A stretch of DNA of 58,461 nucleotides, taken from a virus. The translations under genes and the position numbers were made by a program. The notes under the pieces are model-generated. The model did no database searches and was not told the origin of the DNA. It worked only from the letters and a program-made list of their open reading frames with translations. The stretch lies in IMG/VR virus record IMGVR_UViG_3300033417_000009; one strand, given 5' to 3'. Shown here one piece after another: positions 1-58,461 of the stretch; the stretch's first letter is position 1; each line of letters opens with the position of its first letter.

Positions 1-127
1 CAACCACCCCGCCGCTCATACTAGAAAGCTGCTTCTGGATGTCCTGGCCCAGCTTTTTCTCCCGCACACGGTAAGCGAGCACACAAAGCTGTCGTGCCTC
101 TTTGTAGTATTTGAGGGCCAAGTCTGC
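1..127. repeat. 127-bp terminal direct repeat, identical to 58335..58461 (circular-closure overlap of the contig)
   Basis: Read directly: caaccaccccgccgctcatactagaaagc...gagggccaagtctgc occurs at both ends with no mismatch. Confidence 0.97.
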
Positions 128-286
128 GTCTTGTTCGCGAACGACTGCCGCCGCGTCAAAGAGTGCGTCTGCAAGCCGGCGCATCTCTTCTTTGGGGTGG
201 TACTCGCGGTTGCGCCCTGCGCGCAGGCGCTGGGGTACGTTGGAGATCAGAGCGCGGGCAGGCGTATCGGCTTTACTTCGCGGCAT
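1..286 (-). CDS. 5-prime part of a 133-aa hypothetical protein that spans the contig junction (continues at 58334..58219)
   Basis: ATG at 286..284 is preceded by aggaag. Reading through the junction gives MPRSKADTPARALISNVPQRL...ALKYYKEARQLCVLAYRVREKK..., joining in frame to the 58219..58455 ORF. Confidence 0.6.
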   Translation of the reverse strand, partial: MPRSKADTPARALISNVPQRLRAGRNREYHPKEEMRRLADALFDAAAVVREQDADLALKYYKEARQLCVLAYRVREKKLGQDIQKQLSSMSGGVV

Positions 287-321
287 ATTGCATCTTCCTA
301 CAAGGTAACCTCGACTGTCAA

Positions 322-3300
322 CTACGGAGTGTTAGTTGGCGTGCTGGTAGGTGTGCGTGTGGGTGTGACGCTGCGAGTTTTGGTTGGGGTCTCGGTACGT
401 GTGGGCGTCCACAGTGGGCCGATGGTGTTCAACACCACCTGCGCAGGAACCACTACGTGAGTCGTGGGCGTAGGCGTGTTCTGGCTCGTTTGCACCACAG
501 GCACAGCACTCGGTGATGCGAGCATGGTAGGTGTCGGGCTGCCGCCCGGCCCGAATGTTGGTGTTGGAGCTGTCATGGACTCCCGCAGTACACGCACGAA
601 AAAGGTCGCGGCGGGCAAGAAAGTGTTGGCGCCTACTGCGCACACACTCACGAGCACCTGGTCAGGTCCACTTACCATCGCTTGCCACAACAACGGGGCG
701 GATAGGAATTGCTGTGGAGATGTGATTGCCACCATGCCAAGCTCAGCACCCACCACCGTGGTTGTGTAGTTAGCGCACTCGCCGCTGTTGACGAACCGAA
801 AGTCGGTGGTCACAGTTCCGGTAAGTGGCCTCAGTTCCCATTCAATGTTTGGTATCGTGCCAGAAACGTTGCCGCCTAACCTCGTGCCTATGGTAAGTGC
901 CTCCCCATCAGCATCCGGCTCGCTAAGCTGTTTGATCTTGTTGCCGCCACCATCCGCATCGGCGGTAAGGGTGAAATCGCGTACTGGCCCGGGCGTCAAC
1001 ACCACCTCGTCCCAACCCCAAGGCATCGTCAACAATAAGTCGTATTCATCAAAGCCGGTTAATGTGATCGCAGAAAGCGCAGGCGTGGGCGCTGGCGTCG
1101 GCTTGCCCAGCAACAGGCCCAGGTCCACCGGCCCGGCCAACGGCAACTGCACCACACTTGCTGCTCCGTTTTCCACGCTCACATGCACCACCGTACCGCC
1201 GATGCCCTGTGCCCCGGCGGGCAGGAAACCATCCGCAGTCGTCACCCACGTGCGTATAGATGGGCGCATGAGACAGTTTTCTGTGGTGGCTTGCGTGTAA
1301 CGGATCTCAACACTCACGCGCCTATTTGCGGCTGCTAACCCCGCGCTACCATAAACACGCCCAGTGAGCGCCACCGGGTTGCACGCAGGTGTGAAAGTCG
1401 GCGATGGGGCGGTTACTACCGGAGTTGGTGTTTCGGTAGGTACTGGCGTCAAAGTTACCGTTGGTGTTGGGGTGTCAATCTGGAACTGAAAACGAGCCAC
1501 GCCGATGCTTTTGTCGTCGAGGTCAGTGGGAAGCAACGTGGCTTCCCACGTGAACACAAGATCTCCCTGCCGCGCTGAGATCACCGAGCCCCAAGCGTGT
1601 TGTCCGCACACCTGGTCAGGTACATCGTGTTCCCCACCTTTCGGCGTACCATCTTCGTCAAACCTGCGGAACACTTGCCGCTGCAACCCGGTATCGTCTG
1701 TCGTCCATGTGATTACAAAGTCACTGCTTTGCTCGTGAGTAACCGGGTGTACAGCGATATTGATGGCAGTCGTAGGAATAGCAAGTTCAAAAAAAGTCTG
1801 AGTGCCAGTCTGTACTATGTTGGCCAATGTGACATCGCCTACCAATGTTCCCGATACCGATATTCGTTGAAAACCAACGCCAATCCCGTCAGCGTCAGCT
1901 ATGGTTGCAACCAATACCACCGTGCCATCTGCTGCTACTGACACGCCACCTACGTTGTTAATACCCGCAGGTGCTATTGGTTGTAGAACTTGGGTTCCAT
2001 CTGCGTTGTATCGGTACACTACAACGCTTGCCAATGTGTTGCTGGACCACGCGACTGCGCAGTCACCGGCATCGTTACAAGAAATCTTTGGTAGTGTTGT
2101 ATCTACGTCCAACACTTGCGTTGGGCTAAGCGGTACACCGGCCCATGTATACCGTCTGACTGCAACGTCCGCACCTTCGTTATCTAACCACGCAACAATG
2201 AACCCGTTTACATGTGCTGCTACAACAGGGAATTGTTCTTTGTGCGCGCCCCCGCTGTTCACAAAGAAATCATCTTGCACCAGCACACCTGCCGCGTCCC
2301 AAATCTTGCAAAACACGTTCGTGCGTACAAGGCGCGGGGACTGCCAACAAATAACTGTACGCCCAGCAGCGTCCTGCGCTACCGCCGGTCTGCGGTTATC
2401 GTACACAACATTACTTGATACGATCGTTTCACCTGTGATGGCAGCTAGAACTGCATCGAAGTCACGAACATACACAGTGTCGGGTGACGGCGACACGCTT
2501 GTCCACACTACTTTTGACGTACCAGACGCCGTGGTTGCTGCTGCACAATGCTTCTGGGCGCCAGCAACAGTCTCGTTCACCAGCACATCACTCTTTACCT
2601 GCCCGGGGCGGGGTGTGCGTGTTGGTAGGCACGGTGTGCTTGTTGGTGTAGGCGTGTCGAATTGGAATTGAATGGCTTCAATAGACGAATGCTTCGCGCC
2701 CCATTGGTCCTGCGTTTGCACACTTTCCCACAAGAAAGTGTAGAGACTGTCATCGGTACAGGCGAGAACCACATTACGCTGGAAACCATCCCGCGTGCTA
2801 TTCACCGCCCACGGCCCTTCCGCCAACGTGCCATCCACCCTGAACTTTGCGGCCCACACGCTGGACTCGCTGCCATCGCCAAGGTCAGCGCCAGGGTTCA
2901 GAGTGTCGTCTAGAAAATCAGACCACGTCACGACGAAGTCACCGGAAATTTCGGCGCACACAGCCGGTGCACTCCGCTCTGCCACCACATCCGGCACTCC
3001 GCTGTCTTCAATGACCTCCAATTCTGCAAGAAGCCCTGTACCTGTATTGGTCATGCGTCGTGCTTGTACATTCTGGTTCACACTGTCATCTGTTTCCCAC
3101 ACGATCACAAAACGGTTCCCATCCTCATGGCTAACCGATGGCGAGAACTGACTGTCTTGCGCCGTTCCCACGTCGAACAAAGGGGTTGTGATGGCAGGTG
3201 CGCTATTGAGCGCGAGGCCCCGTACGGCTTGGATTACGCTCAGCGACGGGTTTCCGGAAATCAACATCGCATCATCATCTACACCCGCTTGCGCGTCCAC

Positions 3301-6189
3301 GCCCGGCTCAATTTCAAGGTTGGCAGTGTCGCGCAACACAACATCGCCTGACGTTGGTCCAGCCCCGTCAAATGCCCGTGCCAGGATACGGCTCGGGTAA
3401 GCTGCGGTGTTGACCGCCTCTTCCCACACCACCACGAAATCGTCCCTGTCTTGCGGCCACGAAATTATTGAGGGGGATACATCAAAGTTCGTGTTATCTC
3501 CCGGCACAGTGAACTCGGCGCCAGCGGTAGTCACGCTCGTCACCCGACGACCCACCACATCAAACAGCGTTGGGCCGGTGTCCTGAGACCACACCACCAC
3601 AAACTCACCGCTTGTGGAGGTAGCGGCGACCCGGTGCTTTTCCCGCAACACAAACTTTACAGAAGCCCCAGTAGCATTGATGGTAAATTGGGCGTCACTT
3701 GGCGTAGCGGCCAAGTCCAGCTCTCTCCCTACAATGTTCGCGCTCCCGCCACCGGCCTCATCCCAAATCGCAAAAAGCAGGTCGTTATCTTTGCTGTAAG
3801 CAACCGCTGGGTGTGACCGTGACGTGCCGGCGTCAGACCCCGTGCTCACCTGCCGCTCGTCACCCACTTGGTGCGGCCGAGGGGTAAATGTGGGCAGGCT
3901 GGTAACTGACGCAGTGGCAGTCCCCGTGTTTGTGCGCGTGGGCGTTTGCGTTGGTGTGTCTGTGGGGGTGCTCGAAGGTGTGCCTGTACTCGTGGGTGTA
4001 TCCGTGGGAGTTTCTGTTGGCGTTTGTGACGGGCCGGGCGTGGGGGTGCCAGTGATAGTAGGGGTGTTCGTAATCGTTTCTGTTGGCGTAACAGTAGGAG
4101 TTGCGGTCGGGGTAGCGGTTAGCGTAAACGTCGGCGTTGCCGTTGGCTCTGCCGCCACCAACAACAACTGCGGCCTCTCCCCGACAACGCTCCATTCTTT
4201 TGAGCGAAAAAGCGCGTTGTTGTAAAACTGATAGTCCTGTGCCGCAGCTTTCCTCACAAGCCATCCTTCATTCGCTTCTGCGCCGCTAACGAAGTCTTTC
4301 ACGTCATCGGTTACATCAAACTCGAAGAAGCCGAACGGAGTAAATGCATTCATCAAACTCACCGTGGTCGCTACAGAGTCTGCGTGCCCCGGCGTGTTAA
4401 GCCCGTTCCACGTTGCAGGACATGCCGTCGTCGGGCATCTCCACGTGGCCTCTGCTTCAACCCACGGCGTGATGATTCGGTATACTTCCTGCTGTATGTC
4501 GTCGGCGCCCCAAAACTTGTTATTAGTTTTGTAGTAGTACAACCGTAGTTTGGCCTGCTGAATAACGCGCCCACCAGTTTCTACTGCTTGCATCTCAGCC
4601 GTGTTGAAGCGAATAGCGATGCGGCGAAATTGCCAGATCTGTAGGAAATCCTTGGTGCTAAAATTCCTGTTTAAGTAAAAGGAGTTGAAAAAAGTGTCAG
4701 CTTCCGCGGTCAATGTTGTGTTCACAGCGCCAACCGGGGTTTGCGTTGCCGTGACTGTAATCGTGTTCTCTGGCGTGGGCGTGTTAACGGTTGCTGTCAC
4801 CGTTGCCGTGAAAGAAATGGTAGGGGTTGCTGTAGGTGTTCGCGTGGGCGTCTCAGTAGGTGTTTGCGTCGGGGTACGGGTGGGTGTTGGCGTTGGCGTT
4901 GGTGTTGCGGTGGCTACAGTATCTGGGCACCCGGCGAACACGACGCCCCTCGCTTCGCTGGTTGTTACCACGTTAGCAGCAGCGGCGTGCGTTAGCTCAC
5001 CTGTGAAAGGGGAGCTGACCAGTGAAGCGGTGCCTCCAGCCAACCCAACTGCGCCAATGTCGGAAGAACTCACAATCGTACGTCTTGTAACCTGACTCGT
5101 ACCGTCAGACCCGTAGCTAACTTCCCCGCCGATCACGTCGATCTGGTCAAGCCCGCTCATCAACACCACAGCACGGTTCGGCAACGCGCTCATCGCCAGC
5201 GACCAGGCTGTTCCAGTTATGGCTTCTTGCGAACCGCTCGCCGTATCATGTGCGCTAGGCCCGGTGGCTGCCAAAGGCCACACTTGCCCATCTGTGTCCA
5301 AGCCAAAACCCACCAGCACCCCGTTGTAACTACGGAGCGTGCCATTGCTACGGGCGTGGCGTACGGTCACTGTGTAGGCGCCGGGCGTCGCCAACGTGAG
5401 CGCCCCCACCAACGTTATCATTTCAGTTTGCGGTACAGCGGCCAACCGTACCTGAGTTGCTGCTACGGTCACGCCGTTGATTTGAAGGTCATAATCCGCA
5501 GTCAGCGGGGCACCACTATCTATCGTGGCTGACAACGACGCCATGGCTACCACCCGCGTGTCCGCTTCCGTCGTAGTCACGGAAGCAGAAAAACCGCTGA
5601 TGGCTGTGAGCAAGGGGCTAGTGGTTGTGACCCCGGTACCGTCAAGGTCGTCATACCCATGAGGTAAGGTCAGCGTTGTATCATAGCTCGTCAGCGGGAA
5701 AGCCACCACGTCTATGTTGTCGGTGGACAGCGTGCCCCCTGATGTCGCGTGCTGGAACTTGAATGTGCGTGCCCCGTCACTTTCTAGCCCAGGCCACAGC
5801 GAGACAACCACGCCGTTGCTGTAATCGCCGGTGCCTGGTATGTACCGCTCCAATTGCCGGGTCATCGCTGCGGTGGTTTCGCCGCCGCTGGCGCCATCCA
5901 ACGTAACCGCCCACGCCCCAGTTTCCCCGCTCCCCGCAGTGAGAGCCCCGTCGAAGGACGCAAAAGCCAACACCGAGTCTCCTACCTGCGGCACGGCTAC
6001 CGTTACTGAGTAACCGGTGTCTTCAAGCGTTGCGCTGGTGGTAGTATCGACTGTGTCAGTAGACAGGCGTTGGATATCGAGACAACTCGCCAGTGGGGTG
6101 GGCGTCTGCGCATACACGCTCAACCGAGCCATCAGCAAGATTGCCGTAACCAGAAGCGTTTTCGCGCTCATCGCCCGCATCACACTCAT
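322..6189 (-). CDS. Giant secreted multi-domain protein (1955 aa): Sec signal peptide, Pro-Thr linkers, DNRLRE-like domain, two arrays of FVVxW...RRF propeller-like repeats, C-terminal fibre-like module
   Basis: Uninterrupted ORF. The N-terminus [30 protein letters not shown] resembles a Sec signal, and its ATG overlaps the upstream stop (ATGA). There are at least 6 (TPx)n linkers and about 13 repeats such as [14 protein letters not shown] and [15 protein letters not shown]. The motif [21 protein letters not shown] is also present. Confidence 0.85.
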
Positions 6190-9100
6190 CGTACTACCAC
6201 ATAGTAAGTCATCATGGGCGCTGTCGTGGCCCGAATGGCGCACAGTCGCACCGCTACTTGCTCAATTGGTAGAGAAGCGGGCAGGACAAAACCGTCGTAC
6301 CACACGTCCGGCACAAAACCAGCCGGTGAAATGAAAACGGCCATGCCCTGCCGCGCACCGAGTACATCAAGGACCTCAAACACGCACTCGCCGGTAGCCA
6401 GCGCTCCAGTGTTGAAAGTTACCGTTCCCAACAACAGAGGTTCCGCCAACGTCGGGTACGGCCACACACCAGCGAGCACGCCGGTAGCCGCCTGGCCGTA
6501 GGGGATAATGTCGCCGTCTTCAGTAGCAGCGCCAATATCAGTGATCTGGTGACCGCTGGCAATGCCATCTTGCGCCAAGGTGAAGTCGGTTACGGCCCCG
6601 CGCACCAATGTTACCCTGTCAGTGCTCTGGGTTGCGGTCAGGGTGTACTGACCCACGCCGGGCACCACCGCGAGCGCTGTAACGGCTTCTGCCAACGCCG
6701 GGATCTGCGCCACGCCTACCAGCGTGTGCGCCGAGACCGTGGCTCCTTCGTTTTTGAGAGGAGGAATCAACACTCGCATTGGTTGCTGTGCCCCTTCGAG
6801 CGAGAGCTGCACTACGCTCCCGGCTACGGTTGTCGCCGTGACGGGCAGGAAGCCGTAGTCATCAAGAGTCACGGTTTTGGATGACACGTGGATCAAACAC
6901 CCATTCACCAATTGCTCTTCAGTGGTGTCAATGTGGAAACGCCTGCCCGCAGCAAGTTGCCCGTCCACGTCCACCACCTGCCCTGTCAGCCGCACCGACA
7001 CGCAAGAGCTGGTAGGGACAATGTCATCTTGCGTAAGGTCGCGTCTCGGGGTCACGCTTGCCGTAGCGGTAGCCGTAATCGTAGGGGAAGGCGTGTTCAA
7101 AACTACTCCGACTACCGCCACAGCCGTGGGTGAGGGCGCTGGCGTGTGTGTCAACGTAGGTGTGCTTGTAGGTGTGCTTGTAGGCGTGTTCGTTGGAGTC
7201 CTGGTAAAGCCAAATTGAGGAACCTGTGGCACAGCGACCAGCGACGGCGTTGGCGTCGGCGTGTTCAGCGATACCATCGGGTCCGCCTGTATTGAAGGTG
7301 TCGGCGTAAACGTAGCAACGGAAAGCTGTGAGAGTTGGATGCCGGTGCCCATCACCGCGTTATCGCAAGTCACGTCCATCGTCGAAATCTGCCGTACCGG
7401 GTCCACAGTTGGGAAATCGTCTTTTTGCACTGTGAATTGCAGGTAACAGTGTGCCGGTGTGTCGGCCGGGATTGTGAGTGTGGAATCGGGGGTGAATGTA
7501 ATCACGCCCGCTGCTTCCACAGCGGACCACGTGACCCCACAGGTAGTGGTGATCGAATCTTGGTAACTGATAGAATCGTTGTTGCCGGTGCAACCGCCCG
7601 GGGGGTCAGTAGTCTTGCAGTTGAGCGTGAAGGTAGCTTGCGTCAGGTCGCCCTCGGTCCCCCCTGTTACGGCGGCTAACCCGAACGTAAGCCGCACATC
7701 ATCAGTCTCCCCCACGGTATCAACCGCCGGTTGGTTCTCGTAGGTAATCGCCAGCACGACGTTACAAGTCCCGAGCGCGGACGTTGAAGTAGGCGTGGCG
7801 CTTGGCGTGCTCGTGGGTGTGTCAGTGGGTGTGCTTGTGGGGGTAGCTGTCGGCGTTGAAGTGGGCGTGTCAGTAGGCGTGCTTGTAGCCGTCCCAGTAG
7901 GGGTATCGGTGGGCGTGCTCGTGGGCGTGCTCGTGGGAGGTGACGCTGTTGGGGTGTTCAAAGACACTTGCGGCGGCACCGCGACGCTTGGTGTGGGTGT
8001 GCTCGTGTTTAAAATCGCCTGCACCACGACCGCCGCCGTGGCGGTCCTTGTAGGAGAAGAAGTTGGCGTGATTGATGGCCCTGCCACCTGCACTATCGGC
8101 ACCGCTGTTGCTGTCGGTGTAGGAGATTGCGTGTTCAAGATTACCGCTACCACCGGCTGCGGGGTTGCTGTGTTAGAAGGGGTAGGTGTGTTCAACACGG
8201 CTTGCATCACCGACTGTGGAGTCATCGTGTTCGTAGGTGTGTTGGTAGGAGTGTCCGTAGGCGTGCTGGTTGGTGTTGCAGTTGGCGTGTTCGTAGGGGT
8301 ATTTGTTGACGTGCCCGTTGGTGTAACTGTAGGAGTGATCGTTGGCGTGTTCGTAGGGGTTTGTGTCGGCGTACTCGTCGCGGCGGGGGTCAACGTGGCC
8401 GTCGGTGCCTCGAACGCCGCCTCGAACTGCACCGCGCTGGCGCGCAATGTGTCGCACGCGCGGCGCACGCCAAAGTCAGACGCATCGAGATTCACGCAGG
8501 TCCACGCTGCCGCTGTGTCAGGGTCAACCGTGTAAAGCGTGAACTTGTCTGCGTAAGATGTGTTCGTTGAGATCGCAGCCGCAGCGACGGAATCAATCAC
8601 ACTAGCGGTACACGAGCCGCTGCTGCCTGTGGTCCGCGACGAGATCAGATTCAGGCCAGCGTGGATCGGCTCCGAGATCCCCAGCGTGGCGCACGAGTCG
8701 TGCGAGAAGATGCAGTTCACCGTGCTGCCGGTTGTGATGTATGTCGTGTCGTCGTCGGTCGGAGGACCCTCGTCCAGGCACAGGTGCTCCGATGCCTCGT
8801 CGCAGCCGCTAGTGGTCCACCCCATATCACAGGTGCCGGTGCCGGTGGTTGGTAAGGGCATGATTCGAACGTTGCCGGGGTACTCAGTGCCGGTGTGTAC
8901 ATCAACGTCGTCGAAGTTGATGCTGGCCGTCACGTTCGCGAGGGTGTTGCCGACATCGACGCGGGAGTAGTTGACGCTAAAAGATGTGGTCGCGCAGGCG
9001 TCGATTGCCTCGATGAGGTATCCGTTCGCGTCGTACAGATTCAGGTAGACGAGCCCCGTGCCGAAGAAGTCGCGGACCGCCCGGAACTCCACCCTGTACC

Positions 9101-9560
9101 ACATATCGAGGGCCAGCGCTGTCGATGTGGTAGCGCACGCACTCCACCCGCTAGCGTACGTGCCGATGTCGAGCGTGCGGTCCGTGTTCAGAGCAATACC
9201 GTGCCCATTAAGGTTGTCCGTCACGACATACTGGTAGATGACCGTATCGTTCGCGTCGGGAGCAGTCGTGATGCGGAGTCGAAAGGAGGAGCGCAGGTGA
9301 TTATCGTTGTAGCCAGTCTGCTGCACCCGGCACTGCGCGGCGGACGGATTCCACTGGTAGCACCGCCCAGTGAAGCAATCGGTCGCGGTGCTGGTGCAAG
9401 CTCCCGAGACGGTGCCGTTTTGTACGCCTGCGCCGTTGGCCTCGAACGACATGTGAAACAGGTGCGTCGCGTGGGCAGGACTTGCCACTACCCCTAAAAA
9501 GATGGCGCGAACCAGCACACGGCTAATCCACGCCATCTTATCTCGGGGGAAAGTCGCCAT
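6186..9560 (-). CDS. Giant secreted protein (1124 aa): signal peptide, LamG/ConA-like N-domain, long Pro-Thr/LNTPTP linkers, Cys-rich Ig-like domain, C-terminal fibre-like module
   Basis: Uninterrupted ORF with signal-like MAWISRVLVRAIFLGVVASPAHA/T (an alternative start is at 9536). PT linkers span roughly 7100-7260 and 7790-8400. The last ~272 aa are colinear with residues near the C-terminus of the 322..6189 protein. Confidence 0.85.
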   Translation of the reverse strand: MATFPRDKMAWISRVLVRAIFLGVVASPAHATHLFHMSFEANGAGVQNGTVSGACTSTATDCFTGRCYQWNPSAAQCRVQQTGYNDNHLRSSFRLRITTAPDANDTVIYQYVVTDNLNGHGIALNTDRTLDIGTYASGWSACATTSTALALDMWYRVEFRAVRDFFGTGLVYLNLYDANGYLIEAIDACATTSFSVNYSRVDVGNTLANVTASINFDDVDVHTGTEYPGNVRIMPLPTTGTGTCDMGWTTSGCDEASEHLCLDEGPPTDDDTTYITTGSTVNCIFSHDSCATLGISEPIHAGLNLISSRTTGSSGSCTASVIDSVAAAAISTNTSYADKFTLYTVDPDTAAAWTCVNLDASDFGVRRACDTLRASAVQFEAAFEAPTATLTPAATSTPTQTPTNTPTITPTVTPTGTSTNTPTNTPTATPTSTPTDTPTNTPTNTMTPQSVMQAVLNTPTPSNTATPQPVVAVILNTQSPTPTATAVPIVQVAGPSITPTSSPTRTATAAVVVQAILNTSTPTPSVAVPPQVSLNTPTASPPTSTPTSTPTDTPTGTATSTPTDTPTSTPTATPTSTPTDTPTSTPSATPTSTSALGTCNVVLAITYENQPAVDTVGETDDVRLTFGLAAVTGGTEGDLTQATFTLNCKTTDPPGGCTGNNDSISYQDSITTTCGVTWSAVEAAGVITFTPDSTLTIPADTPAHCYLQFTVQKDDFPTVDPVRQISTMDVTCDNAVMGTGIQLSQLSVATFTPTPSIQADPMVSLNTPTPTPSLVAVPQVPQFGFTRTPTNTPTSTPTSTPTLTHTPAPSPTAVAVVGVVLNTPSPTITATATASVTPRRDLTQDDIVPTSSCVSVRLTGQVVDVDGQLAAGRRFHIDTTEEQLVNGCLIHVSSKTVTLDDYGFLPVTATTVAGSVVQLSLEGAQQPMRVLIPPLKNEGATVSAHTLVGVAQIPALAEAVTALAVVPGVGQYTLTATQSTDRVTLVRGAVTDFTLAQDGIASGHQITDIGAATEDGDIIPYGQAATGVLAGVWPYPTLAEPLLLGTVTFNTGALATGECVFEVLDVLGARQGMAVFISPAGFVPDVWYDGFVLPASLPIEQVAVRLCAIRATTAPMMTYYVVVR

Positions 9561-9665
9561 CCTCAGTTGCTCTCGCTCCGGCGACCCCTCGTGGTTTCAC
9601 ACGTTGCCTACATCACACATATGTAAGGTGCACCATCGTCGCCACCACGACTAGCAAGCCGTGGC

Positions 9666-10259
9666 TTAGAGGAACTCAACCCGAATGCCAGTGACTTTGG
9701 CGGTCGCTGCAAGGTTACTAGTGCAAGAGCCGCTGTTGTCGCGGTCCACTTTGATGACGAACGGGAACCCAGCGCAATTCGTTCCAGTACAATCGGCCAG
9801 CAACGTGTCACGGTACAGCGTTGCTGACCCTGTAAATGACGATTTCATCAAGGCGTTCGCGCCAATGTTCTGCGTTGGATTTGTAGCTGTGGTGTTCGTA
9901 GGAGTAATAGCATCCCAATCACAGGTGCTCACACCGGTTGTGCAAACAGCATTCGCCACATTCCAGCACACGTTTGACGCTGATGCGCTTGTAGTGTGCC
10001 ACCAAATGTGGATCTGGAACGTGGTATTTGCATCCGGGTTCACCATTCCCATTAGAGTAAACGCCTGCGTCCCAGTCTGCGTACAGTCCATCGTAGTGTA
10101 ACGATGATTCGTGCCCACGTTCACGGTGCGCGTGCAGGAATTGGAAACCGCAGTTTCTAGCGCCCCGCCCGGGAAAAAGATGTCGCTTGCCGCCACCGGC
10201 AGTGCCAGCGCCAGCGCCAACCCCACCGTTGTCACCACCTGCCAAAAATACTTTCTCAT
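9666..10259 (-). CDS. Secreted hypothetical protein (197 aa)
   Basis: SD gggaggag lies upstream of the ATG. The signal peptide is MRKYFWQVVTTVGLALALALPVAA/SD. The protein is Cys/Thr-rich, and its C-terminal half resembles that of the 13652..14659 protein (VCW motif, C..C pairs). Confidence 0.7.
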   Translation of the reverse strand: MRKYFWQVVTTVGLALALALPVAASDIFFPGGALETAVSNSCTRTVNVGTNHRYTTMDCTQTGTQAFTLMGMVNPDANTTFQIHIWWHTTSASASNVCWNVANAVCTTGVSTCDWDAITPTNTTATNPTQNIGANALMKSSFTGSATLYRDTLLADCTGTNCAGFPFVIKVDRDNSGSCTSNLAATAKVTGIRVEFL

Positions 10260-10312
10260 TCGTCTCTCCTCCCGTGTAGTGTCATGGGCCTCACGGCCAT
10301 TGTTGTGAGCTC

Positions 10313-10341
10313 AGGGTACTTCACCACGCGAAAAGTGTCAA
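10313..10341 (-). promoter_or_regulatory. Candidate sigma70-like promoter (TTGACA-N17-TACCCT) upstream of 9666..10259
   Basis: The minus strand reads gtgaTTGACActtttcgcgtggtgaagTACCCT. The -10 is weak. Confidence 0.3.
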
Positions 10342-10755
10342 TCACTTCCGGCGCAGGAACTGAAGGTACTTCTCGCTCTGGCTGTAGTCCACGGTCAAGT
10401 GAACGCCCCGCGATGCTCGCACTTCTACTGACCACAGTACACCCTTGTGCCCGCGCATCACTAACATCTCGTTGTCCCAGCCGAAGTAAGGGTCTTCAAC
10501 GGCAACCGGGTACGACAAGCGGAACATCTCACGGCGCCCGTGCATCTCGAACAGCAAGTCATCGGTCTCTTCACCCACCGGGATCGTCCCCTCTCGCACC
10601 AGCACGAAGAAGTCGCCGGTAAACGCCCGGCGGTCCTCGTCGAGCCCCATGCTGAACATGCCGGGAAACGCCGAGTCATCAAAGAACGTCACCATGCCGA
10701 AAAATGTACCAACAACTTGCTTGCCACTCTGGTAAACTACAACTTCCTTTGCCAT
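10342..10755 (-). CDS. Hypothetical cytoplasmic protein (137 aa)
   Basis: The ORF has protein-like composition (MAKEVVVYQSGKQVVGTFFGMVTFFDD...). Overlapping ORFs on both strands are Arg/Pro-rich. Confidence 0.6.
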   Translation of the reverse strand: MAKEVVVYQSGKQVVGTFFGMVTFFDDSAFPGMFSMGLDEDRRAFTGDFFVLVREGTIPVGEETDDLLFEMHGRREMFRLSYPVAVEDPYFGWDNEMLVMRGHKGVLWSVEVRASRGVHLTVDYSQSEKYLQFLRRK

Positions 10756-10764
10756 CGTCGCCCC

Positions 10765-11085
10765 CTACTGCCCAGGAAACTCGTGCAGTAGCCTCGTGCC
10801 CCCAGGCACTTCTGCTGCGGCACTATCAGCACACGCCGCCGACATGAGCCCGGCCTCAAGGCCGTCGCGGCAAGCAGTGAGCTGCGGGATCACTCCGTCC
10901 ATCACACGCTTGGCAATGGCAGCCTCCGAGCAGTTCTTCTCTGCTTGCGCTTGACATTCGGCCTGTGATGCCACAGCCACCGTGCCGACCACCAGCGGCG
11001 ATTCGAGGGTGGACACCAGGTTCTTGTAGGTAGTACAGGCACTCAACACCACGGCACATACGATCGTTAACACCAACTTTTGCAT
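10765..11085 (-). CDS. Lipoprotein (106 aa), possible spanin-type or exclusion protein
   Basis: SD aggaggaaaag precedes the ATG. The lipobox is MQKLVLTIVCAVVLSA/C. Confidence 0.6.
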   Translation of the reverse strand: MQKLVLTIVCAVVLSACTTYKNLVSTLESPLVVGTVAVASQAECQAQAEKNCSEAAIAKRVMDGVIPQLTACRDGLEAGLMSAACADSAAAEVPGGTRLLHEFPGQ

Positions 11086-11199
11086 CTTTTCCTCCTGTCG
11101 GCAGGGCTAGGAGGGACAGCCGCACCTGCCCCTCGTTGCCTTGCGTTGTCACGGACTGTGGTTAGACTCGTTTGTCTACTCCTGCGTTTTGAAGGGAAC

Positions 11200-11451
11200 T
11201 TACCGCTTTCCGCGTGCGGGCTTCCGGCGGTGGTGGGGGACCATCCCCCGTTTCGGGGCAGGGGAGTGCCCCGAAGATCGTGGACGTTGGATAGTGTTGA
11301 CCTGCACTTGCTGGATGTTTTCGAGGGAAACGAGCGGGCGCCCCTTACGATCGTAGATGGAAATGCACCCGGCTTGCGCTAGCTCCCGGTTCGTGCAGGT
11401 AGTGCGTACCTCAAAGGTGATGATCTTGGCTTTCGCTGTTTTCATTGGCAT
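11200..11451 (-). CDS. Hypothetical basic protein (83 aa)
   Basis: The start overlaps the endolysin stop (TGATG). Sequence begins MPMKTAKAKIITFEVRTTCTNRELAQAGC... Confidence 0.5.
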   Translation of the reverse strand: MPMKTAKAKIITFEVRTTCTNRELAQAGCISIYDRKGRPLVSLENIQQVQVNTIQRPRSSGHSPAPKRGMVPHHRRKPARGKR

Positions 11452-11795
11452 CAGCGTACCCCCTTGTGCTCAAATGAAAAGTGGTTGCCGTCCGGGCGAG
11501 AAAATCGGCCGCCCCACCGCGCTAGCTCATGCTGGCGCTCCCACCACTCCCCCAGCGGTGTGTAGGCTTCGGATGTGGTCAGGTAGGTGCCGTCTTTGAA
11601 CAGGTTCAAGTCGATGGCAAGGCGCTGGGTGTGCAAAGAGTTGGAGATGCCTCGGCCGTCCCTAGCATACATGGCTGCTATTTCAGGGGCGCGGTAGGCT
11701 TCACCCAGTGTTACATCAAAGCCCATCCCACGGGCTACTATCAGCAACCACCCGATGTGCTGCGCAAACAGGGATTGTTTTTCTCGTAACGTCAT
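11451..11795 (-). CDS. Endolysin, peptidase M15 (VanY / L-Ala-D-Glu peptidase-like)
   Basis: Zn-ligand motifs of the M15 family are present: SNSLHTQRLAIDL (H..D) and WGGRFSRPDGNHFSF (terminal H). It is 114 aa and lies among membrane-protein genes. Confidence 0.8.
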   Translation of the reverse strand: MTLREKQSLFAQHIGWLLIVARGMGFDVTLGEAYRAPEIAAMYARDGRGISNSLHTQRLAIDLNLFKDGTYLTTSEAYTPLGEWWERQHELARWGGRFSRPDGNHFSFEHKGVR

Positions 11796-12040
11796 CGTGT
11801 TAGGTAGTCCAGCAGCACCTTACCCAGCGTCACCACCGCCCCGGCCGCAGCGCCGATCATCGCCACCCGCACCTGAAGCACCGCCAGATCCACGTTGTGT
11901 GCGCTGATTTCCTTCTGGCAATCGTCTATGCGTCCGTGAAGGGAACGCTCCACTTCGCGGGTGCGCTCATCGCACCGGCGAATCTCGGCCAGCACGAGGT
12001 CTCTCTGAGCGGGCCAGCCGCAATCGTAAGGGTGTTCCAT
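11792..12040 (-). CDS. Small coiled-coil protein with C-terminal TM segment (82 aa)
   Basis: The C-terminus VAMIGAAAGAVVTLGKVLLDYL is hydrophobic. The gene is translationally coupled (overlapping start/stop) with both neighbours. Confidence 0.55.
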   Translation of the reverse strand: MEHPYDCGWPAQRDLVLAEIRRCDERTREVERSLHGRIDDCQKEISAHNVDLAVLQVRVAMIGAAAGAVVTLGKVLLDYLTR

Positions 12041-12642
12041 CAGCGTATCCCCAAGCGCGAACCGATCTCAACGACCAGCGACAACTCCCCGAACCCCAGC
12101 ACCACAAACAGAATGGCCGTGTGAATCGCCATCGACGCCCACCCCGATCCGCCGTGGAGCAAGGGCATGCTGGCTGCGTAGCCGACTACGCCGAAGCAAC
12201 CCAACAGCACCAACGCCAGCGAAGCGTACGACGCCCAGCGCAGCACCGCCCACCGCCGAACAGTGAGACACCACAGGGATACTGCGAAGACGACGAAGCC
12301 CAACGCCGTGTGCGGGGCCATCCGGCCCGGCGTGCCCGTGCCATCTGCGTCGCTGACAAAAAGGTGGTCAACGCCGAGGTCGCCAACGCCGTACTCTATC
12401 AGGTGGATGGCGGACCAGAGACTCAGAACAACGGCCACGGCTCGCACCACCCATCGCCAGCGAATGAAAATAAGGGCAGTCGATGAGATGGCGAAACCCA
12501 ACGCCGTCGCGAACTTCATTGACACTTCCCCCGCGATCGGTTGACGCAGCCATATGGCGCGGTCATCGCCAGCCCAGTTGAGCCACCCGAGCCACGCGGC
12601 CATCACCAGCATCGCAACGACGAACACCACCAGCGCCATCAT
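12040..12642 (-). CDS. Polytopic membrane protein (200 aa, about 6 TM)
   Basis: Six hydrophobic stretches. The motif GRMAPHTALGFVVFAVSLW resembles N-terminal membrane sensor domains of bacterial signalling proteins. Confidence 0.65.
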   Translation of the reverse strand: MMALVVFVVAMLVMAAWLGWLNWAGDDRAIWLRQPIAGEVSMKFATALGFAISSTALIFIRWRWVVRAVAVVLSLWSAIHLIEYGVGDLGVDHLFVSDADGTGTPGRMAPHTALGFVVFAVSLWCLTVRRWAVLRWASYASLALVLLGCFGVVGYAASMPLLHGGSGWASMAIHTAILFVVLGFGELSLVVEIGSRLGIR

Positions 12643-12872
12643 TCGTGCCTCGCGTGCTGTTCGTCAAGTAACTCCCGCCGCCCCTCCAGCTTGCCCCGAG
12701 CCATGGCGGCGGCGCGGATTTCTTCGCGCATCTGCGCCAGCGCGGAGTTAGTGTTGACGTGGGTGCTCATGGCGATCTGCTTCGTGCGCCACGTGAGCCA
12801 CGCCGTAATCAGGAGCATCAACGGCACCACGACCGCCTCGATGAATCGCACGCTAGCCACGATCAGGTCCAT
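12639..12872 (-). CDS. N-terminal TM plus coiled-coil protein (77 aa), i-spanin-like or holin-associated
   Basis: Taken from the internal Met: MDLIVASVRFIEAVVVPLMLLITAWLTW followed by the charged helix ...REEIRAAAMARGKLEGRRELLDE. The upstream extension in the ORF track is Arg/Ser-rich and not protein-like. Confidence 0.5.
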   Translation of the reverse strand: MDLIVASVRFIEAVVVPLMLLITAWLTWRTKQIAMSTHVNTNSALAQMREEIRAAAMARGKLEGRRELLDEQHARHE

Positions 12873-13209
12873 TCGGCACCTCGAAGATGGGCTTGATGAT
12901 TGGCTTCGGCGTCGGCGTCGGTACGCCTTGCGCGTGTGCAGCAGGCACGAGCGAAGCGCCGGAGATTGCCTTCTCGATGCCCACCCCGGTTTGCGTCGTG
13001 CCAACCGCGCTGGTGAATATCGTCAATGCGGCGACGAAGGATTGCGTTGCGAACTTGAGCCCCCTTTGCTGTCCGCGTTCTACTGTAACCGCAACTCCCA
13101 AGATCATGCTTAACACAATCACAACCCAGACGGGTGACACAAGGGTTGCTCCAAACTGCGCTGCGACCATGACCGCTGCCCCGTAGCTCAGGACCTGCGC
13201 GTCCTTCAT
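12853..13209 (-). CDS. Membrane protein (118 aa, 2-3 TM), holin candidate
   Basis: Taken from the internal Met: MKDAQVLSYGAAVMVAAQFGATLVSPVWVVIVLSMILGVAV... The upstream extension looks non-coding. Confidence 0.5.
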   Translation of the reverse strand: MKDAQVLSYGAAVMVAAQFGATLVSPVWVVIVLSMILGVAVTVERGQQRGLKFATQSFVAALTIFTSAVGTTQTGVGIEKAISGASLVPAAHAQGVPTPTPKPIIKPIFEVPNGPDRG

Positions 13210-13243
13210 CGCCCGTCGTTCTCCACGAAGCGGGTGCGGCCCG

Positions 13244-13444
13244 TTACCCTTGCTTAGCGAGGCCCCGGCTGATGGCGTAAGCGGCGGTGGAAATGCCTGC
13301 AACAACTGCTCCCCACGGGTCAGGCAGGAAGCCCGCGATCTGTGCGGCCACCGCCCCAACGCTCGTCAACACGGTTGCCCAAAACTCTGTGGTGGTGTAT
13401 CCGACCTTGACCACCTTACGCGACATTTCAATCGGCTCCGGCAT
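13244..13444 (-). CDS. Small two-TM protein (66 aa), holin candidate
   Basis: SD gaggg precedes the ATG. TEFWATVLTSVGAVAAQIAGFL and WGAVVAGISTAAYAISRGL are two TM helices with a charged C-terminus. Confidence 0.55.
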   Translation of the reverse strand: MPEPIEMSRKVVKVGYTTTEFWATVLTSVGAVAAQIAGFLPDPWGAVVAGISTAAYAISRGLAKQG

Positions 13445-13655
13445 CTACATGACCCTCCTCGGTCTCTATACATACTTGGACGGGTGTCGGCAAACACTTC
13501 ACCGTGGCGTTCAAGCGCGTGGTGATAGCGTCTTGCCACGTGACCACGGTCGGGTCTGGCGGGGGCTGCCGCAGCTCAACTGCCACAGTGCAGCCACCCA
13601 CCAACCCCAGCACCACCACCCCACTCCACAACGAAGTCGCGGCAGCGAAACTCAT
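13428..13655 (-). CDS. Small lipoprotein (75 aa), o-spanin-like
   Basis: The lipobox is VVLGLVGG/C, followed by the Pro-rich stretch RQPPPDPTVV. The start overlaps the upstream stop (ATGA). Confidence 0.5.
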   Translation of the reverse strand: MSFAAATSLWSGVVVLGLVGGCTVAVELRQPPPDPTVVTWQDAITTRLNATVKCLPTPVQVCIETEEGHVDAGAD

Positions 13656-14659
13656 TGCGTTTCCCCGGTCAGCTCAATGCGCGTGAGCAAGGCGGCACCC
13701 TGCATCGGCCCCACGCAGTCGACGGAAGGGGCGCGGGTGATTGCCAGGATGCCATGGCTCGCAGCACAAGTGCCGGCGGCAGTGCCCGCCGGGCACGCTG
13801 TGCCGGCCTGGTCTGCCGGAGTGATATTGAAAGCGGTATGGATGTCCGCGTTGGCGATGTCCCCGGCACTGGTTTGCGTGGCGGTGGAGAGAGCCACGTT
13901 GGAGGCGGTGTTGAAGCCCCACGCCTGGCCGGGGCGCGTGATCTCCCACACAGCTTGCCAGCACACGCGGGTGCCCGCCGCAGGCGTGATCGCCGGTTGC
14001 CACGTGAGGTTGACGGTGATAGTGTTGGTGATGACAGAGCGGGGGAACATCACGTCGCAGTGGAGACGCCGCCCTGCGCTGTCGTGCAGGAAAGAGTACG
14101 CTTCCTTGAGCGGAATGTTTGGGCCGGGGGCGTTGGAGGGGCAGCCGTTCCCCAGGTTCGTGGTTGCTATGCTGATCTCGTTGCCGAGCACGTTGGAATC
14201 CCCGTTCGAGTCAGCCGCCGGGCACGACGCAAGCGGCTCCGCGCCGCTAAGGATGTCCACCGCCGTCTCAATCTCAGAGCTCGTGACCACTCCATCAAGG
14301 TCACAGTCACCAGTGCACTGGCAGAAGCCGCTCAAGCAGAGCTGCCGCGGCGCGTCCACGCAGTCGGCCGACGTAGTGCAAGCGACCGGCCCAGACGCCG
14401 ATGCATCAGCCAGCGTTGCCGCCAGGAACCCATCCACGCTCACGCCCGTGCAAGCCGTGGCCGGGAACGAAAGCGACCAGGTGCCGGCGCCCGCCGCCGC
14501 TGGCGCAACCGCGAGCGCCCCCAGCGCCAGGGCTGCCCAACCCCGCCGCCAGAGGCGCCGCACCCACAAAGGCCCACAACCGACCATGGCCCCACCCACT
14601 ACCACAAGCGCCCCCGGGCGCGCAAGCCACAATATGTGGGGCTGGCCCCGTCGGGGCAT
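13652..14659 (-). CDS. Secreted protein with dockerin-like Ca-binding repeats (about 335 aa; start uncertain, 14659 or 14587)
   Basis: Signal-like RRLWRRGWAALALGALAVAPAAAGAG. Two EF-hand-like loops, GDCDLDGVVTSSEIETAV and DSNGDSNVLGNEISIAT. The C-terminal half is similar to the 9666..10259 protein. Confidence 0.6.
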   Translation of the reverse strand: MPRRGQPHILWLARPGALVVVGGAMVGCGPLWVRRLWRRGWAALALGALAVAPAAAGAGTWSLSFPATACTGVSVDGFLAATLADASASGPVACTTSADCVDAPRQLCLSGFCQCTGDCDLDGVVTSSEIETAVDILSGAEPLASCPAADSNGDSNVLGNEISIATTNLGNGCPSNAPGPNIPLKEAYSFLHDSAGRRLHCDVMFPRSVITNTITVNLTWQPAITPAAGTRVCWQAVWEITRPGQAWGFNTASNVALSTATQTSAGDIANADIHTAFNITPADQAGTACPAGTAAGTCAASHGILAITRAPSVDCVGPMQGAALLTRIELTGETQ

Positions 14660-14739
14660 GGCCCATGGAATGAGTCGTTCGAGATCATGAAAAAATCGGT
14701 GTTGAACGTGCCCATTTCCGCGGCGCGCACACGCCCCCC

Positions 14740-14822
14740 GGGGTAGGGTAAGGTATCTCCGGCGCCTTGCGGCGCAAGGGTTTCCAGCTCCCACCGGCTT
14801 CTTTTCTGGGTCACCCTACCCC
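14740..14822 (-). promoter_or_regulatory. Structured element in the probable leader of the minus-strand operon
   Basis: The 10-bp arms ggggtagggt (14740-14749) and accctacccc (14813-14822) enclose the hairpin ccttgc-ggc-gcaagg (14765-14779). Confidence 0.3.
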
Positions 14823-14838
14823 AACGAAGCGTCACAGT

Positions 14839-14861
14839 GTTGACGCGCAAAAAATGTCAAC
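14839..14861. promoter_or_regulatory. Inverted repeat GTTGAC-N11-GTCAAC in the divergent control region (operator candidate)
   Basis: Read directly: gttgacgcgcaaaaaatgtcaac. The same arms with N12 occur at 27983-28006. Confidence 0.45.
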
Positions 14862-14983
14862 TCTGCACGTTCGTTCGCGGTTCGCCGGCCGCGGCTCTAC
14901 GTGCGCGGCGTGGCACAGCGTGGCACGCATCGTGCACCGTACAGAGGGTGAGCGGCAATGGTGCCGTTCCAAGAAGGAGAGAG

Positions 14984-15361
14984 ATGTACATGTACCATTA
15001 TTTAGAAGCAAAACGAGAAGAGGACGCGCACGCACTGCCTGACGTGGAGATATGGCGAGACACTATATGTGTAGTGTCTTGCGATACTTGCGGCGAATAC
15101 GATGTGCCGCAATGCGTCGCGACCGCTACCACAGACGCGTGGTGCCCATCATGCGGTCGTGCATGCGAAGAGCTTACGCTCGGCGGTAAGCGCGCGTGGT
15201 GGTACCGATTCGGCGTGCTTGGCTACATGCCTGATTCGGACTGCTTCGGACCATTCGAGTCCGAAGCCGCCGCGTACGAAAACGCGCGCAAAAACGCGGG
15301 GTATTGCCCACATGGCGCGGCGGACGACGCGCCGTGCGAAGCGTGCGATTCTGGACGTTAA
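14984..15361 (+). CDS. Cys-rich (Zn-binding) early protein (125 aa)
   Basis: SD aagaaggagagag precedes the ATG. CDTCGEY...CPSCGRAC...CEAC motifs are present. Confidence 0.6.
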   Translation: MYMYHYLEAKREEDAHALPDVEIWRDTICVVSCDTCGEYDVPQCVATATTDAWCPSCGRACEELTLGGKRAWWYRFGVLGYMPDSDCFGPFESEAAAYENARKNAGYCPHGAADDAPCEACDSGR

Positions 15362-15367
15362 AGTAAC

Positions 15368-15393
15368 TGACATTTGTCATATGACATTTGTCA
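15368..15393. promoter_or_regulatory. Two tandem 12-bp near-palindromic operator-like sites, TGACATTTGTCA-TA-TGACATTTGTCA
   Basis: Read directly. Each unit has the arms TGACA/TGTCA, and the period is 14 bp. Confidence 0.55.
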
Positions 15394-15449
15394 CTTAACA
15401 TCCCAACGTCGAAACGTCCGACCTCGAAGGGATAGAGTAAAATAACAGC

Positions 15450-15471
15450 GTTAATTAACAATGTTAATTAA
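15450..15471. promoter_or_regulatory. Two copies of GTTAATTAA (a third copy at 24947-24955)
   Basis: Read directly: gcGTTAATTAAcaatGTTAATTAAaacg. An 18-bp GC palindrome, cgccgggcgcgcccggcg, follows at 15519-15536, just before the SD of the next gene. Confidence 0.4.
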
Positions 15472-15551
15472 AACGCCTGGTGGTTGCCCGGCCGCCGGGC
15501 GCCGGGCTTGACTTGTTGCGCCGGGCGCGCCCGGCGAAAGAAGGAGAAAAC

Positions 15552-16298
15552 ATGATGGACACGTACAAAAACTGGCGCCCTACAGCGTACGACCGTGGGG
15601 GCGCGTTCCTGCGCGAGCGGCAAGCGTGGCTGGTGGTCCCGACAATCCACACGCGGGACAGTGATACGCTCGAAGAAAGCAACTTCGCTACTGCATTAGC
15701 GCTACTCGGTGGAGAGTCTAAGACGGTAGAAGTGCATCGTTTCGGCCATTGGGGTCCGGGATGGTGCGAGATTATCCTTGTTGCGCACGGCTCGCCCCAA
15801 GCGGAAGTTGCAAAGAATATCGAACGCCAGCTTGAGCAATATCCCGTGCTCGATGACGACGATTACGGCAACCGGGAGTATGAAGAGTACCTTGAAACGG
15901 CAGAGTCCTCCGTGCCAACTTGCTATTCCACCGACTTCACGCCAGAGGAACGGGCGCGAATCATTAGCGCTTTCGGCGACCAGTATGGTTACGACATCGA
16001 CAGCGTTAGCAAGGAAGCTCTGCGAAGCGTTGCCGTGGCGCTTGACTTCGCCGTAGAAATTGACGGCGAGCTATACCATCACAGCGACGTGGCAATCAGC
16101 CACGAACCTGCTTGGCACGTGCGCGAGAATGGCGCTGTAACGCACATACCGGCCAGCACCGCCCAAACCCCTGCTCAAGCTCGCTGGCTCGCTCTAGCGT
16201 CAAATATGGCTGAAATAACAGGCCCCAGTGAAACAACGGTCACGCGGCTATGGGTACGCCGCGACGGCTGCCCTGAATACCCACAAGAGGAGGAATGA
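15552..16298 (+). CDS. Hypothetical early protein (248 aa)
   Basis: SD gaaggag precedes ATGATG. The sequence is acidic and protein-like (MMDTYKNWRPTAYDRGG...HRFGHWGPGWCEIILV...YPVLDDDDY). Confidence 0.65.
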   Translation: MMDTYKNWRPTAYDRGGAFLRERQAWLVVPTIHTRDSDTLEESNFATALALLGGESKTVEVHRFGHWGPGWCEIILVAHGSPQAEVAKNIERQLEQYPVLDDDDYGNREYEEYLETAESSVPTCYSTDFTPEERARIISAFGDQYGYDIDSVSKEALRSVAVALDFAVEIDGELYHHSDVAISHEPAWHVRENGAVTHIPASTAQTPAQARWLALASNMAEITGPSETTVTRLWVRRDGCPEYPQEEE

Positions 16299-16300
16299 CA

Positions 16301-16677
16301 ATGAGGCACGAAGTAAAACCAGTTTATACTTTCGATGAACTGAAAAAAGATGCCCGGGAGCGGGCGCGCACGTGGTGGCGTGAGGGCGCTCTTGACCATG
16401 AATGGTGGGACCACGTTTACGATAATTGGCTTGATCTAATGGCGACGAACAGGAACACGAATGCGCGGACCCGTGCGACTGTACACCGGCAATGGCCACG
16501 GCCATCACCAAGGGCAACGAAGCAAGCGAGCTATTCCAAGAGTTTACGACCGACGCCGCTTACTTACTCTTTCGTTGGCTCGAAGAAGAACACGACTGGT
16601 TGCTCTCCGATGAAAGCGCCGCCGAGAACATCACGGCCAACGGTTATGAGTTTGACGAAGATGGGCGCGTGATTTGA
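16301..16677 (+). CDS. Conserved-looking small phage protein interrupted by an apparent frameshift near 16436-16441
   Basis: Frame 2 reads MRHEVKPVYTFDELKKDARERARTWWREGALDHEWWDHVYDNWLDL and then becomes Arg/Pro/Thr-rich and not protein-like. Frame 1 opens at 16435 and reads SNGDEQEHECADPCDC...LFRWLEEEHDWLLSDESAAENITANGYEFDEDGRVI. Confidence 0.5.
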
Positions 16678-16699
16678 AAGGGAAAGGGAGAGAGAAAAC

Positions 16700-17311
16700 A
16701 TGCGTATACCAAAACAAATCCTTGCTTTGCACAAGGTAGCATCTACGGATTCCAGTCGGCCAGCGCTGCAAGCAATCAATTTCAACCGTGATTCAGGCGG
16801 CAAACCATGGGCAACCGCAACTGATGGTTTTGCCCTAGTTACAGCTACGTGGGTAGAAACAGACGCGCCCGATGAAAGAAAACAGATTAGAACCACTGTA
16901 CCGACACCCGCAATTGTCGCTATCGCACGCGCCACAAAAGAGGACGTTATGTTAGACTCAACCGCACGAACGTTGCGCGCCGAAAACAGCATACACCATT
17001 ACGAATATGACAAGAGCTTTCCTGACGCGTTGCAGCTAATAGAGCCAGACCGAGAAAACGTGGCCCAGTTTAGCATTGACGCTTGCTTGTGGATTAAGAC
17101 GCTGCAAGCGCTCGTTGCGGTTGTGGGTGTCAATCGCAAAAAGCAATGCCATGTAGTGATGGAAATCGCAGCCGACAACGGCGCACCCATCAACTGTTAC
17201 GCCGATAGCTCTAATGTGGACGTGCAAGCGTGTGCTGTAATCGCGAAATTTGCCGCGCCCTTGAACACACAAGCCAAAACCAAAATCACCATACGCAAAC
17301 AGGGCAAGTAA
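16700..17311 (+). CDS. Short DNA sliding-clamp (DnaN)-like protein (203 aa)
   Basis: SRPALQAINF...ATATDGFALV resembles the DnaN motif sR..L.gv...l.avATDghRL. KSFPDALQLIEP resembles the clamp fPdy..viP motif. Confidence 0.5.
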   Translation: MRIPKQILALHKVASTDSSRPALQAINFNRDSGGKPWATATDGFALVTATWVETDAPDERKQIRTTVPTPAIVAIARATKEDVMLDSTARTLRAENSIHHYEYDKSFPDALQLIEPDRENVAQFSIDACLWIKTLQALVAVVGVNRKKQCHVVMEIAADNGAPINCYADSSNVDVQACAVIAKFAAPLNTQAKTKITIRKQGK

Positions 17312-17349
17312 AGTTCCCCGCTCCCGGCACCCCACAAAAACGCCGCAAA

Positions 17350-17565
17350 CCCTTGCGCCACATGACCAAACCCCGCCCCGAGAAAGTTCCACTATTCCGG
17401 CCCCCCTTAAGCCGGGGGTCGGGGGGTCTAGGTAATAGATTGTATATAATAAAAAATATATATTCTTTTTATTTCTATGACCCCCTACCCCCCACCAACC
17501 CCCCTCTTTTCCAGCCCGGAATGGTGGAACTTTCGATTTTACCCCCAGCCCATGTGGCGCAAGGG
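17350..17565. other. Origin-like region: long imperfect inverted repeat flanking a ~50-bp AT-rich core
   Basis: Arms: cccttgcgccacatg (17350-17364) pairs with catgtggcgcaaggg (17551-17565). gaaagttccactattccgg (17382-17400) pairs with ccggaatggtggaactttc (17516-17534). The core 17429-17480 reads taggtaatagattgtatataataaaaaatatatattctttttatttctatga in an otherwise GC-rich genome. Confidence 0.5.
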
Positions 17566-17657
17566 CTCCAGGCACCACAGCAAACGAACGAGCGTGGGGA
17601 ATTTTCCCCTTTCCCCACCCATTTTTGCGCGTTCTGGCGGTGAAAATGGGTGTTAGG

Positions 17658-17686
17658 TTGACATCTTCAACGACTCAAGATATGAA
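17658..17686 (+). promoter_or_regulatory. Sigma70-like promoter TTGACA-N17-TATGAA
   Basis: Read directly. It lies 44 nt upstream of the ATG at 17730, which has the SD aaggagg. Confidence 0.5.
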
Positions 17687-17729
17687 CTGCCGTACACAAA
17701 AACTCACAATCCAAGGAGGATCAAACTAA

Positions 17730-18449
17730 ATGTCTCAAGTCATAAACAAGGCGATATTACCCGGCATCGTCGAAAACCTGCCTGTTTTCTGCACCATTAC
17801 TCACGCACTGCACGGTAAAAATTGGCGCCTGTCAATTACGGGCGTCCATGGTCCCCGTGCTGACGGTAATTGTTACGGCTCATGTGGACAGATAATAGAC
17901 ACCGTGCGTCAAATTCTACCCGCTGCCCTGGCTCCCGGTTGGACTTTCGCAATGCTTGCAGAGTTTTGCGACGCGTGGGAGCGCTGGCACCTAAGCGATA
18001 TGTGCGCCGGGTGTTCTCACCAGCGGGACAACTGGAACACCTCTGCAATGATCGAAGTGGTTGAATACGGGTTAACAACAGGAGCGCTTACGCTGCGCAA
18101 ACAAGCAATTGAGGCAGCCGCTAGAGCAACGGCGAATTATGAACTCGCCGATCTAAATTACACGGCTCGGGCGCTCATATTGTTAGAAGACTGGTTTAGC
18201 CCGCGTTACTCGCCCCCGGACGCTGATTCACCGCTCTCGGGTTGTTACGAGGTGAAAAAACGCTGCTTGAAAAGTCGCAAGCACGTGCTCCAAACGGAGC
18301 ACCCGGATGGGTTGCTTCTCAAACCGTGCGAAGTATGCGACTACCGATACGGCTCCAAGTGGCTCTATGAACCCGTGCCTGCGCAAGTGTTAACATTTCT
18401 TGCCGGGTTGCCGGATGCTGAGCAAGATTTGCCCGCCGCGTGGCGATAA
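17730..18449 (+). CDS. Hypothetical Cys-rich protein (239 aa)
   Basis: Strong SD. The sequence contains WERWHLSDMCAGCSHQRDNW and CEVCDYRYG. Confidence 0.65.
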   Translation: MSQVINKAILPGIVENLPVFCTITHALHGKNWRLSITGVHGPRADGNCYGSCGQIIDTVRQILPAALAPGWTFAMLAEFCDAWERWHLSDMCAGCSHQRDNWNTSAMIEVVEYGLTTGALTLRKQAIEAAARATANYELADLNYTARALILLEDWFSPRYSPPDADSPLSGCYEVKKRCLKSRKHVLQTEHPDGLLLKPCEVCDYRYGSKWLYEPVPAQVLTFLAGLPDAEQDLPAAWR

Positions 18450-18481
18450 CAATCAATCGGATCGGAAAGAGGAGAAGAAAA

Positions 18482-18649
18482 ATGAAGTTTACAATCACAG
18501 TAGAAACTGACAACGCCATTTTTGAAGACGGCGCAGCAGGCGCTTTACGGGTGATGTTACTGGGGCTTCTTAATCGGCTAGAGCCTGCCAACTCGGGCGT
18601 CATTCGAGACGCGAACGGTAACACCGTTGGCCACTGGGAGTGGCGATAA
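18482..18649 (+). CDS. Small hypothetical protein (55 aa)
   Basis: SD agaggagaag precedes the ATG. Sequence begins MKFTITVETDNAIFEDGAAGALR... Confidence 0.5.
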   Translation: MKFTITVETDNAIFEDGAAGALRVMLLGLLNRLEPANSGVIRDANGNTVGHWEWR

Positions 18650-18650
18650 G

Positions 18651-18860
18651 ATGCCCTCGTCAATCATCTACACCTGCGACCGCTGCGGGGCGCGTGTTTC
18701 CAGCACACGCGCACAGGCGCTTTGCTTGAACGCCACCAACCTTAATCGCTCAAGGATCTACTGTTCCAGAACCGTCGCGCATCTGTGCGGCCCCTGTGCA
18801 GGGGTAATCCTTGACCATGCCCGTGAAGCCGTAAGCCTCGTGCCCACGAAAGGAGATTGA
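18651..18860 (+). CDS. Small Zn-ribbon protein (69 aa)
   Basis: MPSSIIYTCDRCGARV...HLCGPCAG. It abuts the previous stop. Confidence 0.5.
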   Translation: MPSSIIYTCDRCGARVSSTRAQALCLNATNLNRSRIYCSRTVAHLCGPCAGVILDHAREAVSLVPTKGD

Positions 18861-18864
18861 TTCC

Positions 18865-19080
18865 ATGCCCACCAACTCCATACCTACCAACAAAGGCCCT
18901 TTTCACAAAACTACTTTGGCCCTGGTAGCTGCGGCCGAGCTGCTCACCGCTGCCATGGTCGCTGTCTATTACGACCGCGCCACGCGCCCAGACGTGTGGC
19001 GCGCCAGTTTCGATGTGTGTCACACCCAGCTCGAACGGGTGGCGCTGGAGTACGAACAATGCTCGAAGCGCTGCCGCTAG
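18865..19080 (+). CDS. Small membrane protein (71 aa)
   Basis: SD aaaggag. The TM segment is TTLALVAAAELLTAAMVAVYY. Confidence 0.5.
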   Translation: MPTNSIPTNKGPFHKTTLALVAAAELLTAAMVAVYYDRATRPDVWRASFDVCHTQLERVALEYEQCSKRCR

Positions 19081-19147
19081 TCATGATCTTCGTTGTCCTT
19101 GTCGTGCTCTACCTAACCAGACACCCTTAACCCCGGAGGAGACCAAG

Positions 19148-20632
19148 ATGCCCACTTCCCCTATGCAACAGGCAATTTATGACCTCGCCCCCTCCCGGCA
19201 ATCGTTCACTGTGAACGCTGTGGCCGGCAGCGGCAAAACCACAACCGGCCTTGCTTTTATCGAGCGCGTCTTACCCGATGTCCAAAACGTGCTCTATTGT
19301 GCTTTCAATAAGCACATCGTTGAAGCTGTTACCGACCGATTGCACCACAACCAGAAGCTAGATTGCCGGACCATTCACAGCTTGTGCTTCCAGCAAGTCA
19401 AATTGGAGTCCGACGCGTCCCGTGCCACGGTCAAGGCGAACAAATATGACAAGCTGGTTGCTGCTGTGCTCGATGCACACTCCGCACTCTGGCGCGATCT
19501 TGGCTATTCCCGCGCCTGGGACGCCGTACCCTCTTTCTCAAAGCTGGTCGATTTCGTGCGGCTGACCTTGACCCCGCCTGATGCCCCCGACGCTATCCAC
19601 GCCATGGCAGCTACCTATAGCTTACTGGCTCCTGCAACGTGGCTGGAATTTATCCCCAGTATTCTTACCGTCGGCGCCAAGCAAGCCGCTCGCCAAGGCC
19701 TCTATGATTTCACGGATATGATTTACCTGCTCAACCGCTGGGACGTGGCCTTAGACCCTTACGATTTTATTTTCCTTGATGAAGCCCAGGACTTGAACGC
19801 GACGCAACTCGCATCCCTGCGGCGTTTCGCGGGACCAGAGAGTGTGGTCATGGCTTGCGGCGACCCGCACCAGTCCATCATGCAATTCTCGGGTTCCGCC
19901 CTTGACTCCTTCACCCGCGTCAAGGCAGGGTTGTGTCACGACAAGGAAATGCCCCTTTCCGTGTGCTACCGCTGTCCCACCAGTGTAGTAGCGTTAGCTC
20001 AGGAGATGGTCCCCCATATTGCTCCAGCCCCGGATGCTATCGAGGGCGAGGTGCGGAACATCCATGAGTCAGAGTTAGCCGACCTCGTGCGACCCGGGGA
20101 CATGGTATTGTGTCGGACGAATGCCCCCCTCGTGTCCGTCTGCCTCGCATTCATCCGCCGGGGTATCCCTGCCCATATCCGGGGCCGGGACATTGGCGCA
20201 TCACTGGCTGCCATAGTCACCAGCGTCAAAGCTACTACCCTGAGCCACTTCCCCGATGCCCTGGATGCATGGGAAGAAAATGAACACACGCGCCTTACCA
20301 AGGCCAAGGCTGGCGAGGGCGCCTTTGACGTGCTCCATGATAAGGTAGATTGTGTCCGCGCTGCTTTTGCGGGGATGAACCCCGCGTCCATCGAAGATTT
20401 CGCAGAGCGTCTCAAGGTCATTTTCTCCGAGGACAATGCGCCTAACCTTGTCACCTTCTCCAGCATTCACCGGGCAAAGGGTCTTGAGGCACCAAACGTT
20501 TTCATCCTGCACCCGGAGAAACTCAGCACCGACCTCGAAGCCGAGCGCAACGTCAAATACGTGGCCGTTACCCGCGCCATGCAGTCGCTCTCGTTCGTCC
20601 GGCCCACCAAGGCGATAGAAGAGCGTTGGTGA
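19148..20632 (+). CDS. SF1 DNA helicase, UvrD/PcrA-like (494 aa)
   Basis: SD ggaggag. Walker A is AVAGSGKTTT and Walker B is FIFLDEAQDL. Later motifs are CYRCP, VLCRTNAPL, SIHRAKGLE and VAVTRA. Confidence 0.8.
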   Translation: MPTSPMQQAIYDLAPSRQSFTVNAVAGSGKTTTGLAFIERVLPDVQNVLYCAFNKHIVEAVTDRLHHNQKLDCRTIHSLCFQQVKLESDASRATVKANKYDKLVAAVLDAHSALWRDLGYSRAWDAVPSFSKLVDFVRLTLTPPDAPDAIHAMAATYSLLAPATWLEFIPSILTVGAKQAARQGLYDFTDMIYLLNRWDVALDPYDFIFLDEAQDLNATQLASLRRFAGPESVVMACGDPHQSIMQFSGSALDSFTRVKAGLCHDKEMPLSVCYRCPTSVVALAQEMVPHIAPAPDAIEGEVRNIHESELADLVRPGDMVLCRTNAPLVSVCLAFIRRGIPAHIRGRDIGASLAAIVTSVKATTLSHFPDALDAWEENEHTRLTKAKAGEGAFDVLHDKVDCVRAAFAGMNPASIEDFAERLKVIFSEDNAPNLVTFSSIHRAKGLEAPNVFILHPEKLSTDLEAERNVKYVAVTRAMQSLSFVRPTKAIEERW

Positions 20633-20670
20633 ATGCCCAACAAAAAGTGCTTGACACCCGCCGTGACCCC

Positions 20671-20919
20671 ATGTTACACGTCGCCACACCACAACCGATG
20701 AAAATGCCCATGCCCAAAAAAGAGTTCCCCCAGGCGCGCCGTAGCTGCATCACAGTCCCCCCGGCTGAAGCTACGGCGCCCCCTTCCACCACGCACCTCC
20801 ACGTGCGCATCCCACTCGGGCTAATGCGCACGCTGGAGCTAGTTGCGGCAGCGGATGATCGTACCGTGAGCTACGTCGTGCGGAGGGCTCTTGAGGAGCA
20901 GTTCACAGATCCAGCTTGA
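20671..20919 (+). CDS. Ribbon-helix-helix (CopG/Arc-like) DNA-binding protein (start uncertain, 20671 or 20698)
   Basis: The C-terminal HLHVRIPLGLMRTLELVAAADDRTVSYVVRRALEEQF fits the RHH beta-alpha-alpha pattern. A weak TTGACA-N17-TTACAC promoter lies at 20651-20679. Confidence 0.55.
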   Translation: MLHVATPQPMKMPMPKKEFPQARRSCITVPPAEATAPPSTTHLHVRIPLGLMRTLELVAAADDRTVSYVVRRALEEQFTDPA

Positions 20920-20957
20920 ACTACCTAACCCACAACCCACAAAGAGGAGAATCAGCC

Positions 20958-21587
20958 ATGCCCACTGCCACGAAACGTAAGCCCCCCGTCACCACGCCCG
21001 CCGACGCCAAGGCCGATGCCCAAGCCGAAGTCAAGGCGCTGGCTACTCAAGTAGCTCGCTTTCCAACCATTGAGTTCATCGAAGACGCTCAAGGGTTGGA
21101 AGTTGCGCACCGCCAACAGCTTCAGCTTGCAGACATCAAGAAGCAGCTTAAGGCGAAGAAAGACGGCATCTTGAAGCTGCTCAAGTTGGTCGAGAAAGAA
21201 GTCAAGGAACTCTTTGCGGAGCCTGAGCGCAGGGTGGAAGCCGCTCTCGCCGCCACCAAGGTTGCCATCGCCAGTTACAACCTTTGGCTTCGGGAGCAAC
21301 AGGAAGCCGAGCGTGCGAAACTTGCCAAAAAAATCGAGAGTGGCAAACTCACCGAGGCCCAAGCCGGCGCCCGCGTGGCCCGGCTCTCTGAGGAGTTGGG
21401 CGCCGCCCACGTGTCTGCCCGCAAACATGCAGTCATGCGAATCGTAGACCCTTCAAAAGTCCATGATCGCTATTGGGTAATAGATGAAGTGGCGCTCCGG
21501 GCCGATGCCCTCGCTGCCCACAAAAACGAGCGCCCTCTCCCCACGGGAGTGGAAGTCGTTGAAGAAGAAATTATCGTCAACCGTTAG
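20958..21587 (+). CDS. Coiled-coil protein of the recombination module (209 aa)
   Basis: SD agaggag. The sequence has long heptad-like Lys/Glu/Ala helices. No family was recognised. Confidence 0.6.
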   Translation: MPTATKRKPPVTTPADAKADAQAEVKALATQVARFPTIEFIEDAQGLEVAHRQQLQLADIKKQLKAKKDGILKLLKLVEKEVKELFAEPERRVEAALAATKVAIASYNLWLREQQEAERAKLAKKIESGKLTEAQAGARVARLSEELGAAHVSARKHAVMRIVDPSKVHDRYWVIDEVALRADALAAHKNERPLPTGVEVVEEEIIVNR

Positions 21588-21615
21588 ACCCGCTCGCAGG
21601 GAGGAAAAACGTCAC

Positions 21616-22680
21616 ATGAGTTATCTCGACACCCCTGACACCGGGCGTCTCTCTTACGACAACGTTCGAGCCATCCTTGTTGCATGGCTCGATCGCCACA
21701 AGCGCACCGATTTCCCGTGGCGCGTTCACCCGGATGACGTGGAAGTACCCATCGTGAATACTCTCTACACCACGCCACATGATGAATGTCTCTGCGGTCA
21801 CGCCCTCAGTAGACATACTCGGCGCGAGGGCACTGAGCCTGAGGAGCGCCCGTGCGACATGTGCGTCTGCGCCACCTACCGCAACTGCATCAAGCATGTG
21901 GGTAAGTTGGATTTGCTGGGCCAACCTACCGGGGCCAGCGGCAGCTATTGCCCGGTAGACCACAAGACCACTTACAAAATCGACGCCAAATTCGTCCGGC
22001 AGTTTGATATATCGAGCCAGCTTTCCGGCTACCTGTGGGCAGCGGGTAAGTTATGCGACACGCCCGGCCACCAGCTCGTGGCGTTCATCAACGCCATTGA
22101 GCTATCCCAGCTTCCCACATCCGACCGACGTTGCTCCAAACACGGCGTACAGTACAACGAGTGCTCGCTAGAACACATGAACTGTCAAGTAATTGGCCCG
22201 ATCGAGCGCACGGCCTCGCAGATCGAACGGTGGGAATCGGATGCAATCACATTCGGCATCAGATTCCATAAACTGTGGTCACACGCCCGCCGCTTCGGCG
22301 CCGACGCCATGCCCGATGTACCCATGGAAGGCACATTCAACAACTCCTGCGGTTGGTGTGAGTTTCGGGAGTGGTGTCTATTTTCTCGTTCCACGCTACA
22401 AACAGAGCGCTTCACGCACTCCCCGTGGGAACCATGGGTCCATGCATCTTTGAAGAAGCCCAAATTCACCACGCTCTACATCGACAACACCATTATGCAA
22501 TCCGTGGCCAATTGCTCCACCCTGACCGTTGCTCGCCACGGCTTGCACATGACAAACCCTGAGCGCCAGGGTCCCCTCAACGCAGGAACCGCAGTTCACG
22601 CAGCCCTCGAAGTTTGGTTCAAAGGCGATTCTGTGAAAAAGGCCCTGGCAGCTTTCGATGAAGCCTACATCCCATTTTAG
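21616..22680 (+). CDS. PD-(D/E)xK nuclease, Cas4/RecB-like with Fe-S cysteines; motif order appears circularly permuted
   Basis: SD gggaggaaaaa. Motifs in order: VEVPI (E), GKLDLLG (motif II), PVDHKTT (motif III), SQLSGYLWA (QxxxY), CGWCEFREWC. The normally N-terminal segment IMQSVANCSTL...NAGTAVHAALEVWFKG comes only after those. Confidence 0.7.
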   Translation: MSYLDTPDTGRLSYDNVRAILVAWLDRHKRTDFPWRVHPDDVEVPIVNTLYTTPHDECLCGHALSRHTRREGTEPEERPCDMCVCATYRNCIKHVGKLDLLGQPTGASGSYCPVDHKTTYKIDAKFVRQFDISSQLSGYLWAAGKLCDTPGHQLVAFINAIELSQLPTSDRRCSKHGVQYNECSLEHMNCQVIGPIERTASQIERWESDAITFGIRFHKLWSHARRFGADAMPDVPMEGTFNNSCGWCEFREWCLFSRSTLQTERFTHSPWEPWVHASLKKPKFTTLYIDNTIMQSVANCSTLTVARHGLHMTNPERQGPLNAGTAVHAALEVWFKGDSVKKALAAFDEAYIPF

Positions 22681-22704
22681 TCGGGAGAAAAGTCAACCCA
22701 ACTA

Positions 22705-22734
22705 TTGACATCACGCCACATGGTTGTGTAGAAA
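22705..22734 (+). promoter_or_regulatory. Sigma70-like promoter TTGACA-N18-TAGAAA
   Basis: Read directly. It is preceded by aaaaGTCAAC (22692-22697). The ATG of the next gene is only 13 nt past the -10, with no SD. Confidence 0.45.
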
Positions 22735-22747
22735 ACAACACTCGCAA

Positions 22748-22981
22748 ATGACCACTGCCCAATCAGCTTACGTGTTCACTGTCCCGCACAATCGCATCGC
22801 AGTGTTGTGCAATCGCCATTGTGTCGTGGAACATGGCCCTTACGTAGTCCGCAATTTCATCGGCGACCACATCGACACCCTGCGTCAACACTTGCGCGTG
22901 CTCAAGAAGCGCACCCCCACAAAGAAGCGCACTTCCACAACGAAGGGAACCCACAATGTCCAAGAGGCTAACCCGGGCTGA
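22748..22981 (+). CDS. Small hypothetical protein (77 aa)
   Basis: MTTAQSAYVFTVPHNRIAVLCNRHCVVEHGPYVVRNF... with a basic C-terminus. It would have a near-leaderless start after the 22705 promoter. Confidence 0.5.
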   Translation: MTTAQSAYVFTVPHNRIAVLCNRHCVVEHGPYVVRNFIGDHIDTLRQHLRVLKKRTPTKKRTSTTKGTHNVQEANPG

Positions 22982-23816
22982 CGCCCAGCGCCCCCGTAAA
23001 CCGGACCCAGACCTGCTGTTCGAGATCCACTACTACCACGACCCAGACCCGGAGAAGCCAGATGGCTTCGCGCTCTTCCGCGATGAGCAAAAACAGTTCG
23101 ATCCCACCGCGTGGGCTACATGGATTGGCGACAGTGTAACTGCCGCTGTCGTTGCCGCGCGCCTTGAACAACAATTCGTGATTCAGCCCGAAGTAAAACA
23201 ACCCATGAAGTGGCATGCCGGGGCCACAGACCAACTCGAAATGCAATTGGTCCGCCGGGTGGCCTCGTACCCGTGCAACGTCGTTCTCACCGCGCACATC
23301 GCCGATGCCTACGTAGAACAGCCAACGCCGCAGGGCGTCCGCCGTTCCGACCGACGCGTACCCATGGCCGAAACCAGTGAAGGGCGCCCTATCCTCTTGC
23401 AAGGCATTTCTGCTCCTGGGCGCCTGGCCCGAGACAAAGGTCTCGTGTCACAATACGCCGAAGTCTACCGCGCTTACGTGGTGATGGGCAAGAAAGGCCC
23501 GGAGTGGTACTTGCAAACAGAACCGGACGGCGATTGGATTGTGATGTCACAGTTGCTCGCTCCTGATGGCGCACGCCCGGACTATAAAGAGCTGTGGGAC
23601 AACTACAAGGGGCCAAAGACCCGCCCTCCAGTCCACGCTATCATCTACGGCCACCCCGGCACCAAGAAGAGCACCTTTGCCGCCACCTTCCCAACCCCTA
23701 CCTACGTTGCCGCTTTTGATGCCTATGGCAAAGACATGCCCTACACACGTCTCGGTGAAGTAGAAGAAGACGAAAGTGACCTTGGCGTACCCATCAAGAG
23801 AGTGTACCGTGCCTAG
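22956..23816 (+). CDS. AAA_24/Sak4-like RecA-fold ATPase; Walker A lies at the C-terminus (apparent circular permutation)
   Basis: ATWIGDSVTA (Walker B-like) and CNVVLTAHIAD (the nvi..aH motif) lie in the N-terminal half. VHAIIYGHPGTKKSTFAATFPTPTYVAAFDAYG (the P-loop segment that normally opens AAA_24 proteins) lies at residues ~228-260 of 286. Confidence 0.6.
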   Translation: MSKRLTRADAQRPRKPDPDLLFEIHYYHDPDPEKPDGFALFRDEQKQFDPTAWATWIGDSVTAAVVAARLEQQFVIQPEVKQPMKWHAGATDQLEMQLVRRVASYPCNVVLTAHIADAYVEQPTPQGVRRSDRRVPMAETSEGRPILLQGISAPGRLARDKGLVSQYAEVYRAYVVMGKKGPEWYLQTEPDGDWIVMSQLLAPDGARPDYKELWDNYKGPKTRPPVHAIIYGHPGTKKSTFAATFPTPTYVAAFDAYGKDMPYTRLGEVEEDESDLGVPIKRVYRA

Positions 23817-23822
23817 CCACAC

Positions 23823-23993
23823 ATGCTCATTTATCTTACCATCATCTTCGCGGTGCTCTGTGCCGCGCTCTGGATTATCGCCCTCTTACTTTCCCTCGCG
23901 ATTTACGCAGATCGCACTGGGGAATGTGAACGGAAATTAGGGACACCCGAGCCCCGGAAAGGAGAACTCGCAAATGGCAAAAGCAACCGATGA
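23823..23993 (+). CDS. Small membrane protein (56 aa)
   Basis: MLIYLTIIFAVLCAALWIIALLLSLAIYA, then a charged tail. It is below the ORF-track length cut-off and was read by hand. Confidence 0.4.
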   Translation: MLIYLTIIFAVLCAALWIIALLLSLAIYADRTGECERKLGTPEPRKGELANGKSNR

Positions 23994-24168
23994 AGTGTTG
24001 GCCCGCCTGCAAGCGGAAGAAGCTGATATTGATCGCGCCAGTCTGGCGCTGGTCAAAGACAGTGCTCTTGCAAAGCCACGCCGTCGTCGTGAGAATGATG
24101 ACGCGGTCGAGCGCGTGGCCCGGCCCTTGCGCCGCCCACTTCGCCCGACCGAAGAAGAGGATGGTTAG
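23974..24168 (+). CDS. Small charged hypothetical protein (64 aa)
   Basis: SD aaaggag precedes the ATG. Sequence begins MAKATDEVLARLQAEEADIDRASL... Confidence 0.5.
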   Translation: MAKATDEVLARLQAEEADIDRASLALVKDSALAKPRRRRENDDAVERVARPLRRPLRPTEEEDG

Positions 24169-24264
24169 GGCAAAACTCACAAAGTGCGCCTGCCTAGCAC
24201 CCACCATGACCGCTGACTACTGGCAGTGAAATAGTTGGCACCCAACAAGGAAAGGAAACACGAT

Positions 24265-24942
24265 ATGGCAGCGAAAAAGGGAGCCGGTTTCGACTGGGAT
24301 TCAATCCCAACTTCCTCGATGTACCCCAACGGGTACTACAACCTGGAAGTGGTGAAGACCGAAGTCGGCGAGAGTCGCAACGGCTACAAACAGTACACAT
24401 TGGAACACCAGATCACGGAGCCCAAGGAATACGCTGGGCGTCTCTACTGGGAGCGTTTCACAATCGGCAACGACGCCGACCCGGAGGCTGAAGACCCGGA
24501 CACCTGGAAGCAGTCCGTCGGCGCCCAACGTCTGAAGAAGTACCTTCTGGCTGCGAAATTCAAGACCAACGGCCAACACCCCGATGAGTTGATCCCGGAG
24601 CTGGAAGGTGTGGAAGTGTGTGCTCACCTTGCCATCAAGATCCAGACGAAAGGTGATTACAAGGGGCAGGAGCAGCAAACTTCCAACTTCTACGCCCTCG
24701 GTGAAAGGGAGCCGCAGTTGTTGGCGGACTCCGACAAGCCCAACGCCCGTCGCGTCCCGCGCAAGCGACACGAAGTGGATGAGGAAGAAGCCCCGGCTCC
24801 GACCCGTCGGCGTACTCGGGTTGCTGAGGAGGAGGAAGAGGAGGAGCCCGTGCCTCGACGACGACGACGGGCAGCGGAAGAGGAAGAGGAGGAGGAAGAG
24901 GAGGAGCCCGTGTCACGCCGAGCCCGGCGCAAGCGTTCTTAA
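24265..24942 (+). CDS. ssDNA-binding protein, DUF669 / T7 gp2.5-like, with alternating acidic/basic C-terminal tail
   Basis: GFDWDSIPTSSMYPNGYYNLEVVKTEV..GYKQYTLEHQITEPKEYAGRLYWERFTIG matches the DUF669 opening. The tail is EEEEEEEPVPRRRRRAAEEEEEEEEEEPVSRRARRKRS. Confidence 0.65.
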   Translation: MAAKKGAGFDWDSIPTSSMYPNGYYNLEVVKTEVGESRNGYKQYTLEHQITEPKEYAGRLYWERFTIGNDADPEAEDPDTWKQSVGAQRLKKYLLAAKFKTNGQHPDELIPELEGVEVCAHLAIKIQTKGDYKGQEQQTSNFYALGEREPQLLADSDKPNARRVPRKRHEVDEEEAPAPTRRRTRVAEEEEEEEPVPRRRRRAAEEEEEEEEEEPVSRRARRKRS

Positions 24943-24958
24943 CGCTGTTAATTAAAAG

Positions 24959-24985
24959 GGGGGTGGGGTCAAAAGCCTCACCCCC
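24959..24985. terminator. GC-rich hairpin between the SSB and polymerase genes (terminator or attenuator candidate)
   Basis: gggggtgggg-tcaaaag-cctcaccccc forms a 10-bp stem with one G-U. It has an A-tract and GTTAATTAA on the 5-prime side and no T-run on the 3-prime side. Confidence 0.35.
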
Positions 24986-25006
24986 ATTCCATAAAGGTCA
25001 ACGCCC

Positions 25007-26149
25007 ATGCCCCGCCGTATTGGTAAGGTGCCGCCGTCCGGCCCCCTCACCGCCCGCATCGTCGCAATCAGTGAAGCCCCAGACGAACACGAAGAACGGT
25101 TGGGGCGCCCATTCGCAGGCCCCTCCGGCTATTGGTGGGAGCAATGGCTTACAGCGGCCAGCTTACATCGCGAAGACATCTATGTGGACAACGTGTTCCC
25201 TTACAGGTGCCCCGGCAACAAAATAAAACATGGTCCCCGTGATGAGATAGAGACGTGGGCCAACAATCTCCACGCCCGTCTCACTGCGTTGAAAGACCCC
25301 ATCGTGATCGTTCCCATGGGTAACGTGGCCCTCCGCGCCCTCACCCGTGAACCATTGTGGGCGCACACTAGCCGCAAGATTGGCGACTGGCGCGGGTCCA
25401 TTTTGCCCTACCACATGACCGATGGACGCCAGGCAAAAATCATCCCCACTTACCATTCCGCCGCCACGTTCCGCGACAACTCGCTTGTGAAATTGATTGT
25501 GGCGGACTGGTGCCGTGTTGCAGCTGATCAGCACTTCTACAAGCTACGCCATCCAGTCTACACGAGCTACATCCCTGGACATACCCGGCGTGGTACACTG
25601 GAGCGCTACCTCGATGCAGCCAGGGATCCCGCTGTAGTCATGGCCATCGACATCGAGTGCCCAAACAAACGGATGGCGTGCGTAGGTTTCTCTTTCCATC
25701 CCGATGAAAGTCTCACTCTGCGCTGGCCTGACGACTACGCGGCTATTAAGACTCTCTGTGAGAGCCCCTGTCGCAAGGTGGGGCAGAACTTTCGTTTTGA
25801 CCGTTACTGGCTCCACCCTCCCTCGGGCTTAGCAGAGCTGTCCCGCAAGCACTGGCTCATGCCTCGGCTTCCAACCATCCGTGTGGCCGGGCGCATCTTT
25901 GACCTACTAGACATGCACCATGCCCTCGATAGCACCCTACCCCATGACCTCGCCACTATGGCCTCGCTCGACACTCGTCAGCCCTACTGGAAGAAAAGCT
26001 GGAAGGATTCTGACGAAGTTGACCGCACGCCCTTCGATGACCTTTGTCTCTACAACGGTATTGACTGCTGCGTCACCCGATATCTCTATGACATCTACAC
26101 CACACGATTGAAGGAGACCCATTATGATGAACCACAAGATTTTCAATGA
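25007..26149 (+). CDS. DNA polymerase A, N-terminal fragment: family-4 UDG-like domain plus 3-prime-5-prime exonuclease domain
   Basis: ISEAPDEHEERLGRPFAGPSGYWW...DNVFPYRCPGNK matches GEaPG..E...G.PF.G.sG. Exo I is AIDIEC, Exo II is QNFRFD and Exo III is LYNGIDCC. The ORF stops about 15 aa after Exo III. Confidence 0.75.
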   Translation: MPRRIGKVPPSGPLTARIVAISEAPDEHEERLGRPFAGPSGYWWEQWLTAASLHREDIYVDNVFPYRCPGNKIKHGPRDEIETWANNLHARLTALKDPIVIVPMGNVALRALTREPLWAHTSRKIGDWRGSILPYHMTDGRQAKIIPTYHSAATFRDNSLVKLIVADWCRVAADQHFYKLRHPVYTSYIPGHTRRGTLERYLDAARDPAVVMAIDIECPNKRMACVGFSFHPDESLTLRWPDDYAAIKTLCESPCRKVGQNFRFDRYWLHPPSGLAELSRKHWLMPRLPTIRVAGRIFDLLDMHHALDSTLPHDLATMASLDTRQPYWKKSWKDSDEVDRTPFDDLCLYNGIDCCVTRYLYDIYTTRLKETHYDEPQDFQ

Positions 26150-26357
26150 CCCTGACGACCGCTCCAATTACAACGACCCGCTCCTAGATCAGATCAACCT
26201 CGACGATGACGAGGACGACCTCGAAGATGGCGATGAAGACGAAGATGAAGATGAAGAAGACGCGTGGAGCGATGACGAGGACGACGACTACTTTGAACAG
26301 GAACGCCCTTGGAAAATACGATGGCCTGACGGGCGTAATGCTAATGAGTGGTATTGA
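26124..26357 (+). CDS. Hyper-acidic 77-aa protein inserted between the two PolA fragments (DNA-mimic candidate)
   Basis: SD AAGGAG lies 7 nt before ATGATG. By my count 33 of 77 residues are D/E (DDDEDDLEDGDEDEDEDEEDAWSDDEDDDYFEQE). It sits in the third frame, overlapping the end of 25007..26149 and the start of 26338..27987. Confidence 0.6.
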   Translation: MMNHKIFNDPDDRSNYNDPLLDQINLDDDEDDLEDGDEDEDEDEEDAWSDDEDDDYFEQERPWKIRWPDGRNANEWY

Positions 26358-27987
26358 CCCACCCCACCGCCGCACAAAAAACTACCTCGCGTTCTACCGC
26401 CGTCATTATCAGGAGTTATCCGAACCCCTCTTAGCGCTCATGCGCCACGGCATCCGCGTGGATGTGACCGGCGCTCGTCAGCTCTATGCTACGCTCCGTG
26501 AGCATTGCAATAAGGTAGCCGCGCACCTGGATGACCTTGTAGGCGCCAGTACTTGCGTTTGCTCTCACCACACCAACAAACACACCCCTAAGACCATCAA
26601 CATTTACAAGGGCGTGTTACGCAAAGATGGCAAACCCCGCAAGCCAAAACTCAAAACCACCCACCCGTGCGAACGATGCGCGTGCAACGATTTCACTCCA
26701 CGCTTCCCGTCATTGATCGGGAAGAAAGGGCTTTCCTCGCAAAAAGTGGTGCGTTACCTGTACGATCGTACCACTGGCCTCGGCTTCCCGAAGCAGAAAC
26801 TCCAGGGCCAGACCACCGGCAACGAAATCACCATTCGCAAGCTAACGCTCCGCGCTCGTAATTTTACCTCGCCCAAGCGTGGTCCTAAAGCCAGCGCCCC
26901 CTTCTGGCAACGTGACCCTGAGCACGCCATTGCTGTTTGCCAAGCAATCCTTACCCACCGAGAATGGAGCAAATTATCCGACTACGTTAACGTGACCAAG
27001 TTCGACATCGACGACCGAGTGCGCTGTACATACAAAACCACCACGGAAAACGGGCGCCTTGCTTCCAGCAAAAACCCCCTGGGCACGGGCTACAACTTGC
27101 AGAACATCCCCCGTCCTGGAGGGCCATCCGACCCACACACCCACATCCGTAAGGTGTTCCTCCCGGACGATGGGATGGTTCTCTGGGAATGTGATTTCTC
27201 ACAGATTGAAGATCGTATAGTGAAGGTACTCTCCAAAGTACCTGAAGCAATCGCTGAAGCAGGCCTACACCCTGACACATTCGATAGCCACAGCATAGGG
27301 GCTCAGCGCATCTTCTCCCGCGTGCTCGGCATACCACCTGAAGACGTAGACGTAAAAGTGGAAGTGGCCCCTGGCACCTCCCGTCGCCAGATCTCCAAGC
27401 CCATCCGTCACGGCATCAACTATGATATGAGCGCCGCTCGTATCCAGGACACCTTACTCAAGGATGGCGTGGTCCTACTGCTCGCCATGTGCAAAAAGCT
27501 GCGGGCCGCAGGTCGTGAACGCTACGTCGAAATTTACCAACGAGAACGGCGCAAGCGTATCATGCGACACCACGCGCTCGTGAACTCATGGGGGCGCCGG
27601 TTGGATTTCCACTGGTGCCGCCTTGATGGCGCTACTTATCGACGGGGCTACGCTTTCTCCGCAGCCAGTGAGAACGCGGATTGCTTGAATCAGCTCGCCT
27701 TGATTCCCCTTTATTATTACATCATGGACAACAACCTCCAGAGCCGTGTCAACTTGCAGGTCCACGATTCACTGGTGGGCTCCTCCCCGCTGGGCGAACT
27801 GTGGGAGATCCTCAACTTCCTTAATACCGTGATGTCCCAGGTTCGTGTGTACGAGGGGGTGGAACTGGGCGTGCCGGTGGAGTTTAAAGTGGGCACCACG
27901 TGGATGTGCGAGTTATCTTACAAGCGCTTGCCGTCACCAAAGGCACTGCAAGCTGACGTGGAAAATTTGCTGGAGGGAAGGGGTTGA
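26338..27987 (+). CDS. DNA polymerase A, polymerase-domain fragment (549 aa)
   Basis: EPLLALMRHGIRVD opens the pol domain. Further motifs: GRLASSKNPLGTGYNLQNIPR, motif A DFSQIEDRIV, motif B RRQISKPIRHGINYDMS, motif C QVHDSLV. The upstream 44 codons in the ORF track are an out-of-frame reading of the acidic ORF. Confidence 0.8.
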   Translation: MLMSGIDPPHRRTKNYLAFYRRHYQELSEPLLALMRHGIRVDVTGARQLYATLREHCNKVAAHLDDLVGASTCVCSHHTNKHTPKTINIYKGVLRKDGKPRKPKLKTTHPCERCACNDFTPRFPSLIGKKGLSSQKVVRYLYDRTTGLGFPKQKLQGQTTGNEITIRKLTLRARNFTSPKRGPKASAPFWQRDPEHAIAVCQAILTHREWSKLSDYVNVTKFDIDDRVRCTYKTTTENGRLASSKNPLGTGYNLQNIPRPGGPSDPHTHIRKVFLPDDGMVLWECDFSQIEDRIVKVLSKVPEAIAEAGLHPDTFDSHSIGAQRIFSRVLGIPPEDVDVKVEVAPGTSRRQISKPIRHGINYDMSAARIQDTLLKDGVVLLLAMCKKLRAAGRERYVEIYQRERRKRIMRHHALVNSWGRRLDFHWCRLDGATYRRGYAFSAASENADCLNQLALIPLYYYIMDNNLQSRVNLQVHDSLVGSSPLGELWEILNFLNTVMSQVRVYEGVELGVPVEFKVGTTWMCELSYKRLPSPKALQADVENLLEGRG

Positions 27988-28012
27988 CAATCGTGAAAAA
28001 GTCAACTAGAAA
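27983..28012 (+). promoter_or_regulatory. Sigma70-like promoter TTGACA-N17-TAGAAA overlapped by the inverted repeat GTTGAC-N12-GTCAAC
   Basis: Read directly: gGTTGACAatcgtgaaaaaGTCAACTAGAAA. The ATG at 28020 lies 7 nt past the -10, which would give a leaderless mRNA. Confidence 0.5.
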
Positions 28013-28019
28013 CCAACCT

Positions 28020-28322
28020 ATGCCCCAGCCCCGCGTCAAAATCAAAGACCTGCCCGTGAGTCGCCAATACGTGTGGCGCTTGCGCAGGGTAGCGCAGGGC
28101 AAGTGTGGTATTTGTGGGCGCCAGAACCTCCACTACGGGCATTACTGCCGCGCCCATTACATCGTTCAGATCCTTGCGTCCCGCAACCGAAAACGCCGCC
28201 TCACGGGCAAACTACCGTCCGCAGTCCTTCCTCGTACTTTGACCCCAATGCCAGAGCCACAGCGCAAACGCACCATCGTCCAGGCTGCACTCCGCCTGCG
28301 GCAGTTGGGGGTATCTCTATGA
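28020..28322 (+). CDS. Basic Cys/His protein (100 aa), possible regulator
   Basis: MPQPRVKIKDLPVSRQYVWRLRRVAQGKCGICGRQNLHYGHYCRAH... The track start at 27984 is the TTG inside the -35 box, so it was rejected. Confidence 0.5.
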   Translation: MPQPRVKIKDLPVSRQYVWRLRRVAQGKCGICGRQNLHYGHYCRAHYIVQILASRNRKRRLTGKLPSAVLPRTLTPMPEPQRKRTIVQAALRLRQLGVSL

Positions 28323-28735
28323 CACACAAACGCAAGCTCTTCACCGCTGTTATCTTGGGTGGTTGTGCTAGTGCCACTGCGCACGCCGTGAAAACAGTCG
28401 TGTACCACATCCCCATTGAAAGTTTCTGCGCAGCGTTCGACCCTCCACCACCGAATAGACCCTCGTTCACGTGTGACATCCAATACACCGAAGAATCACG
28501 CACCCCGTACACTGTTGCAACGGGGTTCCTCCCCATACGCGACATGGTAGCACTTACAATGGGTGCTGGCCCCGGTGCTGCTGCTACAAACATTGCCCTG
28601 CATATTCTCTATGTAGAAAACGGACGGTTACGAGAAGCAGTGTTAGCTATCCCTAACGCTGACACTCTCCCCAACAAGTTCTACGTTAAAGACTGCGTGA
28701 GCGTACGCCTTGAGTGGAAGGAACCGCATGGATGA
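28319..28735 (+). CDS. Lipoprotein (138 aa) encoded in the early arm
   Basis: The lipobox is MTHKRKLFTAVILGG/CAS. The upstream extension in the track is Pro/Arg-rich and not protein-like. Confidence 0.55.
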   Translation: MTHKRKLFTAVILGGCASATAHAVKTVVYHIPIESFCAAFDPPPPNRPSFTCDIQYTEESRTPYTVATGFLPIRDMVALTMGAGPGAAATNIALHILYVENGRLREAVLAIPNADTLPNKFYVKDCVSVRLEWKEPHG

Positions 28736-29186
28736 AGCAATCGCATTCCTCGAACGGTGCATTGATTTGCTCAAGGCCAAAAACACCGGGTATGCCACAG
28801 GTGATGACCCTCTATTTAATTTCAGGAACTCCAGCGCCGTTCGCTCCGGGCGCTCCTCTTCGTTCACCTACTGTATGGATCTGGCTGACAAACAATGGCT
28901 TGCCATTCACGCAGCAATCAAGCGCGGTGACTACCGCGCCCGGGCAGATTTACAGGAGCGCTTGATGGACGTGGCTGTTTACATGGCCCTAGCGTTAGTG
29001 CTTCTTGACCACGAAAGGAAAGCTATGGCCAACTTTCACGATCACGTCTGCCCAACTTGCTTCACTGCTTGGTGCCACGAGTTATGGGACTGCGCCATCC
29101 GCGATGGGAGCCAGGAAGCGTTGTGCCCCCAGTGTTCCATTTGTCGTATAAAGCATCCCAGCAACGCCCGGCACCCCTGCGAGTAA
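28728..29186 (+). CDS. All-alpha DUF1599/MazG-like protein with C-terminal Zn ribbon (152 aa)
   Basis: LLKAKNTGYATGDDPLFNFR...DKQWLAIHAAIKRG...LMDVAVYMALALVLL fits the pattern of phage NTP-pyrophosphohydrolase-like helpers. The C-terminus has CPTC...CPQC. Confidence 0.4.
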   Translation: MDEAIAFLERCIDLLKAKNTGYATGDDPLFNFRNSSAVRSGRSSSFTYCMDLADKQWLAIHAAIKRGDYRARADLQERLMDVAVYMALALVLLDHERKAMANFHDHVCPTCFTAWCHELWDCAIRDGSQEALCPQCSICRIKHPSNARHPCE

Positions 29187-29209
29187 TTGCATAGAGAAAA
29201 GACCATACC

Positions 29210-29473
29210 ATGCCCACCCCTGATGAAATCAATGACATGCTATCGTTTGCCCGTTATACGGACATGTTAAACATGGGGTTGCGCTCCGCAGCCACTCTCA
29301 TGTGCGAGGATTGCGAGTTCATCGCCACCAACCCCACCACCGCCCACCGCAAAGTAGAGCTAGAGTACGACGAAGAATATACCGAGTTCTTCCACCGTTA
29401 CTATGACGAGCAGGGCAACCCGGAAGATGCCAAAACCTGTGCGGCCACTGCTATCTGGATGGCTTTGCGGTGA
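29210..29473 (+). CDS. Hypothetical protein (87 aa)
   Basis: An acidic, protein-like ORF, coupled to the next gene (ATGA overlap). Confidence 0.55.
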   Translation: MPTPDEINDMLSFARYTDMLNMGLRSAATLMCEDCEFIATNPTTAHRKVELEYDEEYTEFFHRYYDEQGNPEDAKTCAATAIWMALR

Positions 29474-30726
29474 TGCCCAAGCGCTATTACAACAAACGCC
29501 TCCTCGATCTCTTCATCGAGTACATGGGGGTCACGTCAATCCCACGGCAGTATTTGACATGGTCGTTCCTCTCTACTCTTGGCGCCTGCCTCAATGACCG
29601 GGGCATCTACGAGAACAACGCCGGCAAAGTTCTGTACCCTAACCTCTACGTGCTCCTGGTTGGCCCCAGCGGCATTGGTAAAGACAGCGCCATCGACGCT
29701 GCCACTGATCTCGTGGAAGAAACCAAGTATGTGAACCCTTACTACGGTAAACTCACCGGTGCAGCGTTGGCCGACATGCTGGGTCGCGCCGAAGCCCGTG
29801 CCGCGTCCATCGAAAAACGCCCCACGATCTGGCTCATATTCCCCGAGCTAGCCAATTCTTTTGGTAACGCCAACCAGGCCGACGATTTCATCAAGCGTCT
29901 CACGGCCATGGCGCACCCCAAGAAGCGGGCTTACCAGGAGCACACCCGGGGGCTTATGCAAGAGAGCGGGGAGTTATCTTACGCCGCGCCTATCATCCAT
30001 GCCATCTTCGGCTCCACGCAAGCGTGGCTCCTTGATACCGTGAAACATGAACAGGTGCAGAGCGGGCTCTTCGCCCGGATGTTCGTGGTAGAAGCCCGGC
30101 GAAACTACAAGAACCGCGTGGTTGACCCCCGCCGGCCCCAGGGCTGGGAGAAGATGGAAGCCGAGCTAAAGCTGCGGTTGAAAGAACTGTTTTCCCTGTG
30201 CGGAATCTTCGCCCGCACCAAGCAGTGCAATAAAGTGCGGGAGCACTGGGTCCTGTCCCGCGAAGCGCCACAGTCCGAAGTCGAAGCCCCAATGTGGGAG
30301 CGCCAGCCGGAACTGACCGACAAGTTAGCCATGCTCCTGTCTGACACCGTCCAATATGGGGCTGAAGATTACCTGATTACCACGCCAGTGTGGAATGAGG
30401 CACGTCACATGGTGCTGGAGACGCACCGCAACTTCTTGGATCTCTACAAATGGGGCTCTCGGGTTTCACAAGCAACACGGGATGTGGAAACCGTGGCAGG
30501 CGTCATCCGCGACGCTGGGCGCATTCCCCACTCTCCCTTGCTCAAGCGTGCCAACCACCGGGGCATTAACGCGGAAGGGGTAAAGCGGGCGTTGGGAGAG
30601 CTGGAAGGGCGGAATGAGATCCTTGTTGACAAGATCCACACCAACAACACTAAATCCAAGCGAACGAGCGTTTACACCTGGGCGGCTTTTGCTCACGAGT
30701 TTGATGAAGTGCGGGGTGGCGATTGA
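29470..30726 (+). CDS. P-loop NTPase, DUF3987-like (replicative helicase or primase-associated candidate)
   Basis: Walker A is LLVGPSGIGKDSA and a Walker B-like segment is TIWLIFPELA. It is 418 aa and sits in the replication module. Confidence 0.5.
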   Translation: MMPKRYYNKRLLDLFIEYMGVTSIPRQYLTWSFLSTLGACLNDRGIYENNAGKVLYPNLYVLLVGPSGIGKDSAIDAATDLVEETKYVNPYYGKLTGAALADMLGRAEARAASIEKRPTIWLIFPELANSFGNANQADDFIKRLTAMAHPKKRAYQEHTRGLMQESGELSYAAPIIHAIFGSTQAWLLDTVKHEQVQSGLFARMFVVEARRNYKNRVVDPRRPQGWEKMEAELKLRLKELFSLCGIFARTKQCNKVREHWVLSREAPQSEVEAPMWERQPELTDKLAMLLSDTVQYGAEDYLITTPVWNEARHMVLETHRNFLDLYKWGSRVSQATRDVETVAGVIRDAGRIPHSPLLKRANHRGINAEGVKRALGELEGRNEILVDKIHTNNTKSKRTSVYTWAAFAHEFDEVRGGD

Positions 30727-30905
30727 TGAGATGTGTAATGATAGTGTTGGTAGCGATGGCCGGCTGCGGCGGTAGTGGGTTCTCGCCGCAGGGCGAGCAG
30801 CCTACCCCGATCGTGGTCGAGTTCCCGACGCCATGCCCAACCGTGAGTGTCCAGGCGCAGACCGACGCTCAGGGCAGATACTCGTTCACGGTGAAGGTGC
30901 GATGA
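30723..30905 (+). CDS. Small lipoprotein (60 aa)
   Basis: The lipobox is MIVLVAMAG/CGG, followed by a DAQGRYSF beta-sandwich-like motif. Confidence 0.45.
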   Translation: MMRCVMIVLVAMAGCGGSGFSPQGEQPTPIVVEFPTPCPTVSVQAQTDAQGRYSFTVKVR

Positions 30906-31165
30906 TGAAGGTTGTGAACCGCCGTACCAAACCGAGCGGGTGCAAACCAATTTATGTTGGGCGACCAACAGTATGGGGAAACCCTTTTGTTATTGGCAAA
31001 GATGGCAGCCGAAAAGAAGTCATTGCCAAGTATGAGAAATGGCTGCTTGCGCAGCCAGGTTTGGTCAAACGCGCACGTCAAGACTTACGGGGCAGGGATC
31101 TTGAATGCTGGTGTGCCCCTGCTGCGTGCCACGCTGACGTGTTATTAAGAGTGGCTAATACGTAA
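30902..31165 (+). CDS. DUF4326 domain protein (87 aa)
   Basis: IYVGRPTVWGNPFVIGKDGSRKEVIAKYEKWL...LRGRDLECWCAPAACHADVLL matches the DUF4326 signature. Confidence 0.7.
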   Translation: MMKVVNRRTKPSGCKPIYVGRPTVWGNPFVIGKDGSRKEVIAKYEKWLLAQPGLVKRARQDLRGRDLECWCAPAACHADVLLRVANT

Positions 31166-31178
31166 GGGTGAGGGTGAG

Positions 31179-31424
31179 ATGAATGTACTGCAACGAGATA
31201 GATCCATACGTGCTCCGGCTTGCAAAGTCGCCGTAACTCGGGTTCATGGATACGACGAAATGACCGCCCGCGAATTTGCCGAGGCCGCGGTGAGATTCGG
31301 CGTGATTGACGAAGCCGCACTCATGGACCCGAGCGGTTATGACCGGGGCAAAACGCTTCGTCGCCTCGAAAATCTCCGGCGTTGGGTGGTGAGCCAGCAA
31401 ACGAAAGAATGGACAAGCGCATAA
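31179..31424 (+). CDS. Hypothetical protein (81 aa)
   Basis: ORF with an upstream purine-rich SD (gggtgagggtgag). Confidence 0.45.
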   Translation: MNVLQRDRSIRAPACKVAVTRVHGYDEMTAREFAEAAVRFGVIDEAALMDPSGYDRGKTLRRLENLRRWVVSQQTKEWTSA

Positions 31425-31539
31425 TCTCGCCGGGGTGGTCCCGGCAACGCCGTCCGCGCGCGGCGCAATCGGTGAAACGAAGCGTCCTGACCAGACGTTG
31501 TGGCCCCCGGCGCGGCGGGGCATCGAAGGAGGATGAACG

Positions 31540-31863
31540 ATGTACAGACAGGGAGACGTACTGATAATTCCGATCCGAACCACGCCGCCGCCGCTGGGCG
31601 AAAAACTACCGCTCGATGAGAGCGGCGAGGGCGTGATTCTAGCGCACGGTGAGGCGACCGGGCACAAGCATTTTCTGCGAGGACGAGACGTGGGTCTCTG
31701 GGAGCTTGCCGGGGGCGATCCGGCCACGCGCTTTTGTCGCGTGGGAGGCGGTGCCGTGCTGCGGCATGAAGAGCACGGCAAAATCAATATTCCCGCCGGG
31801 AATTACTTGATCCGGCGGCAACGCGAATACACGCCAGAGGCCCTGCGCCTCGTCGGGGACTGA
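31540..31863 (+). CDS. Conserved phage beta-barrel-like protein (107 aa)
   Basis: SD ggagga. RQGDVLIIP...LAHGEATGHKH...LRHEEHGKINIPAGNYLIRRQREYTP is a recurrent phage motif set of unknown function. Confidence 0.6.
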   Translation: MYRQGDVLIIPIRTTPPPLGEKLPLDESGEGVILAHGEATGHKHFLRGRDVGLWELAGGDPATRFCRVGGGAVLRHEEHGKINIPAGNYLIRRQREYTPEALRLVGD

Positions 31864-31874
31864 GAGAGTCTACC

Positions 31875-33335
31875 ATGAAGAAAAAATACTCATTCAACGA
31901 TCACCCGGAGCACCGAGGACAACTCGACGCGTGGCGCGACAGGTGGATTGCTAACGCGATGTCAACGAAGCCGATGGACGACGCAGACCGGGAGGCGATG
32001 TGGGCAGCAGTTCGCGGGCTGTACGAGGCTGCGGGCCTCACGCCGCCGCCCGATCACCGCATCGTGTTTGTGCCGTCACCATTCGTAGCACGATTTGCTG
32101 GGGGGTTTGCGGCAGGGATCTGGCACTTACGCAAGTCCACCCTCGACGCCACCTACGACGTCACCAACGACGCCACCCTCGACGCCACCTACGACGCCAC
32201 CCTCGCCGCCACCCTCGACGCCACCCTCGCCGCCACCGACGACGCCGTCACCCGCGCCACCCTCGCCGCCACCTACGACGCCACCAACGACGCCACCTAC
32301 GCCGCCACCACCGACGCCACCGACGCCACCGACGACGCCACCCTCGCCGCCACCAACGACGCCGCCACCCTCGCCACCACCCTCAACGCCACCCTCGACG
32401 CCACCCTCAACGCCACCCTCGACGCCACCCGCGCCGCCACCCTCGCCGCCACCAACGCCGCCACCCTCGCCGCTACCTACGCCGCCACCCGCGCCACCTA
32501 CGCCGCCACCCGCGCCACCTACGCCGCCACCTACGCCGCCACCACCGACGCCAACGACGACGCCGTCACCCACGCCACCCTCGCCGCCACCGACGCCGCC
32601 GATAGATGGTATAAAATAAACACCGTTGCGATACGGCATCTGGCGAACCTCATTAGCCCAAGGCACGCCGAATTTTTGCTCGGCTGCGCCAACCAAGCGT
32701 GGTGCATGTGGGATGGCGGGAATCAGCACTCGGGGTGGGTTTCGTATCTCTCTTTTTTCCGACACGTAGCAAAATTGGATTTGCCCAAGTACGAAAAGTT
32801 CCAGCACTACGAATCTGCGTGCATCCACGGCGGACCACGCGTGATGCACAAACAGTTTTGCGTCGTGAGCGACCGCCCTCGCGTGTTGCTCGTCGATGAG
32901 CAGAACCGACCACACTGCGAAGACGGGCCGTTCTGTGAGTGGTCAGACGGTACTGCCCTGTTCGCCGTGCATGGCACCCGCGTGCCGGAGTGGATCGTCA
33001 TGCGCCCGGAGAGGATCACGGTGAAAGCAATTCTCGCGGAACAAAACGCCGAGGTCCGGCGCGTGATGCTGGATCGCATGGGTTTGGAGCGATTTTTCTC
33101 CGACGCTGGGGCAGAGCCGCTGCAACGGGATGAATGCGGGGATCTGTATCGAGTGGACATGGCAGACGATGAACCGCTGGTATTTGTGCGAGTGCTGAAT
33201 TCGACGCCCGAGCCCGACGGCACCCGCAATCAATACATACTGAGAGTCCCGCCGAGCATGAACACGGCTCGCAATGCCGTGGCGTGGACCTTCGGCCTGG
33301 CGGGCGACAATTACGCGCCGGAGGTAGAGACTTGA
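31875..33335 (+). CDS. DUF6745-like protein with a ~155-aa internal T-x-(D/A)-A tetrapeptide repeat array
   Basis: The C-terminal half (WDGGNQHSGW...DGPFCEWSDGTALFAVHGTRVPEW...NAEVRRVMLDRMGLERF...NSTPEPDGTRNQYILRVPP...AVAWTFG) matches the DUF6745 pattern. The repeats read TLDATYDATLAATLDATLAAT... Confidence 0.7.
   Translation: MKKKYSFNDHPEHRGQLDAWRDRWIANAMSTKPMDDADREAMWAAVRGLYEAAGLTPPPDHRIVFVPSPFVARFAGGFAAGIWHLRKSTLDATYDVTNDATLDATYDATLAATLDATLAATDDAVTRATLAATYDATNDATYAATTDATDATDDATLAATNDAATLATTLNATLDATLNATLDATRAATLAATNAATLAATYAATRATYAATRATYAATYAATTDANDDAVTHATLAATDAADRWYKINTVAIRHLANLISPRHAEFLLGCANQAWCMWDGGNQHSGWVSYLSFFRHVAKLDLPKYEKFQHYESACIHGGPRVMHKQFCVVSDRPRVLLVDEQNRPHCEDGPFCEWSDGTALFAVHGTRVPEWIVMRPERITVKAILAEQNAEVRRVMLDRMGLERFFSDAGAEPLQRDECGDLYRVDMADDEPLVFVRVLNSTPEPDGTRNQYILRVPPSMNTARNAVAWTFGLAGDNYAPEVET
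32137..32600 (+). repeat. 12-nt periodic coding repeat (gccaccctcgac-like units, about 38 units)
   Basis: Read directly. It keeps all three forward frames and one reverse frame open, which explains the track ORFs 32000..32605, 32095..32619 and 32127..32915. Confidence 0.85.
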
Positions 33336-33529
33336 AGCCACGCGGAGTAATTCTGACGATCGAGATCGAGGCGCGCGATTTCAACGATGCAGTCCAGCGT
33401 TGGCGCGCGTGGATGAACGCTGACCGTGCGGCCAAACCCGAAGAATACATGGACGTGAACTTCATGCCGGACTGCGTCTCGCCGCTGGATGACGCTGTGC
33501 TGCTGCCGCGTACGATGACGGAGGTATGA
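33332..33529 (+). CDS. Small hypothetical protein (65 aa, TTG start)
   Basis: SD ggaggt lies 6 nt before the TTG, which overlaps the previous stop. Sequence begins LKPRGVILTIEIEARDFNDAVQRWRAWM... Confidence 0.4.
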   Translation: MKPRGVILTIEIEARDFNDAVQRWRAWMNADRAAKPEEYMDVNFMPDCVSPLDDAVLLPRTMTEV

Positions 33530-34212
33530 TGATTGAACTGTATACGAGAGACCACTACCGGCCCATCATTTTCGACGGTGACTCAGTGCGTGCCATCCTC
33601 GCGGGGGCGAAGACGCAAGCGCGCAAGATAGTAAAATGGCCAGTGTTGAGCAAAGGCGATGGGACGAAGCGACGCATCTTCACCTCTGATGACGTGGTCA
33701 TTGTCAATGAGTTGCTCAAGACCAAACACCGACACCCACACGACAAACCACTCACGCCGTTCGGCAGGCCAGGAGACTGGCTGTGGGTACGCGAAACGTT
33801 TCGTCAATCGCCCGGGAGCGTCGAGTTTCATTACCGAGCAGACTTAGACGAACCGCCCGCAAGCGGATGCTGGCGATCCGCAACTCACCTACCGGGTCGC
33901 GGGTCGCGCATCGTCTTGCAAGTGGAGCATGTGCGCATCGAACGATTGCAGTCGATCACCGAACAAGACGCAATCAACGAGGGCGCCCGGTTTGTAGATG
34001 TTGGCGCGAATAAATGGGGGCACAAATTACCGGGTTGGTCGATGAAATATCCGCATCCCGGAAAGCCTGAACACTGTTTGGGCACAGCGCGATTTGCGTT
34101 TGCAAACCACTGGAACGCCTACGCAAAACGAGGCTTTAATTGGGATTCAAACCCGTGGGTATGGGTGATCGAGTTCAAACGAGTGATTTTCTCAGAGAAA
34201 ACGGAGGAGTAA
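33526..34212 (+). CDS. ASCH/PUA-like domain protein (228 aa)
   Basis: VRAILAGAKTQARK...GRPGDWLWVRETF...GSRIVLQVEHVRIERLQSITEQDAINEG...NPWVWVIEFKRV matches the phage ASCH pattern. Confidence 0.65.
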   Translation: MMIELYTRDHYRPIIFDGDSVRAILAGAKTQARKIVKWPVLSKGDGTKRRIFTSDDVVIVNELLKTKHRHPHDKPLTPFGRPGDWLWVRETFRQSPGSVEFHYRADLDEPPASGCWRSATHLPGRGSRIVLQVEHVRIERLQSITEQDAINEGARFVDVGANKWGHKLPGWSMKYPHPGKPEHCLGTARFAFANHWNAYAKRGFNWDSNPWVWVIEFKRVIFSEKTEE

Positions 34213-34213
34213 G

Positions 34214-34490
34214 ATGGAAGAAATCATTGTAAACGGAGAACGGTATATTAAGGCGTCTGCAATCCCAACGGGGAGCCGCGCCGTGGTCGTGGTCGATCGC
34301 GGCTGGATCTTCGCGGGGGACGTGTCGGACGAGAATGGCAGGGTTGTGATCCGTCGAGCGGTGTGGGTGTTCCGCTGGGAAAAATGTGGGTTCGCGGCGG
34401 TCGTCGAAGACCCGTCGAAGGCCGACATACGCACAATCGCTGACGTGGACCTGCCTGCTTACGCGGAAATCTTCCGTATCCGAGTGCGCG

Positions 34491-34507
<17 letters not shown>
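34214..34507 (+). CDS. Hypothetical protein (97 aa)
   Basis: ORF with SD ggagg. The composition is protein-like. Confidence 0.55.
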
Positions 34508-34775
<268 letters not shown>

Positions 34776-34802
34776 TTTTCCCGGAGAAAACGGAGGAGTG
34801 AA

Positions 34803-35036
34803 ATGATAAGCCTTACCCGCAAAATCGACCGAAGCAGTGAACGACTTCCATGGCGGTGCGAAGCCTGCGAACAAGAATTTGACTTCGGTGTCTACTTTGA
34901 GCTGCTGGACAAAGATCCTGTCTGGCTGTGTGCCGGATGTCTTACCGGGTTAGATGACGTCCTTGCGGGAAAGCTGGAACGCAGCAACGCGGCCCTGCGG
35001 GGCGTGATTACGCGGCTTAAGAAGAAGGGGGAGTGA
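34803..35036 (+). CDS. Small Zn-ribbon protein (77 aa)
   Basis: SD ggaggag. CEACEQEF...CAGC motifs are present. Confidence 0.55.
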   Translation: MISLTRKIDRSSERLPWRCEACEQEFDFGVYFELLDKDPVWLCAGCLTGLDDVLAGKLERSNAALRGVITRLKKKGE

Positions 35037-35752
35037 TGATTGAGCAGCACCCATGCCCTGAATGCGGCGACTCCGGTTGTGTGCCGGACGGGCAACACCC
35101 ACCAACACCAATCCCCTGTCCTGAATGCGTCCCTGATGAAATCAAGGCACAGCGCGACATGTTGCGCTGTAAAGTCGCGAGCCTCGAAGCAGCGCTTGAT
35201 ACAGCACAAGCAGAAGCAGCCCGGTGTGAAGGCCTAGCTTACGTGCCCGGTTATTCGCAATGCACTACATGCGGGTTTCATTTAGTATCGAACGTTATCG
35301 ACGCTAGTTTTGGTCGCATCGGTGTTGACTTAAACGCAGAACCAGAACCGTGCCCGAACGACGGCACGACTATGCGTTTGGTGTCATGGAAACAGCGGTG
35401 TCTCGAATCTGAAGCGATGCTCAATCACGGCGTGGCCGAAATTGCTGGTGAACGTAAGCGCCAGATTGAGGAAGGCTGGACGCCAGAGCACGACGATGAC
35501 ACCCACTGTAGTGGCGAACTAGCGTCTGCTGCCGTCGTGCTGACGTTGTCCTGTGAATCGGACGTACAAGCGCTTGACGACGATGAGTATGCACCAGAGT
35601 GGGCGTTCGGCCTGCGGCGTAAGTACGCTTATGATCGACGACGCCGACTAATCATCGCCGGGGCCTTGATCGCAGCCGAAATCGACCGACTGGGTCGGGA
35701 GCGATGGGCAGCCCTTGAACATACGCTTAATAAAAAAGCCGAGGAGGAGTGA
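35033..35752 (+). CDS. Zn-ribbon plus conserved C-terminal phage domain protein (239 aa)
   Basis: CPECGDSGC...CPEC at the N-terminus. The C-terminal KRQIEEGWTPEHDDDTHCSGELASAAVV...LIIAGALIAAEIDRL is a recurrent phage motif set. Confidence 0.6.
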   Translation: MMIEQHPCPECGDSGCVPDGQHPPTPIPCPECVPDEIKAQRDMLRCKVASLEAALDTAQAEAARCEGLAYVPGYSQCTTCGFHLVSNVIDASFGRIGVDLNAEPEPCPNDGTTMRLVSWKQRCLESEAMLNHGVAEIAGERKRQIEEGWTPEHDDDTHCSGELASAAVVLTLSCESDVQALDDDEYAPEWAFGLRRKYAYDRRRRLIIAGALIAAEIDRLGRERWAALEHTLNKKAEEE

Positions 35753-35756
35753 AGCG

Positions 35757-35909
35757 GTGACCGGCGAAGAAGCAGTCGCAGCAATTGCGCTTGAACACCT
35801 CGATAAAGTCTTGAGAGAAGTCGAACGGTACAAGCAGATATTGGAGCGCAACCGTGAATTGCTGAAGGAGTTGGCTTGCGTGCGTGCAAAGTCAGAAGAT
35901 CGACGGTAG
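35757..35909 (+). CDS. Small coiled-coil protein (50 aa, GTG start)
   Basis: SD gaggaggag lies upstream of the GTG. Sequence: VTGEEAVAAIALEHLDKVLREVERYKQILERNRELLKEL. Confidence 0.4.
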   Translation: MTGEEAVAAIALEHLDKVLREVERYKQILERNRELLKELACVRAKSEDRR

Positions 35910-36037
35910 GTGTTGGTCTCCGCTCAAGAATACGTTGCCACGGCGGCAGCTCACGATGGCACTGGCGTGTTTGAAGAAGCGTGCCGGAACCATGCGCGGT
36001 GTCTTTTGCGTGCCATCGCGACAGCGCTGGAGGATGA

Positions 36038-36208
36038 ATGATGACCAAAGACGCTGAAAAACTTGTCTGGGAAGCACTTGAGGAAGCGCGGCAGCGCGTG
36101 AAACCTGACGTAAAAAAGGAGATGGAGGGAGAAATAATTGGTCAGGATATCCTGAACTTCCACATGAGGGGACAGGAGCACAACCAGCGGGCTACTGTAC
36201 TACAGTAA
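36038..36208 (+). CDS. Possible last small ORF of the plus arm (56 aa)
   Basis: Hand-translated: MMTKDAEKLVWEALEEARQRVKPDVKKEMEGEII... It overlaps the convergent gene end by 17 nt and is below the track cut-off. Confidence 0.3.
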   Translation: MMTKDAEKLVWEALEEARQRVKPDVKKEMEGEIIGQDILNFHMRGQEHNQRATVLQ

Positions 36209-36785
36209 GTCGAGCTGACCGTGCCGTAGCAGCGACCGCAACCACGGCACACCGTCTCACGATAACCAACCCTGAAAATTGGTCAATGTAAGAGGCAGCC
36301 ATCACACCATTGGGCAGCGCTACTGTTTGCAACGTTACTCCGACTACTTCCCCAAGGTCAGCCTCGGGGACGGCAAATGCATCCTCGGTGCAGGCGCCTG
36401 GCGCCACGAACGTGAACGCCGGTAACGTCATATCCATTGTGATGAGGTTCACCCCAGTCGCGTACGTCACCGACCCCGGGTACGCTCCTACAAAGGTACT
36501 ACTCACAACCGCTGTCCCGTGCGTCAGGGCCTCGCCTGCGACCGTACCAGGGGCCACGTTTTTGATCTGACGCCCCCCGGCTTCAGCATCCCTCTCCAAG
36601 TGGAAACCCGTCACGTCGCCTGGAGAAAGTGATGTAGTTTGCCCCGTGGTAGATGCAGCGAGTTCAAAGTCCTCACCAACGTCGACGCGCACAGAGCGTA
36701 CGCGAGGTGCCCACCAAGTGATTGCCAAGGCCGCTACCGCAAACGTCAGCATTCCCAGCACTATCCAGAACCACCAGCGTCTCAT
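36192..36785 (-). CDS. TM-anchored protein (197 aa) carrying the fibre-like module shared with the two giant proteins
   Basis: N-terminal TM WWFWIVLGMLTFAVAALAITWW. GFHLERDAEAGGRQIKNVAPGTVAGEALTHG...GACTEDAF...LGEVVGVTL...VIVRRCAVVAV is colinear with [31 protein letters not shown]...GECANY...LGMVAIT...[10 protein letters not shown] of the 322..6189 protein. Confidence 0.65.
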   Translation of the reverse strand: MRRWWFWIVLGMLTFAVAALAITWWAPRVRSVRVDVGEDFELAASTTGQTTSLSPGDVTGFHLERDAEAGGRQIKNVAPGTVAGEALTHGTAVVSSTFVGAYPGSVTYATGVNLITMDMTLPAFTFVAPGACTEDAFAVPEADLGEVVGVTLQTVALPNGVMAASYIDQFSGLVIVRRCAVVAVAATARSARLTVVQ

Positions 36786-36787
36786 TG

Positions 36788-37891
36788 TCAGATCCCCAGT
36801 GCCAACGCCGTTAGCAGAAAGTCATCTATGTCAGTTGCCGCGTTGTCAACACGGTAGTAGTCAAGATCCAATCCCGTGAGTTTCCTTGCCGGTGGTAGCA
36901 TAACAAGGTCAGGCCACGCCACAATGACCTTTGGGTTTGACGCGGTCAACACCGTCGCAAAGATGTGACTGTCAAAGCCTGCATCCCACGTGATCCAATC
37001 TACAATACTATCTTCCGTGGTGCTCATGGGTAGTGTGCTCGGTTCAGAAATGGCCCACTTCACTTTCAGCGCGTCCACAATGGTCCCGCTGTGGGGAATT
37101 ACAAAGGTGCCCTTAGCGCTAGCCCCGTTCTTGTCTATGACCAATTGGGAGAGACTCAGGAGCTGTTGGAGAGCAATTGAGGACCATTGCCCCGGCGCCC
37201 CTGGTGTCCATGCCAGGACCTGGTCAAGCAACGTCTCGCTGGGAGCTACCGCAGATACCGCCGTCCCCTGCAATTTCTTGACCGTTGCATTCGGAAACGA
37301 TCCCCCAAGATCACCAGCGAAGTTCATGTCCGTTTGCCCGGTCCCGCCGTGGCTCACCGGCACCACGAAGCGCCCGGTCGGATTATCAAGTTGCAATTGC
37401 AGTGGGTAGCCACCTGCGGCAGCGCTGGTGGTCCCACCCACCGCCGCAAACTCCACATACTTCAACACGCCGGCCAAGATTCCAGCGTTCAAAGTAACCG
37501 TGGTGATGCTCCCGGCTACATTGGCATCTCTAATAGTAGCAATGGCCGTGGTCCCGTCCGAAAACGTGGCTCGTACGTTGCGCCCTACTTGCGTAATCTT
37601 TGGTGTAACCCAATCCCCCACTAGCGTGAACACGGTGGCGGATACTTTAGCGGGAGCGTTCGGCGATGGCGCCGACTCCAGGCCACTGTAATTTAACCAC
37701 CCTGAGTTCACGCTAAGCGCCCGCACCTCGCTTTTAATCTTGCGCAACTCAGCCGAGAGATCATTTTCCCCGCCCGGCGTCATCAAGTCCGCGAGCTGCG
37801 GGAGGTTGTTATCATTGCTGCTTGCATCTGTTTGCCAGCTTGGTCCGTCTGCCGGGACCGCTGCCAACTTATCAACCGTGGGATTTGCCAT
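36788..37891 (-). CDS. Tail fibre protein (367 aa)
   Basis: It is the last large structural gene. ELRKIKSEVRAL and PVSHGGTGQTDMNFAGDLGG resemble conserved tail-fibre motifs. Confidence 0.6.
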   Translation of the reverse strand: MANPTVDKLAAVPADGPSWQTDASSNDNNLPQLADLMTPGGENDLSAELRKIKSEVRALSVNSGWLNYSGLESAPSPNAPAKVSATVFTLVGDWVTPKITQVGRNVRATFSDGTTAIATIRDANVAGSITTVTLNAGILAGVLKYVEFAAVGGTTSAAAGGYPLQLQLDNPTGRFVVPVSHGGTGQTDMNFAGDLGGSFPNATVKKLQGTAVSAVAPSETLLDQVLAWTPGAPGQWSSIALQQLLSLSQLVIDKNGASAKGTFVIPHSGTIVDALKVKWAISEPSTLPMSTTEDSIVDWITWDAGFDSHIFATVLTASNPKVIVAWPDLVMLPPARKLTGLDLDYYRVDNAATDIDDFLLTALALGI

Positions 37892-40800
37892 TACTGTAAC
37901 TCCCTCAATTCCTCCGCAAGTTGTGCCCGAGCCGGGCGCTCTTCCTCACCGCTTTCTATCCGGTTCAACAGATACCTCTTGATTGGCCCATCAAACTCTT
38001 TTTGCACCCGGGCGCTTATCCGATCCATCAACATCCGCAGCAACATTTTCTGCGCTTTCGGCGTGAGTTGTTGGTAGGTTGGTGCGTTGATCTGTTGCCC
38101 CAAAACTGTGGTGAGCAAAGCGTGCCTACGCTGGAGCATCGGCTTGCGGAATTGTGCCGGTAGCTCATATGTGGTCCCGAGCCATTCTTTGTCGCGGTAG
38201 TACCCAAGGCCCATCCCAAGCCGTTGCATCTCTTGCAACACTGGGTTGTCCTTCACCGTGCGCTCGTAGAATGGAGACGCAATATCTGGCCCGAGCCCCT
38301 TCCCGCTCTCCAACTCTTGTCCGGTGACATCTGTACGCGGGGCTAACTGTGCGCGTACGCCTGGGATACGCTCCTGGATGTACTCGGAAAACTCTCGCGT
38401 CTCCCGTGCGTGAGGGTCTAGCACACGACCGGCCTGCGCCACGCCAGCCGGGACCACGGCCCCGCCCACCATCCGCCCGATGAATGCTTCGGCCCGCTTA
38501 CCGCTGGGGTCCTGGATTGCCTCAAATAGATCCCAGAATGCTTGCATGTACGTTTTACTTGTGAAGTTGCGCCCTGTCCCAATGATGAGCTGCGCTGCAA
38601 GCTGTGACAGCTTGTCATCGCTCGTACGAAAGTCACGGGCCAGGTCCATGTAGTCGGTAGCTGCGCCGAACAAGAAAGCGAAGGGGTCCAACCGAGCGTA
38701 CGAGATATGCTTGTTACCAAACTTCACTGAGTATGGTTGCTCCACAGCCCGGTCCACATTCGCCTGCTGTGTATTCAAACTGCCGCCCCCAGTAATGTAA
38801 CCTTTGTCTGCCAACCACATCGCAGCCATCGTCAAAAATGTCCCATTCAACACACGGGCCATCGCCAGGTCTTGCTCCACTGCACCTGCCCTGCCCAACA
38901 GCGCATCCCGCGTCTCTTGCAGCAGCGGCGCTGCCGGTGAGTGTTCCGTCGCCCACTTCAGCAAATTCATAGGCGTGCGTGTAAACGGGATCAGCCAGCG
39001 CAACCCCGGCGTTCGGTGGATGAATCCTACAGCCGCCCTGCCGGTCGCGCCAAGCGCTCGTGTCTGCAACGCACGGTGCGCTGAACGTTCTGCTACATCG
39101 AGTGCAAACTCTGGCGGCTGCGCCATCCACTTGGTGATGAACCCGGGAGCGTCTTCTTTTTTCAATCGCCCTAATCTGAGGGCTTTCTTTGACTCCCTGA
39201 TAGCAAGACCATTCAGCGCCCCTCGCTCGATTACCATGCGGAAAAAGTCATCTGTGGTAGACATAATGCCCACAGGAATGCCGGAGATGCTCCCGAACCG
39301 ACCCTTGATTGGGCGCATCTCGTACTTCGTAACACCACCCCCACGCCCACCCTTCAACCCGGTCTTGAGCGTTTCCAGCATCCCCCGTGTCTTTACCTCG
39401 TGGCTCACCGCCTTGAGCGCGTCCTTCACTCCCATGACCATGCCCGTTAGCTGGCCTTCTACTTCGCTGAAGTACACCTTATCTATGCGAGAGGGGTTCT
39501 TGATCTTACCCAGCGCCGCTGCTGTCCCGGTGTCCGCTATCTCAAACAGGGACGTGGCCGCGTTGCTCATGAAGTTGACCGTCCACGTGCTAGGGTTTGA
39601 CAACAACCCGTTCAGATAAAGCCAGAACAGCTTGTCCGGCGTGCTCGCTTTGTCCATACCCGCCACGTACTTCGCAATCACATCTGGGTCGCCAAGCTTG
39701 GCAATGTGTTCCGCCGCAATCAACGCCCGGTCGATACCGCCGTACTGGTCAAGCACCTTCTTCATCTGCTTGCGCACAACATCGCTGGGGCCGCCCACCC
39801 GGTACTGGTGTGAGTGTAACGCTCGACCGATTTCCGCTGACGACCCGCTGGTGTGCCCTTGCACAACTTTTTGGATGTCTTGTGCTTTCACGAACTCTGT
39901 AAGGTCGGCAAGGTTCCCAGAGAGCGCTTTGCGCCCGGTGTTAAGCAAGTTGCTGGCACTCTGCGCGTTCAACTCCCGCAACGCCAGTGACTCTGCGTCG
40001 TTGAGTGGCTGGCCTAACTTACGGTTGAGTAACTTCAGGGGGTTGATATGCTCGGCCGCTGCCCTGGTTTCCGCCTCCGACACTACGCCCCGGCGCTCGT
40101 CAATAAAATTGTTGTGCTTCTTGGCGATCTGGTAAATGACCGCTTTCACACCTTCTTGCGGTTCGTCGATGTAGTTGAAATTGATGTTCCCTGCCTTGTC
40201 CACCAGATCTGCTTTGTCTTGCTCCGGGGCGCCGACGAAGCCCTCGGGGTATTCCTTATAGGGGCGCTCTGCTTTCACCACTTCCTCTGGCGTCATGGTC
40301 GTGGGTTTGGCCAGCGTCTCGTCTACCGTTTTCTGCGCCTGCGCTTTCGCTCGGACGCTCGCTTGCTGGAATGCTTTCTTCGTTTGCGCTCCCTGAAACC
40401 CACGCAACGGCGCTCCCAACAGTGCACCCCCAACGGTCCCCCCGATCACCTCTTCTTTCGACGGCAGCTCGCCCTCCAGTCCATGGCGTACAAACGGGTA
40501 GCCGCCGCCGAGCATGCCCCCTTCTAGTGCACCCACCATGGCCCCTCGCAGTGGGCGCGTGGCCAGCTTCCCGGCGAGGCCCATGGGCACTGCTGTCAGG
40601 GCCATTGCCGCACCAGCGTCAAGCGGGTCAGGTTTTCTACCTTCAACCCAGCTCCCAAGGAGTTCTCCAAGCCCCGCACCGCCCACGCCACTGGCATAGC
40701 CGACACCAGGACCACCTAACAAAGTGCCACCAGCGCCCATTGCAATGGGTGTACCGACGCGAGCAGTAAATGCTAGCCCTTTACGAAGCAGCCCGATGTC

Positions 40801-40962
40801 TTCGTCACCTTCACCTTCACTGCTAGGGGCTCCGGCGTCACCTGCTGCCCCACGGGAAACCATCGAGGCTGCTTGCACAAGGTCACGCTCCGTCGGCTCA
40901 TTCTCAAACGTCAGCTTTACCGACTTCCCGTCTGCAAATGTGATGGTTTTTGTTACTGCCAT
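37891..40962 (-). CDS. Large internal virion / ejection (core) protein (1023 aa), in the T7 gp16 position
   Basis: Called from its size, its position before the tail fibre, and its Gly-rich membrane-like N-terminal segments (GTPIAMGAGGTLLGGPGVGYASGVGGAGLG). Confidence 0.5.
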   Translation of the reverse strand: MAVTKTITFADGKSVKLTFENEPTERDLVQAASMVSRGAAGDAGAPSSEGEGDEDIGLLRKGLAFTARVGTPIAMGAGGTLLGGPGVGYASGVGGAGLGELLGSWVEGRKPDPLDAGAAMALTAVPMGLAGKLATRPLRGAMVGALEGGMLGGGYPFVRHGLEGELPSKEEVIGGTVGGALLGAPLRGFQGAQTKKAFQQASVRAKAQAQKTVDETLAKPTTMTPEEVVKAERPYKEYPEGFVGAPEQDKADLVDKAGNINFNYIDEPQEGVKAVIYQIAKKHNNFIDERRGVVSEAETRAAAEHINPLKLLNRKLGQPLNDAESLALRELNAQSASNLLNTGRKALSGNLADLTEFVKAQDIQKVVQGHTSGSSAEIGRALHSHQYRVGGPSDVVRKQMKKVLDQYGGIDRALIAAEHIAKLGDPDVIAKYVAGMDKASTPDKLFWLYLNGLLSNPSTWTVNFMSNAATSLFEIADTGTAAALGKIKNPSRIDKVYFSEVEGQLTGMVMGVKDALKAVSHEVKTRGMLETLKTGLKGGRGGGVTKYEMRPIKGRFGSISGIPVGIMSTTDDFFRMVIERGALNGLAIRESKKALRLGRLKKEDAPGFITKWMAQPPEFALDVAERSAHRALQTRALGATGRAAVGFIHRTPGLRWLIPFTRTPMNLLKWATEHSPAAPLLQETRDALLGRAGAVEQDLAMARVLNGTFLTMAAMWLADKGYITGGGSLNTQQANVDRAVEQPYSVKFGNKHISYARLDPFAFLFGAATDYMDLARDFRTSDDKLSQLAAQLIIGTGRNFTSKTYMQAFWDLFEAIQDPSGKRAEAFIGRMVGGAVVPAGVAQAGRVLDPHARETREFSEYIQERIPGVRAQLAPRTDVTGQELESGKGLGPDIASPFYERTVKDNPVLQEMQRLGMGLGYYRDKEWLGTTYELPAQFRKPMLQRRHALLTTVLGQQINAPTYQQLTPKAQKMLLRMLMDRISARVQKEFDGPIKRYLLNRIESGEEERPARAQLAEELRELQ

Positions 40963-40969
40963 GAGCTGC

Positions 40970-42034
40970 TTAGTTCACGATGAAAGTGTTACCGTCTTCT
41001 GTCCTCAGTTGCTTCTTCTTGTTCTTCCCGCTTTTCGGGACCCTTGGGCGTACGTAAATACGCCCATCTGCACCTCGTCGCCATTGGCCAGAACTAAGTG
41101 GAGGTGGTGTTGCTGTTGGGGTGGGCGTACGTGGTGGGTATGGTGTCATCGGCGGCGGTGCTGGCGTTGGGCGTGCTTGCGCGGGAGGTGTAAGCTGTGG
41201 CGCAACATCCATAGCTTGTGCCTCTTCCAGCGGCATCCACTCAGGCAAATCTTCTTGCGCAGGTGGTGACGGTGGCTCCTGTTGCTCAGAGGGTGGCGGT
41301 GGTAAGAGCCCGGCAACCGCCAGCGAGTCACCTTCTGACAGCCCCAGCCTCATGCCATATGCGACGATGGCGTCACGAGAATCTTCTAGGTAACTTTCCC
41401 ACGTTACAGGGGCTCCCCTGAGAGAATCTTTCATCGCGTTGTAACGACTTGTGATCCAACTGCCTAAAGCAGCCATTCCTTTCTGGTTAATGTTGCCCGC
41501 GCCCGTACCTGGCACATACCCGGCAGCCGTAAGCGCCCGTTCTTGCGCAGCCTGCGCCTTCTTTAACTCTGCCGCTGCTTCGGCTTCTTGCTGCCTTGCG
41601 GTATCCAAACCCACCATTGATGGCCGGGCGACCTTCGGCGTCACGTACTCAAAGCCCGAGGGCTTCACGCCAGCTTGCGTGAGCCCACCAACCGTCCGCA
41701 ACTCACGCGCCATGTCAGGGTACTGCGTGACCAGCGCTTCAATATGACGCCGTTGTGCGTCGGCTGCCTGCTGCGCAAGTTGCTGTTTTGCCATCGTGTC
41801 ATGGAACCCACCATAGAGCTGGTTCGCGAGCTGGTGCTGTGCCAACCGTCCCTGGGCATAGCCAGAGAACACCCCGAGGGGACTCTGCCCCATCCCACCA
41901 AGCGCCCCCAGCAAGGGTAATGCTCGGTCAATGGCAGACGGTGCAGGGGCTCCCTGCATGAGCTGCCCCGTCTGAGGGTCGATAGGTTGGTTTGGCAACG
42001 GTGGCGCAAAGATGTTTGCTAACTGCTGTCCCAT
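40970..42034 (-). CDS. Internal virion protein candidate (354 aa), Gln/Ala/Pro-rich
   Basis: Called from position and composition. It has a Pro-rich C-terminal third. Confidence 0.5.
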   Translation of the reverse strand: MGQQLANIFAPPLPNQPIDPQTGQLMQGAPAPSAIDRALPLLGALGGMGQSPLGVFSGYAQGRLAQHQLANQLYGGFHDTMAKQQLAQQAADAQRRHIEALVTQYPDMARELRTVGGLTQAGVKPSGFEYVTPKVARPSMVGLDTARQQEAEAAAELKKAQAAQERALTAAGYVPGTGAGNINQKGMAALGSWITSRYNAMKDSLRGAPVTWESYLEDSRDAIVAYGMRLGLSEGDSLAVAGLLPPPPSEQQEPPSPPAQEDLPEWMPLEEAQAMDVAPQLTPPAQARPTPAPPPMTPYPPRTPTPTATPPPLSSGQWRRGADGRIYVRPRVPKSGKNKKKQLRTEDGNTFIVN

Positions 42035-42035
42035 C

Positions 42036-42821
42036 TCAATACCCTCTCAATAGTTGGGAGTAAGTGAGCACGGGGCTCCTGCTCTGGACCAACCCCACCG
42101 GAGTCCCAAACGGGCTCTGGCGCTGCGTGATGGCCGGGCGCTGCGGGAACGGCAGTAGTTTGCTTTGCTGACCTCCGCCCTCCTGCTGTTGGAACGGGTT
42201 CAACTGTTGCATGAGCTGGATTCGCTTGCCCCACATCTCGGCTTGGTCCCAGAAACCTGGCCCCTGCGTGGCTGGCGCTACCGGGGCCGCGTTGCTCATG
42301 TTGGCCATGCTCATCATTGGCCCTTGCGTGGCTGCTGGGGCTGATCCTACCTGGCTCATATCCACCATAGAATTTGACAACATGGGGGCCATAGTCGCGT
42401 TTGCTGCCGTTGGTACAATTGGCGTTGTCGCCGCTGGTGCTGCCGGGGCCGCGTTGCTTATGTTGGCTACGCTCATCATTGGCCCTTGCGTGACTGCCGG
42501 GGCTGATCCTACCTGGCTCATACCCGCCATAGAGTTCGACAACATGGGGGCCATGGTCGCGTTTGCTGCCGTTGGTACAATTGGTGTTGCCGCTGACGCA
42601 ATGCCGCTGAGGCCTGCCCCAAGGCCTCCAGCCGACCCAGCCGCCCCAGCCGCTGCCGGTGCTGCGCCGGCCGCTCCTGCGCCTCCGCCAATGGCACTTC
42701 CCAGAGAACTTGCTGCACTCCCAATCGCACTCGCGGCAGTTGTAGCAGCACCGGCGGCTGCTCCTGCGGCTCCGGATGCCGCGCCGCCAAGAGCACCGAC
42801 AATACCAGCTAATTGAGGCAT
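42036..42821 (-). CDS. Gly/Ala-rich internal virion protein candidate (261 aa) with a 54-aa tandem duplication
   Basis: SD gaggagga precedes ATG 42821. MPQLAGIVGALGGAASGAAG... The unit TPIVPTAANATMAPMLSNSM.GMSQVGSAPA.TQGPMMS.AN.SNAAP occurs twice. Confidence 0.55.
   Translation of the reverse strand: MPQLAGIVGALGGAASGAAGAAAGAATTAASAIGSAASSLGSAIGGGAGAAGAAPAAAGAAGSAGGLGAGLSGIASAATPIVPTAANATMAPMLSNSMAGMSQVGSAPAVTQGPMMSVANISNAAPAAPAATTPIVPTAANATMAPMLSNSMVDMSQVGSAPAATQGPMMSMANMSNAAPVAPATQGPGFWDQAEMWGKRIQLMQQLNPFQQQEGGGQQSKLLPFPQRPAITQRQSPFGTPVGLVQSRSPVLTYSQLLRGY
42270..42590 (-). repeat. 162-nt tandem duplication (2 copies, a few substitutions) inside 42036..42821
   Basis: ggggccgcgttgct.atgttggc... 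starts at 42283 and again at 42445. Confidence 0.8.
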
Positions 42822-42831
42822 CCCATCCTCC

Positions 42832-43638
42832 TCACTTGATACGAAGCTGCGAACCGAGCGTACCTGGCGTACTCTGCCCAAACATCTGGCCTGGCCCAGC
42901 GCCACCTTGTATTGCCCCACTGAGAAAATCGTACAACTGGAATGGCCACTGCACTTCCCGTTGCACGTTCTGGGTGTCTACATCTAACTCTTGCTGCTGC
43001 TGCGCCCGGCGGATGTCACCCGCTGCCAGTTCTTGCTGGAATGGCGTGTACTGTGCTTGCGTCACAGCCGGGACCAGTTGCTGGCCGTAAAGCTGGCGCC
43101 CCCGCTCACTCTCATAAGCCCCGCCGTAAACTTGATTTGCGAGGTCGGTCAGGTTCTGTCCCAGTCCATAGCGCTGGGCGTTAGCTAGCTCCGTGTGGGC
43201 GCTCCCACCATACGCCTGCGCGTCCCGCGCCGCTGCGTCCAACTGCGGGGCCGCCCCCAACATGTATTGGTCAGTGAGCGCTCGTGCCGAACTGTCGTAC
43301 AGGCCACGCAAGTGCGGGTTTGACTCAGGGCTCAGGTACTCCCCACCAAGCGTCTTCTGCAACTCGTTGATGGACGTATCATAGAGGCCCTGCTGCCCCG
43401 CACCCACTTGCCCAATGCCCTCAATCGCCTGCGTTTGCATGGGGTCCAACCCGGCGACCTGCTGGTTCAAGCCCTGGTTGTACGGTGCGGTTTCCGTGAC
43501 CCACTGCCCTGTGCTGGAGTCATACCGGCGCGTTGGCATCGCAAGGTCAAAGGCACTTTGGAGAAAAGGCTTGGCGTATGGATCGCGGACCCACCCAGGC
43601 CAATTCACAGAGCCTCTTGTTTCACCACTTCTACCCAT
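42832..43638 (-). CDS. Virion-associated protein candidate (268 aa)
   Basis: Called from position in the structural module. It is Gln/Gly/Tyr-rich. Confidence 0.5.
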   Translation of the reverse strand: MGRSGETRGSVNWPGWVRDPYAKPFLQSAFDLAMPTRRYDSSTGQWVTETAPYNQGLNQQVAGLDPMQTQAIEGIGQVGAGQQGLYDTSINELQKTLGGEYLSPESNPHLRGLYDSSARALTDQYMLGAAPQLDAAARDAQAYGGSAHTELANAQRYGLGQNLTDLANQVYGGAYESERGRQLYGQQLVPAVTQAQYTPFQQELAAGDIRRAQQQQELDVDTQNVQREVQWPFQLYDFLSGAIQGGAGPGQMFGQSTPGTLGSQLRIK

Positions 43639-43639
43639 C

Positions 43640-44164
43640 TTACTCTCCTTCGTACAACGGCTTACGGATCACGTACAGCACTGTTTCCCAGCCATCCCTT
43701 GCCATCCGCCGGGGCAACCCCGGGCGCGTTGTGAGCGCCTCCACGTAAGAGTAACCCCTTGCCCGCGCCACTTGTGCCAACGTATCGTCCATCTTTTCTA
43801 CAGCCACATGTGGCGCTCGTGGGTCGCTGTAACCCATCCACACAAGCAAACCCTGGGTGATGTGAAGGAACGGGTCAGGAAGCGGTTGTGTTACCACAAA
43901 CCCCAACGGCTTATGCGTTGCGCTCATGGCCAACCACAGCTCTGCCCCACCTTGTGTGATTGCAGCCAGCACGTGTTCCGGGGTCCACGTTGAGCGAGCG
44001 CCTTGTTTGGCTTTGATATGGAGCAACCCCCGGCGCACGAACGGCCACACTGCCGGGAGCACCTTTGGCACGTCGGCCAGCGGCACGGGGAAGGCCGTGA
44101 TTTCTTCTGCTGGCGCGTGCGCCTTAGGTGTTAGCTCTATCACGTTGTCTTTCACGGGGTTCAC
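43640..44164 (-). CDS. Hypothetical protein (174 aa), possibly GNAT-like fold
   Basis: PLGFVVTQPL...LLVWMGYSD...LAQVARARGYSYVEA is loosely acetyltransferase-like. No strong motif was found. Confidence 0.35.
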   Translation of the reverse strand: MNPVKDNVIELTPKAHAPAEEITAFPVPLADVPKVLPAVWPFVRRGLLHIKAKQGARSTWTPEHVLAAITQGGAELWLAMSATHKPLGFVVTQPLPDPFLHITQGLLVWMGYSDPRAPHVAVEKMDDTLAQVARARGYSYVEALTTRPGLPRRMARDGWETVLYVIRKPLYEGE

Positions 44165-44165
44165 T

Positions 44166-44366
44166 CTACCGCAACACGCTGGGCCACGTCTGCTGCTGTT
44201 GTTGCTGCCCCAAGAGCTGTTGGCGTTGCATCGCCCCGCCTTGTCGGATCTGGTCCATACTGTAGCGCCCAGGCGGGTTGAACTGGCCCGGCTTCGGCAT
44301 CCCCGGTAACTGCCCCTGCATTAATTGCTGGGGGCCACTCTGCAATTGCTGTAAAATCTGTCCCAT
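44166..44366 (-). CDS. Small Gln-rich protein (66 aa)
   Basis: SD ggtggagga precedes the ATG. MGQILQQLQSGPQQLMQGQLPG... The overlapping 119-aa track ORF (44161..44520) is not protein-like. Confidence 0.45.
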   Translation of the reverse strand: MGQILQQLQSGPQQLMQGQLPGMPKPGQFNPPGRYSMDQIRQGGAMQRQQLLGQQQQQQTWPSVLR

Positions 44367-44398
44367 GCCACGGTTTCCTCCACCGCGAAATTACCACA

Positions 44399-44827
44399 TC
44401 ATCCTGCGGGATACCAAGTCTCCGTTGACGGGTCCCACAGGAGCCACAGGGCTTCACCAGTGATCGGTACTTTTGGTGCAGCAATGTTACCCGCGCTCCC
44501 AAGCTGCCACGCACCTTCAACTACAAGCACAGTCCACCCTACGAAACTTTCCGGTGGCGTGATCGTATCAATCACAGCATCCCCGGTAATGTGATGAATG
44601 CGGGAGCTAATAGCCACAGTAGTAGCCGCCTCCAATGCCACGCCCACCTCCGAGAGTTGGTTCACTTCTTGGGTCACATCGCGTAGGTGGCTTTCAATAG
44701 AGCGCACCACGTCCCTCACGAAACTCGCCAGCCGCAAGAGCCAGGTGCGAAGTGGCGCCGACAACGGGATATCGTGCGGGTCGCCCGGCAACCGGGGAAG
44801 CGTGGGGGAACGAGGGAGGGATTTCAT
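44399..44827 (-). CDS. Hypothetical structural-module protein (142 aa)
   Basis: It is coupled to the upstream gene (ATGA overlap) and has protein-like composition. Confidence 0.55.
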   Translation of the reverse strand: MKSLPRSPTLPRLPGDPHDIPLSAPLRTWLLRLASFVRDVVRSIESHLRDVTQEVNQLSEVGVALEAATTVAISSRIHHITGDAVIDTITPPESFVGWTVLVVEGAWQLGSAGNIAAPKVPITGEALWLLWDPSTETWYPAG

Positions 44828-45006
44828 TCCGGCTCTTCTGATCCCTGCCCCGCAGCTTGCTTACGCAAGAACTCATCCATCCTACGTTGCAGCTCCACCT
44901 CTGCTTCCGAGCGCTTCCGATCCTCACGCTTCTGTTTCAGCCAATAGCCACCAGCACGCCGGTCTGCCGCGTTCAGGTCAATAATCAAGGGGCTTCGTTT
45001 AGCCAT
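44824..45006 (-). CDS. Small charged protein (60 aa)
   Basis: SD ggaggtggg precedes the internal ATG. Sequence begins MAKRSPLIIDLNAADRRAGGYWLKQKRE... Confidence 0.45.
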   Translation of the reverse strand: MAKRSPLIIDLNAADRRAGGYWLKQKREDRKRSEAEVELQRRMDEFLRKQAAGQGSEEPE

Positions 45007-45086
45007 GCTTCCCACCTCCAGGGGGTTTTTGTACCAAGTACAACCCATTCTTTCTCTACGCCACTCCCTATCAATCGCCCCAGCCA

Positions 45087-46616
45087 CTACTCCCTCCCCG
45101 CTGGCACGCCATCTAGCACAAGCGCCGTCAACTCGGCATCAGCAAACACATCTACCCTCAGCATGTGCGAACGGGCCGTGGCAATCAGGTTGAAGAACCC
45201 ATCCCGCTGCAAATAAGCCACCGGCCCCGCCCACGGCTGCGGGAAAGGGTTGGGGTCAGGCGTTGGGTAGCCGTTCACCCTGCGTACCACCGACACCAGC
45301 CTGGCCACGTTATCAACGGGCCACTTTGCGAAGATGGGACGCACTCGGTTCAATTGATAGAAATTGATGCCATCCCCCAGCTCACCTGTAGTTACAAACC
45401 CTCCTACCGAAGGGCCATCTGCTGTGGCCAGTGCATGTGCATCGGTGATGATCGCGGGCACCAATGTCTCTTGTGAGACGCCGAACAGCGGGTCTCCGTA
45501 GGTTATCGCCGGGATGTTACCATAACTCCCGTAGGTCTCTTGAAATTGCTGGTAGGTGATGCCGGTAGCCGTGGCGTGAACGGGCTGCACCACCGCTTCC
45601 ACGCCCAACGGTAGGCCCTCCGTGTCCCGCACAAAACTGTGCGTCCACTTCCCCGTGCGCAAGTTGTGGATGAGCATTTCGTCCAGGGGTGCAGTGTCCC
45701 CTTCACGCTCCGTGTAGTGCCACACGGCCAGCGATTGCGTGGGGTCGTACCGAGCGACCGTCCGGGCCAGCCTCCGGGCGTCCATACGCCCCAGGAAGTG
45801 TTCCTTCACCGCGTTCTCCAACCTCGATAGCCCGTTGCCGTCAAAGGTGTAGAAGTCGTCTGGCCCCAAGAAAAGGTGCAGGTCATGCGCATTGGCCACC
45901 ACCTCGTGGCTCGTGGCCCCGACCACCTCGCTTACGCTAGTGAACGACCAGAAGAAGGGAGGGCCGGTGAACTGCCCGAACCACAGACTCCCCTCCTTGT
46001 ACATCACAATCCCATTCCTGATGCGCTTCAAGCCAACGATAGGGCCTGGTGTGCCACGCAGTGCTGCGGTCACTACCCCTGTCGCGATGCTCGGCGTCCA
46101 CAACGTATCCACAGGCGAGAAGTACCACTGGTTTGACCCCGGAGGCACCAAGAACACGCCCTCGTCCACCACCTCTACCAGTGACGCAAGCGGCGGTGCC
46201 ACATCGCTCAATTCAGCCAACGGAATGAATCGCTGTCCCGTCAACGACACTTGCACCGGGTCCGTGCCGTTGGTCGCCAGCACGTGGTTGCCGAACACCG
46301 CAAACCGCCAGCGCCCGCGTACCGGGTCCGTGCGAAAGGTGACGCCCTTTGCCCACTCTTCCCACACCCCACCCCGGAGCCGGTAAAGGTTCGCGGCCGT
46401 CCCTGCTATCACCACCCGCTGACCGCCCGTGAGAACAGCGCTGTGAGCGCCGAGGCACCGAGCGGGGAGGGCCGCGCCCGGCACCCACGACGCCAGCGTC
46501 TTCAACCCTTTCGTCGAGCCGAAAACGCCATCTGTGTTCGTCAGGACGCCTGCTGTGTTCGGGTCCGCATCGGGGCGCCAGTCCAACAATTGCATGGGGC
46601 GTTGCGCTGGCATCAC
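45087..46616 (-). CDS. Virion structural protein (509 aa), beta-propeller-like, in the tail tubular B / nozzle position
   Basis: Called by synteny after the capsid and adaptor genes. Repeated strand-rich segments are present. No named family was recognised. Confidence 0.45.
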   Translation of the reverse strand: MMPAQRPMQLLDWRPDADPNTAGVLTNTDGVFGSTKGLKTLASWVPGAALPARCLGAHSAVLTGGQRVVIAGTAANLYRLRGGVWEEWAKGVTFRTDPVRGRWRFAVFGNHVLATNGTDPVQVSLTGQRFIPLAELSDVAPPLASLVEVVDEGVFLVPPGSNQWYFSPVDTLWTPSIATGVVTAALRGTPGPIVGLKRIRNGIVMYKEGSLWFGQFTGPPFFWSFTSVSEVVGATSHEVVANAHDLHLFLGPDDFYTFDGNGLSRLENAVKEHFLGRMDARRLARTVARYDPTQSLAVWHYTEREGDTAPLDEMLIHNLRTGKWTHSFVRDTEGLPLGVEAVVQPVHATATGITYQQFQETYGSYGNIPAITYGDPLFGVSQETLVPAIITDAHALATADGPSVGGFVTTGELGDGINFYQLNRVRPIFAKWPVDNVARLVSVVRRVNGYPTPDPNPFPQPWAGPVAYLQRDGFFNLIATARSHMLRVDVFADAELTALVLDGVPAGRE

Positions 46617-46942
46617 CGAGGCCCTGGCGTTACGTCAGTACCCGTTATTGTGTCAATAACGCGGCCACTTATTATTACAAAACGGTTTGGGTGCTCCGAT
46701 GTTTTAAACTGCGATTCACCATGGTATTGTTGGTCAGTAACATTCCATTTGGGAATGGACCCGGCCTGCCACGCGGCTACATAGTCGTAATGGTGTTGTG
46801 GGTCGTAAGGGTTTAACTTGATTGGATGTGTGTTCCTAACGTTTTGCGCTTGCTGTAAAACACGGTGCCACCGTTCAAAAAGTGGCCTAGTAACATCCGT
46901 CAAATGCGCCGCTTGCCCATACTGTGTGAGCAACTGTCCCAT
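46613..46942 (-). CDS. Hypothetical structural-module protein (109 aa)
   Basis: Taken from the internal Met MGQLLTQYGQAAHL..., just after the upstream stop at 46947. Confidence 0.5.
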   Translation of the reverse strand: MGQLLTQYGQAAHLTDVTRPLFERWHRVLQQAQNVRNTHPIKLNPYDPQHHYDYVAAWQAGSIPKWNVTDQQYHGESQFKTSEHPNRFVIISGRVIDTITGTDVTPGPR

Positions 46943-46946
46943 CCTG

Positions 46947-47588
46947 TCACCACCACGCTCGCACCCGCTGTTGCGTGCTCTTCTCGATGGACTCGCCAAT
47001 GAGAGACATGAGATGCTCTTGCTCAGATTGCTTCATCATCGCGGCAAGGTCCGGCTCTTTCACAACAGTCTGATAAATCTCTGCCAGCGTCCCGTAGCGC
47101 ACTAAGTCCGCCGCGTTGGTTGTCCAAAAATTCGACACGGTGTCATCGGTAGGGATGGGCACTTTCCGCAAGCCGGTCAGTTCATAAGTATAGACCTGGT
47201 CCGGCGTCTGGAAGAAACGGATGCGGTCCCCCTGCCGCGACCAATGTGAGGGGATGCTTTGTACCGTGGGCTCTACGCTGTCTAGGTAAAGGAGCCGGTC
47301 CCAATGCTCTTCTTGCAAGTGTCGCCACACGTTCCCAAAGAGCAAACGCACAAGCGTTACCGCAATGAACGAAGGGGGAATCTGGTAGGTGTTGGCGCCT
47401 GCTACCGTTTGCAACACCGTTACCCCATCATCTGCAAGCTGGGATGTGACTGGCGTGGCGTAGAGGAACTTGCGCTGGTAGCGACGGATTACGGCCTCCA
47501 GCTTGTCGGCTACCACGTCGGTCAGGTCGTCGCGGCGAAGATCTTTGATGACCGCCTGCTTCAAGTCACCAAAATTTACAATGCTCAT
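46947..47588 (-). CDS. Structural protein (213 aa), in the adaptor / tail tubular A position
   Basis: Called by synteny. Sequence begins MSIVNFGDLKQAVIKDLRRDDLTD... Confidence 0.45.
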   Translation of the reverse strand: MSIVNFGDLKQAVIKDLRRDDLTDVVADKLEAVIRRYQRKFLYATPVTSQLADDGVTVLQTVAGANTYQIPPSFIAVTLVRLLFGNVWRHLQEEHWDRLLYLDSVEPTVQSIPSHWSRQGDRIRFFQTPDQVYTYELTGLRKVPIPTDDTVSNFWTTNAADLVRYGTLAEIYQTVVKEPDLAAMMKQSEQEHLMSLIGESIEKSTQQRVRAWW

Positions 47589-47689
47589 GACCACGCCCTA
47601 ACAGGCAGGGCACTCAGCACGACCCTGTAACTCCGGCTCTACCTCTTCCAACAACTCGGCAACGGTTTTGATTGATACACGCGCTCGAG

Positions 47690-47839
47690 CTACCGCCTGC
47701 CGCGCCGCTTCTTTTGGCCCTCCACGGCCTTGATCGTGCCCTTGTTCGCGCTCGCGTAGAAGACGCGCTCGCCCTTTTCCGCGCCGTACTTCTGCGCCAT
47801 CGCTCGCTTGATCTTCTTGCCTTTTTCGGTAAGCGGCAT
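47690..47839 (-). CDS. Small basic protein (49 aa)
   Basis: Strong SD AGGAGG lies 9 nt before the ATG. MPLTEKGKKIKRAMAQKYGAEKGERVFYASANKGTIKAVEGQKKRRGRR. It replaces the Arg-rich 81-aa track ORF in another frame. Confidence 0.55.
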   Translation of the reverse strand: MPLTEKGKKIKRAMAQKYGAEKGERVFYASANKGTIKAVEGQKKRRGRR

Positions 47840-47860
47840 TCAACGTCGCCTCCTACAACC

Positions 47861-48292
47861 TTATGGCCAAGCGCTCGTGTCGAACTTCATGAGCGGTTGC
47901 CCGTAGCAATCCAACACCGGCACGTTATGCGTCACATAAATGATGCACTTGCCAGGTAACGGCCCCCGGACCCGCGCCAAGCAAGGGCGGTTCTGCGTCT
48001 GGATAATGCCCATGATCTCCGGGCTCTCGAAGCCGCACGCCCTGGGTGTGTCTGTTGGCGTTGCTGTTATCGTTGGCGTCTGCGTGGGCGTGCTGGTCGG
48101 GGTATTCGTAGGCGTGAATGTTAGCGTTACTGTGGGCGTTTGGGTGGGCGTTTGGGTGGGCGTTTGGGTGGGCGTGTCTGTGGGCGTCTGCGTAGGCGTG
48201 TCTGTGGGTGTAGCAATAGGCGTATCGGCCTGGCCCAACGCTACCCCTGAGAAGAGCAGGAAGCCCGCCACGAGCCACAATCGTTTCATCAT
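47861..48292 (-). CDS. Secreted protein (143 aa): signal peptide, PT linker, small 4-Cys domain; inserted in the capsid/adaptor module
   Basis: SD ggaggg. [22 protein letters not shown], then (TPTxTP)n for about 70 aa, then RACGFES...PCLARV...GKCIIYV...LDCYGQ. Confidence 0.65.
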
Positions 48293-48394
48293 CTCAACTG
48301 CCCTCCGGTTCGTATTGACAGGGGTACGGCACCGCCACTGGCCCCGCGCCAAAGGCAGCCACCGTACCCCTCGCCTTCGCTGCCGCGAAGCTCG

Positions 48395-48604
48395 TCAGTA
48401 CGCCTTCTTGCCACGCTTGCGCCCACTGCCATGAGTCGTTGGCTCGCGACCAACTTTCTCAGTGCAGCTTTCGCTGGCGAACGTGCCCTTGTGCGATTGC
48501 ACACCGGTGAACCCATCGTTGCCGGGACCCAACTTCGTATTCTGTATCCCACCCGCAACCGGGTTTTCCATGTACCCGCCACGCCTGCTTGCTCGTGATG
48601 CCAT
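48395..48604 (-). CDS. Small basic protein (69 aa)
   Basis: Strong SD gaaggaaggaga precedes the ATG. Confidence 0.5.
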
Positions 48605-48663
48605 TCTCGTTCTCCTTCCTTCAGGGGCCTTTCGGCCTCCTCAGTTTGTTTTACCAGAGTGCC

Positions 48664-49179
48664 CTAAAATACGCCAACCGAGCGCATGTTGTAGGTGACG
48701 GACCCTTTGATGATACCGCCGCTTCCAGCGCCCGCGCCACCAGCCGCCGCCAGCAATTGGAGTACATCATCTGCCGTCACTGTGAGCGGCACGCTCCCCG
48801 CCACAATCCCGTTCGGGTTGTTCGTGGGGCTGGCAACCGCTGCCGACCGCCCGGCCGTGGACCCATCAAGGAACGCGTCGGCGTCCTGAGTAGCAAGGCC
48901 GAAATCAAACGTGTTCGTGGTCGCCGAGTCGATGTCCGGCAGGTCCAGATACCAGCTCGTAATCCGGGCGCCCTTCGGGATCTTGCAGCACTGCAAGATG
49001 TCAGCGGTCACGAACAGGTGATCGGTGGCCAGGTCCCCTGTATCGAACATGAAGTCTACCGTGATGTCCCCGCCGTGCCCGGCGTCCACAACCGCCGAGT
49101 GGTTGTCGTACGGGATACCACCGGAGATGGTCCCGTCACCATCATCAGTGGCCCCAATCGTTGCTTTGTAAGTAGCCAT
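48664..49179 (-). CDS. Structural protein directly after the major capsid gene (171 aa), decoration candidate
   Basis: Strong SD gaaggagga. Called from its position. It is beta-rich and Gly/Asp/Thr-rich. Confidence 0.5.
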   Translation of the reverse strand: MATYKATIGATDDGDGTISGGIPYDNHSAVVDAGHGGDITVDFMFDTGDLATDHLFVTADILQCCKIPKGARITSWYLDLPDIDSATTNTFDFGLATQDADAFLDGSTAGRSAAVASPTNNPNGIVAGSVPLTVTADDVLQLLAAAGGAGAGSGGIIKGSVTYNMRSVGVF

Positions 49180-49214
49180 TCTTCAATCCTCCTTCAGCCC
49201 GTGCAGCAAGCTGC

Positions 49215-50318
49215 TTAAACGTTGGCCTCAAACGAAGAGACGGTCACAACCCCGTAGTCTTCGCTGTTGAACCGGGTCTTTTTCATGCCGAAGATCGCGC
49301 CCGCAGCCACCCGCAACTGGTTGCCGCCGTCGAACAGCTCCTCAAACCACTTGAGCCGCATGTCATCGCTGTACGCTCGGCCAAACGCCAAGCACAGGGC
49401 TTGCGCCCCAACGAAGAAGCCACGGGCCACGCTCGCCGTCCCCAGTGCGTTGTACCGTGTCCGGCCACCCACAACCGCTTGCGCCGCGCTCCCATAGGGA
49501 GCATACGCAGATTCGTGGATGATGACATTGTTGTAGAGCCCGATGGCTCCGGAGAAGATGGGGTTCTTGGTAATCTGCCCGCCGGCCAGCGCATCACTCT
49601 GGATAGCTCCCCATTGCCCTGCCGTAAAATTGGCTCGCAGGGAACGGGTCTGGAGCGGGTGAATGAACATCACCCCAAAGATTTCCATACCATCAAGCTG
49701 AATGGGCCTGATCGGCGTTACCCGCGTGTGCGCGATGGCCACACAGGTGTCGATCAAGTCAATGGTGAACCCGTTGCCGTTGACCAGTGCCCCTTCGTTC
49801 GCGGCACCCGCCGCAATCACCATTGACGATGGTGCTGACACAGCGTTGTTGCCGGTGTAGCGAGTGTCAGCCTGGTTGGTGTTACCGGCAAGATGGTTCA
49901 CAGCGCTCACCTCGAAACGCTTCGCCCACCAGTTGGCCAGCTTTAGCTTGGCCTGGTCCCGTTTGTTGAAGGGCACACGCTGCTGAGACATCGCCCCCTT
50001 CACCAGAACTGGGTGCCGAAGCTGATTGATGACCAGCGAGTCCGTGAACGTGCTGATCGCTTCCTCGTTGCCTGCGAGGATGTTGTCACCCTGCACGCCA
50101 GCGCCTTCCAGCTCGGCCAGGATGTCGTAGGTGATCTGGTCACCTTCACTCTTCTGCGTGTCGTCGAGAATCTGGCAAATGTTCTGCCCGTCCTCCACGC
50201 TGCTGGAAATGTTGCACAGCTTCCACACAGTGGTTGCCTGGATCGCCTGTTTGAAGAGGCGGTGCGAGAACAACTTGACTGTTGCGGCGTCATTCACGCC
50301 GTAATTCCACTCTGCCAT
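49215..50318 (-). CDS. Major capsid protein, HK97-fold, N4 gp56-like family
   Basis: SEGDQITYDILAELEGAGVQGDNILAGNEEAISTFTDSLVINQLRHPVLVKGAMSQQRV...KLANWWAKRFE matches the N4-gp56 family signature (GD.it..l...l.g.Gv.Gd..l.GnEEal....d.v.I..lRh). Confidence 0.8.
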   Translation of the reverse strand: MAEWNYGVNDAATVKLFSHRLFKQAIQATTVWKLCNISSSVEDGQNICQILDDTQKSEGDQITYDILAELEGAGVQGDNILAGNEEAISTFTDSLVINQLRHPVLVKGAMSQQRVPFNKRDQAKLKLANWWAKRFEVSAVNHLAGNTNQADTRYTGNNAVSAPSSMVIAAGAANEGALVNGNGFTIDLIDTCVAIAHTRVTPIRPIQLDGMEIFGVMFIHPLQTRSLRANFTAGQWGAIQSDALAGGQITKNPIFSGAIGLYNNVIIHESAYAPYGSAAQAVVGGRTRYNALGTASVARGFFVGAQALCLAFGRAYSDDMRLKWFEELFDGGNQLRVAAGAIFGMKKTRFNSEDYGVVTVSSFEANV

Positions 50319-50534
50319 AAGCCTTTCCTCCTGTTCGTCACCAGTGCCCCATGCACCGGCTGTTCAGCTTTTGGTTTCGTTTATCGCCCGAAACCAGGCA
50401 GGGGATCGCGTGCTTCTACCGCGCCGCCATCTGTGCGCTTGCGCTCGCTTTTTTAAAGGGCATGGAGTCCCACAGTCAGCCAGCTAGACTGGTATTAACT
50501 TGTCACAACACCGCCCATAGTGTCAAGCCGTGTT

Positions 50535-51164
50535 TTATTCTGGCGTTATCAACTTCCGGGGGCTGCGCTCGTACCATGTCCAGTTCACGGCTACCAATCC
50601 AGCCCCCTGACAAGACAGGTAAGCATTTCCAGAAGGCAAGCACGGTCCCCGCACACCCCAACTCTGAGTCACTGTCGAAGAACCTTGTGTGGCTGCTGTA
50701 GCAGGAAAAACCACACCCCAGTAAGTTGTGTCACCCGCAGCGTTTGCAAACGATAACAGTGTCTCATCTATACTTGTTATGGTTACTTCAATTGACCCAA
50801 GGCACACGTGCCCGTCGATCTCTTTTGGTATACTCGCCAACACTACCGGATCTCCAGAACAATCCGCGAACAGGTAATGCTGTGTGTAGAATACCGTTTC
50901 ACGTTCATGCCATGGAATATAAGCGACTTGTGGGGTGGACACCGGCGTCCACGTTGGAGTAGTCGTGTTCGTCGGCGTACTTGTCGGCCCCGGCGTATTC
51001 GTGTCAGTTGGCGTGCTCGTAGGCACCGGCGTATTCGTCGGCGTGTTCGTTGGCGCCAGGGTCTTCGTAGGCGACGTGGTATGAGTGTTCACCTGGGCAC
51101 TTGCAGTTGTTACCGCAAGCCACACCAACGCTGCCACCATCACCACAATTCTCATCGAATGCAT
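50535..51164 (-). CDS. Secreted protein (209 aa): signal peptide, PT linker, C-terminal domain; inserted between the scaffold and capsid genes
   Basis: SD gagaggagg. MHSMRIVVMVAALVWLAVTTASA/QV, then [36 protein letters not shown]. Confidence 0.65.
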   Translation of the reverse strand: MHSMRIVVMVAALVWLAVTTASAQVNTHTTSPTKTLAPTNTPTNTPVPTSTPTDTNTPGPTSTPTNTTTPTWTPVSTPQVAYIPWHERETVFYTQHYLFADCSGDPVVLASIPKEIDGHVCLGSIEVTITSIDETLLSFANAAGDTTYWGVVFPATAATQGSSTVTQSWGVRGPCLPSGNAYLSCQGAGLVAVNWTWYERSPRKLITPE

Positions 51165-51195
51165 ACCCCGCCTCCTCTCTCGTCCTTTACACGAC

Positions 51196-52308
51196 CTAGC
51201 CGCTAGCCAGCAAGGTGTCCAGCAAACCAGGATTCTCCCTGTCAATCTTTGCAAGCTGGCGTTCGCTCATGTTGATGATGTCTTCCCGGGTCAACTGCGG
51301 CTTGCTGGAAGTGCTCCCACTGGTGCTAGAGAGCGAACCCTGCTCGACCTGTGACCGTTGCTTCGACTCCCGCACCTTTTCCACTGCCGTTTTCGGCTTC
51401 GTGATTGCTTCTGGGACCTGCGGTGCTACCGCTGGAGCTTTCCCGGACCACCCATCGGCCACCGCTACCTCGTAGAGTATCTCCGGCAACGGCCTTCGCG
51501 TCTCCTGCGCCACCTGTAACGCAACACCAAGCCGCTGTTGAAGAACCTGTTCCATCATCTGATCCGGGACCCCCGCCGCTTTCAACCGCGCCGTCTCTCG
51601 TTGCTCCAGAAAATTCATGGCGTCATCGTAATCCGCTTTCTGCGCCTTGACCGTTGCGATCTGCGCGTTCAACACTTGCTGCTGTTGGAGTGCGTGCTGT
51701 TGCTGCGCCAAGTAAGCAATTTGCTGTTGTGCTTGTATCGTCTGCACCCGACTCGCCTCTAGCGGGTCTTCTTGCCACAGTTGAGCCAGTTCTGTGTCTG
51801 TGTACGGTCGATCGAGGCCAGGGCGACCCTGCTGCTGGTCCTGCTGCCCCCGCCCCTGTAACGTGGATAGCAACTGCTGGAATTGTTGCTGCTGCTGTTC
51901 CAGCGCCACGAACCGGGCTTGCGCCTCATCGCGTTCCCGTTGCGCCTGTCGCAGGTCGGACCACCGAGGGTTCTTTCGCCTCTTCTTCTCGGCGTCAGTT
52001 TCCTGCGCAGTCTCCATGCCCTCCAGGTTTTCATCCCCTTCCGGCTCACCCTCCGGCTCTTCTTCGGGCTCCGGTTCTGCTTCCGGATCTGGAGTAACCT
52101 CGGGCTTCGGCGTGTCTCCTTCCCCATCTGGCGGGGCCTCCGGCTGTACCTCAACACCGTCTGACTCTTCTGGGGGCTCCTCTGGCAACTCCGGCTCTAC
52201 CCCAAAGAAGTTGTCATGGGCCGGTTTAATCGCGGGCTCCGGCGGCGCCTCAGCGCCAAGCGTGTTCGCACTTCCCTGTACCTGTGCCGCGGCAGCTCTC
52301 TTAGCCAT
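51196..52308 (-). CDS. Scaffolding protein (370 aa)
   Basis: It lies between the portal and capsid genes. It has an acidic PE-rich N-region and a Gln-rich coiled coil (ALEQQQQQFQQLLSTLQGRGQQDQQQ). SD gagaggaga precedes the ATG at 52308. Confidence 0.7.
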   Translation of the reverse strand: MAKRAAAAQVQGSANTLGAEAPPEPAIKPAHDNFFGVEPELPEEPPEESDGVEVQPEAPPDGEGDTPKPEVTPDPEAEPEPEEEPEGEPEGDENLEGMETAQETDAEKKRRKNPRWSDLRQAQRERDEAQARFVALEQQQQQFQQLLSTLQGRGQQDQQQGRPGLDRPYTDTELAQLWQEDPLEASRVQTIQAQQQIAYLAQQQHALQQQQVLNAQIATVKAQKADYDDAMNFLEQRETARLKAAGVPDQMMEQVLQQRLGVALQVAQETRRPLPEILYEVAVADGWSGKAPAVAPQVPEAITKPKTAVEKVRESKQRSQVEQGSLSSTSGSTSSKPQLTREDIINMSERQLAKIDRENPGLLDTLLASG

Positions 52309-54505
52309 TCCTGTTGTCTCCTCTCTTCTGTTGTAGTTGTGCCAACGAGCGCACAATCGTTTGATCTTCCTGCGAACGCTGGCGCCCACCTTCCCGCGCC
52401 CCGTCCGCGAACGTCTTCACCAGTTGCATAAACTCATCGCTGGCGTTCTTCATCTCAACTATACCCACTTGCTGTTGCTGGATGCGCTCATCGCTCTGGA
52501 TGTCCATAGCTTTTAGTTGAGCCTCAATCTGCGCCCGTACCTTGTCGTCCTTGATCTTCTCTACCGTTGCCCACGCCTGTGCTTCTGCCAGCGCTGCTTC
52601 CGCCGCAACCTTTCGCGCCCTCGCCTGGATCTCAGCAAAGGATTGCGGTTTCCCACGCCCGCCACCACCAAGCCCTTGCATCACCGCTTTCTGCTCCGCT
52701 TCAGCGTGATCAGTCATCGCTTTCTTCAACTTACGTCGCAGGGAAGCAGGTAGCGGTAAGAAATCAATGAACTCCGGTAGCATGTTGCCTGTGCGAATGA
52801 GCATCGGGGCCAGGTTTGCAAGCGTGCGCATCCACTCCTCACGCACGTGTGGGTCACGGGTGCCTTCATCCAGCACCACGTCATATTCCAGAAAGAGGGG
52901 CGCCTTCGTAAGCTGGATATACTGCCCGTCATCTTGCCCGCCCACGCGCACCACCCGGTCGTCAGCCACCAATTGCAGGTGGTCAAACACTGTTCGCGCT
53001 TCGTTGAAGCGATAACGGCGTAGTGATTCAAACTCCACCGCCAGCAACAACTGTGCGCTTGCCTGCCGTTGTACAAGCGTCACCTGTGCCTCGTCGCCGG
53101 TGCCCATACCCATACTTACTTCTGGGTCAATGCCCGTGACCTCGCGCAACATCTGGGCGCAAGTCGTGAACATCTGCACGCTACCTTCTGGCAGTGAAGG
53201 GCCTTTCTTTTCTACTACTGACCCACGAGACAACGCCCCATCGTTCAAGTAAGTGATGGAGCCAGTCTTAGCCCAAGTGTCCTCAGCCTGCTGTGGGTTG
53301 TAAAGGGCGCCGATCTCAGCCAGTAACCCGCCCTTGGCGTTTCGGGTGATGACCTCCATCACCTGATTGGCAAACTTGGTCATGTACCGCTGCGGGTCCA
53401 CCAACAAGCGCATGAAACCGTACCACAGCTTCTTATCTTCATCCCACTGCCCAGTCATGCAGTTGTAGGTGAACCGTTTGCCGAGCAGCGGGAATGGCCC
53501 GGCCACCACGTTGTTGCCGATCAAGATGGCACGCTTGTAGTCGCGGCCGATGACGCGGTCATGCTCGATCTCAGGCGAGACCGGGTTGCCCCTCGCAATC
53601 AACGCTGGTGCTAGCACCTTGCGCCACTTGCGCTCATAGTTCTCAAACTCCTCTTCGGCAAGCCAATCGTCTTCGCCGGTGATGGGGTCTACAAAGTAAA
53701 CACCCATCACTTCTTCGTAGAATTGGAACTCCACCACCTCAACGTTGCCGGGGCGTAGGGTAGACCACCCAGGATGTTCGCCTTCCACCGGCTCAGCGCT
53801 CACCTCGGATGTGAGATTGGAGCGCCCGGGCATGGCGTTCTCGTTGTCGCGCCCAGTCGCTGCGAGGATGGCACCCCGATGCTTGTGGCCCCACCGAATC
53901 AACGCCTCAGCCTTAGTAATTTGCCGAATGCGTGCTACCCACTTTGCATCTTCCAGACAGGGACGTGTGCTATTGATGTCCCACGCCATCTCATGACCGT
54001 CAATCCTGGAAATAGTAATGAGACCTGCTTCATCCCGTGAACGGTCGAAGGCAACATCAGTCCACCCCATCCCTCGCGCTACCATATCAGTGAATGCACG
54101 AGAACGCTCAGCGTCACCATTCGAGGATTGCACTACCCAGTTGTGCATCTTGGTAGTAAGATCGGCCGCACCCTGTTGCTTCTCATCCATCACATTCCGA
54201 GGCAGAAACTCCACCTCCGCACGGCTCTTCGTTTCCAGCCCGTACAAGTAACGAAGCCACTTCGATGCCGCGTTGAACACCGCGTTGGGGCGCCCATCAA
54301 GGCGCAGTTGTTCTTCATCAGCGGGTGTGAAGTGGTGGCCGGCAAGAAAACGGTCGATCTCCCCTGCCTGCTTACGCCACCGGCTCACAGCCTCTTTGGA
54401 GCTACTGATCTGCCGCCATGCCCATACCGCAAAAGGATTCCCCGTGGCTTGTACTGTAGTTTCTCGGCCTACTTCCAGCACCCGTCTGTCTTCAAGGTTC
54501 GCCAT
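52301..54505 (-). CDS. Portal protein (734 aa)
   Basis: Called from its size and its position between the terminase and scaffold genes. The podovirus-type portal appearance is judged by eye, with no named motif. Confidence 0.7.
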   Translation of the reverse strand: MANLEDRRVLEVGRETTVQATGNPFAVWAWRQISSSKEAVSRWRKQAGEIDRFLAGHHFTPADEEQLRLDGRPNAVFNAASKWLRYLYGLETKSRAEVEFLPRNVMDEKQQGAADLTTKMHNWVVQSSNGDAERSRAFTDMVARGMGWTDVAFDRSRDEAGLITISRIDGHEMAWDINSTRPCLEDAKWVARIRQITKAEALIRWGHKHRGAILAATGRDNENAMPGRSNLTSEVSAEPVEGEHPGWSTLRPGNVEVVEFQFYEEVMGVYFVDPITGEDDWLAEEEFENYERKWRKVLAPALIARGNPVSPEIEHDRVIGRDYKRAILIGNNVVAGPFPLLGKRFTYNCMTGQWDEDKKLWYGFMRLLVDPQRYMTKFANQVMEVITRNAKGGLLAEIGALYNPQQAEDTWAKTGSITYLNDGALSRGSVVEKKGPSLPEGSVQMFTTCAQMLREVTGIDPEVSMGMGTGDEAQVTLVQRQASAQLLLAVEFESLRRYRFNEARTVFDHLQLVADDRVVRVGGQDDGQYIQLTKAPLFLEYDVVLDEGTRDPHVREEWMRTLANLAPMLIRTGNMLPEFIDFLPLPASLRRKLKKAMTDHAEAEQKAVMQGLGGGGRGKPQSFAEIQARARKVAAEAALAEAQAWATVEKIKDDKVRAQIEAQLKAMDIQSDERIQQQQVGIVEMKNASDEFMQLVKTFADGAREGGRQRSQEDQTIVRSLAQLQQKRGDNRNG

Positions 54506-54514
54506 CCACTACCC

Positions 54515-54829
54515 CTAGTGCTCTACCGCCCTCGTCAGCAGGGAGAATACACCATCCGGGTCACGGATTACCACTGCTCCAAACAGGGCGTCACGGGCCA
54601 CGGTACGGCGCACCCCGCTGGCTTTTATCGTGCGCGTGTCAGGTACGTAGTGCTCCATCACCAGGCCTTCCCCATCTTCGGTGAACCCAACCGGGCACAG
54701 GTAGCCGGGTATCTGTCTCACTTGCCACCGTGTGTCAGGGTAGAAGCGCTCTGCCAACAGCTTCACGGCAAGTGGCAACCCTTCATACCACCCGCATAGA
54801 TCAAGGTAATCAGCAACGGTCATTTCCAT
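54515..54829 (-). CDS. Hypothetical protein (104 aa)
   Basis: It is coupled to the TerL nuclease ORF (ATGA overlap). Confidence 0.55.
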   Translation of the reverse strand: MEMTVADYLDLCGWYEGLPLAVKLLAERFYPDTRWQVRQIPGYLCPVGFTEDGEGLVMEHYVPDTRTIKASGVRRTVARDALFGAVVIRDPDGVFSLLTRAVEH

Positions 54830-55698
54830 TATGTGCTCATCCAGCTTACGCCAGGGCGCGTCCCCTGTGACGGTTCATACACCGGGCGCGGACGAGGAAA
54901 CCGCACAAGGAACTTGGGATCATTCATTCGGCTCATCACATCCAGCATATCGTCGAAGCGGGAGCCGGGGTAACGGCACCACTCTTGCGTGATGAAATCC
55001 TTCACCAACCGCGCTTGCCCCGCGTCCCGGCCCTGCGTTTCCGGGTTGGGAAGCCACAGCCGCCCTGCTGTGCCTATGGAAATGAGCGTCCTGATACGGT
55101 CAGGTTTTGACACATTATGCCACTCCCCTTTGCGCCCCAGCTCCTCGATATGGAAACGGTAGTTCTCCCGTTCCATCTTCTCGCGCAGGGCAGATGTATC
55201 ACTCATCAACCCATATTCTTCATAGCCTACCCCAACCGGGCGCCACTTACGGTGCAAACGGAACAGTGCTTCGGCCCGCTCCGGCGGCGTCAACCGCTCC
55301 CGCAGCATCTCCAGCCAGTAGTAGTTCCCGTCAGCGTGTGTGCCGAAAACCCACATGGCCGTGAAGTCGTGCTTCTTCTCCCGGCCTAGCGCCGGGTCAC
55401 ACAAGAGGTACACGTTCATGTCCGGCGTCTTCACTTCCTCGTAAAAATTGAGGGGCACGTTCGCAAACCAGTAGCCGCCAGCGATAGACGGGCGTTGCTG
55501 GTAACTGGACTCCCACACTTCCGGGTCAGCTTTCTTCAAGGCATACAGTTCAGTGCAACTCCAGCGCTCTGGCCAAAGCGGCTCCCCGTGTGCAATCAGC
55601 TCCCCAGTGTTGGGGTCGCGGAAGCCGCACTTACACTCAGCCGACCGCCACCCTTCATCACAGGTGGCTTCAGCAGAAAGTCTAACGACCTGCCACAC
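54829..55698 (-). CDS. terL: Terminase large subunit, nuclease-domain fragment (289 aa from GTG 55698)
   Basis: WQVVRLSAEA...GEPLWPERWSCTELYALKK...SYQQRP...LLCDPALGREKKHDFTAMWVFG...VGYEEYG...DDMLDVMSRM are RNase-H-like TerL nuclease motifs. GGAG lies 9 nt before the GTG. The track start at 55887 (TTG) adds 63 codons that are not protein-like. Confidence 0.75.
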   Translation of the reverse strand: MWQVVRLSAEATCDEGWRSAECKCGFRDPNTGELIAHGEPLWPERWSCTELYALKKADPEVWESSYQQRPSIAGGYWFANVPLNFYEEVKTPDMNVYLLCDPALGREKKHDFTAMWVFGTHADGNYYWLEMLRERLTPPERAEALFRLHRKWRPVGVGYEEYGLMSDTSALREKMERENYRFHIEELGRKGEWHNVSKPDRIRTLISIGTAGRLWLPNPETQGRDAGQARLVKDFITQEWCRYPGSRFDDMLDVMSRMNDPKFLVRFPRPRPVYEPSQGTRPGVSWMST

Positions 55699-55921
55699 CT
55701 GCGGGATCTCCTGTCTCTGCCCGTTCGCGCAACGTTCGCGCCGTTGCTTTCTCGAAGCAAGGGTCACAATACGTGACCGTGGGTAGGTGGCATACCGGCT
55801 TCGTGCAACGTACGCTCTCAAACTGCGGCAAGCTGCACGCCAAGCACTTGTAGTGGTAGTGCCCGGCGCGGGGTTTCGGCGTATCAATTTGCGGCGCTTG
55901 CGGCGCTTGCGATTCGTTCAT
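55682..55921 (-). CDS. Cys-rich 79-aa ORF inserted between the TerL ATPase and nuclease fragments
   Basis: AGGAG lies 6 nt before the ATG. HYHYKCLACSLPQFESVRCTKPVCHLPTVTYCDPCFEKA has three Cys pairs. It is in the third frame and overlaps both TerL fragments. Confidence 0.55.
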   Translation of the reverse strand: MNESQAPQAPQIDTPKPRAGHYHYKCLACSLPQFESVRCTKPVCHLPTVTYCDPCFEKATARTLRERAETGDPAGVAGR

Positions 55922-57569
55922 CGTCGTCTCCTATATCATCTTTGTACTCACAATCGCGCATGTAATCCCACGCTCCATCTTCCTGCGCCCGCCACCCAAC
56001 GAAATCGTTTGGCGTCCACCGAGTTGTGTTCACCAGAATTGACGCATTCGGCTCAAGTCGCGTGCGTACGACGCTGTTGTACACGTCGTGAATGCTCTCA
56101 ATCACAGTCTCGCTTGTGGCTTCCTGACGGTTTTTGTGGGGATCGTCGATGACACAATTTCCGACGAAGATTGACTCAACGCAGAAGCAATGATCGCCTT
56201 CCACCTCAAGGTCATAGACCGGCGCAACGCCGCATTCTTCGACTTGTGAAATCGCATGTGACAGGGTTGGCACAGGACGGCGAGATTCTCGAGGTCGTCG
56301 TTGCGTTTGTTCTCGTCCATGTGGTGTACACCTAGCTTCCCCTTCGTGCCACACTCGAAGCATATCCTGTACTTTTTGCGCAGCGCTGGCGAAATACGCT
56401 TTTTGAAGCGCCGTAGGTAGTAACGGACCCACGCGCCGTCCCGGTAGTTTGGGTTTTTCTTGCCCATCATCAGCACCGAATGTGCCGCGTTCTTGCAGAC
56501 TACGGAACAAAACGAGGTCGTGGAAGAATGCGGGTTGAACGTTACCTTGCACACCGGGCAGACAACCGGCCGAAGCGTACGCCGCATGATCCCACCACAC
56601 GCTGGAGAACAGCACTTGTGCGTTTTCGTACGCGGCACAAACGGTTTCTTGCAGCAAGCGCATCGCTGCTTTCGCTTTTCGCGCTCCTTGCGCATGGACA
56701 TGCTGTAAAACTTGCCGAAACAACTCCTGGTGCAGAAGTAATGAGGGCGTTTCTTGGGATACCACTTTGGGACAAATGTCTCTTTGCACCAGTGACAGGT
56801 CAGTTCCATACACGCGATCTCCTCTCCGCAACGAGCCCGCTTGGCGCAAGCCGGTTTCGGCCAGAATATCGTGGTTGGCAGTAAGCAGCAATGAGTGAGA
56901 GCCAAAGCTGGTGCGCACCACCGAGCGCTTGCCATTGCAGCGCGTTGCACGCACCCTGCGCCAGCCAAACGGGGTGGCTACCTCCGCGCCCACAGTCACG
57001 TGTTCGATGGGAACCCACCCCTGTGCAGTGAGTACCCGCTGGCCTTCCGCAATGCACAGATTCGCCCCCAGCCCGTTGATCGTCCCGTCGAAGCCGCTAG
57101 CAAAAAAGCGACCGCCCGCTTGCAACGTGAACTCGTCTGCCGCCCGCGATTGTTTCGCAACCGCTGCGTGCGGGAACAGTTCCAGGTACATCTCACTGCG
57201 CATCATGTCACGGATGCGTCGGCCGAAAGCCCGTGCCAGCTTCTTGCCGTAACAAAGCAAAATCACAGTGTCCGCCGGGTTATGGCCAAAGTAAAAGGGG
57301 ATCAAGTTCACCGTGCCCCCCTCGGACTTTGAGTGCCTGAAGGGCATCGTCACCATCGTGCGTTTGAACTTCTGGTCTTTCAACGTGACGGCTTCGTAAA
57401 TGGGTGTCAGGATCTGTTGCTGGAAGTAGGTATATTTGTAGGTCGGGTTCATCGCCAAGTAAAACGCGCCATAGTTGTGGCGTATATCGTCCAGGTTTAC
57501 CATCTCTGGGTCAGCCCGCAGTTCGGGCAGTAAGCGCCATGCATCGCCGAGATTTTGAACAAGAACCAC
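55884..57569 (-). CDS. terL: Terminase large subunit, ATPase-domain fragment, interrupted by a 300-codon intein (start uncertain, 57569 GTG or 57503 ATG)
   Basis: Walker A-like TMPFRHSKSEG. Walker B is split as GLGANL/[intein]/CVIDDP. The coupling motif is NTTRWTPNDFVGW. The ORF stops before any nuclease motif. Confidence 0.8.
   Translation of the reverse strand: MVLVQNLGDAWRLLPELRADPEMVNLDDIRHNYGAFYLAMNPTYKYTYFQQQILTPIYEAVTLKDQKFKRTMVTMPFRHSKSEGGTVNLIPFYFGHNPADTVILLCYGKKLARAFGRRIRDMMRSEMYLELFPHAAVAKQSRAADEFTLQAGGRFFASGFDGTINGLGANLCIAEGQRVLTAQGWVPIEHVTVGAEVATPFGWRRVRATRCNGKRSVVRTSFGSHSLLLTANHDILAETGLRQAGSLRRGDRVYGTDLSLVQRDICPKVVSQETPSLLLHQELFRQVLQHVHAQGARKAKAAMRLLQETVCAAYENAQVLFSSVWWDHAAYASAGCLPGVQGNVQPAFFHDLVLFRSLQERGTFGADDGQEKPKLPGRRVGPLLPTALQKAYFASAAQKVQDMLRVWHEGEARCTPHGREQTQRRPRESRRPVPTLSHAISQVEECGVAPVYDLEVEGDHCFCVESIFVGNCVIDDPHKNRQEATSETVIESIHDVYNSVVRTRLEPNASILVNTTRWTPNDFVGWRAQEDGAWDYMRDCEYKDDIGDDDERIASAASAAN
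56102..56809 (-). CDS. HNH endonuclease with three CxxC...C..C Zn-finger repeats, nested in the intein in a different reading frame
   Basis: GGAGAGGAG lies 9 nt before ATG 56809. MELTCHWCKETF..FCTRSC / CACCKKPF..CCSPAC / CPVCKVTF..FCSVVC, then CFECGTKGKLGVHHMDENKRNDDLENLAVLCQPCHMRFH (HNH core, about 56246-56362). Confidence 0.75.
   Translation of the reverse strand: MELTCHWCKETFVPKWYPKKRPHYFCTRSCFGKFYSMSMRKEREKRKQRCACCKKPFVPRTKTHKCCSPACGGIMRRTLRPVVCPVCKVTFNPHSSTTSFCSVVCKNAAHSVLMMGKKNPNYRDGAWVRYYLRRFKKRISPALRKKYRICFECGTKGKLGVHHMDENKRNDDLENLAVLCQPCHMRFHKSKNAALRRSMTLRWKAIIASALSQSSSEIVSSTIPTKTVRKPQARL
56157..57056 (-). mobile_element. Intein (Hint splicing domain) in the TerL Walker B region
   Basis: Block A is CIAEGQRVL (Cys1 codon 57056-57054). 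Block B is LLLTANHDIL. Blocks F/G are VYDLEVEGDHCFCVESIFVGN, followed by the +1 Cys (56156-56154). The central 189 codons carry no endonuclease motif in this frame. Confidence 0.8.
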
Positions 57570-57769
57570 CCACAGTCACACCGCCAATGTCGGCTCTCGT
57601 ACTCAACTTCGCCGAGCATGTGCCCGTCGCAAGCACACTCCGGGCACTCCAGCACGTGTGTACCGACCGGGCACACAGCTACCCACTCATAACGACAAGC
57701 GAGGCACCGCGCCTTCCCGCTTAAGTGCGGGGCGTCCTTGCCGCGCTCAAGATAGACTACATCACCCAT
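57497..57769 (-). CDS. Zn-ribbon protein (90 aa) upstream of TerL
   Basis: MGDVVYLERGKDAPHLSGKARCLACRYEW...ECPECACDG...CDCGW...YCPNCG. The track's N-terminal extension overlaps the previous gene. Confidence 0.55.
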   Translation of the reverse strand: MGDVVYLERGKDAPHLSGKARCLACRYEWVAVCPVGTHVLECPECACDGHMLGEVEYESRHWRCDCGWFLFKISAMHGAYCPNCGLTQRW

Positions 57770-57779
57770 CCCCGGTAAC

Positions 57780-58241
57780 TCACACCGCCTTTGCCGCGTC
57801 CTCCACACGCCTGCGCAACTCCCACGCTTGGTGGCACCCGCAAGCGCATGGAAACTGCGCGTTCCCGTGTAGCTTCTGCTCGCAAGCATGGCACAGTTTC
57901 TCCGAGAGCTGGCCGTTGGCCATCCGCACCCGGTTATCGTCCAGTAGTTGGCACATCACAACAAACAGCTCGTCACGAGCGGAAAGCGTTACCTCTTGCA
58001 CAGGTTTCACCGTGGCGCGCTCAGCGAAGGACTCAACCATGTGCACCTCCTGCCCACGGCGGTTGTGACCTTTCTTACGGCATAAAGCACAAGGCGGTGC
58101 TTTGGCTGCGCCATCCAATAGCAAACCCTTGATACGGTGACCATTGTCGCAAACCCAGATCACCGGCGTTGCGCCTGGCGGCAATCTATCTTCTTGCGGC
58201 GCAGCATTTACTACGTCTTCAACTTGCGTCCCGTTCTCCAT
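57780..58241 (-). CDS. Cys-rich protein (153 aa) upstream of TerL (small-terminase position; function unknown)
   Basis: ORF with CDNGH...CALC...CHAC...CACGCH motifs. No TerS motif was recognised. Confidence 0.5.
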   Translation of the reverse strand: MENGTQVEDVVNAAPQEDRLPPGATPVIWVCDNGHRIKGLLLDGAAKAPPCALCRKKGHNRRGQEVHMVESFAERATVKPVQEVTLSARDELFVVMCQLLDDNRVRMANGQLSEKLCHACEQKLHGNAQFPCACGCHQAWELRRRVEDAAKAV

Positions 58242-58461
58242 CTTCCTTGCCCTCCTTTGGGGTTACATTCCGTGGTACTTGTGGGGGCGCGGGCTGCCCC
58301 ATCTTGTACGTGCGCGTCCGTTCCTGGATTGCTGCAACCACCCCGCCGCTCATACTAGAAAGCTGCTTCTGGATGTCCTGGCCCAGCTTTTTCTCCCGCA
58401 CACGGTAAGCGAGCACACAAAGCTGTCGTGCCTCTTTGTAGTATTTGAGGGCCAAGTCTGC
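58219..58461 (-). CDS. 3-prime part of the junction-spanning 133-aa gene (see 1..286)
   Basis: The frame is continuous with 286..128 once the duplicated 127 bp is collapsed. The track's TTG start at 58455 is an artefact of the contig end. Confidence 0.6.
   Translation of the reverse strand, partial: ADLALKYYKEARQLCVLAYRVREKKLGQDIQKQLSSMSGGVVAAIQERTRTYKMGQPAPPQVPRNVTPKEGKEDGERDAS
58335..58461. repeat. 127-bp terminal direct repeat, identical to 1..127
   Basis: Read directly. Confidence 0.97.

Follow-up and report, generated by a model that had tools for sequence, protein, structure and literature searches.

Two giant proteins with predicted signal peptides and a fibre-tip-like module in the late operon of an uncultivated podovirus

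Introduction

In the accepted view, tailed phages put their fibres together inside the cytoplasm, and what they export is small, for example lysis factors and exclusion lipoproteins. The phage considered here devotes 16% of its genome to two giant proteins with every sequence hallmark of Sec export, yet a fibre-tip-like module is present in both; several uncultivated phages show the same arrangement. The question is what such proteins do; the initial annotation saw them either as exported host-surface factors or as virion fibres whose N-termini are not cleaved. The evidence favours the former, although the link to fibres carries weight as well; the two proteins, ORF1 and ORF2, probably act on the host envelope instead of serving as ordinary virion fibres.

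Genome and Gene Context

The window (the whole 58,461-nt stretch analysed) carries a 127-bp terminal overlap and assembles as a circle, giving a complete genome of 58,334 bp; the virus is an uncultivated podovirus of the P22-portal/SU10-adaptor type. Together the giant ORFs span 9239 nt (322-9560, minus strand), or 15.8% of the genome, and lie between an endolysin cluster and the terminase and portal genes:

11451-11795, minus strand: Peptidase_M15_4 endolysin (phrog_1768), in the lysis cluster (10765..11795) upstream of the giants
10765-11085, minus strand: lipobox protein (...VLSAC), a lysis-cluster neighbour
9666..10259, minus strand: small partner protein of 197 aa with a signal peptide, Cys-containing, directly upstream of the giants
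6186..9560, minus strand: ORF1, 1124 aa; signal peptide, N-terminal region, long PT/LNTPTP linker, Cys-rich domain, linker, C-terminal module
322..6189, minus strand: ORF2, 1955 aa from ATG; signal peptide, N-domain, DNRLRE, two propellers, module, PT tail
54829..57569, minus strand: large terminase, downstream of the giants across the circular junction
52301-54505, minus strand: portal, after the large terminase

The ATG of ORF2 overlaps the TGA stop of ORF1 (cgATGAgt), and an identical 4-nt ATGA overlap is present in the related phage L014 (10001-13744 / 13741-16563); gene callers start ORF2 at an upstream GTG at 6243, which gives 1973 aa. These coordinates and the overlap agree with the earlier description of two translationally coupled ORFs of 1124 and 1955 aa filling 9.2 kb, or 16 percent, of the genome. 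The late-operon location between lysis cassette and packaging genes was likewise borne out, with the endolysin upstream and TerL, portal and, also across the circular junction, the major capsid protein gene downstream; no terminator or promoter separating the giants from the late, mostly structural transcription direction was detectable. The GV-rich plus-strand ORFs across 322-9560 mirror the PT linkers and were rejected as genes; ORF1 and ORF2 themselves are genuine late genes. The small partner is conserved with the cassette in 1-3 copies in relatives (E 6e-57 to L020, 5e-32 to L014) and is unrelated to the shared C-terminal module.

Predicted Signal Peptides

9468..9560, minus strand: ORF1 signal peptide, aa 1-31, ending ...ASPAHA before T, sequence read directly
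6109..6189, minus strand: ORF2 signal peptide, aa 1-27, ending ...RLSVYA before QTPTP, predicted cleavage before Q

The N-termini were read heuristically for Sec type I features: a positively charged n-region, a 7-15 aa hydrophobic h-region and a small-x-small c-region. Both giants display this canonical anatomy, with a positive n-region, an h-core of 8-10 aa and a small-x-small site; cleavage of ORF1 is predicted after ...SRVLVRAIFLGVVASPAHA and before T. On this reading the "good Sec signal peptides" of the initial annotation stand. A signal peptide is found at the N-terminus of all 23 cassette proteins examined, which come from four or five phages (window, L014, L018, L020, L028/29), with a median h-core of 12 aa (range 8-18) followed by AxA-type sites, and it is kept despite the unrelated N-terminal domains behind it; 12 small module proteins differ in having anchors of median 18.5 aa, mostly Trp-flanked. 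Export of ORF1 and ORF2 is favoured by this N-terminal anatomy and by its conservation on 23/23 proteins whatever domain follows, by the invariant Cys pairs of the module and the Cys-knot modules of relatives, and by a domain repertoire (DNRLRE and exoprotein propeller; dockerin/cohesin in relatives) that is that of secreted bacterial proteins.

Linkers and N-Terminal Domains

8409..9467, minus strand: ORF1 N-terminal globular region, aa 32-384, no family match
7776..8408, minus strand: ORF1 long PT linker, ~210 aa of repeated "hydrophobic strand + LNTPTP" units encoded by 12-nt periodic DNA
7311..7775, minus strand: ORF1 Cys-rich domain, aa 596-750, a mobile module
4930..6108, minus strand: ORF2 N-terminal region, aa 28-420, no family match
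4150..4734, minus strand: DNRLRE domain, HMM match at ORF2 aa 497-676, homologous to the P0033 N-domain
2662..3894, minus strand: propeller array 1, ORF2 aa 766-1176, ~6 FVVxW blades
1480..2601, minus strand: propeller array 2, ORF2 aa 1197-1570, ~7 blades, a paralogue of array 1

The long Pro-Thr linkers noted earlier map to three segments of ORF1 (aa 385-451, 533-595, 783-814) and five of ORF2 (aa 420-485, 680-760, 1176-1196, 1570-1602, 1873-1955). Between them are globular modules of glycan-binding type: the DNRLRE domain, the two exoprotein-type propellers and the Cys-rich domain. The N-terminal region of ORF1 has no homologue among the fetched loci; its halves (aa 32-232 and 233-384) have no Pfam match even at E<=10 and no PDB sequence match, and the LamG-like domain proposed for it (Concanavalin-A-like; PF13385, PF02210) is thus unsupported. 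The Cys-rich domain, putatively Ig-like, is real, with a homologue that forms a stand-alone 231-aa signal-peptide protein in phage L019 (phmmer E 2e-12). The DNRLRE assignment in ORF2 is likewise sound, as NF033679 is covered over its full profile (1-162) at 59.5 bits against a curated cut-off of 34; Pfam Disaggr_repeat PF06848 is matched at 34.0 bits against a cut-off of 33.9. Neither giant contains a cohesin or dockerin in a Pfam search.

The two arrays of ORF2 are paralogous (26.5% identity, E 3e-11), and a unit HMM counts ~6 and 7 repeats in them. They had been likened to the propellers of giant exoproteins, a comparison supported by homologues in bacterial exoproteins (n=23, E down to 1.5e-16), which carry dockerin, SLH, T9SS-CTD, FG-GAP and HYR domains, and by an AF2 model that is a β-propeller (pLDDT 79, pTM 0.85). 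Foldseek matches of this model include YncE (TMt 0.72) and sialidases, with PL42 lyase and GH43/GH93 enzymes also among the best; these propeller matches are fold-level, at 8-14% identity, and no catalytic family or active-site signature was detected. The repeat type ("GxFVVVW...GIFGQRFD", "FVVVW/GQRF") belongs to no curated family.

The Shared C-Terminal Module

6189..7025, minus strand: ORF1 C-terminal module, aa 846-1124; β-sandwich, fibre motif DFTLAQDGIASGHQITDIGAATEDGDIIPYGQ, terminal β-domain with Cys pair
580..1383, minus strand: ORF2 module copy, aa 1603-1870
322..579, minus strand: PT-rich tail that follows the module to the end of ORF2, aa 1871-1955 plus stop, 85 aa

ORF1 aa 813-1123 and ORF2 aa 1563-1867 are 32% identical (E 9e-17). 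Both proteins were said to end in a shared ~270-aa module; the module is indeed shared and is C-terminal in ORF1, but ORF2 continues with its 85-aa PT tail, a feature that the second giant of related phages has too. The module has three parts, a prealbumin-like sandwich, a T7-gp17-type fibre motif (LxxDxxxGxxIxxLGxxxxxGDxxPxGQ...GDxxGxxPxPTL) and a ~85-aa terminal β-domain with a conserved Cys pair; four of its cysteines are invariant. Modelled by AF2 (pLDDT 85-93), the sandwich gives weak Foldseek matches to prealbumin-like folds (aromatic dioxygenases, transthyretin; E 0.07-0.4); this fold-level likeness is what is left of the "carboxypeptidase-regulatory-like sandwich" of the initial annotation, as there is no Pfam match to PF13620.

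Searches of Pfam, NCBIfam, PHROG and PDB gave no match to the whole module, and in 185,579 reference genomes there were 0 matches to its motif pattern; full-module homologues whose context was examined are all on phage contigs. The ~270-aa module, and the widespread ~85-aa C-terminal domain (...TVTVKVCAxxAxTPTASTYNVRVIQ) on signal-peptide proteins, are undescribed, lacking any Pfam, NCBIfam or PHROG model, and this holds whichever function proves correct.

Relationship to Fibre Tips

The earlier "tail-fibre-like segment" is probably real: it appears to be a T7 gp17-type motif, followed by a terminal domain common to tailspike-like proteins. Foldseek aligns 83-92 columns of the module with phage tailspike-type and uncharacterised phage proteins at 1.5-2.4 Å rmsd and 22-28% identity (E 1e-4 to 1e-3), and more weakly with annotated tail fibres and Bxb1 tail-tip chains. 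Among 25 proteins that share the terminal domain only, 4 carry a pectate-lyase β-helix; in two cases (L022, L025) terminal-domain proteins adjoin tail-fibre genes. A tblastn search with the motif gave 15 weak, individually insignificant matches, 13 of them in T7-like tail-fibre genes at the LDARGRRIVNLANAVDDRDAVPFGQL site. HMM, BLAST and PDB sequence searches for fibre relatives returned no match to the module, nor any to an isolate phage or PDB chain, and no PHROG tail family matches ORF1 or ORF2. An N-terminal virion-attachment domain is absent from both, their N-termini being signal peptides followed by exoprotein-type domains.

Two further genes at the end of the structural operon bear on the virion:

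36192..36785, minus strand: third copy of fibre motif and terminal domain, 197 aa, its N-terminal signal-anchor 23 aa long and flanked by Trp; closing gene of the structural operon
36788..37891, minus strand: fibre-like protein, 367 aa (GGTGQTD...GDLGGSFPNATV), candidate virion fibre, directly upstream of 36192-36785

The 197-aa protein is related to the module (hhalign 98.6%, E 7e-16; HMM E 1e-23), and a gene of its type occupies the same position in L021 and L017. The initial annotation had missed both this copy and the partner gene at 9666-10259. The 367-aa gene follows that of an internal virion protein, the canonical fibre position, so the virion has a separate fibre candidate of its own. 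The three module copies of this phage are no more similar to each other than to copies in other phages, and the sequences thus give no sign of copies tracking one fast-evolving receptor.

The Cassette in Related Phages

The cassette, variable in content and carried by a small lineage of phages, is present in at least three other uncultivated phages, with its N-terminal domains shuffled. L014 and L020 have in common the order endolysin, small signal-peptide protein(s), giant, giant, terS-region, TerL and P22-type portal, and similar clusters occur in L018 and L019/L028. Relatives carry Cys-knot modules with up to 44 Cys, a Dockerin_1 domain (L020, 40.7 bits) and a cohesin-like domain (P0028, 22.1 bits, under the 24.1 cut-off). 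Capsid relatives (37-47% identity) encode no giants with signal peptide and PT linkers in the fetched neighbourhoods of their capsid genes, and the cassette therefore looks accessory as judged from these sequences. The description of the giants as unusual cargo fits both this distribution and a module outside described families. The isolates with related capsids are all phages of diderm bacteria, where Sec alone reaches the periplasm only.

Proposed Function and Alternatives

ORF1 and ORF2 are proposed to be Sec-exported, envelope-docking, fibre-tip-derived proteins for receptor masking or envelope remodelling, a reading considered to have an even chance of being correct. Late in infection the giants would be translocated by Sec with cleavage of their signal peptides, and would fold with disulfides outside the cytoplasm, so that they would not be pre-assembled onto virions in the cytoplasm. 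The fibre-tip-derived module would dock them on some component of the envelope, most plausibly whatever such a fibre tip recognises, with the PT linkers keeping the lectin-like or propeller domains apart from the anchor; the net effect would be an infected cell whose envelope is coated, masked or remodelled. This could mask the receptor or exclude superinfecting phages, prevent progeny from binding to debris, or assist in breaking down the envelope. Several observations weigh against this reading: the module is related to parts of virion fibres, and proteins with its terminal domain occur in tail-gene clusters of other phages, which leaves a structural role some probability; no terminator or promoter was detected that would set the giants apart from the late, mostly structural block; the three module copies show no sign of tracking one receptor; and in diderm bacteria Sec alone would bring the proteins no further than the periplasm.

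The principal alternative is that the giants are tail fibres or receptor-binding proteins in which the module either joins them to the virion or forms their distal tip, host range being set by the variable N-terminal arrays, either with N-termini not used for export or as exported fibres that join virions only after lysis. In favour are the gp17-type motif and tailspike-like terminal domain of the module, the shuffling of domains against a conserved module, which is typical of receptor-binding proteins, and a late-operon location beside packaging genes; PHROG and Pfam recognise no classical tailspike elsewhere in the genome, and terminal-domain proteins also occur in the tail-gene clusters of other phages, besides adjoining fibre genes in L022 and L025. 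However, this explanation is held to be unlikely: every cassette protein has a canonical cleavable-type signal peptide whatever N-terminal domain comes next, invariant Cys pairs and Cys-knot modules poorly suit cytoplasmic folding, and the flexible PT linkers (20-210 aa) do not resemble the shaft of a trimeric fibre; the missing attachment domain, the separate fibre-like gene at the canonical site, and capsid relatives that manage without the cassette (in the regions fetched) point the same way. Export itself is common ground with a lysis role, by which the giants would be secreted before lysis and loosen or degrade an outer layer (capsule, sheath, S-layer, outer-membrane glycans), so finishing what the neighbouring holin, endolysin and lipoprotein begin. 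In four types of phage the cassette lies next to a Peptidase_M15_4 endolysin and to lipobox or TM proteins; sialidases, PL42 lyase and GH43/GH93 enzymes are among the propeller's best structural matches, and DNRLRE/Disaggr_repeat is named for a matrix-dissolving enzyme family; nevertheless, with fold-level propeller matches, no detected catalytic signature, domain content free to vary among related phages (odd for an essential lysis step) and a cassette missing from the fetched regions of capsid relatives, such a role is judged distinctly improbable.

Least probable is an origin as host-acquired morons, secreted adhesins or cohesin/dockerin-style scaffolds that change how infected or lysogenic cells aggregate or form biofilms and take no direct part in the infection cycle. 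In favour, PT linkers and modules of the propeller, DNRLRE, dockerin and cohesin types are typical of bacterial exoproteins, and the cassette is variable and dispensable among relatives; but the absence of the motif pattern from the reference genomes, the phage contexts of full-module homologues, and the co-oriented, translationally coupled genes inside the late block make this highly unlikely. A more specific form of the masking and remodelling proposal, put forward tentatively and thought somewhat doubtful, is that a podovirus lineage made its fibre tip an export product by fusing motif and terminal domain to a signal-anchor or to Sec-exported PT-linked arrays of 1100-1950 aa. Infected cells would then display or shed "decoy fibres" able to occupy or remodel the receptor layer of the phage itself, cohesin-dockerin assembly may occur in some relatives, and a masking/remodelling system would have arisen from the receptor-binding apparatus. 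If the giants are exported decoys or envelope remodellers, they would represent a new phage route to manipulate the receptor landscape, with receptor-binding modules re-used outside the virion; if they are virion fibres, extracytoplasmic maturation of fibre proteins would be implied, which to our knowledge has no precedent in tailed phages.

Comparison with Known Systems

With T7 gp17-type fibres and tailspikes the giants appear to have in common the motif LDxxGxxIxNLxxxxxxxDAVPxGQ (individually insignificant matches), a small C-terminal β-domain like that of tailspike-like proteins, and modular exchange in evolution. They differ in having a Sec signal peptide (a signal-anchor in the 197-aa paralogue) in place of the N-terminal virion-attachment domain, flexible PT linkers and exoprotein domains instead of a coiled or β-helical shaft, and a conserved part that is C-terminal with a variable part that is N-terminal; they have no sequence-level match to an isolate phage or PDB chain. 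Modular secreted glycan-binding proteins of bacteria (cellulosome-style, DNRLRE and propeller exoproteins) have the signal peptide, PT linkers, DNRLRE domain and same propeller repeat, and the dockerin and cohesin domains of cellulosome-style proteins are carried by relatives of the giants; the giants, however, are phage-encoded from a late operon and carry a fibre-tip-like module, the motif pattern of which had no match in reference bacterial genomes.

Exported masking or exclusion proteins include Llp of T5, encoded beside pb5, Cor of phi80/N15, the lactococcal Sie2009 and SieA of P22. Like these, the proteins described here are phage-encoded and would be extracytoplasmic or membrane-anchored, the 197-aa signal-anchored paralogue especially resembling them in its location next to fibre or ejection genes. 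Known proteins of this kind are small and mostly expressed early or from prophages; they have no homology to the giants, ORF1 and ORF2 having no PHROG, Pfam or NCBIfam exclusion match and the 197-aa paralogue no Pfam or NCBIfam match, and we know of no exclusion protein that is fibre-tip-derived or 1100-1950 aa long. PblA and PblB of Streptococcus mitis phage SM1 are fibre-like phage proteins that end up as adhesins on the bacterial surface; in contrast to the giants they are without signal peptides, reaching the surface through phage lysis, and share neither PT-linker architecture nor homology with them. The likeness lies in their being large fibre-related phage proteins that act at the cell surface, beyond the virion alone, as is proposed for ORF1 and ORF2.

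Genome organization

The window is a complete genome that assembles as a circle, since its ends share an exact 127-bp overlap (terminal direct repeat, positions 1-127 and 58335-58461); a sequence confirmed to be identical recurs in two ENA assemblies, ERZ27256991 and ERZ27256989, and the circular junction is crossed by a 133-aa gene located downstream of ORF2. By PHROG, Pfam and precomputed matches, the minus strand carries a block of podovirus-type structural genes. These encode the large terminase, portal, major head protein, an adaptor of the SU10 type, a 509-aa protein that resembles a nozzle and an internal virion protein of 1023 aa; in close relatives the portal matches PF16510 (P22_portal). 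No tRNA genes were found in the window, and a promoter and terminator scan gave signals that did not exceed shuffled expectation. The features discussed here are:

322-6189 (-): ORF2, giant of 1955 aa
6186-9560 (-): ORF1, giant of 1124 aa
9666-10259 (-): 197-aa signal-peptide, Cys-containing protein just upstream of ORF1
10765-11085 (-): lipobox protein of the lysis cluster, MQKLVLTIVCAVVLSAC...
11451-11795 (-): Peptidase_M15_4 endolysin (PHROG, Pfam and precomputed matches)
12040-12642 (-): 200-aa protein of the lysis cluster, TM segment at the N-terminus
36192-36785 (-): 197-aa protein, last structural gene, with signal-anchor, the giants' fibre motif and terminal domain
36788-37891 (-): 367-aa fibre-like protein, GGTGQTD...GDLGGSFPNATV
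54829-57569 (-): large terminase

Transcription runs from TM proteins through the endolysin, the lipobox protein and a 137-aa protein to the 197-aa signal-peptide protein (9666-10259), ORF1 and ORF2. Small proteins follow, after them the terminase, portal and remaining structural genes, and last the internal virion protein, the 367-aa protein and the 197-aa protein at 36192-36785. The lipobox protein and the 200-aa TM protein are possibly spanin or holin components, which would point to a host with a diderm envelope.

An insert resembling an intein interrupts the large terminase between GLGANL and CVIDDPHKN; it begins CIAEGQRVLTAQGWVPIEHV and ends VYDLEVEGDHCFCVESIFVGN. PHROG TerL models cover only aa 29-174 and 472-528 of the window protein, and the nuclease half is encoded separately, by an ORF in a different frame (54829-55887); relatives encode one TerL of 524-526 aa.

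Architecture of the giant proteins

The observation that two very large, apparently exported proteins are encoded between the lysis and packaging genes is confirmed and extended. Both ORFs are present as described and are coupled through an ATGA overlap of the ORF1 stop and ORF2 start; the giant pair of the related locus L014 overlaps by the same 4 nt. The N-termini of both proteins display, from sequence, the textbook anatomy of predicted type-I signal peptides, and the Pro-Thr-rich (PT) linkers lie where they had been placed. The DNRLRE domain scores above its curated cut-off; no support was found for the proposed LamG-like domain.

The two repeat arrays, of ~6 and ~7 units, are paralogous (26.5% identity, E 3e-11), and their likeness to exoprotein repeats was upheld by homology to bacterial proteins with a GxFVVVW...GIFGQRFD...EFxVN repeat, several of which bear dockerin, SLH, T9SS-CTD, FG-GAP or HYR domains. 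AlphaFold2 (25-sequence alignment) predicts a single compact all-beta domain (pLDDT 79, pTM 0.85), consistent with the propeller fold expected; in Foldseek this model matches only beta-propellers (sialidases, a PL42 lyase, GH43/93 enzymes and YncE).

The ~270-aa module common to both giants aligns with 32% identity across ~310 aa (E 9e-17). The initial annotation had both proteins ending in it, which is true of ORF1, but in ORF2 an 85-aa PT tail comes after the module. This difference recurs: in the three phages with both giants recovered, the first giant stops exactly at the last residue of the module, and the second has a PT-rich tail beyond it (window 322-579; L014 13741-16563; L020 8970-12821). 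The linkers (ORF1, window 7026-8408; ORF2, 2602-2661 and 1384-1479), with a DNA periodicity of 12 nt, contain repeated units of a short hydrophobic strand followed by (L/F)(N/D)TPTP, such as VMQAVLNTPTPS, VVAVILNTQSPT and VVVQAILNTSTPT; FQFxxDTPTPT is the terminus of both propellers, and the 1283-aa giant of L020 terminates in ...FPIVALNTPTP. These units may serve processing, glycosylation or strand donation.

The shared module and its relatives

The module is confidently modelled by AlphaFold2 (ORF1 copy) in its sandwich and terminal domain. A prealbumin-like fold resemblance in this model is all that was borne out of the proposed carboxypeptidase-regulatory-like assignment of the sandwich. 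Foldseek aligns a ~85-residue domain to phage proteins at 1.5-2.4 Å rmsd and 22-28% identity, among them a tailspike-type protein with a pectate lyase and one of SGNH-hydrolase type; weaker matches are annotated tail fibres, Bxb1 tail-tip chains and a Klebsiella phage depolymerase. The middle motif, DFTLxxDxxxGxxIxxLGxxxxxGDxxPxGQ, gave tblastn matches that are each insignificant alone, 13 of 15 falling inside T7-like tail-fibre genes; the matching site in these fibres is LDARGRRIVNLANAVDDRDAVPFGQL, roughly 125-150 residues in and ahead of an alpha-helical repeat stretch. The shared module is probably related to fibre parts. For GGDLxGTYPNPTV, a minor-tail motif of actinophages was considered, which tblastn did not bear out.

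The module has no sequence match among curated families, none in the PDB by profile (E<=10) and none by tblastn in 50,697 isolate phage genomes (E<=10). A word-indexed homology search that took only the ORF1 module as query also found nothing, and an exhaustive search was required: a profile from the ORF1 and ORF2 copies, run on 1.84 billion representative proteins, returned only 85 matches. A hand-made degenerate DNA pattern of the module motif, scanned over viral, reference-genome and metagenome sequences, hit one viral contig, three metagenome contigs and none of 185,579 reference genomes.

Three classes of relatives are distinguished. Nearly all of the 12 full-length homologues share one build: they have a signal peptide and PT linkers, their N-terminal domains differ (DNRLRE-like, Cys-knot, the same propeller repeat, cohesin-like), and the module lies at the C-terminus or close to it; one match is apparently N-terminally truncated. 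Four Cys are invariant in their alignment, C8 and C43 in the sandwich and C214 and C262 in the terminal domain. The second class consists of ~190-aa proteins that start with a long hydrophobic anchor, in most cases flanked by Trp, and continue with only the motif and terminal domain; the window's 197-aa last structural protein belongs here (hhalign 98.6%, E 7e-16; HMM E 1e-23). Co-evolution of the three module copies inside the phage was considered and rejected.

The third class has only the last ~85-100 aa in common with the module, always at the extreme C-terminus, with the consensus ...GxC...VxGAxxGM...TVTVKVCAxxAxTPTASTYNVRVIQ-end. Nearly all of these proteins have signal-peptide-like N-termini; a pectate-lyase-type beta-helix is present in 4 of 25, and two adjoin tail-fibre genes in phage contigs. 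The terminal-domain proteins collected as P0070-P0108 span 114-1341 aa, some lying in phage tail-gene clusters. This ~85-aa C-terminal domain, for which Pfam and NCBIfam hold no model, is widespread and undescribed.

The cassette in other phages

Genes for signal-peptide/PT-linker proteins recur between the endolysin cluster and the terminase, or beside the endolysin, in other uncultivated phage loci.

Cassette genes in loci recovered for comparison
L014: endolysin, 117 aa, lipobox 146 aa, 192-aa signal-peptide protein; first giant P0036, 1247 aa (Cys-knots, long Cys-rich region, propeller, module); second giant P0027, 940 aa (module and PT tail); small genes, TerL, P22-type portal
L020: endolysin, dockerin protein, 194 and 196 aa, 622-aa giant, 190 aa, 1283-aa giant (module and PT tail), packaging genes
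L018: three signal-peptide proteins (1068, 1171 and 497 aa) and another module ORF
L019/L028/L029: unrelated 58,037-bp phage, signal-peptide/PT-linker proteins beside the endolysin

The proteins of L019/L028/L029 contain only the sandwich of the module; the Cys-rich domain of ORF1 occurs there too, as a protein on its own. No signal-peptide/PT-linker giants were found in the regions fetched from capsid relatives (37-47% identity). Related phages encode a Dockerin_1 protein adjoining the endolysin (L020 3976-5070) and a giant, P0028, whose N-terminal domain is cohesin-like; these sequence hints suggest that exported proteins of related phages may assemble by cohesin-dockerin pairing.

The ~195-aa signal-peptide partner, at 9666-10259 in the window, is conserved with the giants (E 6e-57 and 5e-32), with one copy in L014 and three paralogues in L020; that it is a further copy of the module was ruled out (hhalign probability 0.2%). 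The 367-aa and 197-aa proteins are encoded by the final two genes of the structural operon, a pair conserved in L021 and L017, where the order is internal virion protein, ~360-aa protein, small module protein and strand switch. The 367-aa protein has no match in isolate phages.

Proposed function and comparison with known systems

All sequence hallmarks of Sec export are present in the cassette proteins, and they are kept while the domains behind them are swapped, a pattern difficult to account for without functional export. The initial annotation, which weighed exported host-surface remodelling factors against virion fibres with uncleaved N-termini, is supported in part, with export favoured. 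The periplasm would be the minimum destination, since every isolate phage with a related capsid (<=43% identity) infects a diderm bacterium and the lysis cluster contains a lipobox protein; a portal search of reference genomes found no prophage relative.

That the giants are virion fibres would agree with the probable fibre ancestry of the module and with the terminal-domain proteins found in tail modules. Against it stand their signal peptides, disulfide signature and flexible linkers; they also lack an attachment domain, and the phage has a separate fibre-like gene. A role as extracytoplasmic lysis accessories is suggested by the adjoining lysis genes and by the glycosidase-like matches of the predicted propeller, yet no catalytic signature was found; the giants might also be host-derived adhesin morons. 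Under the favoured reading of export, the findings are most simply reconciled if modules of fibre tips were recruited as docking domains of exported proteins: the 197-aa paralogue would be the minimal form, a signal-anchor with a mini-fibre encoded beside a fibre gene, and the giants would be the elaborated, secreted form. We infer both the docking target and the downstream action of the propellers, DNRLRE and other domains.

Literature searches found no description of such proteins. Receptor-binding modules of phages and accessory proteins that phages export are known kinds; new here are a module family without earlier description and a cassette that is conserved. In phage T5, llp adjoins pb5, and the 197-aa paralogue gene beside the fibre gene of the window may, by analogy, be likened to this arrangement.

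Follow-up and report, generated by a model that had tools for sequence, protein, structure and literature searches.

A phage Cas4/RecB-type PD-(D/E)XK nuclease that is very probably a natural circular permutant, encoded beside a permuted Sak4-like ATPase

In nucleases of the Cas4/AddB type, a lone N-terminal cysteine and a C-terminal CxxCx5C motif bind one 4Fe-4S cluster, the 'iron staple'. Cas4 SSO0001 (4ic1), ACE1 (9iab), an Argonaute-associated Cas4-family protein, and the AddB and AdnAB nuclease domains share with the phage protein reported here the PD-(D/E)XK core, the QxxxY motif and the pairing of a distal cysteine with CxxCx5C. However, none of them gives a significant sequence match to it, and it differs from all of them in its permuted chain order and in two extra Cys/His metal-site inserts. 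Circular permutation has already been described within the PD-(D/E)XK superfamily: in the Hef/XPF nuclease domain (1j22), the first core helix is supplied by the C-terminal end (Steczkiewicz et al. 2012, PMC3424549). That rearrangement is of the same type as the one described below, but Hef belongs to an unrelated branch of the superfamily and represents an independent event. Hef also lacks an Fe-S cluster, whereas in the phage nuclease a cluster ligand has moved with the block, and close relatives of canonical order survive. A literature search found no description of a permuted Fe-S nuclease of the Cas4/RecB/AddB type, and the papers that further searches on circular permutation in Cas4 and Cas4-like nucleases and in Sak4 or RecA-like proteins brought up dealt only with circularly permuted genomes.

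Phage nucleases matching the Pfam family PDDEXK_1 in canonical order, such as the proteins P0013 and P0019, provide the most direct comparison. They share the catalytic residues, a CHCH site and four Fe-S cysteines with the protein studied here, and their genes occupy the same position upstream of an AAA_24/Sak4-like gene; they differ in that the roughly 70 residues found at their N-terminus are C-terminal in our protein. In the canonical chain, this block of about 70 residues (a short strand, the lone Fe-S cysteine, the first core helix with His and Glu, and one more helix) comes first, followed by the catalytic sheet and, at the end, by CxxCx5C. A single 4Fe-4S cluster held by the N-terminal cysteine and the three C-terminal cysteines would then place the two chain ends side by side.

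The gene lies in a 58,461-nucleotide stretch of virus DNA, referred to here in its entirety as the window. A plus-strand ORF at 21616-22680 encodes 354 aa from ATG to stop; it is preceded by a GGAGG ribosome-binding site at 21600-21604, 11 nt 5' of the ATG at 21616, and the preceding gene stops at 21587. A longer start at 21484 was rejected, as it overlaps the preceding gene and the homologues all begin just ahead of 'DRLS'. The translation contains, in the order given in the preliminary description of this DNA, VEVPI (residues 42-46), GKLDLLG (96-102), PVDHKTT (113-119), SQLSGYLWA (134-142) and CGWCEFREWC (245-254). Only after all of these core motifs comes the block LYIDNT...NCST...GTAVHAALEVWF (residues 287-335), with Cys300 lying 46 residues past Cys254. 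A first homology search recovered 12 full-length relatives with the same permuted order at 41-52% identity, along with the canonical P0013, and on these data, the ribosome-binding site and the Pfam match the gene is taken to be complete.

Three segments can be distinguished within the ORF. The core (21640-22431, plus strand; residues 9-272, equivalent to approximately 76-299 of the canonical relatives) contains the helix DRLSxxNV, strands with E43, D99 and D115-H-K117, the Q135xxxY139 helix and the CxxCx5C motif. Three Cys- or His-bearing features lie in this segment: a Cys/His-rich insert between core strands (21784-21873; C58-x-C60-x-H62...C80-x2-C83-x-C85), a second presumed metal site (22126-22176; R171-x-C173-x2-H176...E182-C183-x3-H187) and C245-x2-C248-x5-C254 (22348-22377), which are the 'C-terminal' Fe-S cysteines of the Cas4/AddB type in an internal position. 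A variable linker (22432-22467, residues 273-284) lies between the core and N-block HMM matches, connects the old C-terminus to the old N-terminus and corresponds, in the BLASTP alignment to P0013, to the C-tail plus the N-lead of the canonical proteins. The relocated N-terminal block follows (22468-22665, residues 285-350), with the strand LYIDN, Cys300 (22513-22515) and the first core helix carrying His328 and Glu332 (22597-22611).

That the motif order is circularly permuted, as the preliminary description had proposed, is borne out by several comparisons. The native protein scores 38.7 bits on PDDEXK_1 (PF12705; E 1.4e-9), whose gathering threshold is 22, and residues 83-254 align to profile positions 120-246 of 247, so that the end of the profile falls at CxxCx5C. 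The C-terminal 72 aa alone align to profile positions 9-60, completing the wrap-around match that had been anticipated. When the block was moved to the front in silico, a single match running from residues 15-326 to profile positions 9-246 was obtained (40.8 bits); N-to-C collinearity with the profile is absent from the native chain and appears only after this de-permutation. The canonical-order homologue P0013 (305 aa) has the block 'VDNSTLRAVARCTTEAVWRY...GSAVHAALDTYF' at its N-terminus, and BLASTP aligns the two proteins in two segments of swapped order, residues 8-272 to 76-299 (E 3e-29) and residues 287-354 to 1-69 (E 1e-11 for this single pair). A six-frame HMM scan of the window found one core (21640-22431, 390 bits, the only strong, full-length core match) and one N-block (22468-22665, 110.8 bits) in the same frame, with no N-block upstream of the nuclease or elsewhere in the 58-kb window. 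There are, then, two homologous segments in swapped order and no extra copy of either, which is the pattern that defines a natural circular permutant, and it is very probable that ORF 21616-22680 encodes such a permutant of a phage Cas4/RecB-type PD-(D/E)XK nuclease.

A profile search of 1.84 billion representatives retrieved 1854 family members, and the chain order was classified in 162 collected sequences with separate 'core' and 'N-block' HMMs. Canonical relatives, for which the preliminary description had advised a search, are in the majority: the block precedes the core in 135, follows it in 23 and is missing from four. The HMM derived from the block matches the N-termini of the 135 canonical relatives (approximately 50-90 bits among the matches listed), and the C-terminal 70 aa are not an unrelated domain. 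The canonical relatives are homologous to the window protein over its whole length at 27-35% identity. The four block-less members look like truncated canonical proteins, several starting with residues not derived from ATG; one of them, P0119, begins inside the block. The tandem-duplicated intermediates that were also to be sought did not appear, as no tandem or double-block forms (N-core-N or core-N-core) were present among the best 150 of the 1854 representatives. Three long family proteins (593-640 aa) were considered as duplications and rejected because they carry inteins.

The permuted proteins all come from metagenomes and, where named by their source, are called 'hypothetical protein'. 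A tblastn search with the nuclease gave no match in 50,697 phage records of an isolate collection; the canonical relative P0025 as query gave only four matches, to metagenomic phages annotated 'PD-(D/E)XK nuclease superfamily'. An hhalign comparison of the permuted with the canonical alignment reported the core segment alone. In a sequence-profile search of the PDB, the canonical alignment matched only MGME1, and weakly (E 0.02), and NCBIfam had no match for the native or the de-permuted nuclease.

Conservation was assessed in an alignment of 21 full-length permuted proteins that are 31-52% identical to the window protein. E43, D99, D115, K117 and Q135 are invariant and Y139 nearly so; C245, C248, C254, C300, H328 and E332 are likewise invariant, as are about ten further positions of the block. 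Across 36 canonical proteins, the E, D, K and Y at the corresponding positions do not vary, and the Q is nearly invariant. The four-cysteine pattern of 'iron staple' nucleases is thus present, with C300 and the trio C245, C248 and C254 in reversed chain order, and the CxxCx5C cysteines are invariant in all alignments, permuted and canonical. Since the catalytic and Fe-S residues have stayed invariant at 31-52% identity, the alignment indicates that the permuted form is old and under selection, and from the same residues we infer that the window protein binds an Fe-S cluster and has nuclease activity.

The two additional metal-site candidates differ in their distribution. C173, H176, C183 and H187 do not vary in either alignment, permuted or canonical, and the segment R171-H187 is presumed to be a metal (CHCH) site common to the whole family. 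All 21 permuted proteins keep C58, C60, C80 and C85 of the Cys-rich insert, while C83 and H67 are nearly invariant, and at least 16 of the 21 match the strict motif CxCxH...CxxCxC; this segment is presumed to form a Zn-binding knuckle. It is absent from P0013 and present in some canonical relatives (P0019, P0032, P0033 and P0062), which suggests that the insert is probably older than the permutation.

An AlphaFold2 model of the nuclease, built from a 13-sequence alignment, has a pLDDT of 84 and a pTM of 0.82, with the relocated block at pLDDT 80-97. Poorly defined regions are residues 1-6, a portion of the Cys-rich insert (pLDDT 57-82) and the CxxC loop (residues 242-253, pLDDT below 50) in this model, which contains no cofactor. 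The best Foldseek matches in the PDB were ACE1 (9iab), AdnAB, MGME1, Cas4 SSO0001 (4ic1), RecE and AddAB, with E values of 0.012 or worse, probabilities of 0.7-1.0 and TM scores of 0.2-0.3; weak values are to be expected when a sequential aligner meets a permuted chain, and the matches do not independently prove that the fold is the same. Against BFVD, the model matched phage models with E values down to 5e-7, including the canonical-order nucleases 'PD-(D/E)XK nuclease superfamily [uncultured Caudovirales phage]' and 'RecB-like exonuclease [Arthrobacter phage KellEzio]'.

The comparison of canonical and permuted chains locates both the old and the new ends. The canonical chain starts a few residues ahead of 'YVDNS' and ends a few residues past a conserved '..PW.P'; in the permuted proteins, a linker of 10-25 residues, variable in length and sequence, connects the two. 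The permuted chain begins and ends within the loop that leads from the block's second helix ('AL.AFD..Y') to the helix 'DRLS..NV'; canonical proteins have 10-15 residues there. Because the iron staple cluster of Cas4 and AddB holds both chain ends together, the seam is a structurally natural site for fusion, as the preliminary description argued. In the window protein, a linker of approximately 12 residues connects the old C-terminus with the old N-terminus and new ends have opened after the second helix of the block, so that the four presumed cluster ligands C245, C248, C254 and C300 fall within 56 consecutive residues rather than at opposite ends of the chain. The fold and the active site (E43, D99, D115-x-K117, Q135xxxY139 and H328/E332) would be expected to remain unchanged by the permutation.

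Two readings would deny that a functional permutant exists. The window is a metagenome-derived contig, and the finding that the neighbouring gene is rearranged in the same manner was suspicious at first, as though gene pieces had been misjoined during assembly or a frame misread. The identical 354-aa protein occurs with the same neighbours on eight contigs from independent ENA, Logan and JGI samples, so the nuclease is not an assembly artefact of the window; moreover, 22 further proteins on other contigs have the same order, the permuted neighbour gene is complete on the independent contig L004, and an artefact can be regarded as having a negligible chance of being correct. A second reading takes the C-terminal 70 residues to be the decaying remnant of a second tandem copy, leaving a nuclease that lacks its N-terminus and is probably dead. 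The standard way for such an arrangement to arise is indeed duplication with later truncation, but the block sits at the same place in 23 proteins, some only 31% identical to the window protein, no other block copy exists in the window, and the AlphaFold2 model packs the block at pLDDT 80-97. Without the block, the first core helix and the fourth ligand would be missing, yet the remaining active site is invariant, as are Cys300, His328, Glu332 and about ten further positions of the block itself. Nor does the block resemble a truncated second gene copy with a start of its own, a possibility that the preliminary description had left standing, as the 21 permuted proteins contain no conserved internal Met ahead of it. 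Conservation therefore largely refutes the reading as a remnant, which we consider highly improbable.

The remaining alternative accepts the permutation and disputes its history. The sequences were de-permuted and placed in a neighbour-joining tree (152 taxa, 100 bootstraps), in which the 21 permuted proteins form a single bipartition whose sister is P0019, a canonical protein that bears the insert. Most likely, the permutation would have happened once, in an ancestor that already had the Cys-rich insert, through a tandem duplication in frame after which the outer N- and C-parts were lost. Alternatively, the N-block could first have become a separate ORF and then been re-fused, or the permuted order could have arisen several times. 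The lack of duplication intermediates among the 150 best representatives speaks for this alternative, the bootstrap of only 21/100 for the permuted group leaves room for multiple origins, and the adjoining Sak4-like gene shows that independent permutations recur in this module. Against it, the four block-less members look like truncated canonical proteins, all permuted nucleases have the same cut point, and most of them share the insert motif. We consider gene fission or several origins unlikely; a single old event of duplication, fusion and truncation is inferred as the most economical reading, and the duplication route is somewhat favoured. Traces of the event were sought around the gene: searching the window by tblastn with the proteins of relatives yielded no additional N- or C-part, whether in the spacer, downstream or elsewhere, and there were no meaningful direct or inverted repeats.

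The gene downstream of the nuclease (22956-23816, plus strand) encodes a Sak4-like (AAA_24) ATPase of 286 aa that is also permuted. Its C-part occupies 23013-23597 and is followed by its N-part at 23622-23807, which contains the Walker A sequence GHPGTKKS (23649-23672). Walker A is therefore not N-terminal, and the Pfam AAA_24 match scores 23 bits, below the 27-bit cutoff; it covers only the start of the profile (positions 5-29 of 195, ATPase residues 228-252 of 286). A match to phrog_124 covers profile positions 42-73 of 382, and both matches fall within ATPase residues 224-256. Compared with canonical Sak4/AAA_24 annealing ATPases, the protein retains Walker A, a Walker B-like DS motif and other conserved positions, with 52-58% identity to canonical orthologues, but a segment of about 60 residues containing Walker A has moved to the C-terminus. 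On the related 58-kb contig L002, the orthologue aligns by BLASTP in two swapped segments, residues 20-214 to 71-272 (52% identity, 6e-74) and residues 223-284 to 3-66 (58% identity, 6e-21), and swapped segments are also obtained against the L001 orthologue; homology to canonical AAA_24 proteins is clear. By tblastn, the window contains no second copy of either part, and the full permuted gene is also present on L004. AlphaFold2 predicts a compact structure for the permuted ATPase (pTM 0.78), and the best Foldseek match of this model in the PDB has an E value of 1.3.

Permuted ATPases constitute four of 26 homologue clusters and have two different cut points. The window protein (P0163), P0169 from contig L007, which also adjoins a permuted nuclease, and P0176 share a cut just before 'IHYYHD', while in P0186, encoded on L010 beside a canonical nuclease, the cut lies approximately 45 residues further on, immediately ahead of the Walker B-like 'LVIDS'. 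P0163, P0169 and P0176, despite their shared cut, never group together (0/200 neighbour-joining bootstraps), and each is closest to canonical proteins in both halves; the N-part of P0163, for example, is 71% identical to the canonical P0164 and P0165 and 60% identical to the permuted P0169. These relationships point to several independent permutation events in the ATPase or to recombination between alleles. A shared junction, 'T[RK]PP[IV][HR]', was considered as proof of a common origin and discarded, as canonical N-termini also have 'PPIH' or 'RPxIH'.

The gene order PDDEXK followed by AAA_24 is kept in relatives whether the nuclease is canonical (L001 and L010) or permuted (L002 and L007). 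In the window, the two genes are separated by a spacer of 275 bp (22681-22955, plus strand) whose only ORF, of 77-85 aa, has no homologues and in which tblastn found no remnant of a nuclease or ATPase gene. Scans of the spacer revealed no significant repeats and no promoter-like sites, and terminator-like sites were no commoner than in shuffled sequence. No comparable spacer is present in the two relatives examined, where the genes overlap (L002) or lie approximately 50 bp apart (L007).

Taken together, the two genes raise the possibility, which we advance tentatively and with less than even confidence, that the recombination module of this phage group is a natural hot-spot of protein circular permutation, affecting the nuclease once and the Sak4 ATPase repeatedly. 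Such a hot-spot would imply a recurrent mechanism, for example frequent tandem duplications and deletions, in frame, that the annealing recombination of the phage itself would drive. Judging from the literature searched, no earlier natural permutant of either an 'iron-staple' nuclease or a Sak4/RecA-like P-loop ATPase would be known. The nuclease by itself is a moderately surprising case of protein evolution, to which the recurrent ATPase permutation adds somewhat; if the latter is confirmed by better phylogenies, it would be an unusually clear example of recurrent circular permutation in nature.

The nuclease also constitutes a natural experiment on the iron staple: the ends pinned by the cluster have been fused and new ends have arisen at another site, yet the enzyme has stayed conserved across deep divergence. 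That the ends could be fused at the seam with the enzyme still conserved supports the view of the Fe-S cluster as a structural clamp at the junction of the N- and C-termini. The confinement of four ligands to one 56-residue stretch offers a scaffold for engineering or folding studies. In addition, permutation explains why these genes under-score in annotation, the Pfam match having been marked '(faint)' or '(weak)' and the AAA_24 match falling below threshold; as both profile and structure searches under-score such proteins, permutation-aware annotation is needed for phage recombination genes.

An identity as a CRISPR-associated Cas4 was rejected, since the Cas4 model TIGR00372 matches neither the native nor the de-permuted protein and none of the annotated flanking genes, which serve phage replication and recombination, is a cas gene. 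Given its family and its neighbours, the nuclease is likely to act as a 5'-3' end-resecting exonuclease of the phage recombination/replication module, in which it would feed single-stranded DNA to the Sak4-like annealing protein. Other phages encode exonuclease/annealase pairs, to which the proposed pairing is analogous. Upstream of the nuclease is a UvrD-like helicase (19013-20632), with two small or unknown ORFs between the two. Downstream, small ORFs separate the Sak4-like ATPase from an SSB-like protein with a weak DUF669 match and an acidic tail (24235-24942), which is followed by a uracil-DNA glycosylase (UDG) plus 3'-5' exonuclease (25007-26149), a family-A polymerase (PolA, 26206-27987) and a primase/helicase-like protein. 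A P22-like portal gene lies further along the window at 52301-54505.

The gene that adjoins the permuted PD-(D/E)XK nuclease gene downstream, at 22956–23816 on the plus strand of the window, encodes a Sak4-like AAA_24 ATPase that has undergone circular permutation as well: the segment bearing Walker A now lies at its C-terminus. Relatives of this ATPase are encoded on related contigs at L002:7047–7886, L001:7496–8392, L007:2437–3297, L009:161–922 and L010:2040–2837. Permuted proteins make up four of the 26 homologue clusters and display two different cut points, they fall into no common grouping in neighbor-joining (NJ) trees, and the nearest relatives of the window protein have the canonical order. 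Together, these observations suggest that permutation of the Sak4-like ATPase is recurrent.

The two permuted genes are separated by a 275-bp spacer (22681–22955), compared with an overlap or a gap of approximately 50 bp for the same gene pair in two relatives examined. A search of the spacer for remnants of the nuclease or ATPase gene, a promoter or a terminator detected none. The spacer contains a small ORF of 77–85 aa (22724/22748–22981) for which no homologues were detected.

In addition to the Fe-S ligands, the nuclease carries two conserved Cys/His clusters, both of which are probably Zn sites. The CHCH motif (RxCxxH...ECxxxH; residues 171–187, window 22126–22176) is invariant across the whole nuclease family. 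The CxCxH...CxxCxC insert (residues 57–86, window 21784–21873) is shared by the permuted clade with a few relatives of canonical order. C112, which adjoins the strand bearing the catalytic D-H-K, is nearly invariant in the closest permuted relatives, all of which contain the insert. The CHCH unit is triplicated in one family member, P0057. Three canonical relatives encoded outside the window (P0054, P0061 and P0085; 593–640 aa) each contain an intein-like insertion of approximately 300 residues, with a homing-endonuclease-like middle part and VTHN at its end, placed exactly within the catalytic D-H-K|TT motif.

Other replication and recombination genes lie on the same strand. The 235-aa product of the gene at 24235–24942 matches DUF669 weakly and has a long Glu/Arg-rich tail that includes runs of 7–10 Glu; it is plausibly the SSB-like partner of the Sak4-like protein. 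The DNA polymerase is split over two consecutive genes, the first (25007–26149) encoding UDG-superfamily and 3'-5' exonuclease domains and the second (26206–27987) the family-A polymerase domain; these match successive stretches, positions 480–831 and 836–1231, of one single PHROG polymerase profile.

The minus strand contains two giant ORFs, of 1973 aa (322–6243) and 1124 aa (6186–9560), the latter having no match in Pfam. A 561-aa minus-strand ORF (55884–57569), with only a faint Hint-domain match, may encode an intein-containing terminase.

Follow-up and report, generated by a model that had tools for sequence, protein, structure and literature searches.

A circularly permuted Sak4-like ATPase in a metagenomic tailed phage, from a family in which the order of the RecA-like core has switched repeatedly

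A recombination gene of a tailed phage raises the question of whether an ATPase that carries its P-loop at the end of the chain is a rearranged enzyme, a fusion of pieces with different origins or an artefact and, in the first case, how the order of its chain was changed and how often this has happened among its relatives. The gene (ORF 22956-23816) lies in a stretch of 58,461 nucleotides (IMG/VR record IMGVR_UViG_3300033417_000009), here called the window, and its product is referred to as the window protein. A sequence-only reading had described it as a Sak4-like/AAA_24 ATPase with a permuted RecA-like core, had seen an apparent permutation in the neighbouring gene as well, and had suggested a common history or a rearranged module for both. 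The features of the window discussed below, with the four segments (A to D, in canonical order) into which the family domain was divided, are the following.

21616..22680, + strand: Cas4-like PD-(D/E)XK exonuclease (P0174), 354 aa, itself permuted (Pfam, alignment, BLASTP)
22681..22955, no strand: spacer, 275 bp, from the exonuclease gene to the Sak4-like gene (locus comparison)
22956..23816, + strand: permuted Sak4-like/AAA_24 ATPase, complete ORF, 286 aa, segments B-C-D-A (ORF, motifs, segment HMMs, BLASTP)
23013..23099, + strand: segment B, aa 20-48, LLFEIHYYHDPDPEKPDGFALFRDEQKQF (segment HMM, alignment)
23112..23303, + strand: segment C, aa 53-116, Walker B strand, two helices and NVVLTAH strand (segment HMM)
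23118..23135, + strand: Walker B strand TWIGDS, aa 55-60 (motif, conservation, AF2 model)
23403..23597, + strand: segment D, aa 150-214, APGRL motif, LQT motif (Q187) and PDYKELW helix (segment HMM, conservation)
23598..23630, + strand: D-A linker, aa 215-225, DNYKGPKTRPP, 11 residues (linker comparison, AF2 model)
23631..23807, + strand: segment A, aa 226-284, beta1, Walker A, helix, beta2 and beta-hairpin (segment HMM, BLASTP)
23649..23675, + strand: Walker A loop GHPGTKKST, aa 232-240 (motif, conservation)
24235..24942, + strand: DUF669-like putative SSB (weak profile matches)

The ORF is preceded by a Shine-Dalgarno-like AAGGGA about 8 nt on its 5' side, and its motifs fall within 2-4 residues of the positions first estimated for them: ATWIGDSVTA at aa 54-63, CNVVLTAHIAD at aa 107-117 (with NVVLTAH at aa 108-114) and the C-terminal P-loop stretch VHAIIYGHPGTKKSTFAATFPTPTYVAAFDAYGKD at aa 226-260. 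The segment HMMs match the protein once each, in the order B(20-48), C(53-116), D(150-214) and A(226-284); they place the only Walker A at the C-terminal end and find no second one near the N-terminus, where a canonical copy might have been overlooked. Segment B, a YYHD strand with a helix, opens the window protein and follows the P-loop module in canonical relatives, segment D (APGRL through YxxLW) forms the C-terminal end of canonical proteins, and the D-A linker joins what are the C- and N-terminus of the latter. The Walker A loop departs from the GxxxxGK[ST] pattern in that the usual Gly before the Lys is replaced by Lys. Across 41 permuted homologues K238 and H114 are invariant, while 90% or more of the proteins keep D59, E95, G155, Q187 and G232, and this conservation of catalytic residues suggests that function was retained after permutation under purifying selection.

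Comparison with canonical relatives gives the same picture from several directions. Against canonical P0005, BLASTP returns two blocks in swapped order, aa 20-214 aligning with 71-272 (54% identity, E 5e-77) and aa 223-284 with 3-66 (62.5%, E 6e-22); the second block, segment A, reaches 72.6% identity with canonical P0003, and over the canonical relatives the two blocks stand at 54-57% and 62-73%, respectively. Such a pattern lies far outside what chance would give. A homologue search over 5.8 billion proteins yielded 25 homologues, most of them 44-57% identical and covering only ~69% of the window protein; most have an N-terminal P-loop that is directly followed by ...EIHYYHDPDPEKP..., which is the N-terminus of the window protein. 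When the window protein is rotated manually, with aa 219-286 placed before aa 1-218, it aligns over its full length with 24 homologues, and all 25 sequences can be matched from end to end. Moreover, tblastx against a syntenic 58-kb phage contig that carries a canonical gene (L001), a comparison of the kind proposed at the outset for related phage loci, runs colinear between the UvrD-like helicase and the DNA polymerase except for segment A: window 23610-23807, the sole block out of line, corresponds to L001 5995-6198, which lies upstream of the B-C-D block on that contig. The C-terminal P-loop piece is orthologous to the canonical N-terminus and therefore not a domain of foreign origin, and as each segment occurs just once, the protein is not a fusion of two truncated paralogues either; both of these readings had been named as ones that could overturn the permutation. 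Judged by its alignments, the product of ORF 22956-23816 is a true circular permutant, neither a fusion nor an artefact.

The permuted chain is also predicted to fold as one RecA-like domain with a complete ATP site. A first AF2 run on a mixed alignment left the P-loop below a pLDDT of 50 because just 3 rows covered it, and was replaced by a run on an alignment of 41 permuted homologues, which gave a single compact domain with pLDDT 89.7 and pTM 0.87, in line with the permuted RecA-like core for which structure prediction had been proposed as a check. In this model the P-loop is confident, with a strand at 227-232, a helix at 238-242 and a strand at 249-253, the linker 215-225 is modelled at pLDDT ~97, and the N-terminal strand 20-26 has the hairpin 268-284 packed alongside it. 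Foldseek against BFVD gave partial matches to phage AAA_24 (canonical proteins among them), 'AAA domain', AAA-ATPase and RecA-like recombinase models (E 7e-6 to 1e-3, 180-218 columns). Against the PDB, Foldseek, which depends on sequence order, gave no match at E <=0.001, and a profile search with canonical homologues gave none at E <=0.5.

The family assignment relies on relatives as much as on the window protein itself. Pfam AAA_24 aligns only with aa 228-252 (profile positions 5-29) at 23 bits, under the gathering cut-off of 27, and PHROG 124 (Sak4-like ssDNA annealing protein) with aa 224-256; no other Pfam domain was matched in the 286-aa protein, and an NCBIfam search gave no matches. 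A permuted chain cannot be scored by a linear HMM. The rotated protein gives a colinear AAA_24 match over positions 5-141 at 23.4 bits, a score that hardly changed, and the canonical clade-mates likewise remain below the cut-off (18-20 bits): the clade as a whole, canonical members included, is more divergent (18-23 bits) and carries an insertion of ~35 aa between the NVVxxAH strand and APGRL. More distant relatives pass the AAA_24 cut-off in both chain orders (canonical P0015 43.6 and P0017 45.6 bits, permuted P0014 44.7 bits). Specifically, P0015, which the window protein matches at E 3e-38, covers AAA_24 positions 2-190 of 195 and scores 78.8 bits with PHROG 124, against which canonical subfamily members reach 71-79 bits. 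Among the cultured phages of INPHARED, tblastn with the window protein found no match and no close relative, and P0036 gave partial matches of 29-31% over about half its length to Sak4-like genes of Rosemountvirus-type and Vibrio (VpKK5-type) phages. By these profile and homology matches, the subfamily is a metagenome-only branch of the AAA_24 / PHROG 124 (Sak4-like annealase) family. The initial description as a Sak4-like/AAA_24 ATPase with a permuted RecA-like core is thus upheld by canonical homologues, segment mapping, synteny and the single-domain model.

The rearrangement is not confined to this gene. An exhaustive phmmer search over 1.84 billion cluster representatives retrieved 266 family members, and architectures were assigned in a set of 173 proteins, made up of 150 listed of the 266 and of homologues from the 5.8-billion-protein search; a second family search (alignment A2; best 8000 candidates scored) added almost nothing. 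According to the segment HMMs, 122 of the 165 near-full-length proteins in this set are canonical (A-B-C-D) and 43, about a quarter, are permuted, with at least 4 different cut sites: 39/165 are B-C-D-A, 3/165 (P0024, P0093, P0111) are C-D-A-B, and in 1/165 (P0088), a complete ORF ending in its own real stop codon, segment A is split after the Walker A helix. The B-C-D-A class itself contains more than one cut, which falls after the GVPIKRVY strand in the window protein, P0007, P0014, P0035 and P0039, and ~20 residues earlier in P0030, P0048, P0052, P0061, P0065 and P0101.

The distribution of these architectures was followed on neighbour-joining (NJ) trees built from p-distances of rotated sequences. 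Fitch parsimony counts 33 steps for architecture on the NJ tree, against 31-42 with shuffled labels, and when weak nodes are collapsed into soft polytomies, the tree still calls for 8 or more switches if the bootstrap cut-off is set at 70%, and for 6 or more if it is set at 95%. Bootstrap values of 87-100% support six canonical/permuted sister pairs, and all three architectures occur in one trio. In four pairs (P0042/P0045, P0052/P0104, P0101/P0125 and P0086/P0103) the A and B-C-D halves are both nearest to the same canonical sister, and each half of the window protein finds its closest match in a canonical protein (P0003 73%, P0005 59%), ahead of every permuted protein (P0007 61%, 54%). All-permuted clades are supported at 91-100% bootstrap, indicating that permuted lineages persist and diversify, and the permuted clusters, more than 40 in number, derive from independent samples. 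On these sequence-based trees, at least 6-8 independent architecture switches within the family are required.

Two models are standard for the origin of permuted genes, duplication with trimming and fission-fusion (PMC3320104). The former most likely applies here, as far as the sequences indicate: the gene would have been duplicated in tandem and its copies fused in frame, after which deletion of the P-loop segment of the first copy and of the B-C-D part of the second would have left the canonical first ~65 residues (segment A) encoded after the rest of the domain, with the old termini linked by 11 residues. That the family was permuted repeatedly probably follows from native termini that adjoin. 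In the alternative, which is unlikely, separate A and B-C-D genes, or a translocated A, were re-fused in reversed order through fission-fusion or cut-and-paste, with no tandem intermediate. It would fit the failure to find tandem, double-length or partly trimmed intermediates among the 173 proteins, where P0088, called 'ABCDA', was rejected as an intermediate, being really a further permutant with a split A segment, and the 445-aa P0054 was rejected as a double-length form on account of an unrelated N-terminal extension. It would also fit the lack of relics beside the window gene: tblastn with the A and B-C-D pieces of 9 proteins against 22600-22955 and 23817-24300, and a blastn comparison of 21401-24300 with itself, produced no match under E 0.02, and no relic of a P-loop copy is detectable in the 22681..22955 spacer. 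Moreover, at one locus (L009) an in-frame TAG at the B/C boundary yields an 87-aa A-B ORF and a 162-aa C-D ORF, so that splits of this kind can arise. The gene there (P0161) was nevertheless set aside as a split gene, being a canonical gene with one in-frame TAG; that single stop may reflect a mistake in sequencing or a recoded codon, and the other apparent split, P0133 at L010, results from a run of Ns that marks a gap in the assembly. What suits duplication and deletion better is that original termini appear to be kept. P0088 starts with MASEG and its canonical sister P0022 with MASEE, with the P-loop of P0088 at the extreme C-terminus; the N-terminus of P0086 (VAKTKAKT) resembles that of its sister P0103 (MAKVQTTTKTKT), and that of P0007 (MSTKRRLL) resembles canonical P0004 (MTKRPLL). 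The D-A linkers, in turn, resemble a canonical C-terminal tail followed by an N-terminal head, as in ...KTRPPVHA of the window protein compared with ...KTTR (stop) and then MKRPHVHA of P0005.

The tandem duplication, in-frame fusion and trimming favoured here would have taken place several times, and it may be asked whether a single ancient permutation, spread by recombination, could give the same pattern if gene conversion from canonical relatives mimicked polyphyly. In its favour, recombination modules of phages are mosaics and annealases of the Sak4 type accept diverged substrates (PMC5928155), the linker motif KTRPP is common to the window protein and P0007, and the place of the window protein in its clade is weakly supported on the NJ tree. 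Such a history is nonetheless improbable in view of the 4 or more distinct cut sites, of the 6 or more switches that persist at the 95% bootstrap cut-off, and of the halves of the window protein, each nearer to canonical than to permuted proteins; the four pairs in which both halves point to the same canonical sister also argue against it. A more radical doubt concerns the gene itself, which could be a relic without function, a chimera created in assembly or two truncated paralogues fused together, as might be suspected from the Pfam score under the cut-off, the atypical Walker A and the fact that the protein is known solely from metagenome assemblies. This reading is hardly credible and can be regarded as largely ruled out already, given that an identical copy of the protein is present on 3 contigs and permuted clusters recur in independent samples, that the frame is uninterrupted within a circularly closed 58-kb genome, that no segment is duplicated, that catalytic residues are kept across permuted lineages and that the AF2 model is a confident single domain.

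The neighbouring gene was found to be permuted too, as had been noticed from the sequence. The true start of the exonuclease is M45 of the mechanical ORF (21616), and the 354-aa product is on record as called; it passes Pfam PDDEXK_1 with 38.3 bits against a gathering score of 22 and keeps the CGWCEFREWC triad (CxxCxxxxxC) as well as the fourth Cys, in NCSTL. Canonical exonucleases (P0186, the L005 gene 673-1599 and the L009 gene 471-1394) carry NSTL..C....G.A.H.AL in their N-terminal part and the CxxCxxxxxC triad in their C-terminal part. In the window exonuclease, the stretch NCSTL...GTAVHAALE, N-terminal in the canonical homologues, lies at aa 289-354, after the triad, and BLASTP of P0174 against P0186 gives 8-272 matching 76-299 and 289-354 matching 3-69, again in swapped order. 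With Cas4 / AddB-type PD-(D/E)XK 4-Cys nucleases (PDDEXK_1) the protein shares the triad and the fourth Cys, and it differs from them in that the segment with the lone Cys is C-terminal to the triad; this relocation brings all four Cys within ~60 residues. The alignments indicate that the exonuclease is likewise a true circular permutant.

A shared origin of the two permutations, in keeping with the common history or rearranged module first envisaged, is not supported by the distribution of architectures among loci and was rejected on that ground. A permuted exonuclease stands beside a canonical Sak4 gene in L001, and probably also in a 13,251-bp contig with P0003 and P0184, and beside a permuted Sak4 gene in L003, whereas in L005 a canonical exonuclease stands beside a C-D-A-B Sak4. 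The permuted order is found in 11/12 retrieved exonuclease homologues, and the comparison of loci indicates that the exonuclease permutation is older, clade-wide and independent of that of Sak4. It is conceivable, if doubtful, that the subfamily is a natural permutation hotspot in which relocation of the termini is adaptive, and that the exonuclease was permuted under the same pressure. The gain could then be an escape from proteins of host defence or of satellites by which phage recombinases are recognised, a targeting that has been reported (PMC11846896), or alternatively a retuned contact with the cognate SSB.

The module, arranged as in HK620, runs from a weak Gam-like ORF through the exonuclease and the Sak4-like gene to two small ORFs and the DUF669-like ORF. 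The last of these, ORF 24235-24942, has weak matches to DUF669 (E 0.0037, 17.8 bits against a cut-off of 21) and to the SSB family PHROG 378 (E 0.017), matches PHROG 2300 at E 2.7e-9 and lacks the acidic C-terminal tail that stimulation of HK620 Sak4 needs; its position two small ORFs downstream of the Sak4-like gene is syntenic in L001, L003 and L005. The spacer before the Sak4-like gene is absent from L001, where the two genes overlap by 4 nt, and is reduced to 49 bp in L003. Of the elements that the sequence-only reading had put between the exonuclease and the ATPase, the small ORF does sit in the 275 bp and is without a detectable homologue in related loci, while the promoter was not recovered, as nothing passed a sigma-70-like scan of 22500-24300. 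The two ends of the window share an identical 127 bp, and the window encodes portal, terminase, internal virion protein, primase and PolA, which makes it the circularly closed genome of a tailed phage with the Sak4-like gene well inside.

Function is suggested by analogy. The Sak4 of HK620 binds and anneals ssDNA in an ATP-dependent manner and is stimulated by the adjacent DUF669 SSB, and a gene for an SSB of this type adjoins up to 80% of sak4 genes (PMC5928155). In the window, the Cas4-like exonuclease would expose ssDNA by 5' resection, the downstream DUF669-type SSB would coat it, and the permuted Sak4-like protein would bind the ssDNA with ATP and anneal complementary strands; its ATP site would be built from both chain ends, with K238 of Walker A contributed by the C-terminal part and D59 of Walker B, E95 and Q187 by the N-terminal part. 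ATP-dependent ssDNA annealing together with the exonuclease and the DUF669-type SSB is therefore the inferred role, in which the module would serve the recombination-dependent replication and repair of the 58-kb phage. Taken as a whole, it is likely that the window protein is a core-only ATPase of the RecA type from the Sak4-like (AAA_24 / PHROG 124) family, functional in its circularly permuted form, born by duplication and acting in annealing.

Natural circular permutants are usually ancient and isolated, and their origin is argued from few cases. Canonical and permuted orthologues that are 50-70% identical, have several cut sites and lie in otherwise syntenic genomes make up a ready series with which duplication-trimming could be tested against fission-fusion, and which could tell where a RecA-type core can accommodate its termini and whether moved termini alter ATPase activity, annealing or partner binding. 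Linear profile HMMs see only the 25-residue P-loop (23 bits), so permuted recombinases, and the Cas4-like nuclease with them, are systematically under-annotated in viral metagenomes. A literature search returned no paper linking circular permutation with Sak4 or this family, and nothing relevant on permuted RecA-like P-loop proteins.

Among known systems, the core-only RecA proteins of the Sak4 type from HK620 and PA73 are the closest in kind. They have the same size (~250-290 aa), a single RecA-like core with no accessory domain, Walker A and B motifs as in the window protein, and likewise a place in a recombination module, next to an exonuclease and to a DUF669-type SSB, for which the window offers a weakly matching candidate. 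In contrast to them, the window protein has a rotated core with the P-loop module at the C-terminus, and the Gly preceding the Walker A Lys is replaced; to Sak4 proteins of cultured phages the relationship is very distant (29-31% over about half the length). The circularly permuted GTPases (YlqF/RbgA, YjeQ/RsgA, YqeH) offer a parallel in topology, as their Walker A (G1) comes after the other nucleotide-binding motifs with fold and active site preserved. These proteins belong to the TRAFAC GTPase class, not to the RecA-like ASCE group, and in them an ancient permutation has become fixed across entire families, whereas in the Sak4-like family orthologues with 50-60% identity switch between the permuted and the canonical form. 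A parallel in process is that of the DNA methyltransferases, the paradigm of permutation by duplication (Jeltsch 1999 and Bujnicki 2002, cited in PMC3320104): there, too, permutation is recurrent, affects a Rossmann-like nucleotide-binding domain encoded by genes of mobile elements, and is ascribed to tandem duplication and trimming. The methyltransferases differ in fold family and chemistry and in that intermediates are documented for them and none was found in the Sak4-like family, while the Sak4-like events are visible at a much shorter evolutionary distance. Set against these systems, the biochemistry of the window protein is ordinary, and the frequency and recency of the change in topology are what is unusual.

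The Cas4-like exonuclease gene beside the Sak4-like ATPase gene is, judged from the order of its segments, a clean circular permutant too, which bears out the proposal of the sequence-only reading that a neighbouring recombination gene is permuted as well. The elements concerned are:

21616-22680, + strand, Cas4-like PD-(D/E)XK exonuclease, in permuted order relative to canonical homologues
22681-22955, intergenic spacer of 275 bp between the exonuclease and Sak4-like genes

Specifically, canonical homologues have the segment bearing a lone Cys at their N-terminus; in the window's exonuclease it lies C-terminal to the CGWCEFREWC triad, thus bringing all four putative Fe-S ligands of the exonuclease within about 60 residues. 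This permuted order is common to 11 of the 12 retrieved homologues, and the mechanical ORF start at 21484 is located 44 codons upstream of the proper one. Upstream of the exonuclease, a 223-aa ORF (20916-21587, + strand), kept in the related locus L003 and missing from L001, weakly matches a Mu Gam-like end-protection protein (PHROG 253, E 0.01).

In L001 there is no such spacer, as the exonuclease and Sak4-like genes overlap there, and in L003 it measures 49 bp. The same reading had placed a promoter and a small ORF here: TTGACA and small overlapping ORFs on both strands are indeed present, but no promoter passes a scan of the spacer. Searches found no homologues of these small ORFs in the related loci and no relic of a P-loop copy in the spacer.

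Within the Sak4-like ATPase itself, two features stand out:

23649-23675 (aa 232-240), + strand, Walker A GHPGTKKST
about 23304-23402 (aa 117-149), about 35 aa inserted specifically in this clade (DAYVEQPTPQGVRRSDRRVPMAETSEGRPILLQ), after the NVVLTAH strand and before APGRL

In the Walker A motif, Lys replaces the usual Gly ahead of the catalytic Lys; clade-mates carry TKK, AKK, TFK, SYK or SKK at this position, against GxGK[ST] in the wider family. The insertion, absent from half of the Sak4-like family, is Arg-rich and predicted to fold into a beta-hairpin whose tip is of low confidence (pLDDT <50 at 133-139); it may act as a DNA-binding loop.

Two homologues from related loci show other forms of the gene:

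L007 1070-1846, P0088, permuted homologue, complete ORF
L009 1613-2413, canonical-order homologue with an in-frame stop

The P0088 chain starts directly past the Walker A helix and ends in GESGSGKSTTLGTFAR before the stop codon, so that the ATP-binding loop constitutes its final 20 residues, while residues 1-5 match the N-terminus of its canonical sister P0022. In L009, a single in-frame TAG within segment B (between RVEYYHD and NIDMPDAF) yields two ORFs, A-B of 87 aa and C-D of 162 aa; this codon may reflect a nonsense mutation, stop-codon recoding or an error in sequencing.

The window ends are identical over 127 bases (1-127 and 58335-58461), a signature of circularly closed assemblies, and the sequence is therefore probably a complete 58.3-kb phage genome; its gene content includes portal, large terminase, internal virion protein, primase and PolA. 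Further ORFs are:

322-6243, - strand, very large ORF of 1973 aa
6186-9560, - strand, very large ORF of 1124 aa
24235-24942, + strand, DUF669-like putative SSB

The first two, which are adjacent, both weakly match phrog_15511, a PHROG of unknown function, and may encode paralogous virion or tail proteins. The putative SSB terminates in long Glu runs alternating with Arg-rich stretches (...EEEEEEEPVPRRRRRAAEEEEEEEEEEPVSRRARRKRS) and lacks the acidic-hydrophobic tail of the HK620 SSB, which is required for the stimulation of Sak4 in that phage (PMC5928155).

Follow-up and report, generated by a model that had tools for sequence, protein, structure and literature searches.

Split phage polymerases are already known, and several described systems resemble the one discussed here. 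In the S-SBP1-like T7-like cyanophages, gene fission at a domain boundary has left adjacent exonuclease (exo) and polymerase (pol) genes of family A with overlapping open reading frames (ORFs); the resulting ends are short and loose, reassembly of the subunits is predicted, and no intervening ORF is reported (Czernecki et al., 2023, NAR, PMC10201439). The same study describes the UDG-PolAs (N4-like cluster, SPO1 and relatives), in which a family-4 UDG-like domain stands N-terminal to exo and pol and is predicted to pack between them (PMC10201439). A gene order of polymerase part, small ORF without homologues and polymerase part is also found in a marine Zobellviridae-related phage group, where it is conserved in most of the genomes. 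The nrdA gene of Aeromonas phage Aeh1 (nrdA-a / mobE / nrdA-b), said to have been described by Friedrich et al. in 2007, is reportedly a gene in pieces made by a free-standing homing endonuclease. In the fractured genes, split inteins flank a homing endonuclease gene (Dassa et al., 2009, PMC2677866). The locus described below shares features with each of these systems; what is peculiar to this phage is an acidic ORF without homologues (ORFan) in the seam between the two polymerase genes.

The locus lies in a stretch of viral DNA of 58,461 nucleotides (IMG/VR record IMGVR_UViG_3300033417_000009, one strand), the whole of which is called the window. As proposed in a first-pass annotation of the window, Pfam and PHROG assignments place a family A polymerase in two pieces, divided where exo meets pol (25007-26149 and 26338/26344-27987), with a small hyper-acidic ORF wedged between them. 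Fragment 1 (25007..26149, + strand, 380 aa) carries a UDG-like domain and a 3'-5' exonuclease domain, as judged from Pfam, phrog_17, NCBIfam and the alignment of relatives. Its residues 10-159 match Pfam UDG (E=3.8e-19); the match to Pfam DNA_pol_A_exo1 is weak, and that to NCBIfam UDG_fam4 (E=1e-22) lies under the curated cut-off. The family-4 UDG-like domain N-terminal to the exonuclease domain is the arrangement that defines UDG-PolAs. The protein differs from these in that the chain is cut after exo and in that SEAPD and HSAA replace the UDG motifs GEAPG and HPAA. Fragment 2 (26344..27987, + strand) comprises thumb, palm and fingers with motifs A, B and C, as assigned by Pfam (DNA_pol_A, E=2.2e-25), phrog_17 and homologues. 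It is 547 aa long from the ATG at 26344 or 549 aa from the ATG at 26338, with its stop at 27987. No conserved motif is lost at the break, fragment 1 covering positions 480-831 of the phrog_17 DNA polymerase and fragment 2 positions 836-1231. All motifs quoted in the first-pass annotation are present in the translations, namely DIE (Exo I), GQNFRFD (Exo II) and LYNGID (Exo III, YNGID) in fragment 1, and HGIRVD, NLQNIPR, DFSQIED, KPIRHGINY and QVHDS in fragment 2. The exo stop had been put about 15 aa after Exo III; fragment 1 actually ends 25 residues past LYNGIDCC.

The three parts occupy three frames (exo in frame 2, the acidic ORF in frame 0, pol in frame 1), and each step from exo to acidic ORF to pol is +1. 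The overlaps had been annotated correctly: 26 nt between exo and the acidic ORF (26124..26149, + strand) and, between the acidic ORF and pol (26338..26357, + strand), 20 nt from the start codon ATG 26338 or 14 nt from ATG 26344. An ENA contig and a Logan contig, both from other samples, match the 2,234 nt around the acidic ORF exactly, and records of 8 contigs contain the same 77-residue acidic protein. The locus sequence is no assembly artefact, three independent assemblies being identical, and a single-ORF polymerase, for which the first-pass annotation had allowed, is not found at the junctions. Because the DNA is identical in these assemblies and the split is conserved, as discussed below, the split is not a sequencing error.

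The break is shared by a whole clade of phages. Among homologues of fragment 2, twelve comprise just the pol part (524-542 aa, 46-54% identity), two further stand-alone homologues are longer by inteins alone, and one further homologue is a 411-aa fragment on a 1.5-kb contig. More distant relatives (30-36% identity) are fused; the homologues at 30-35% identity are UDG+PolA fusions about 800-880 aa long, with exactly the UDG-PolA architecture. A simple neighbour-joining tree, drawn without support values, shows the split clade as monophyletic, with the fused proteins as outgroups. In all members found the break falls in the same place, a 5-7-residue exo/pol linker; across it the fused relatives read ...LYRRRL-AEQDR-LAFYFRHYQ..., with 5-7 residues between ...RL and LxFY.... 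No relatives were found between 54% and 100% identity. Searching IMG/VR with the pol protein alone returned nothing; with an alignment, the search returned two contigs of L003 type (the 58-kb genome of relative L003 and a 32-kb contig from another sample), and the genome scan added one more relative with a fused protein, from a contig assigned to a Chloroflexota MAG. Relative L014, from the metagenome scan (39% identity), is split too and branches outside the clade, given which the split may be older than the clade or recurrent. Judged by these comparisons, the split is genuine and inherited, every clade member found being split and the outgroups fused. The ancestor of this soil-phage clade would have broken a UDG-exo-pol family A gene in the short stretch that links the final helix of the exonuclease to the initial helix of the polymerase. 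The enzyme would from then on have been made up of two subunits (UDG+exo and pol) that presumably come together again without a covalent link. A frameshift as in S-SBP1 or the insertion of a homing endonuclease are hypothetical causes of the ancestral fission.

The content of the seam varies among the relatives. Exo and pol overlap by 23 nt in L005 and by ATGA in L006, L015 and L016, and are separated by a 62-nt spacer in L023, with no ORF in the seam of any of these genomes; L015 and L016 are the nearest relatives of this phage. Other seams hold a 107-aa ORF (L003 and L019), homologous ORFs of 199 aa and 202 aa (L017 and L018), a 124-aa ORF (L024), a 22-aa mini-ORF (L025), or six ORFs, an HNH_3 gene (E=3.6e-9) and five small ones (L007). 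L007 is the one relative with an HNH homing endonuclease gene, placed exactly in the exo/pol seam. This likens it to Aeh1 nrdA, an essential enzyme gene in two translated, reassembling pieces with an extra ORF between them. In this phage a homing endonuclease in the seam was rejected, the 77-aa ORF having no Pfam, PHROG or NCBIfam domain and hence, unlike mobE, no nuclease domain. Many relatives' seams are empty, which also departs from the Aeh1 case, and because of them homing-endonuclease insertion is put forward only as a candidate cause of the fission. The first-pass annotation had raised the question of lineage specificity; the acidic insert occurs in this phage alone, and the seams of relatives are empty or hold unrelated ORFs.

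After fission, the seam would thus have become an ordinary gene junction with variable cargo and, in this phage alone, would have received an insert of roughly 260 nt coding for a 77-aa polyanion. The best explanation is that the acidic ORF arrived later, as cargo specific to this lineage, and that it neither brought about the split nor serves as an obligatory subunit of the polymerase. It is not the cause because the break is clade-wide and several members have an empty seam; the earlier proposal that this ORF, or small gene-splitting elements in general, made the split founders on the same break in relatives without any seam ORF. We give the whole reading (ancient fission of a UDG-PolA, the seam as a gene slot, the acidic ORF as later cargo) a probability of about three in four. 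The likeness to the S-SBP1-like PolA is close: adjacent exo and pol genes of family A, a break at a domain boundary, overlapping ORFs as in L005, and short, loose new termini on subunits that are predicted to reassemble. The present polymerase differs in belonging to the UDG-PolA subfamily, so that fragment 1 also has a UDG-like domain, and in that its seam has since gained cargo. The marine Zobellviridae-related group is an unrelated phage lineage; its likeness is one of gene order, and no acidity is reported there.

The acidic ORF (26124..26357, + strand) encodes 77 aa, of which 33 are D or E (22 D and 11 E), as the first-pass annotation had counted. With 6 K/R, the product has a pI of about 4 and a net charge of about -27. 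A composition scan locates a low-complexity core of GAN codons (26199..26288, + strand) with 24 D/E in 30 residues; the runner-up among 30-aa stretches in all six frames has 17. The core contains a 16-nt direct repeat (26204-26219 = 26270-26285, + strand), and GAN repeats fill the 188-nt gap between exo and pol. That the pol frame is open from as far back as 26206 is due solely to the lack of stops in the GAN repeat in that frame. The codon score is best in the ORF's own frame (0.63 per codon, compared with 0.13 and -1.20 for the remaining two frames), while the protein matched only itself among 5.8e9 proteins and, by exhaustive HMMER, among 1.84e9 cluster representatives. There was no match by tblastn to phage records or at E<=10 to PDB sequences, and scans of Pfam (E<=0.01), PHROGs and NCBIfam gave no domain, Ocr and ArdA included. 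In blastn against phages, the GAN repeat alone was matched, in D/E-coding tracts of 352 unrelated records. An AF2 single-sequence model, made without an alignment, has no secondary structure (pLDDT 58, pTM 0.15) and lends weak support to the prediction that the product is disordered. The acidic ORF gives the impression of a genuine gene that stands alone, an ORFan.

Translation signals at the seam are suggestive of coupling. The annotated AAGGAG-N7-ATG is confirmed, with the Shine-Dalgarno site AAGGAG at 26111..26116 (+ strand), in the last exo codons and 7 nt before the acidic ATG. In relatives, this is the position that holds the initiation signals of any ORF after exo, and strong Shine-Dalgarno sites occur widely in this genome. 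No Shine-Dalgarno site precedes the pol start, whose ATGs lie 11-17 nt upstream of the acidic stop codon. In relatives, the pol ATG and the stop codon of the ORF before it share the sequence ATGA, and pol is probably coupled in this way to whichever ORF comes first. Because pol lacks a Shine-Dalgarno site and its ATG precedes the acidic stop by 11-17 nt, its translation is most likely coupled to that of the acidic ORF. Ribosomes would load on the acidic ORF at its own strong AAGGAG within the end of exo, and pol would be translated, by termination-reinitiation, by ribosomes terminating on the acidic ORF. The acidic ORF, to judge from these signals, probably delivers ribosomes to the pol fragment.

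Three other explanations bear on the split itself. The least probable is that the split is apparent only, a single polypeptide being restored by error correction, an intron, trans-splicing or +1 frameshifting. The weak stop context TGA-C at the end of both upstream ORFs and the pol frame open from 26206 would suit such a mechanism, but independent assemblies are identical and the break is conserved across a diverged clade with differing junction sequences. An intron was rejected: an Rfam scan of 25800-26700 gave chance matches (E>1) and no family match, and the RNA fold is not better than shuffled (z = +1.46). So was a split intein, as the extensions at the new termini, about 10 residues on exo and about 13 on pol, are too short to be split-intein halves and lack intein blocks, and as several relatives overlap exo and pol by ATGA. 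The locus resembles the fractured genes in its two ORFs with a small ORF between and in its intein-rich lineage; without split-intein halves at the new termini, however, trans-splicing is not expected. Programmed +1 frameshifting or readthrough to a fused product lacks support: neither stop has a slippery or re-pairing codon (after a +1 shift the pre-stop codons CAA and TAT should be unable to re-pair), and another TGA stands two codons past the exo stop. Hardly more credible is a family of small mobile gene-splitting elements that entered polA and terL by one mechanism. As the first-pass annotation had noticed, both genes have the same topology, the TerL N fragment (55884-57569), a 79-aa gap ORF (55682-55921) and the nuclease fragment (from 55698) lying on the - strand. 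The TerL split is real, and in each gene a small ORF preceded by a Shine-Dalgarno site interrupts the coding sequence at a domain boundary; it overlaps the fragment on either side, and both frame steps are +1. Since overlapping ORFs must differ in frame, however, four +1 steps would arise by chance in about 1 case in 16. No repeat and no DNA or protein similarity links the two gap ORFs or their seams (elsewhere in the window only 10-13-nt chance matches occur); the TerL gap ORF is Cys-rich, whereas that of PolA is acidic and predicted to be disordered. Nuclease, transposase and terminal repeats are absent, and the polA split is older than the acidic ORF; both the shared mobile element and the common insertion mechanism proposed earlier were thus discarded. 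Very unlikely, too, is an obligatory electrostatic bridge, in which the acidic protein would be a third subunit joining exo and pol. Its gene lies between theirs and would be co-expressed with them, and the charge of the protein is opposite to that of pol (pI 9.6). Yet at least five relatives (L005, L006, L015, L016 and L023) have the same break and no seam ORF, and the remaining relatives carry unrelated seam proteins, some of them basic (pI 9-10.5). The bridge suggested in the first-pass annotation is unlikely to be required, as there are relatives whose pol fragments are just as basic (pI 8.5-9.7) and which manage without it. With the UDG domain predicted to pack between exo and pol in UDG-PolAs, a large interface would exist already (PMC10201439).

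If the acidic ORF is later cargo, as we prefer, its function can be read in several ways. It may be a translated relay or leader whose Shine-Dalgarno site loads the ribosomes that reinitiate at pol, with a dispensable peptide; this is a serious possibility, though still an unlikely one. The position of the pol start fits it, as does the overlap, in every relative examined, of the pol ATG with the stop region of the preceding ORF, whichever ORF that is. Low complexity, the lack of homologues and the internal 16-nt repeat are, in addition, what would be expected of a peptide under little constraint. In a variant, the acidic run could abort some ribosomes through intrinsic ribosome destabilisation and so tune pol relative to exo; acidic nascent chains are reported to destabilise bacterial ribosomes (PMC9718836; bioRxiv 10.1101/2021.02.02.429294). 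Against the relay, 77 codons exceed what coupling needs, the closest relatives couple exo straight to pol, and 43% D/E is not expected from neutral drift alone. A polyanionic nucleic-acid mimic, the idea put forward in the first-pass annotation, acting as an anti-defence decoy against host DNA-binding proteins or as a modulator in the DNA cleft of the basic pol, is a doubtful but reasonable alternative. Like T7 gp5.9, Ocr and ArdA, the product is very small and very acidic, and a gp5.9-like decoy role is conceivable. T7 gene 5.9 is located within the T7 replication gene cluster. Its product is a small acidic DNA mimic that inhibits RecBCD and MukBEF, a precedent for such a role (PMC9836394, PMC7617805). 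The net charge, the small size, the strong Shine-Dalgarno site and the pI of pol all agree with mimicry. There is, however, no family match to Ocr, ArdA or any other mimic; known mimics are folded, whereas the low-complexity D/E run is foldless in the AF2 model, which is weak evidence, made as it was without an alignment. The lack of homologues leaves no sign of selection, and relatives do without the ORF. Should the acidic product have a role of its own, the likeliest, held with low confidence, would be that of a nucleic-acid decoy binding basic DNA-binding surfaces. A more speculative proposal, which we regard as improbable, combines these ideas. The seam slot would be translated in lock-step, and a polyanion expanded de novo from repeats would serve as a disordered DNA mimic, guarding the pol cleft until UDG-exo docks or acting as a decoy for host defence, while also setting the pol:exo ratio through ribosome instability.

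On the reading preferred here, an ancient fission with later cargo, the clade would be a second, independent lineage with separate exo and pol genes, this time derived from a UDG-PolA, with a UDG-like domain on the proofreading subunit. It would also illustrate the later fate of such a seam as a site that small genes, a homing endonuclease among them, enter and leave. For annotation, the lesson is that a small ORF inside a split gene need not have caused the split. The acidic ORFan itself is a candidate disordered DNA mimic or translational coupler.

In the window, the DNA polymerase gene is divided at a domain linker into one part for a UDG+exo subunit and one for a pol subunit. The exo ORF (25007-26149, + strand, frame 2; 380 aa) matches the UDG domain of Pfam and, weakly, the 3'-5' exonuclease, and the pol ORF (ATGs at 26338 and 26344, stop at 27987, + strand, frame 1) matches DNA_pol_A. 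The two pieces are contiguous with nothing missing, because on the PHROG DNA polymerase profile (phrog_17) they cover positions 480-831 and 836-1231, respectively. At their junction (the seam) lies a 77-aa acidic ORF (26124-26357, + strand, frame 0). The order of frames, 2, 0, 1, amounts to two +1 steps; the exo and acidic ORFs overlap by 26 nt, and the acidic and pol ORFs by 20 or 14 nt depending on the pol ATG chosen. The ORF list and our script agree with the first-pass annotation on these points, but the exo ORF stops 25 residues past LYNGIDCC, not about 15. With separate exo and pol ORFs and a break at the domain linker, the polymerase qualifies as a split PolA, and it qualifies as a UDG-PolA as well. 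Its UDG-like domain reads SEAPD (25070-25095) and HSAA (about 25450-25470) at positions where GEAPG and HPAA stand in every aligned relative, whether split or fused; the glycosylase motifs may be degenerate.

An assembly artefact is ruled out by the presence of the same DNA in independent contigs. The 2,234 nt surrounding the acidic ORF show no differences in two contigs from other samples, one in ENA (ERZ27256875) and one in Logan (SRR9008719). The identical 77-aa protein is recorded on eight contigs read, and a JGI sample carries it. Its ends form an exact 127-bp terminal direct repeat (1-127 = 58335-58461), as assemblers give for complete circles, and the window is therefore probably a whole phage genome of about 58.3 kb, assembled as a circle. 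No tRNA genes were found in it.

A homologue search with the pol fragment returned 12 stand-alone proteins of 524-542 aa at 46-54% identity. The same search returned two longer homologues with inteins, one 411-aa fragment on a short contig and, at 30-35% identity, UDG+PolA fusions about 800-880 aa long. The split forms make a single clade in a neighbour-joining tree built on the pol region. The fused forms fall outside it and include L021 (from a Chloroflexota MAG contig) and two isolates, MW202489 and Microcystis phage Mel-JY34. Across the break site the fused relatives read ...YNGIDACVTWELADLYRRRL-AEQDR-LAFYFRHYQ...; in the split forms the exo ORF stops 2-12 residues past that RL, and the pol ORF begins 3-4 residues ahead of LxFY (13-15 in the window). 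The alignment thus places the break within the linker of 5-7 residues that joins the last helix of exo to the first helix of pol, since exo ends soon after RL and pol starts just before LxFY. These comparisons indicate that the split arrangement was inherited from an old ancestor.

What lies at the seam differs among relatives, as seen in the genomic context of 11 clade members on 13 loci and of L014, a 39%-identical relative outside the clade. The seam is empty in L005 (exo/pol overlap of 23 nt) and in L006, L015 and L016 (exo and pol joined by an ATGA overlap), and L023 has a 62-nt spacer with no ORF. L025 has a 22-aa hydrophobic mini-ORF directly before pol (about 808-876). L003, L004 and L019 carry a 107-aa ORF, mildly acidic and not low-complexity, and L017 and L018 carry basic ORFs, homologous to each other, of 199 and 202 aa, respectively, with an additional 34-aa hydrophobic ORF directly before pol in L017 (3900-4004). 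L024 has a 124-aa ORF and a Cys-rich mini-ORF, and L007 has six ORFs in 1.9 kb (2057-4004), a 219-aa HNH_3 homing endonuclease and five small ones. In L014 (3435-6869, on a contig of lower GC) the polymerase is in three pieces: a 390-aa exo, a 245-aa pol-N that stops just short of motif A, and a 264-aa pol-C. Both gaps hold small ORFs (85 aa and Cys-rich, 54 aa, and 108 aa), and 4-nt overlaps connect the two in the exo/pol gap with their neighbours. The seam is therefore a variable gene slot, and none of the relatives' seam ORFs resembles the 77-aa ORF of the window.

Some seam ORFs recur or resemble one another. A 122-aa ORF and a Cys-rich 57-aa ORF of L007 are found again in L024, there without the HNH gene, and a 115-aa ORF of L007 is weakly similar to the 107-aa ORF of L003. 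The tiny hydrophobic ORFs of L025 and L017 resemble a single transmembrane helix, and their stop overlaps the pol ATG (ATGA).

The acidic ORF has 22 D and 11 E among its 77 residues and only six K/R; the script's total of 33 D/E equals the first-pass count. Its best 30-residue stretch contains 24 D/E, against 17 in the next-best stretch found among the six frames of the window. This acidity is exceptional for this genome. Pfam, PHROGs and NCBIfam gave no domain; searches of 5.8 billion proteins and, by exhaustive HMMER, of 1.84 billion cluster representatives returned only the ORF itself, and no homologue was found in phage records (tblastn) or PDB sequences. As DNA, nothing but its GAN repeat finds matches; these are tracts coding for D/E in 352 unrelated phage records, a case of compositional convergence. 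Across these databases the acidic ORF appears in this phage alone. A codon-usage score trained on the genome's confident genes is 0.63 per codon in its frame, versus 0.13 and -1.20 in the two other frames; the in-frame mean for real genes is 0.27, and the GAN repeat inflates the score. An internal 16-nt direct repeat is as expected if the acidic run grew through slippage or duplication. AF2 without an alignment gave pLDDT 58, pTM 0.15 and no secondary structure, a prediction consistent with a disordered polyanion.

Opposite the acidic ORF lies its antisense mirror, a 63-aa hydrophobic ORF (26184-26375, - strand; GTG start, preceded by GAGGT at 8 nt). The GAN repeat probably produces this ORF incidentally, because the module lies entirely on the + strand. 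Upstream of the polymerase, the gene at 24235-24942 (weak DUF669 and phrog_2300 matches) has alternating poly-E and poly-R runs at its end, especially at 24817-24906 (EEEEEEEPVPRRRRRAAEEEEEEEEEE...), a second acidic low-complexity tract of the replication module.

The first-pass annotation had suggested that the acidic ORF, or a family of small gene-splitting elements, made the split. The anatomy it described is confirmed; this causal reading is without support. The break is common to the clade, the acidic ORF is confined to this phage, and the nearest relatives, L015 and L016, have empty seams. These two alone share with the window an exo-domain insertion (PPSGLAELS...LP..RV), and the tree places them as its sisters. 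The simplest history is a single ancient fission followed by gain of the acidic ORF on the window's own branch. An intron finds no Rfam family (a scan of the seam region gave chance matches only) and no structured RNA, the 301-nt region folding worse than shuffled sequence (z = +1.46), and the locus does not qualify as an intron-split gene. A split intein or fractured gene is rejected: the new termini add only about 10 and 13 residues and contain no intein blocks. Frameshift fusion to a single product finds no support: the codons before the stops (CAA, TAT) are unable to re-pair in the +1 frame, and a second TGA lies two codons past the exo stop. The window does not qualify as a homing-endonuclease-split gene.

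A parallel had also been drawn with the split TerL gene, on the - strand. There an ATPase (N) fragment (55884-57569), a 79-aa Cys-rich gap ORF (55682-55921; AGGAG-N6-ATG) and a nuclease fragment (54829-55698; AGGAG-N9-GTG) do repeat the topology, but the proposed common insertion mechanism falls away: the two seams share no DNA and their gap ORFs are unrelated, and in L022, a 39%-identical relative, TerL is intact (503 aa). The ATPase fragment contains a probable mini-intein (GANL/CIAEG..., a TxxH block at TANH, ...FVGN/CVIDD, weak Hint_2 match). Inteins are also found in Exo II of the 684-aa exo fragment of L023 (GQNF/C...N/CFD), ahead of NLQNIPR in the relatives' pol protein P0007 and, with an HNH domain, in motif A of another, P0010; the intein-bearing polymerase fragments lie at 396-2450 and 2513-5044 of L023 and 1596-4028 of L024. 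Polymerases in this lineage are heavily invaded. The original fission could have been a frameshift of the type known from phage S-SBP1, a state that L005 looks like, or a homing-endonuclease insertion, of which L007 still holds one.

The acidic ORF's ATG is preceded by AAGGAG at 7-nt spacing, as the first reading had it, and many ORFs of this genome are preceded by strong Shine-Dalgarno sites. No such site was found at the pol ATGs. Each of the relatives examined joins the pol ATG to the stop of the ORF before it in an ATGA overlap, irrespective of which ORF this is, except L005 (23-nt overlap) and L023 (spacer). The window's ATG at 26344, 11 nt upstream of the acidic ORF stop, starts M-S like the relatives. 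The acidic ORF is thus probably coupled to polymerase translation: its own Shine-Dalgarno site would start its translation, and ribosomes finishing it would go on to make pol. Separate exo, acidic and pol products would have masses of 42, 9 and 62 kDa. The UDG+exo and pol subunits would then reassemble, as modelled for the split PolA of S-SBP1; for the UDG domain of UDG-PolAs a position packed between exo and pol is predicted, and the interface would therefore be larger (PMC10201439). Candidate roles for the acidic product are a decoy for DNA-binding proteins and a throttle on pol synthesis via ribosome destabilisation; it does not qualify as a member of the Ocr/ArdA family. An electrostatic bridge between the fragments, proposed earlier, is disfavoured by relatives with an equally basic pol (pI 8.5-9.7) and no such protein.

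The classic case of genes-in-pieces is reportedly nrdA of phage Aeh1, made by a homing endonuclease. In LUZ24-like phages the annotation apparently names a part I and a part II of the DNA polymerase. For family A polymerases, a fission into exo and pol genes, as in the window, is described in S-SBP1-like T7-like cyanophages (PMC10201439), and split polymerases are also found in uncultured marine cyanophages (bioRxiv 10.1101/325100). By analogy, the present case would work like the known split polymerases and genes-in-pieces. Two aspects are mildly novel: the split polymerase belongs to the UDG-PolA group and has at its seam a slot for variable cargo, and the hyper-acidic ORFan, with its candidate roles, is probably coupled to translation of the polymerase.
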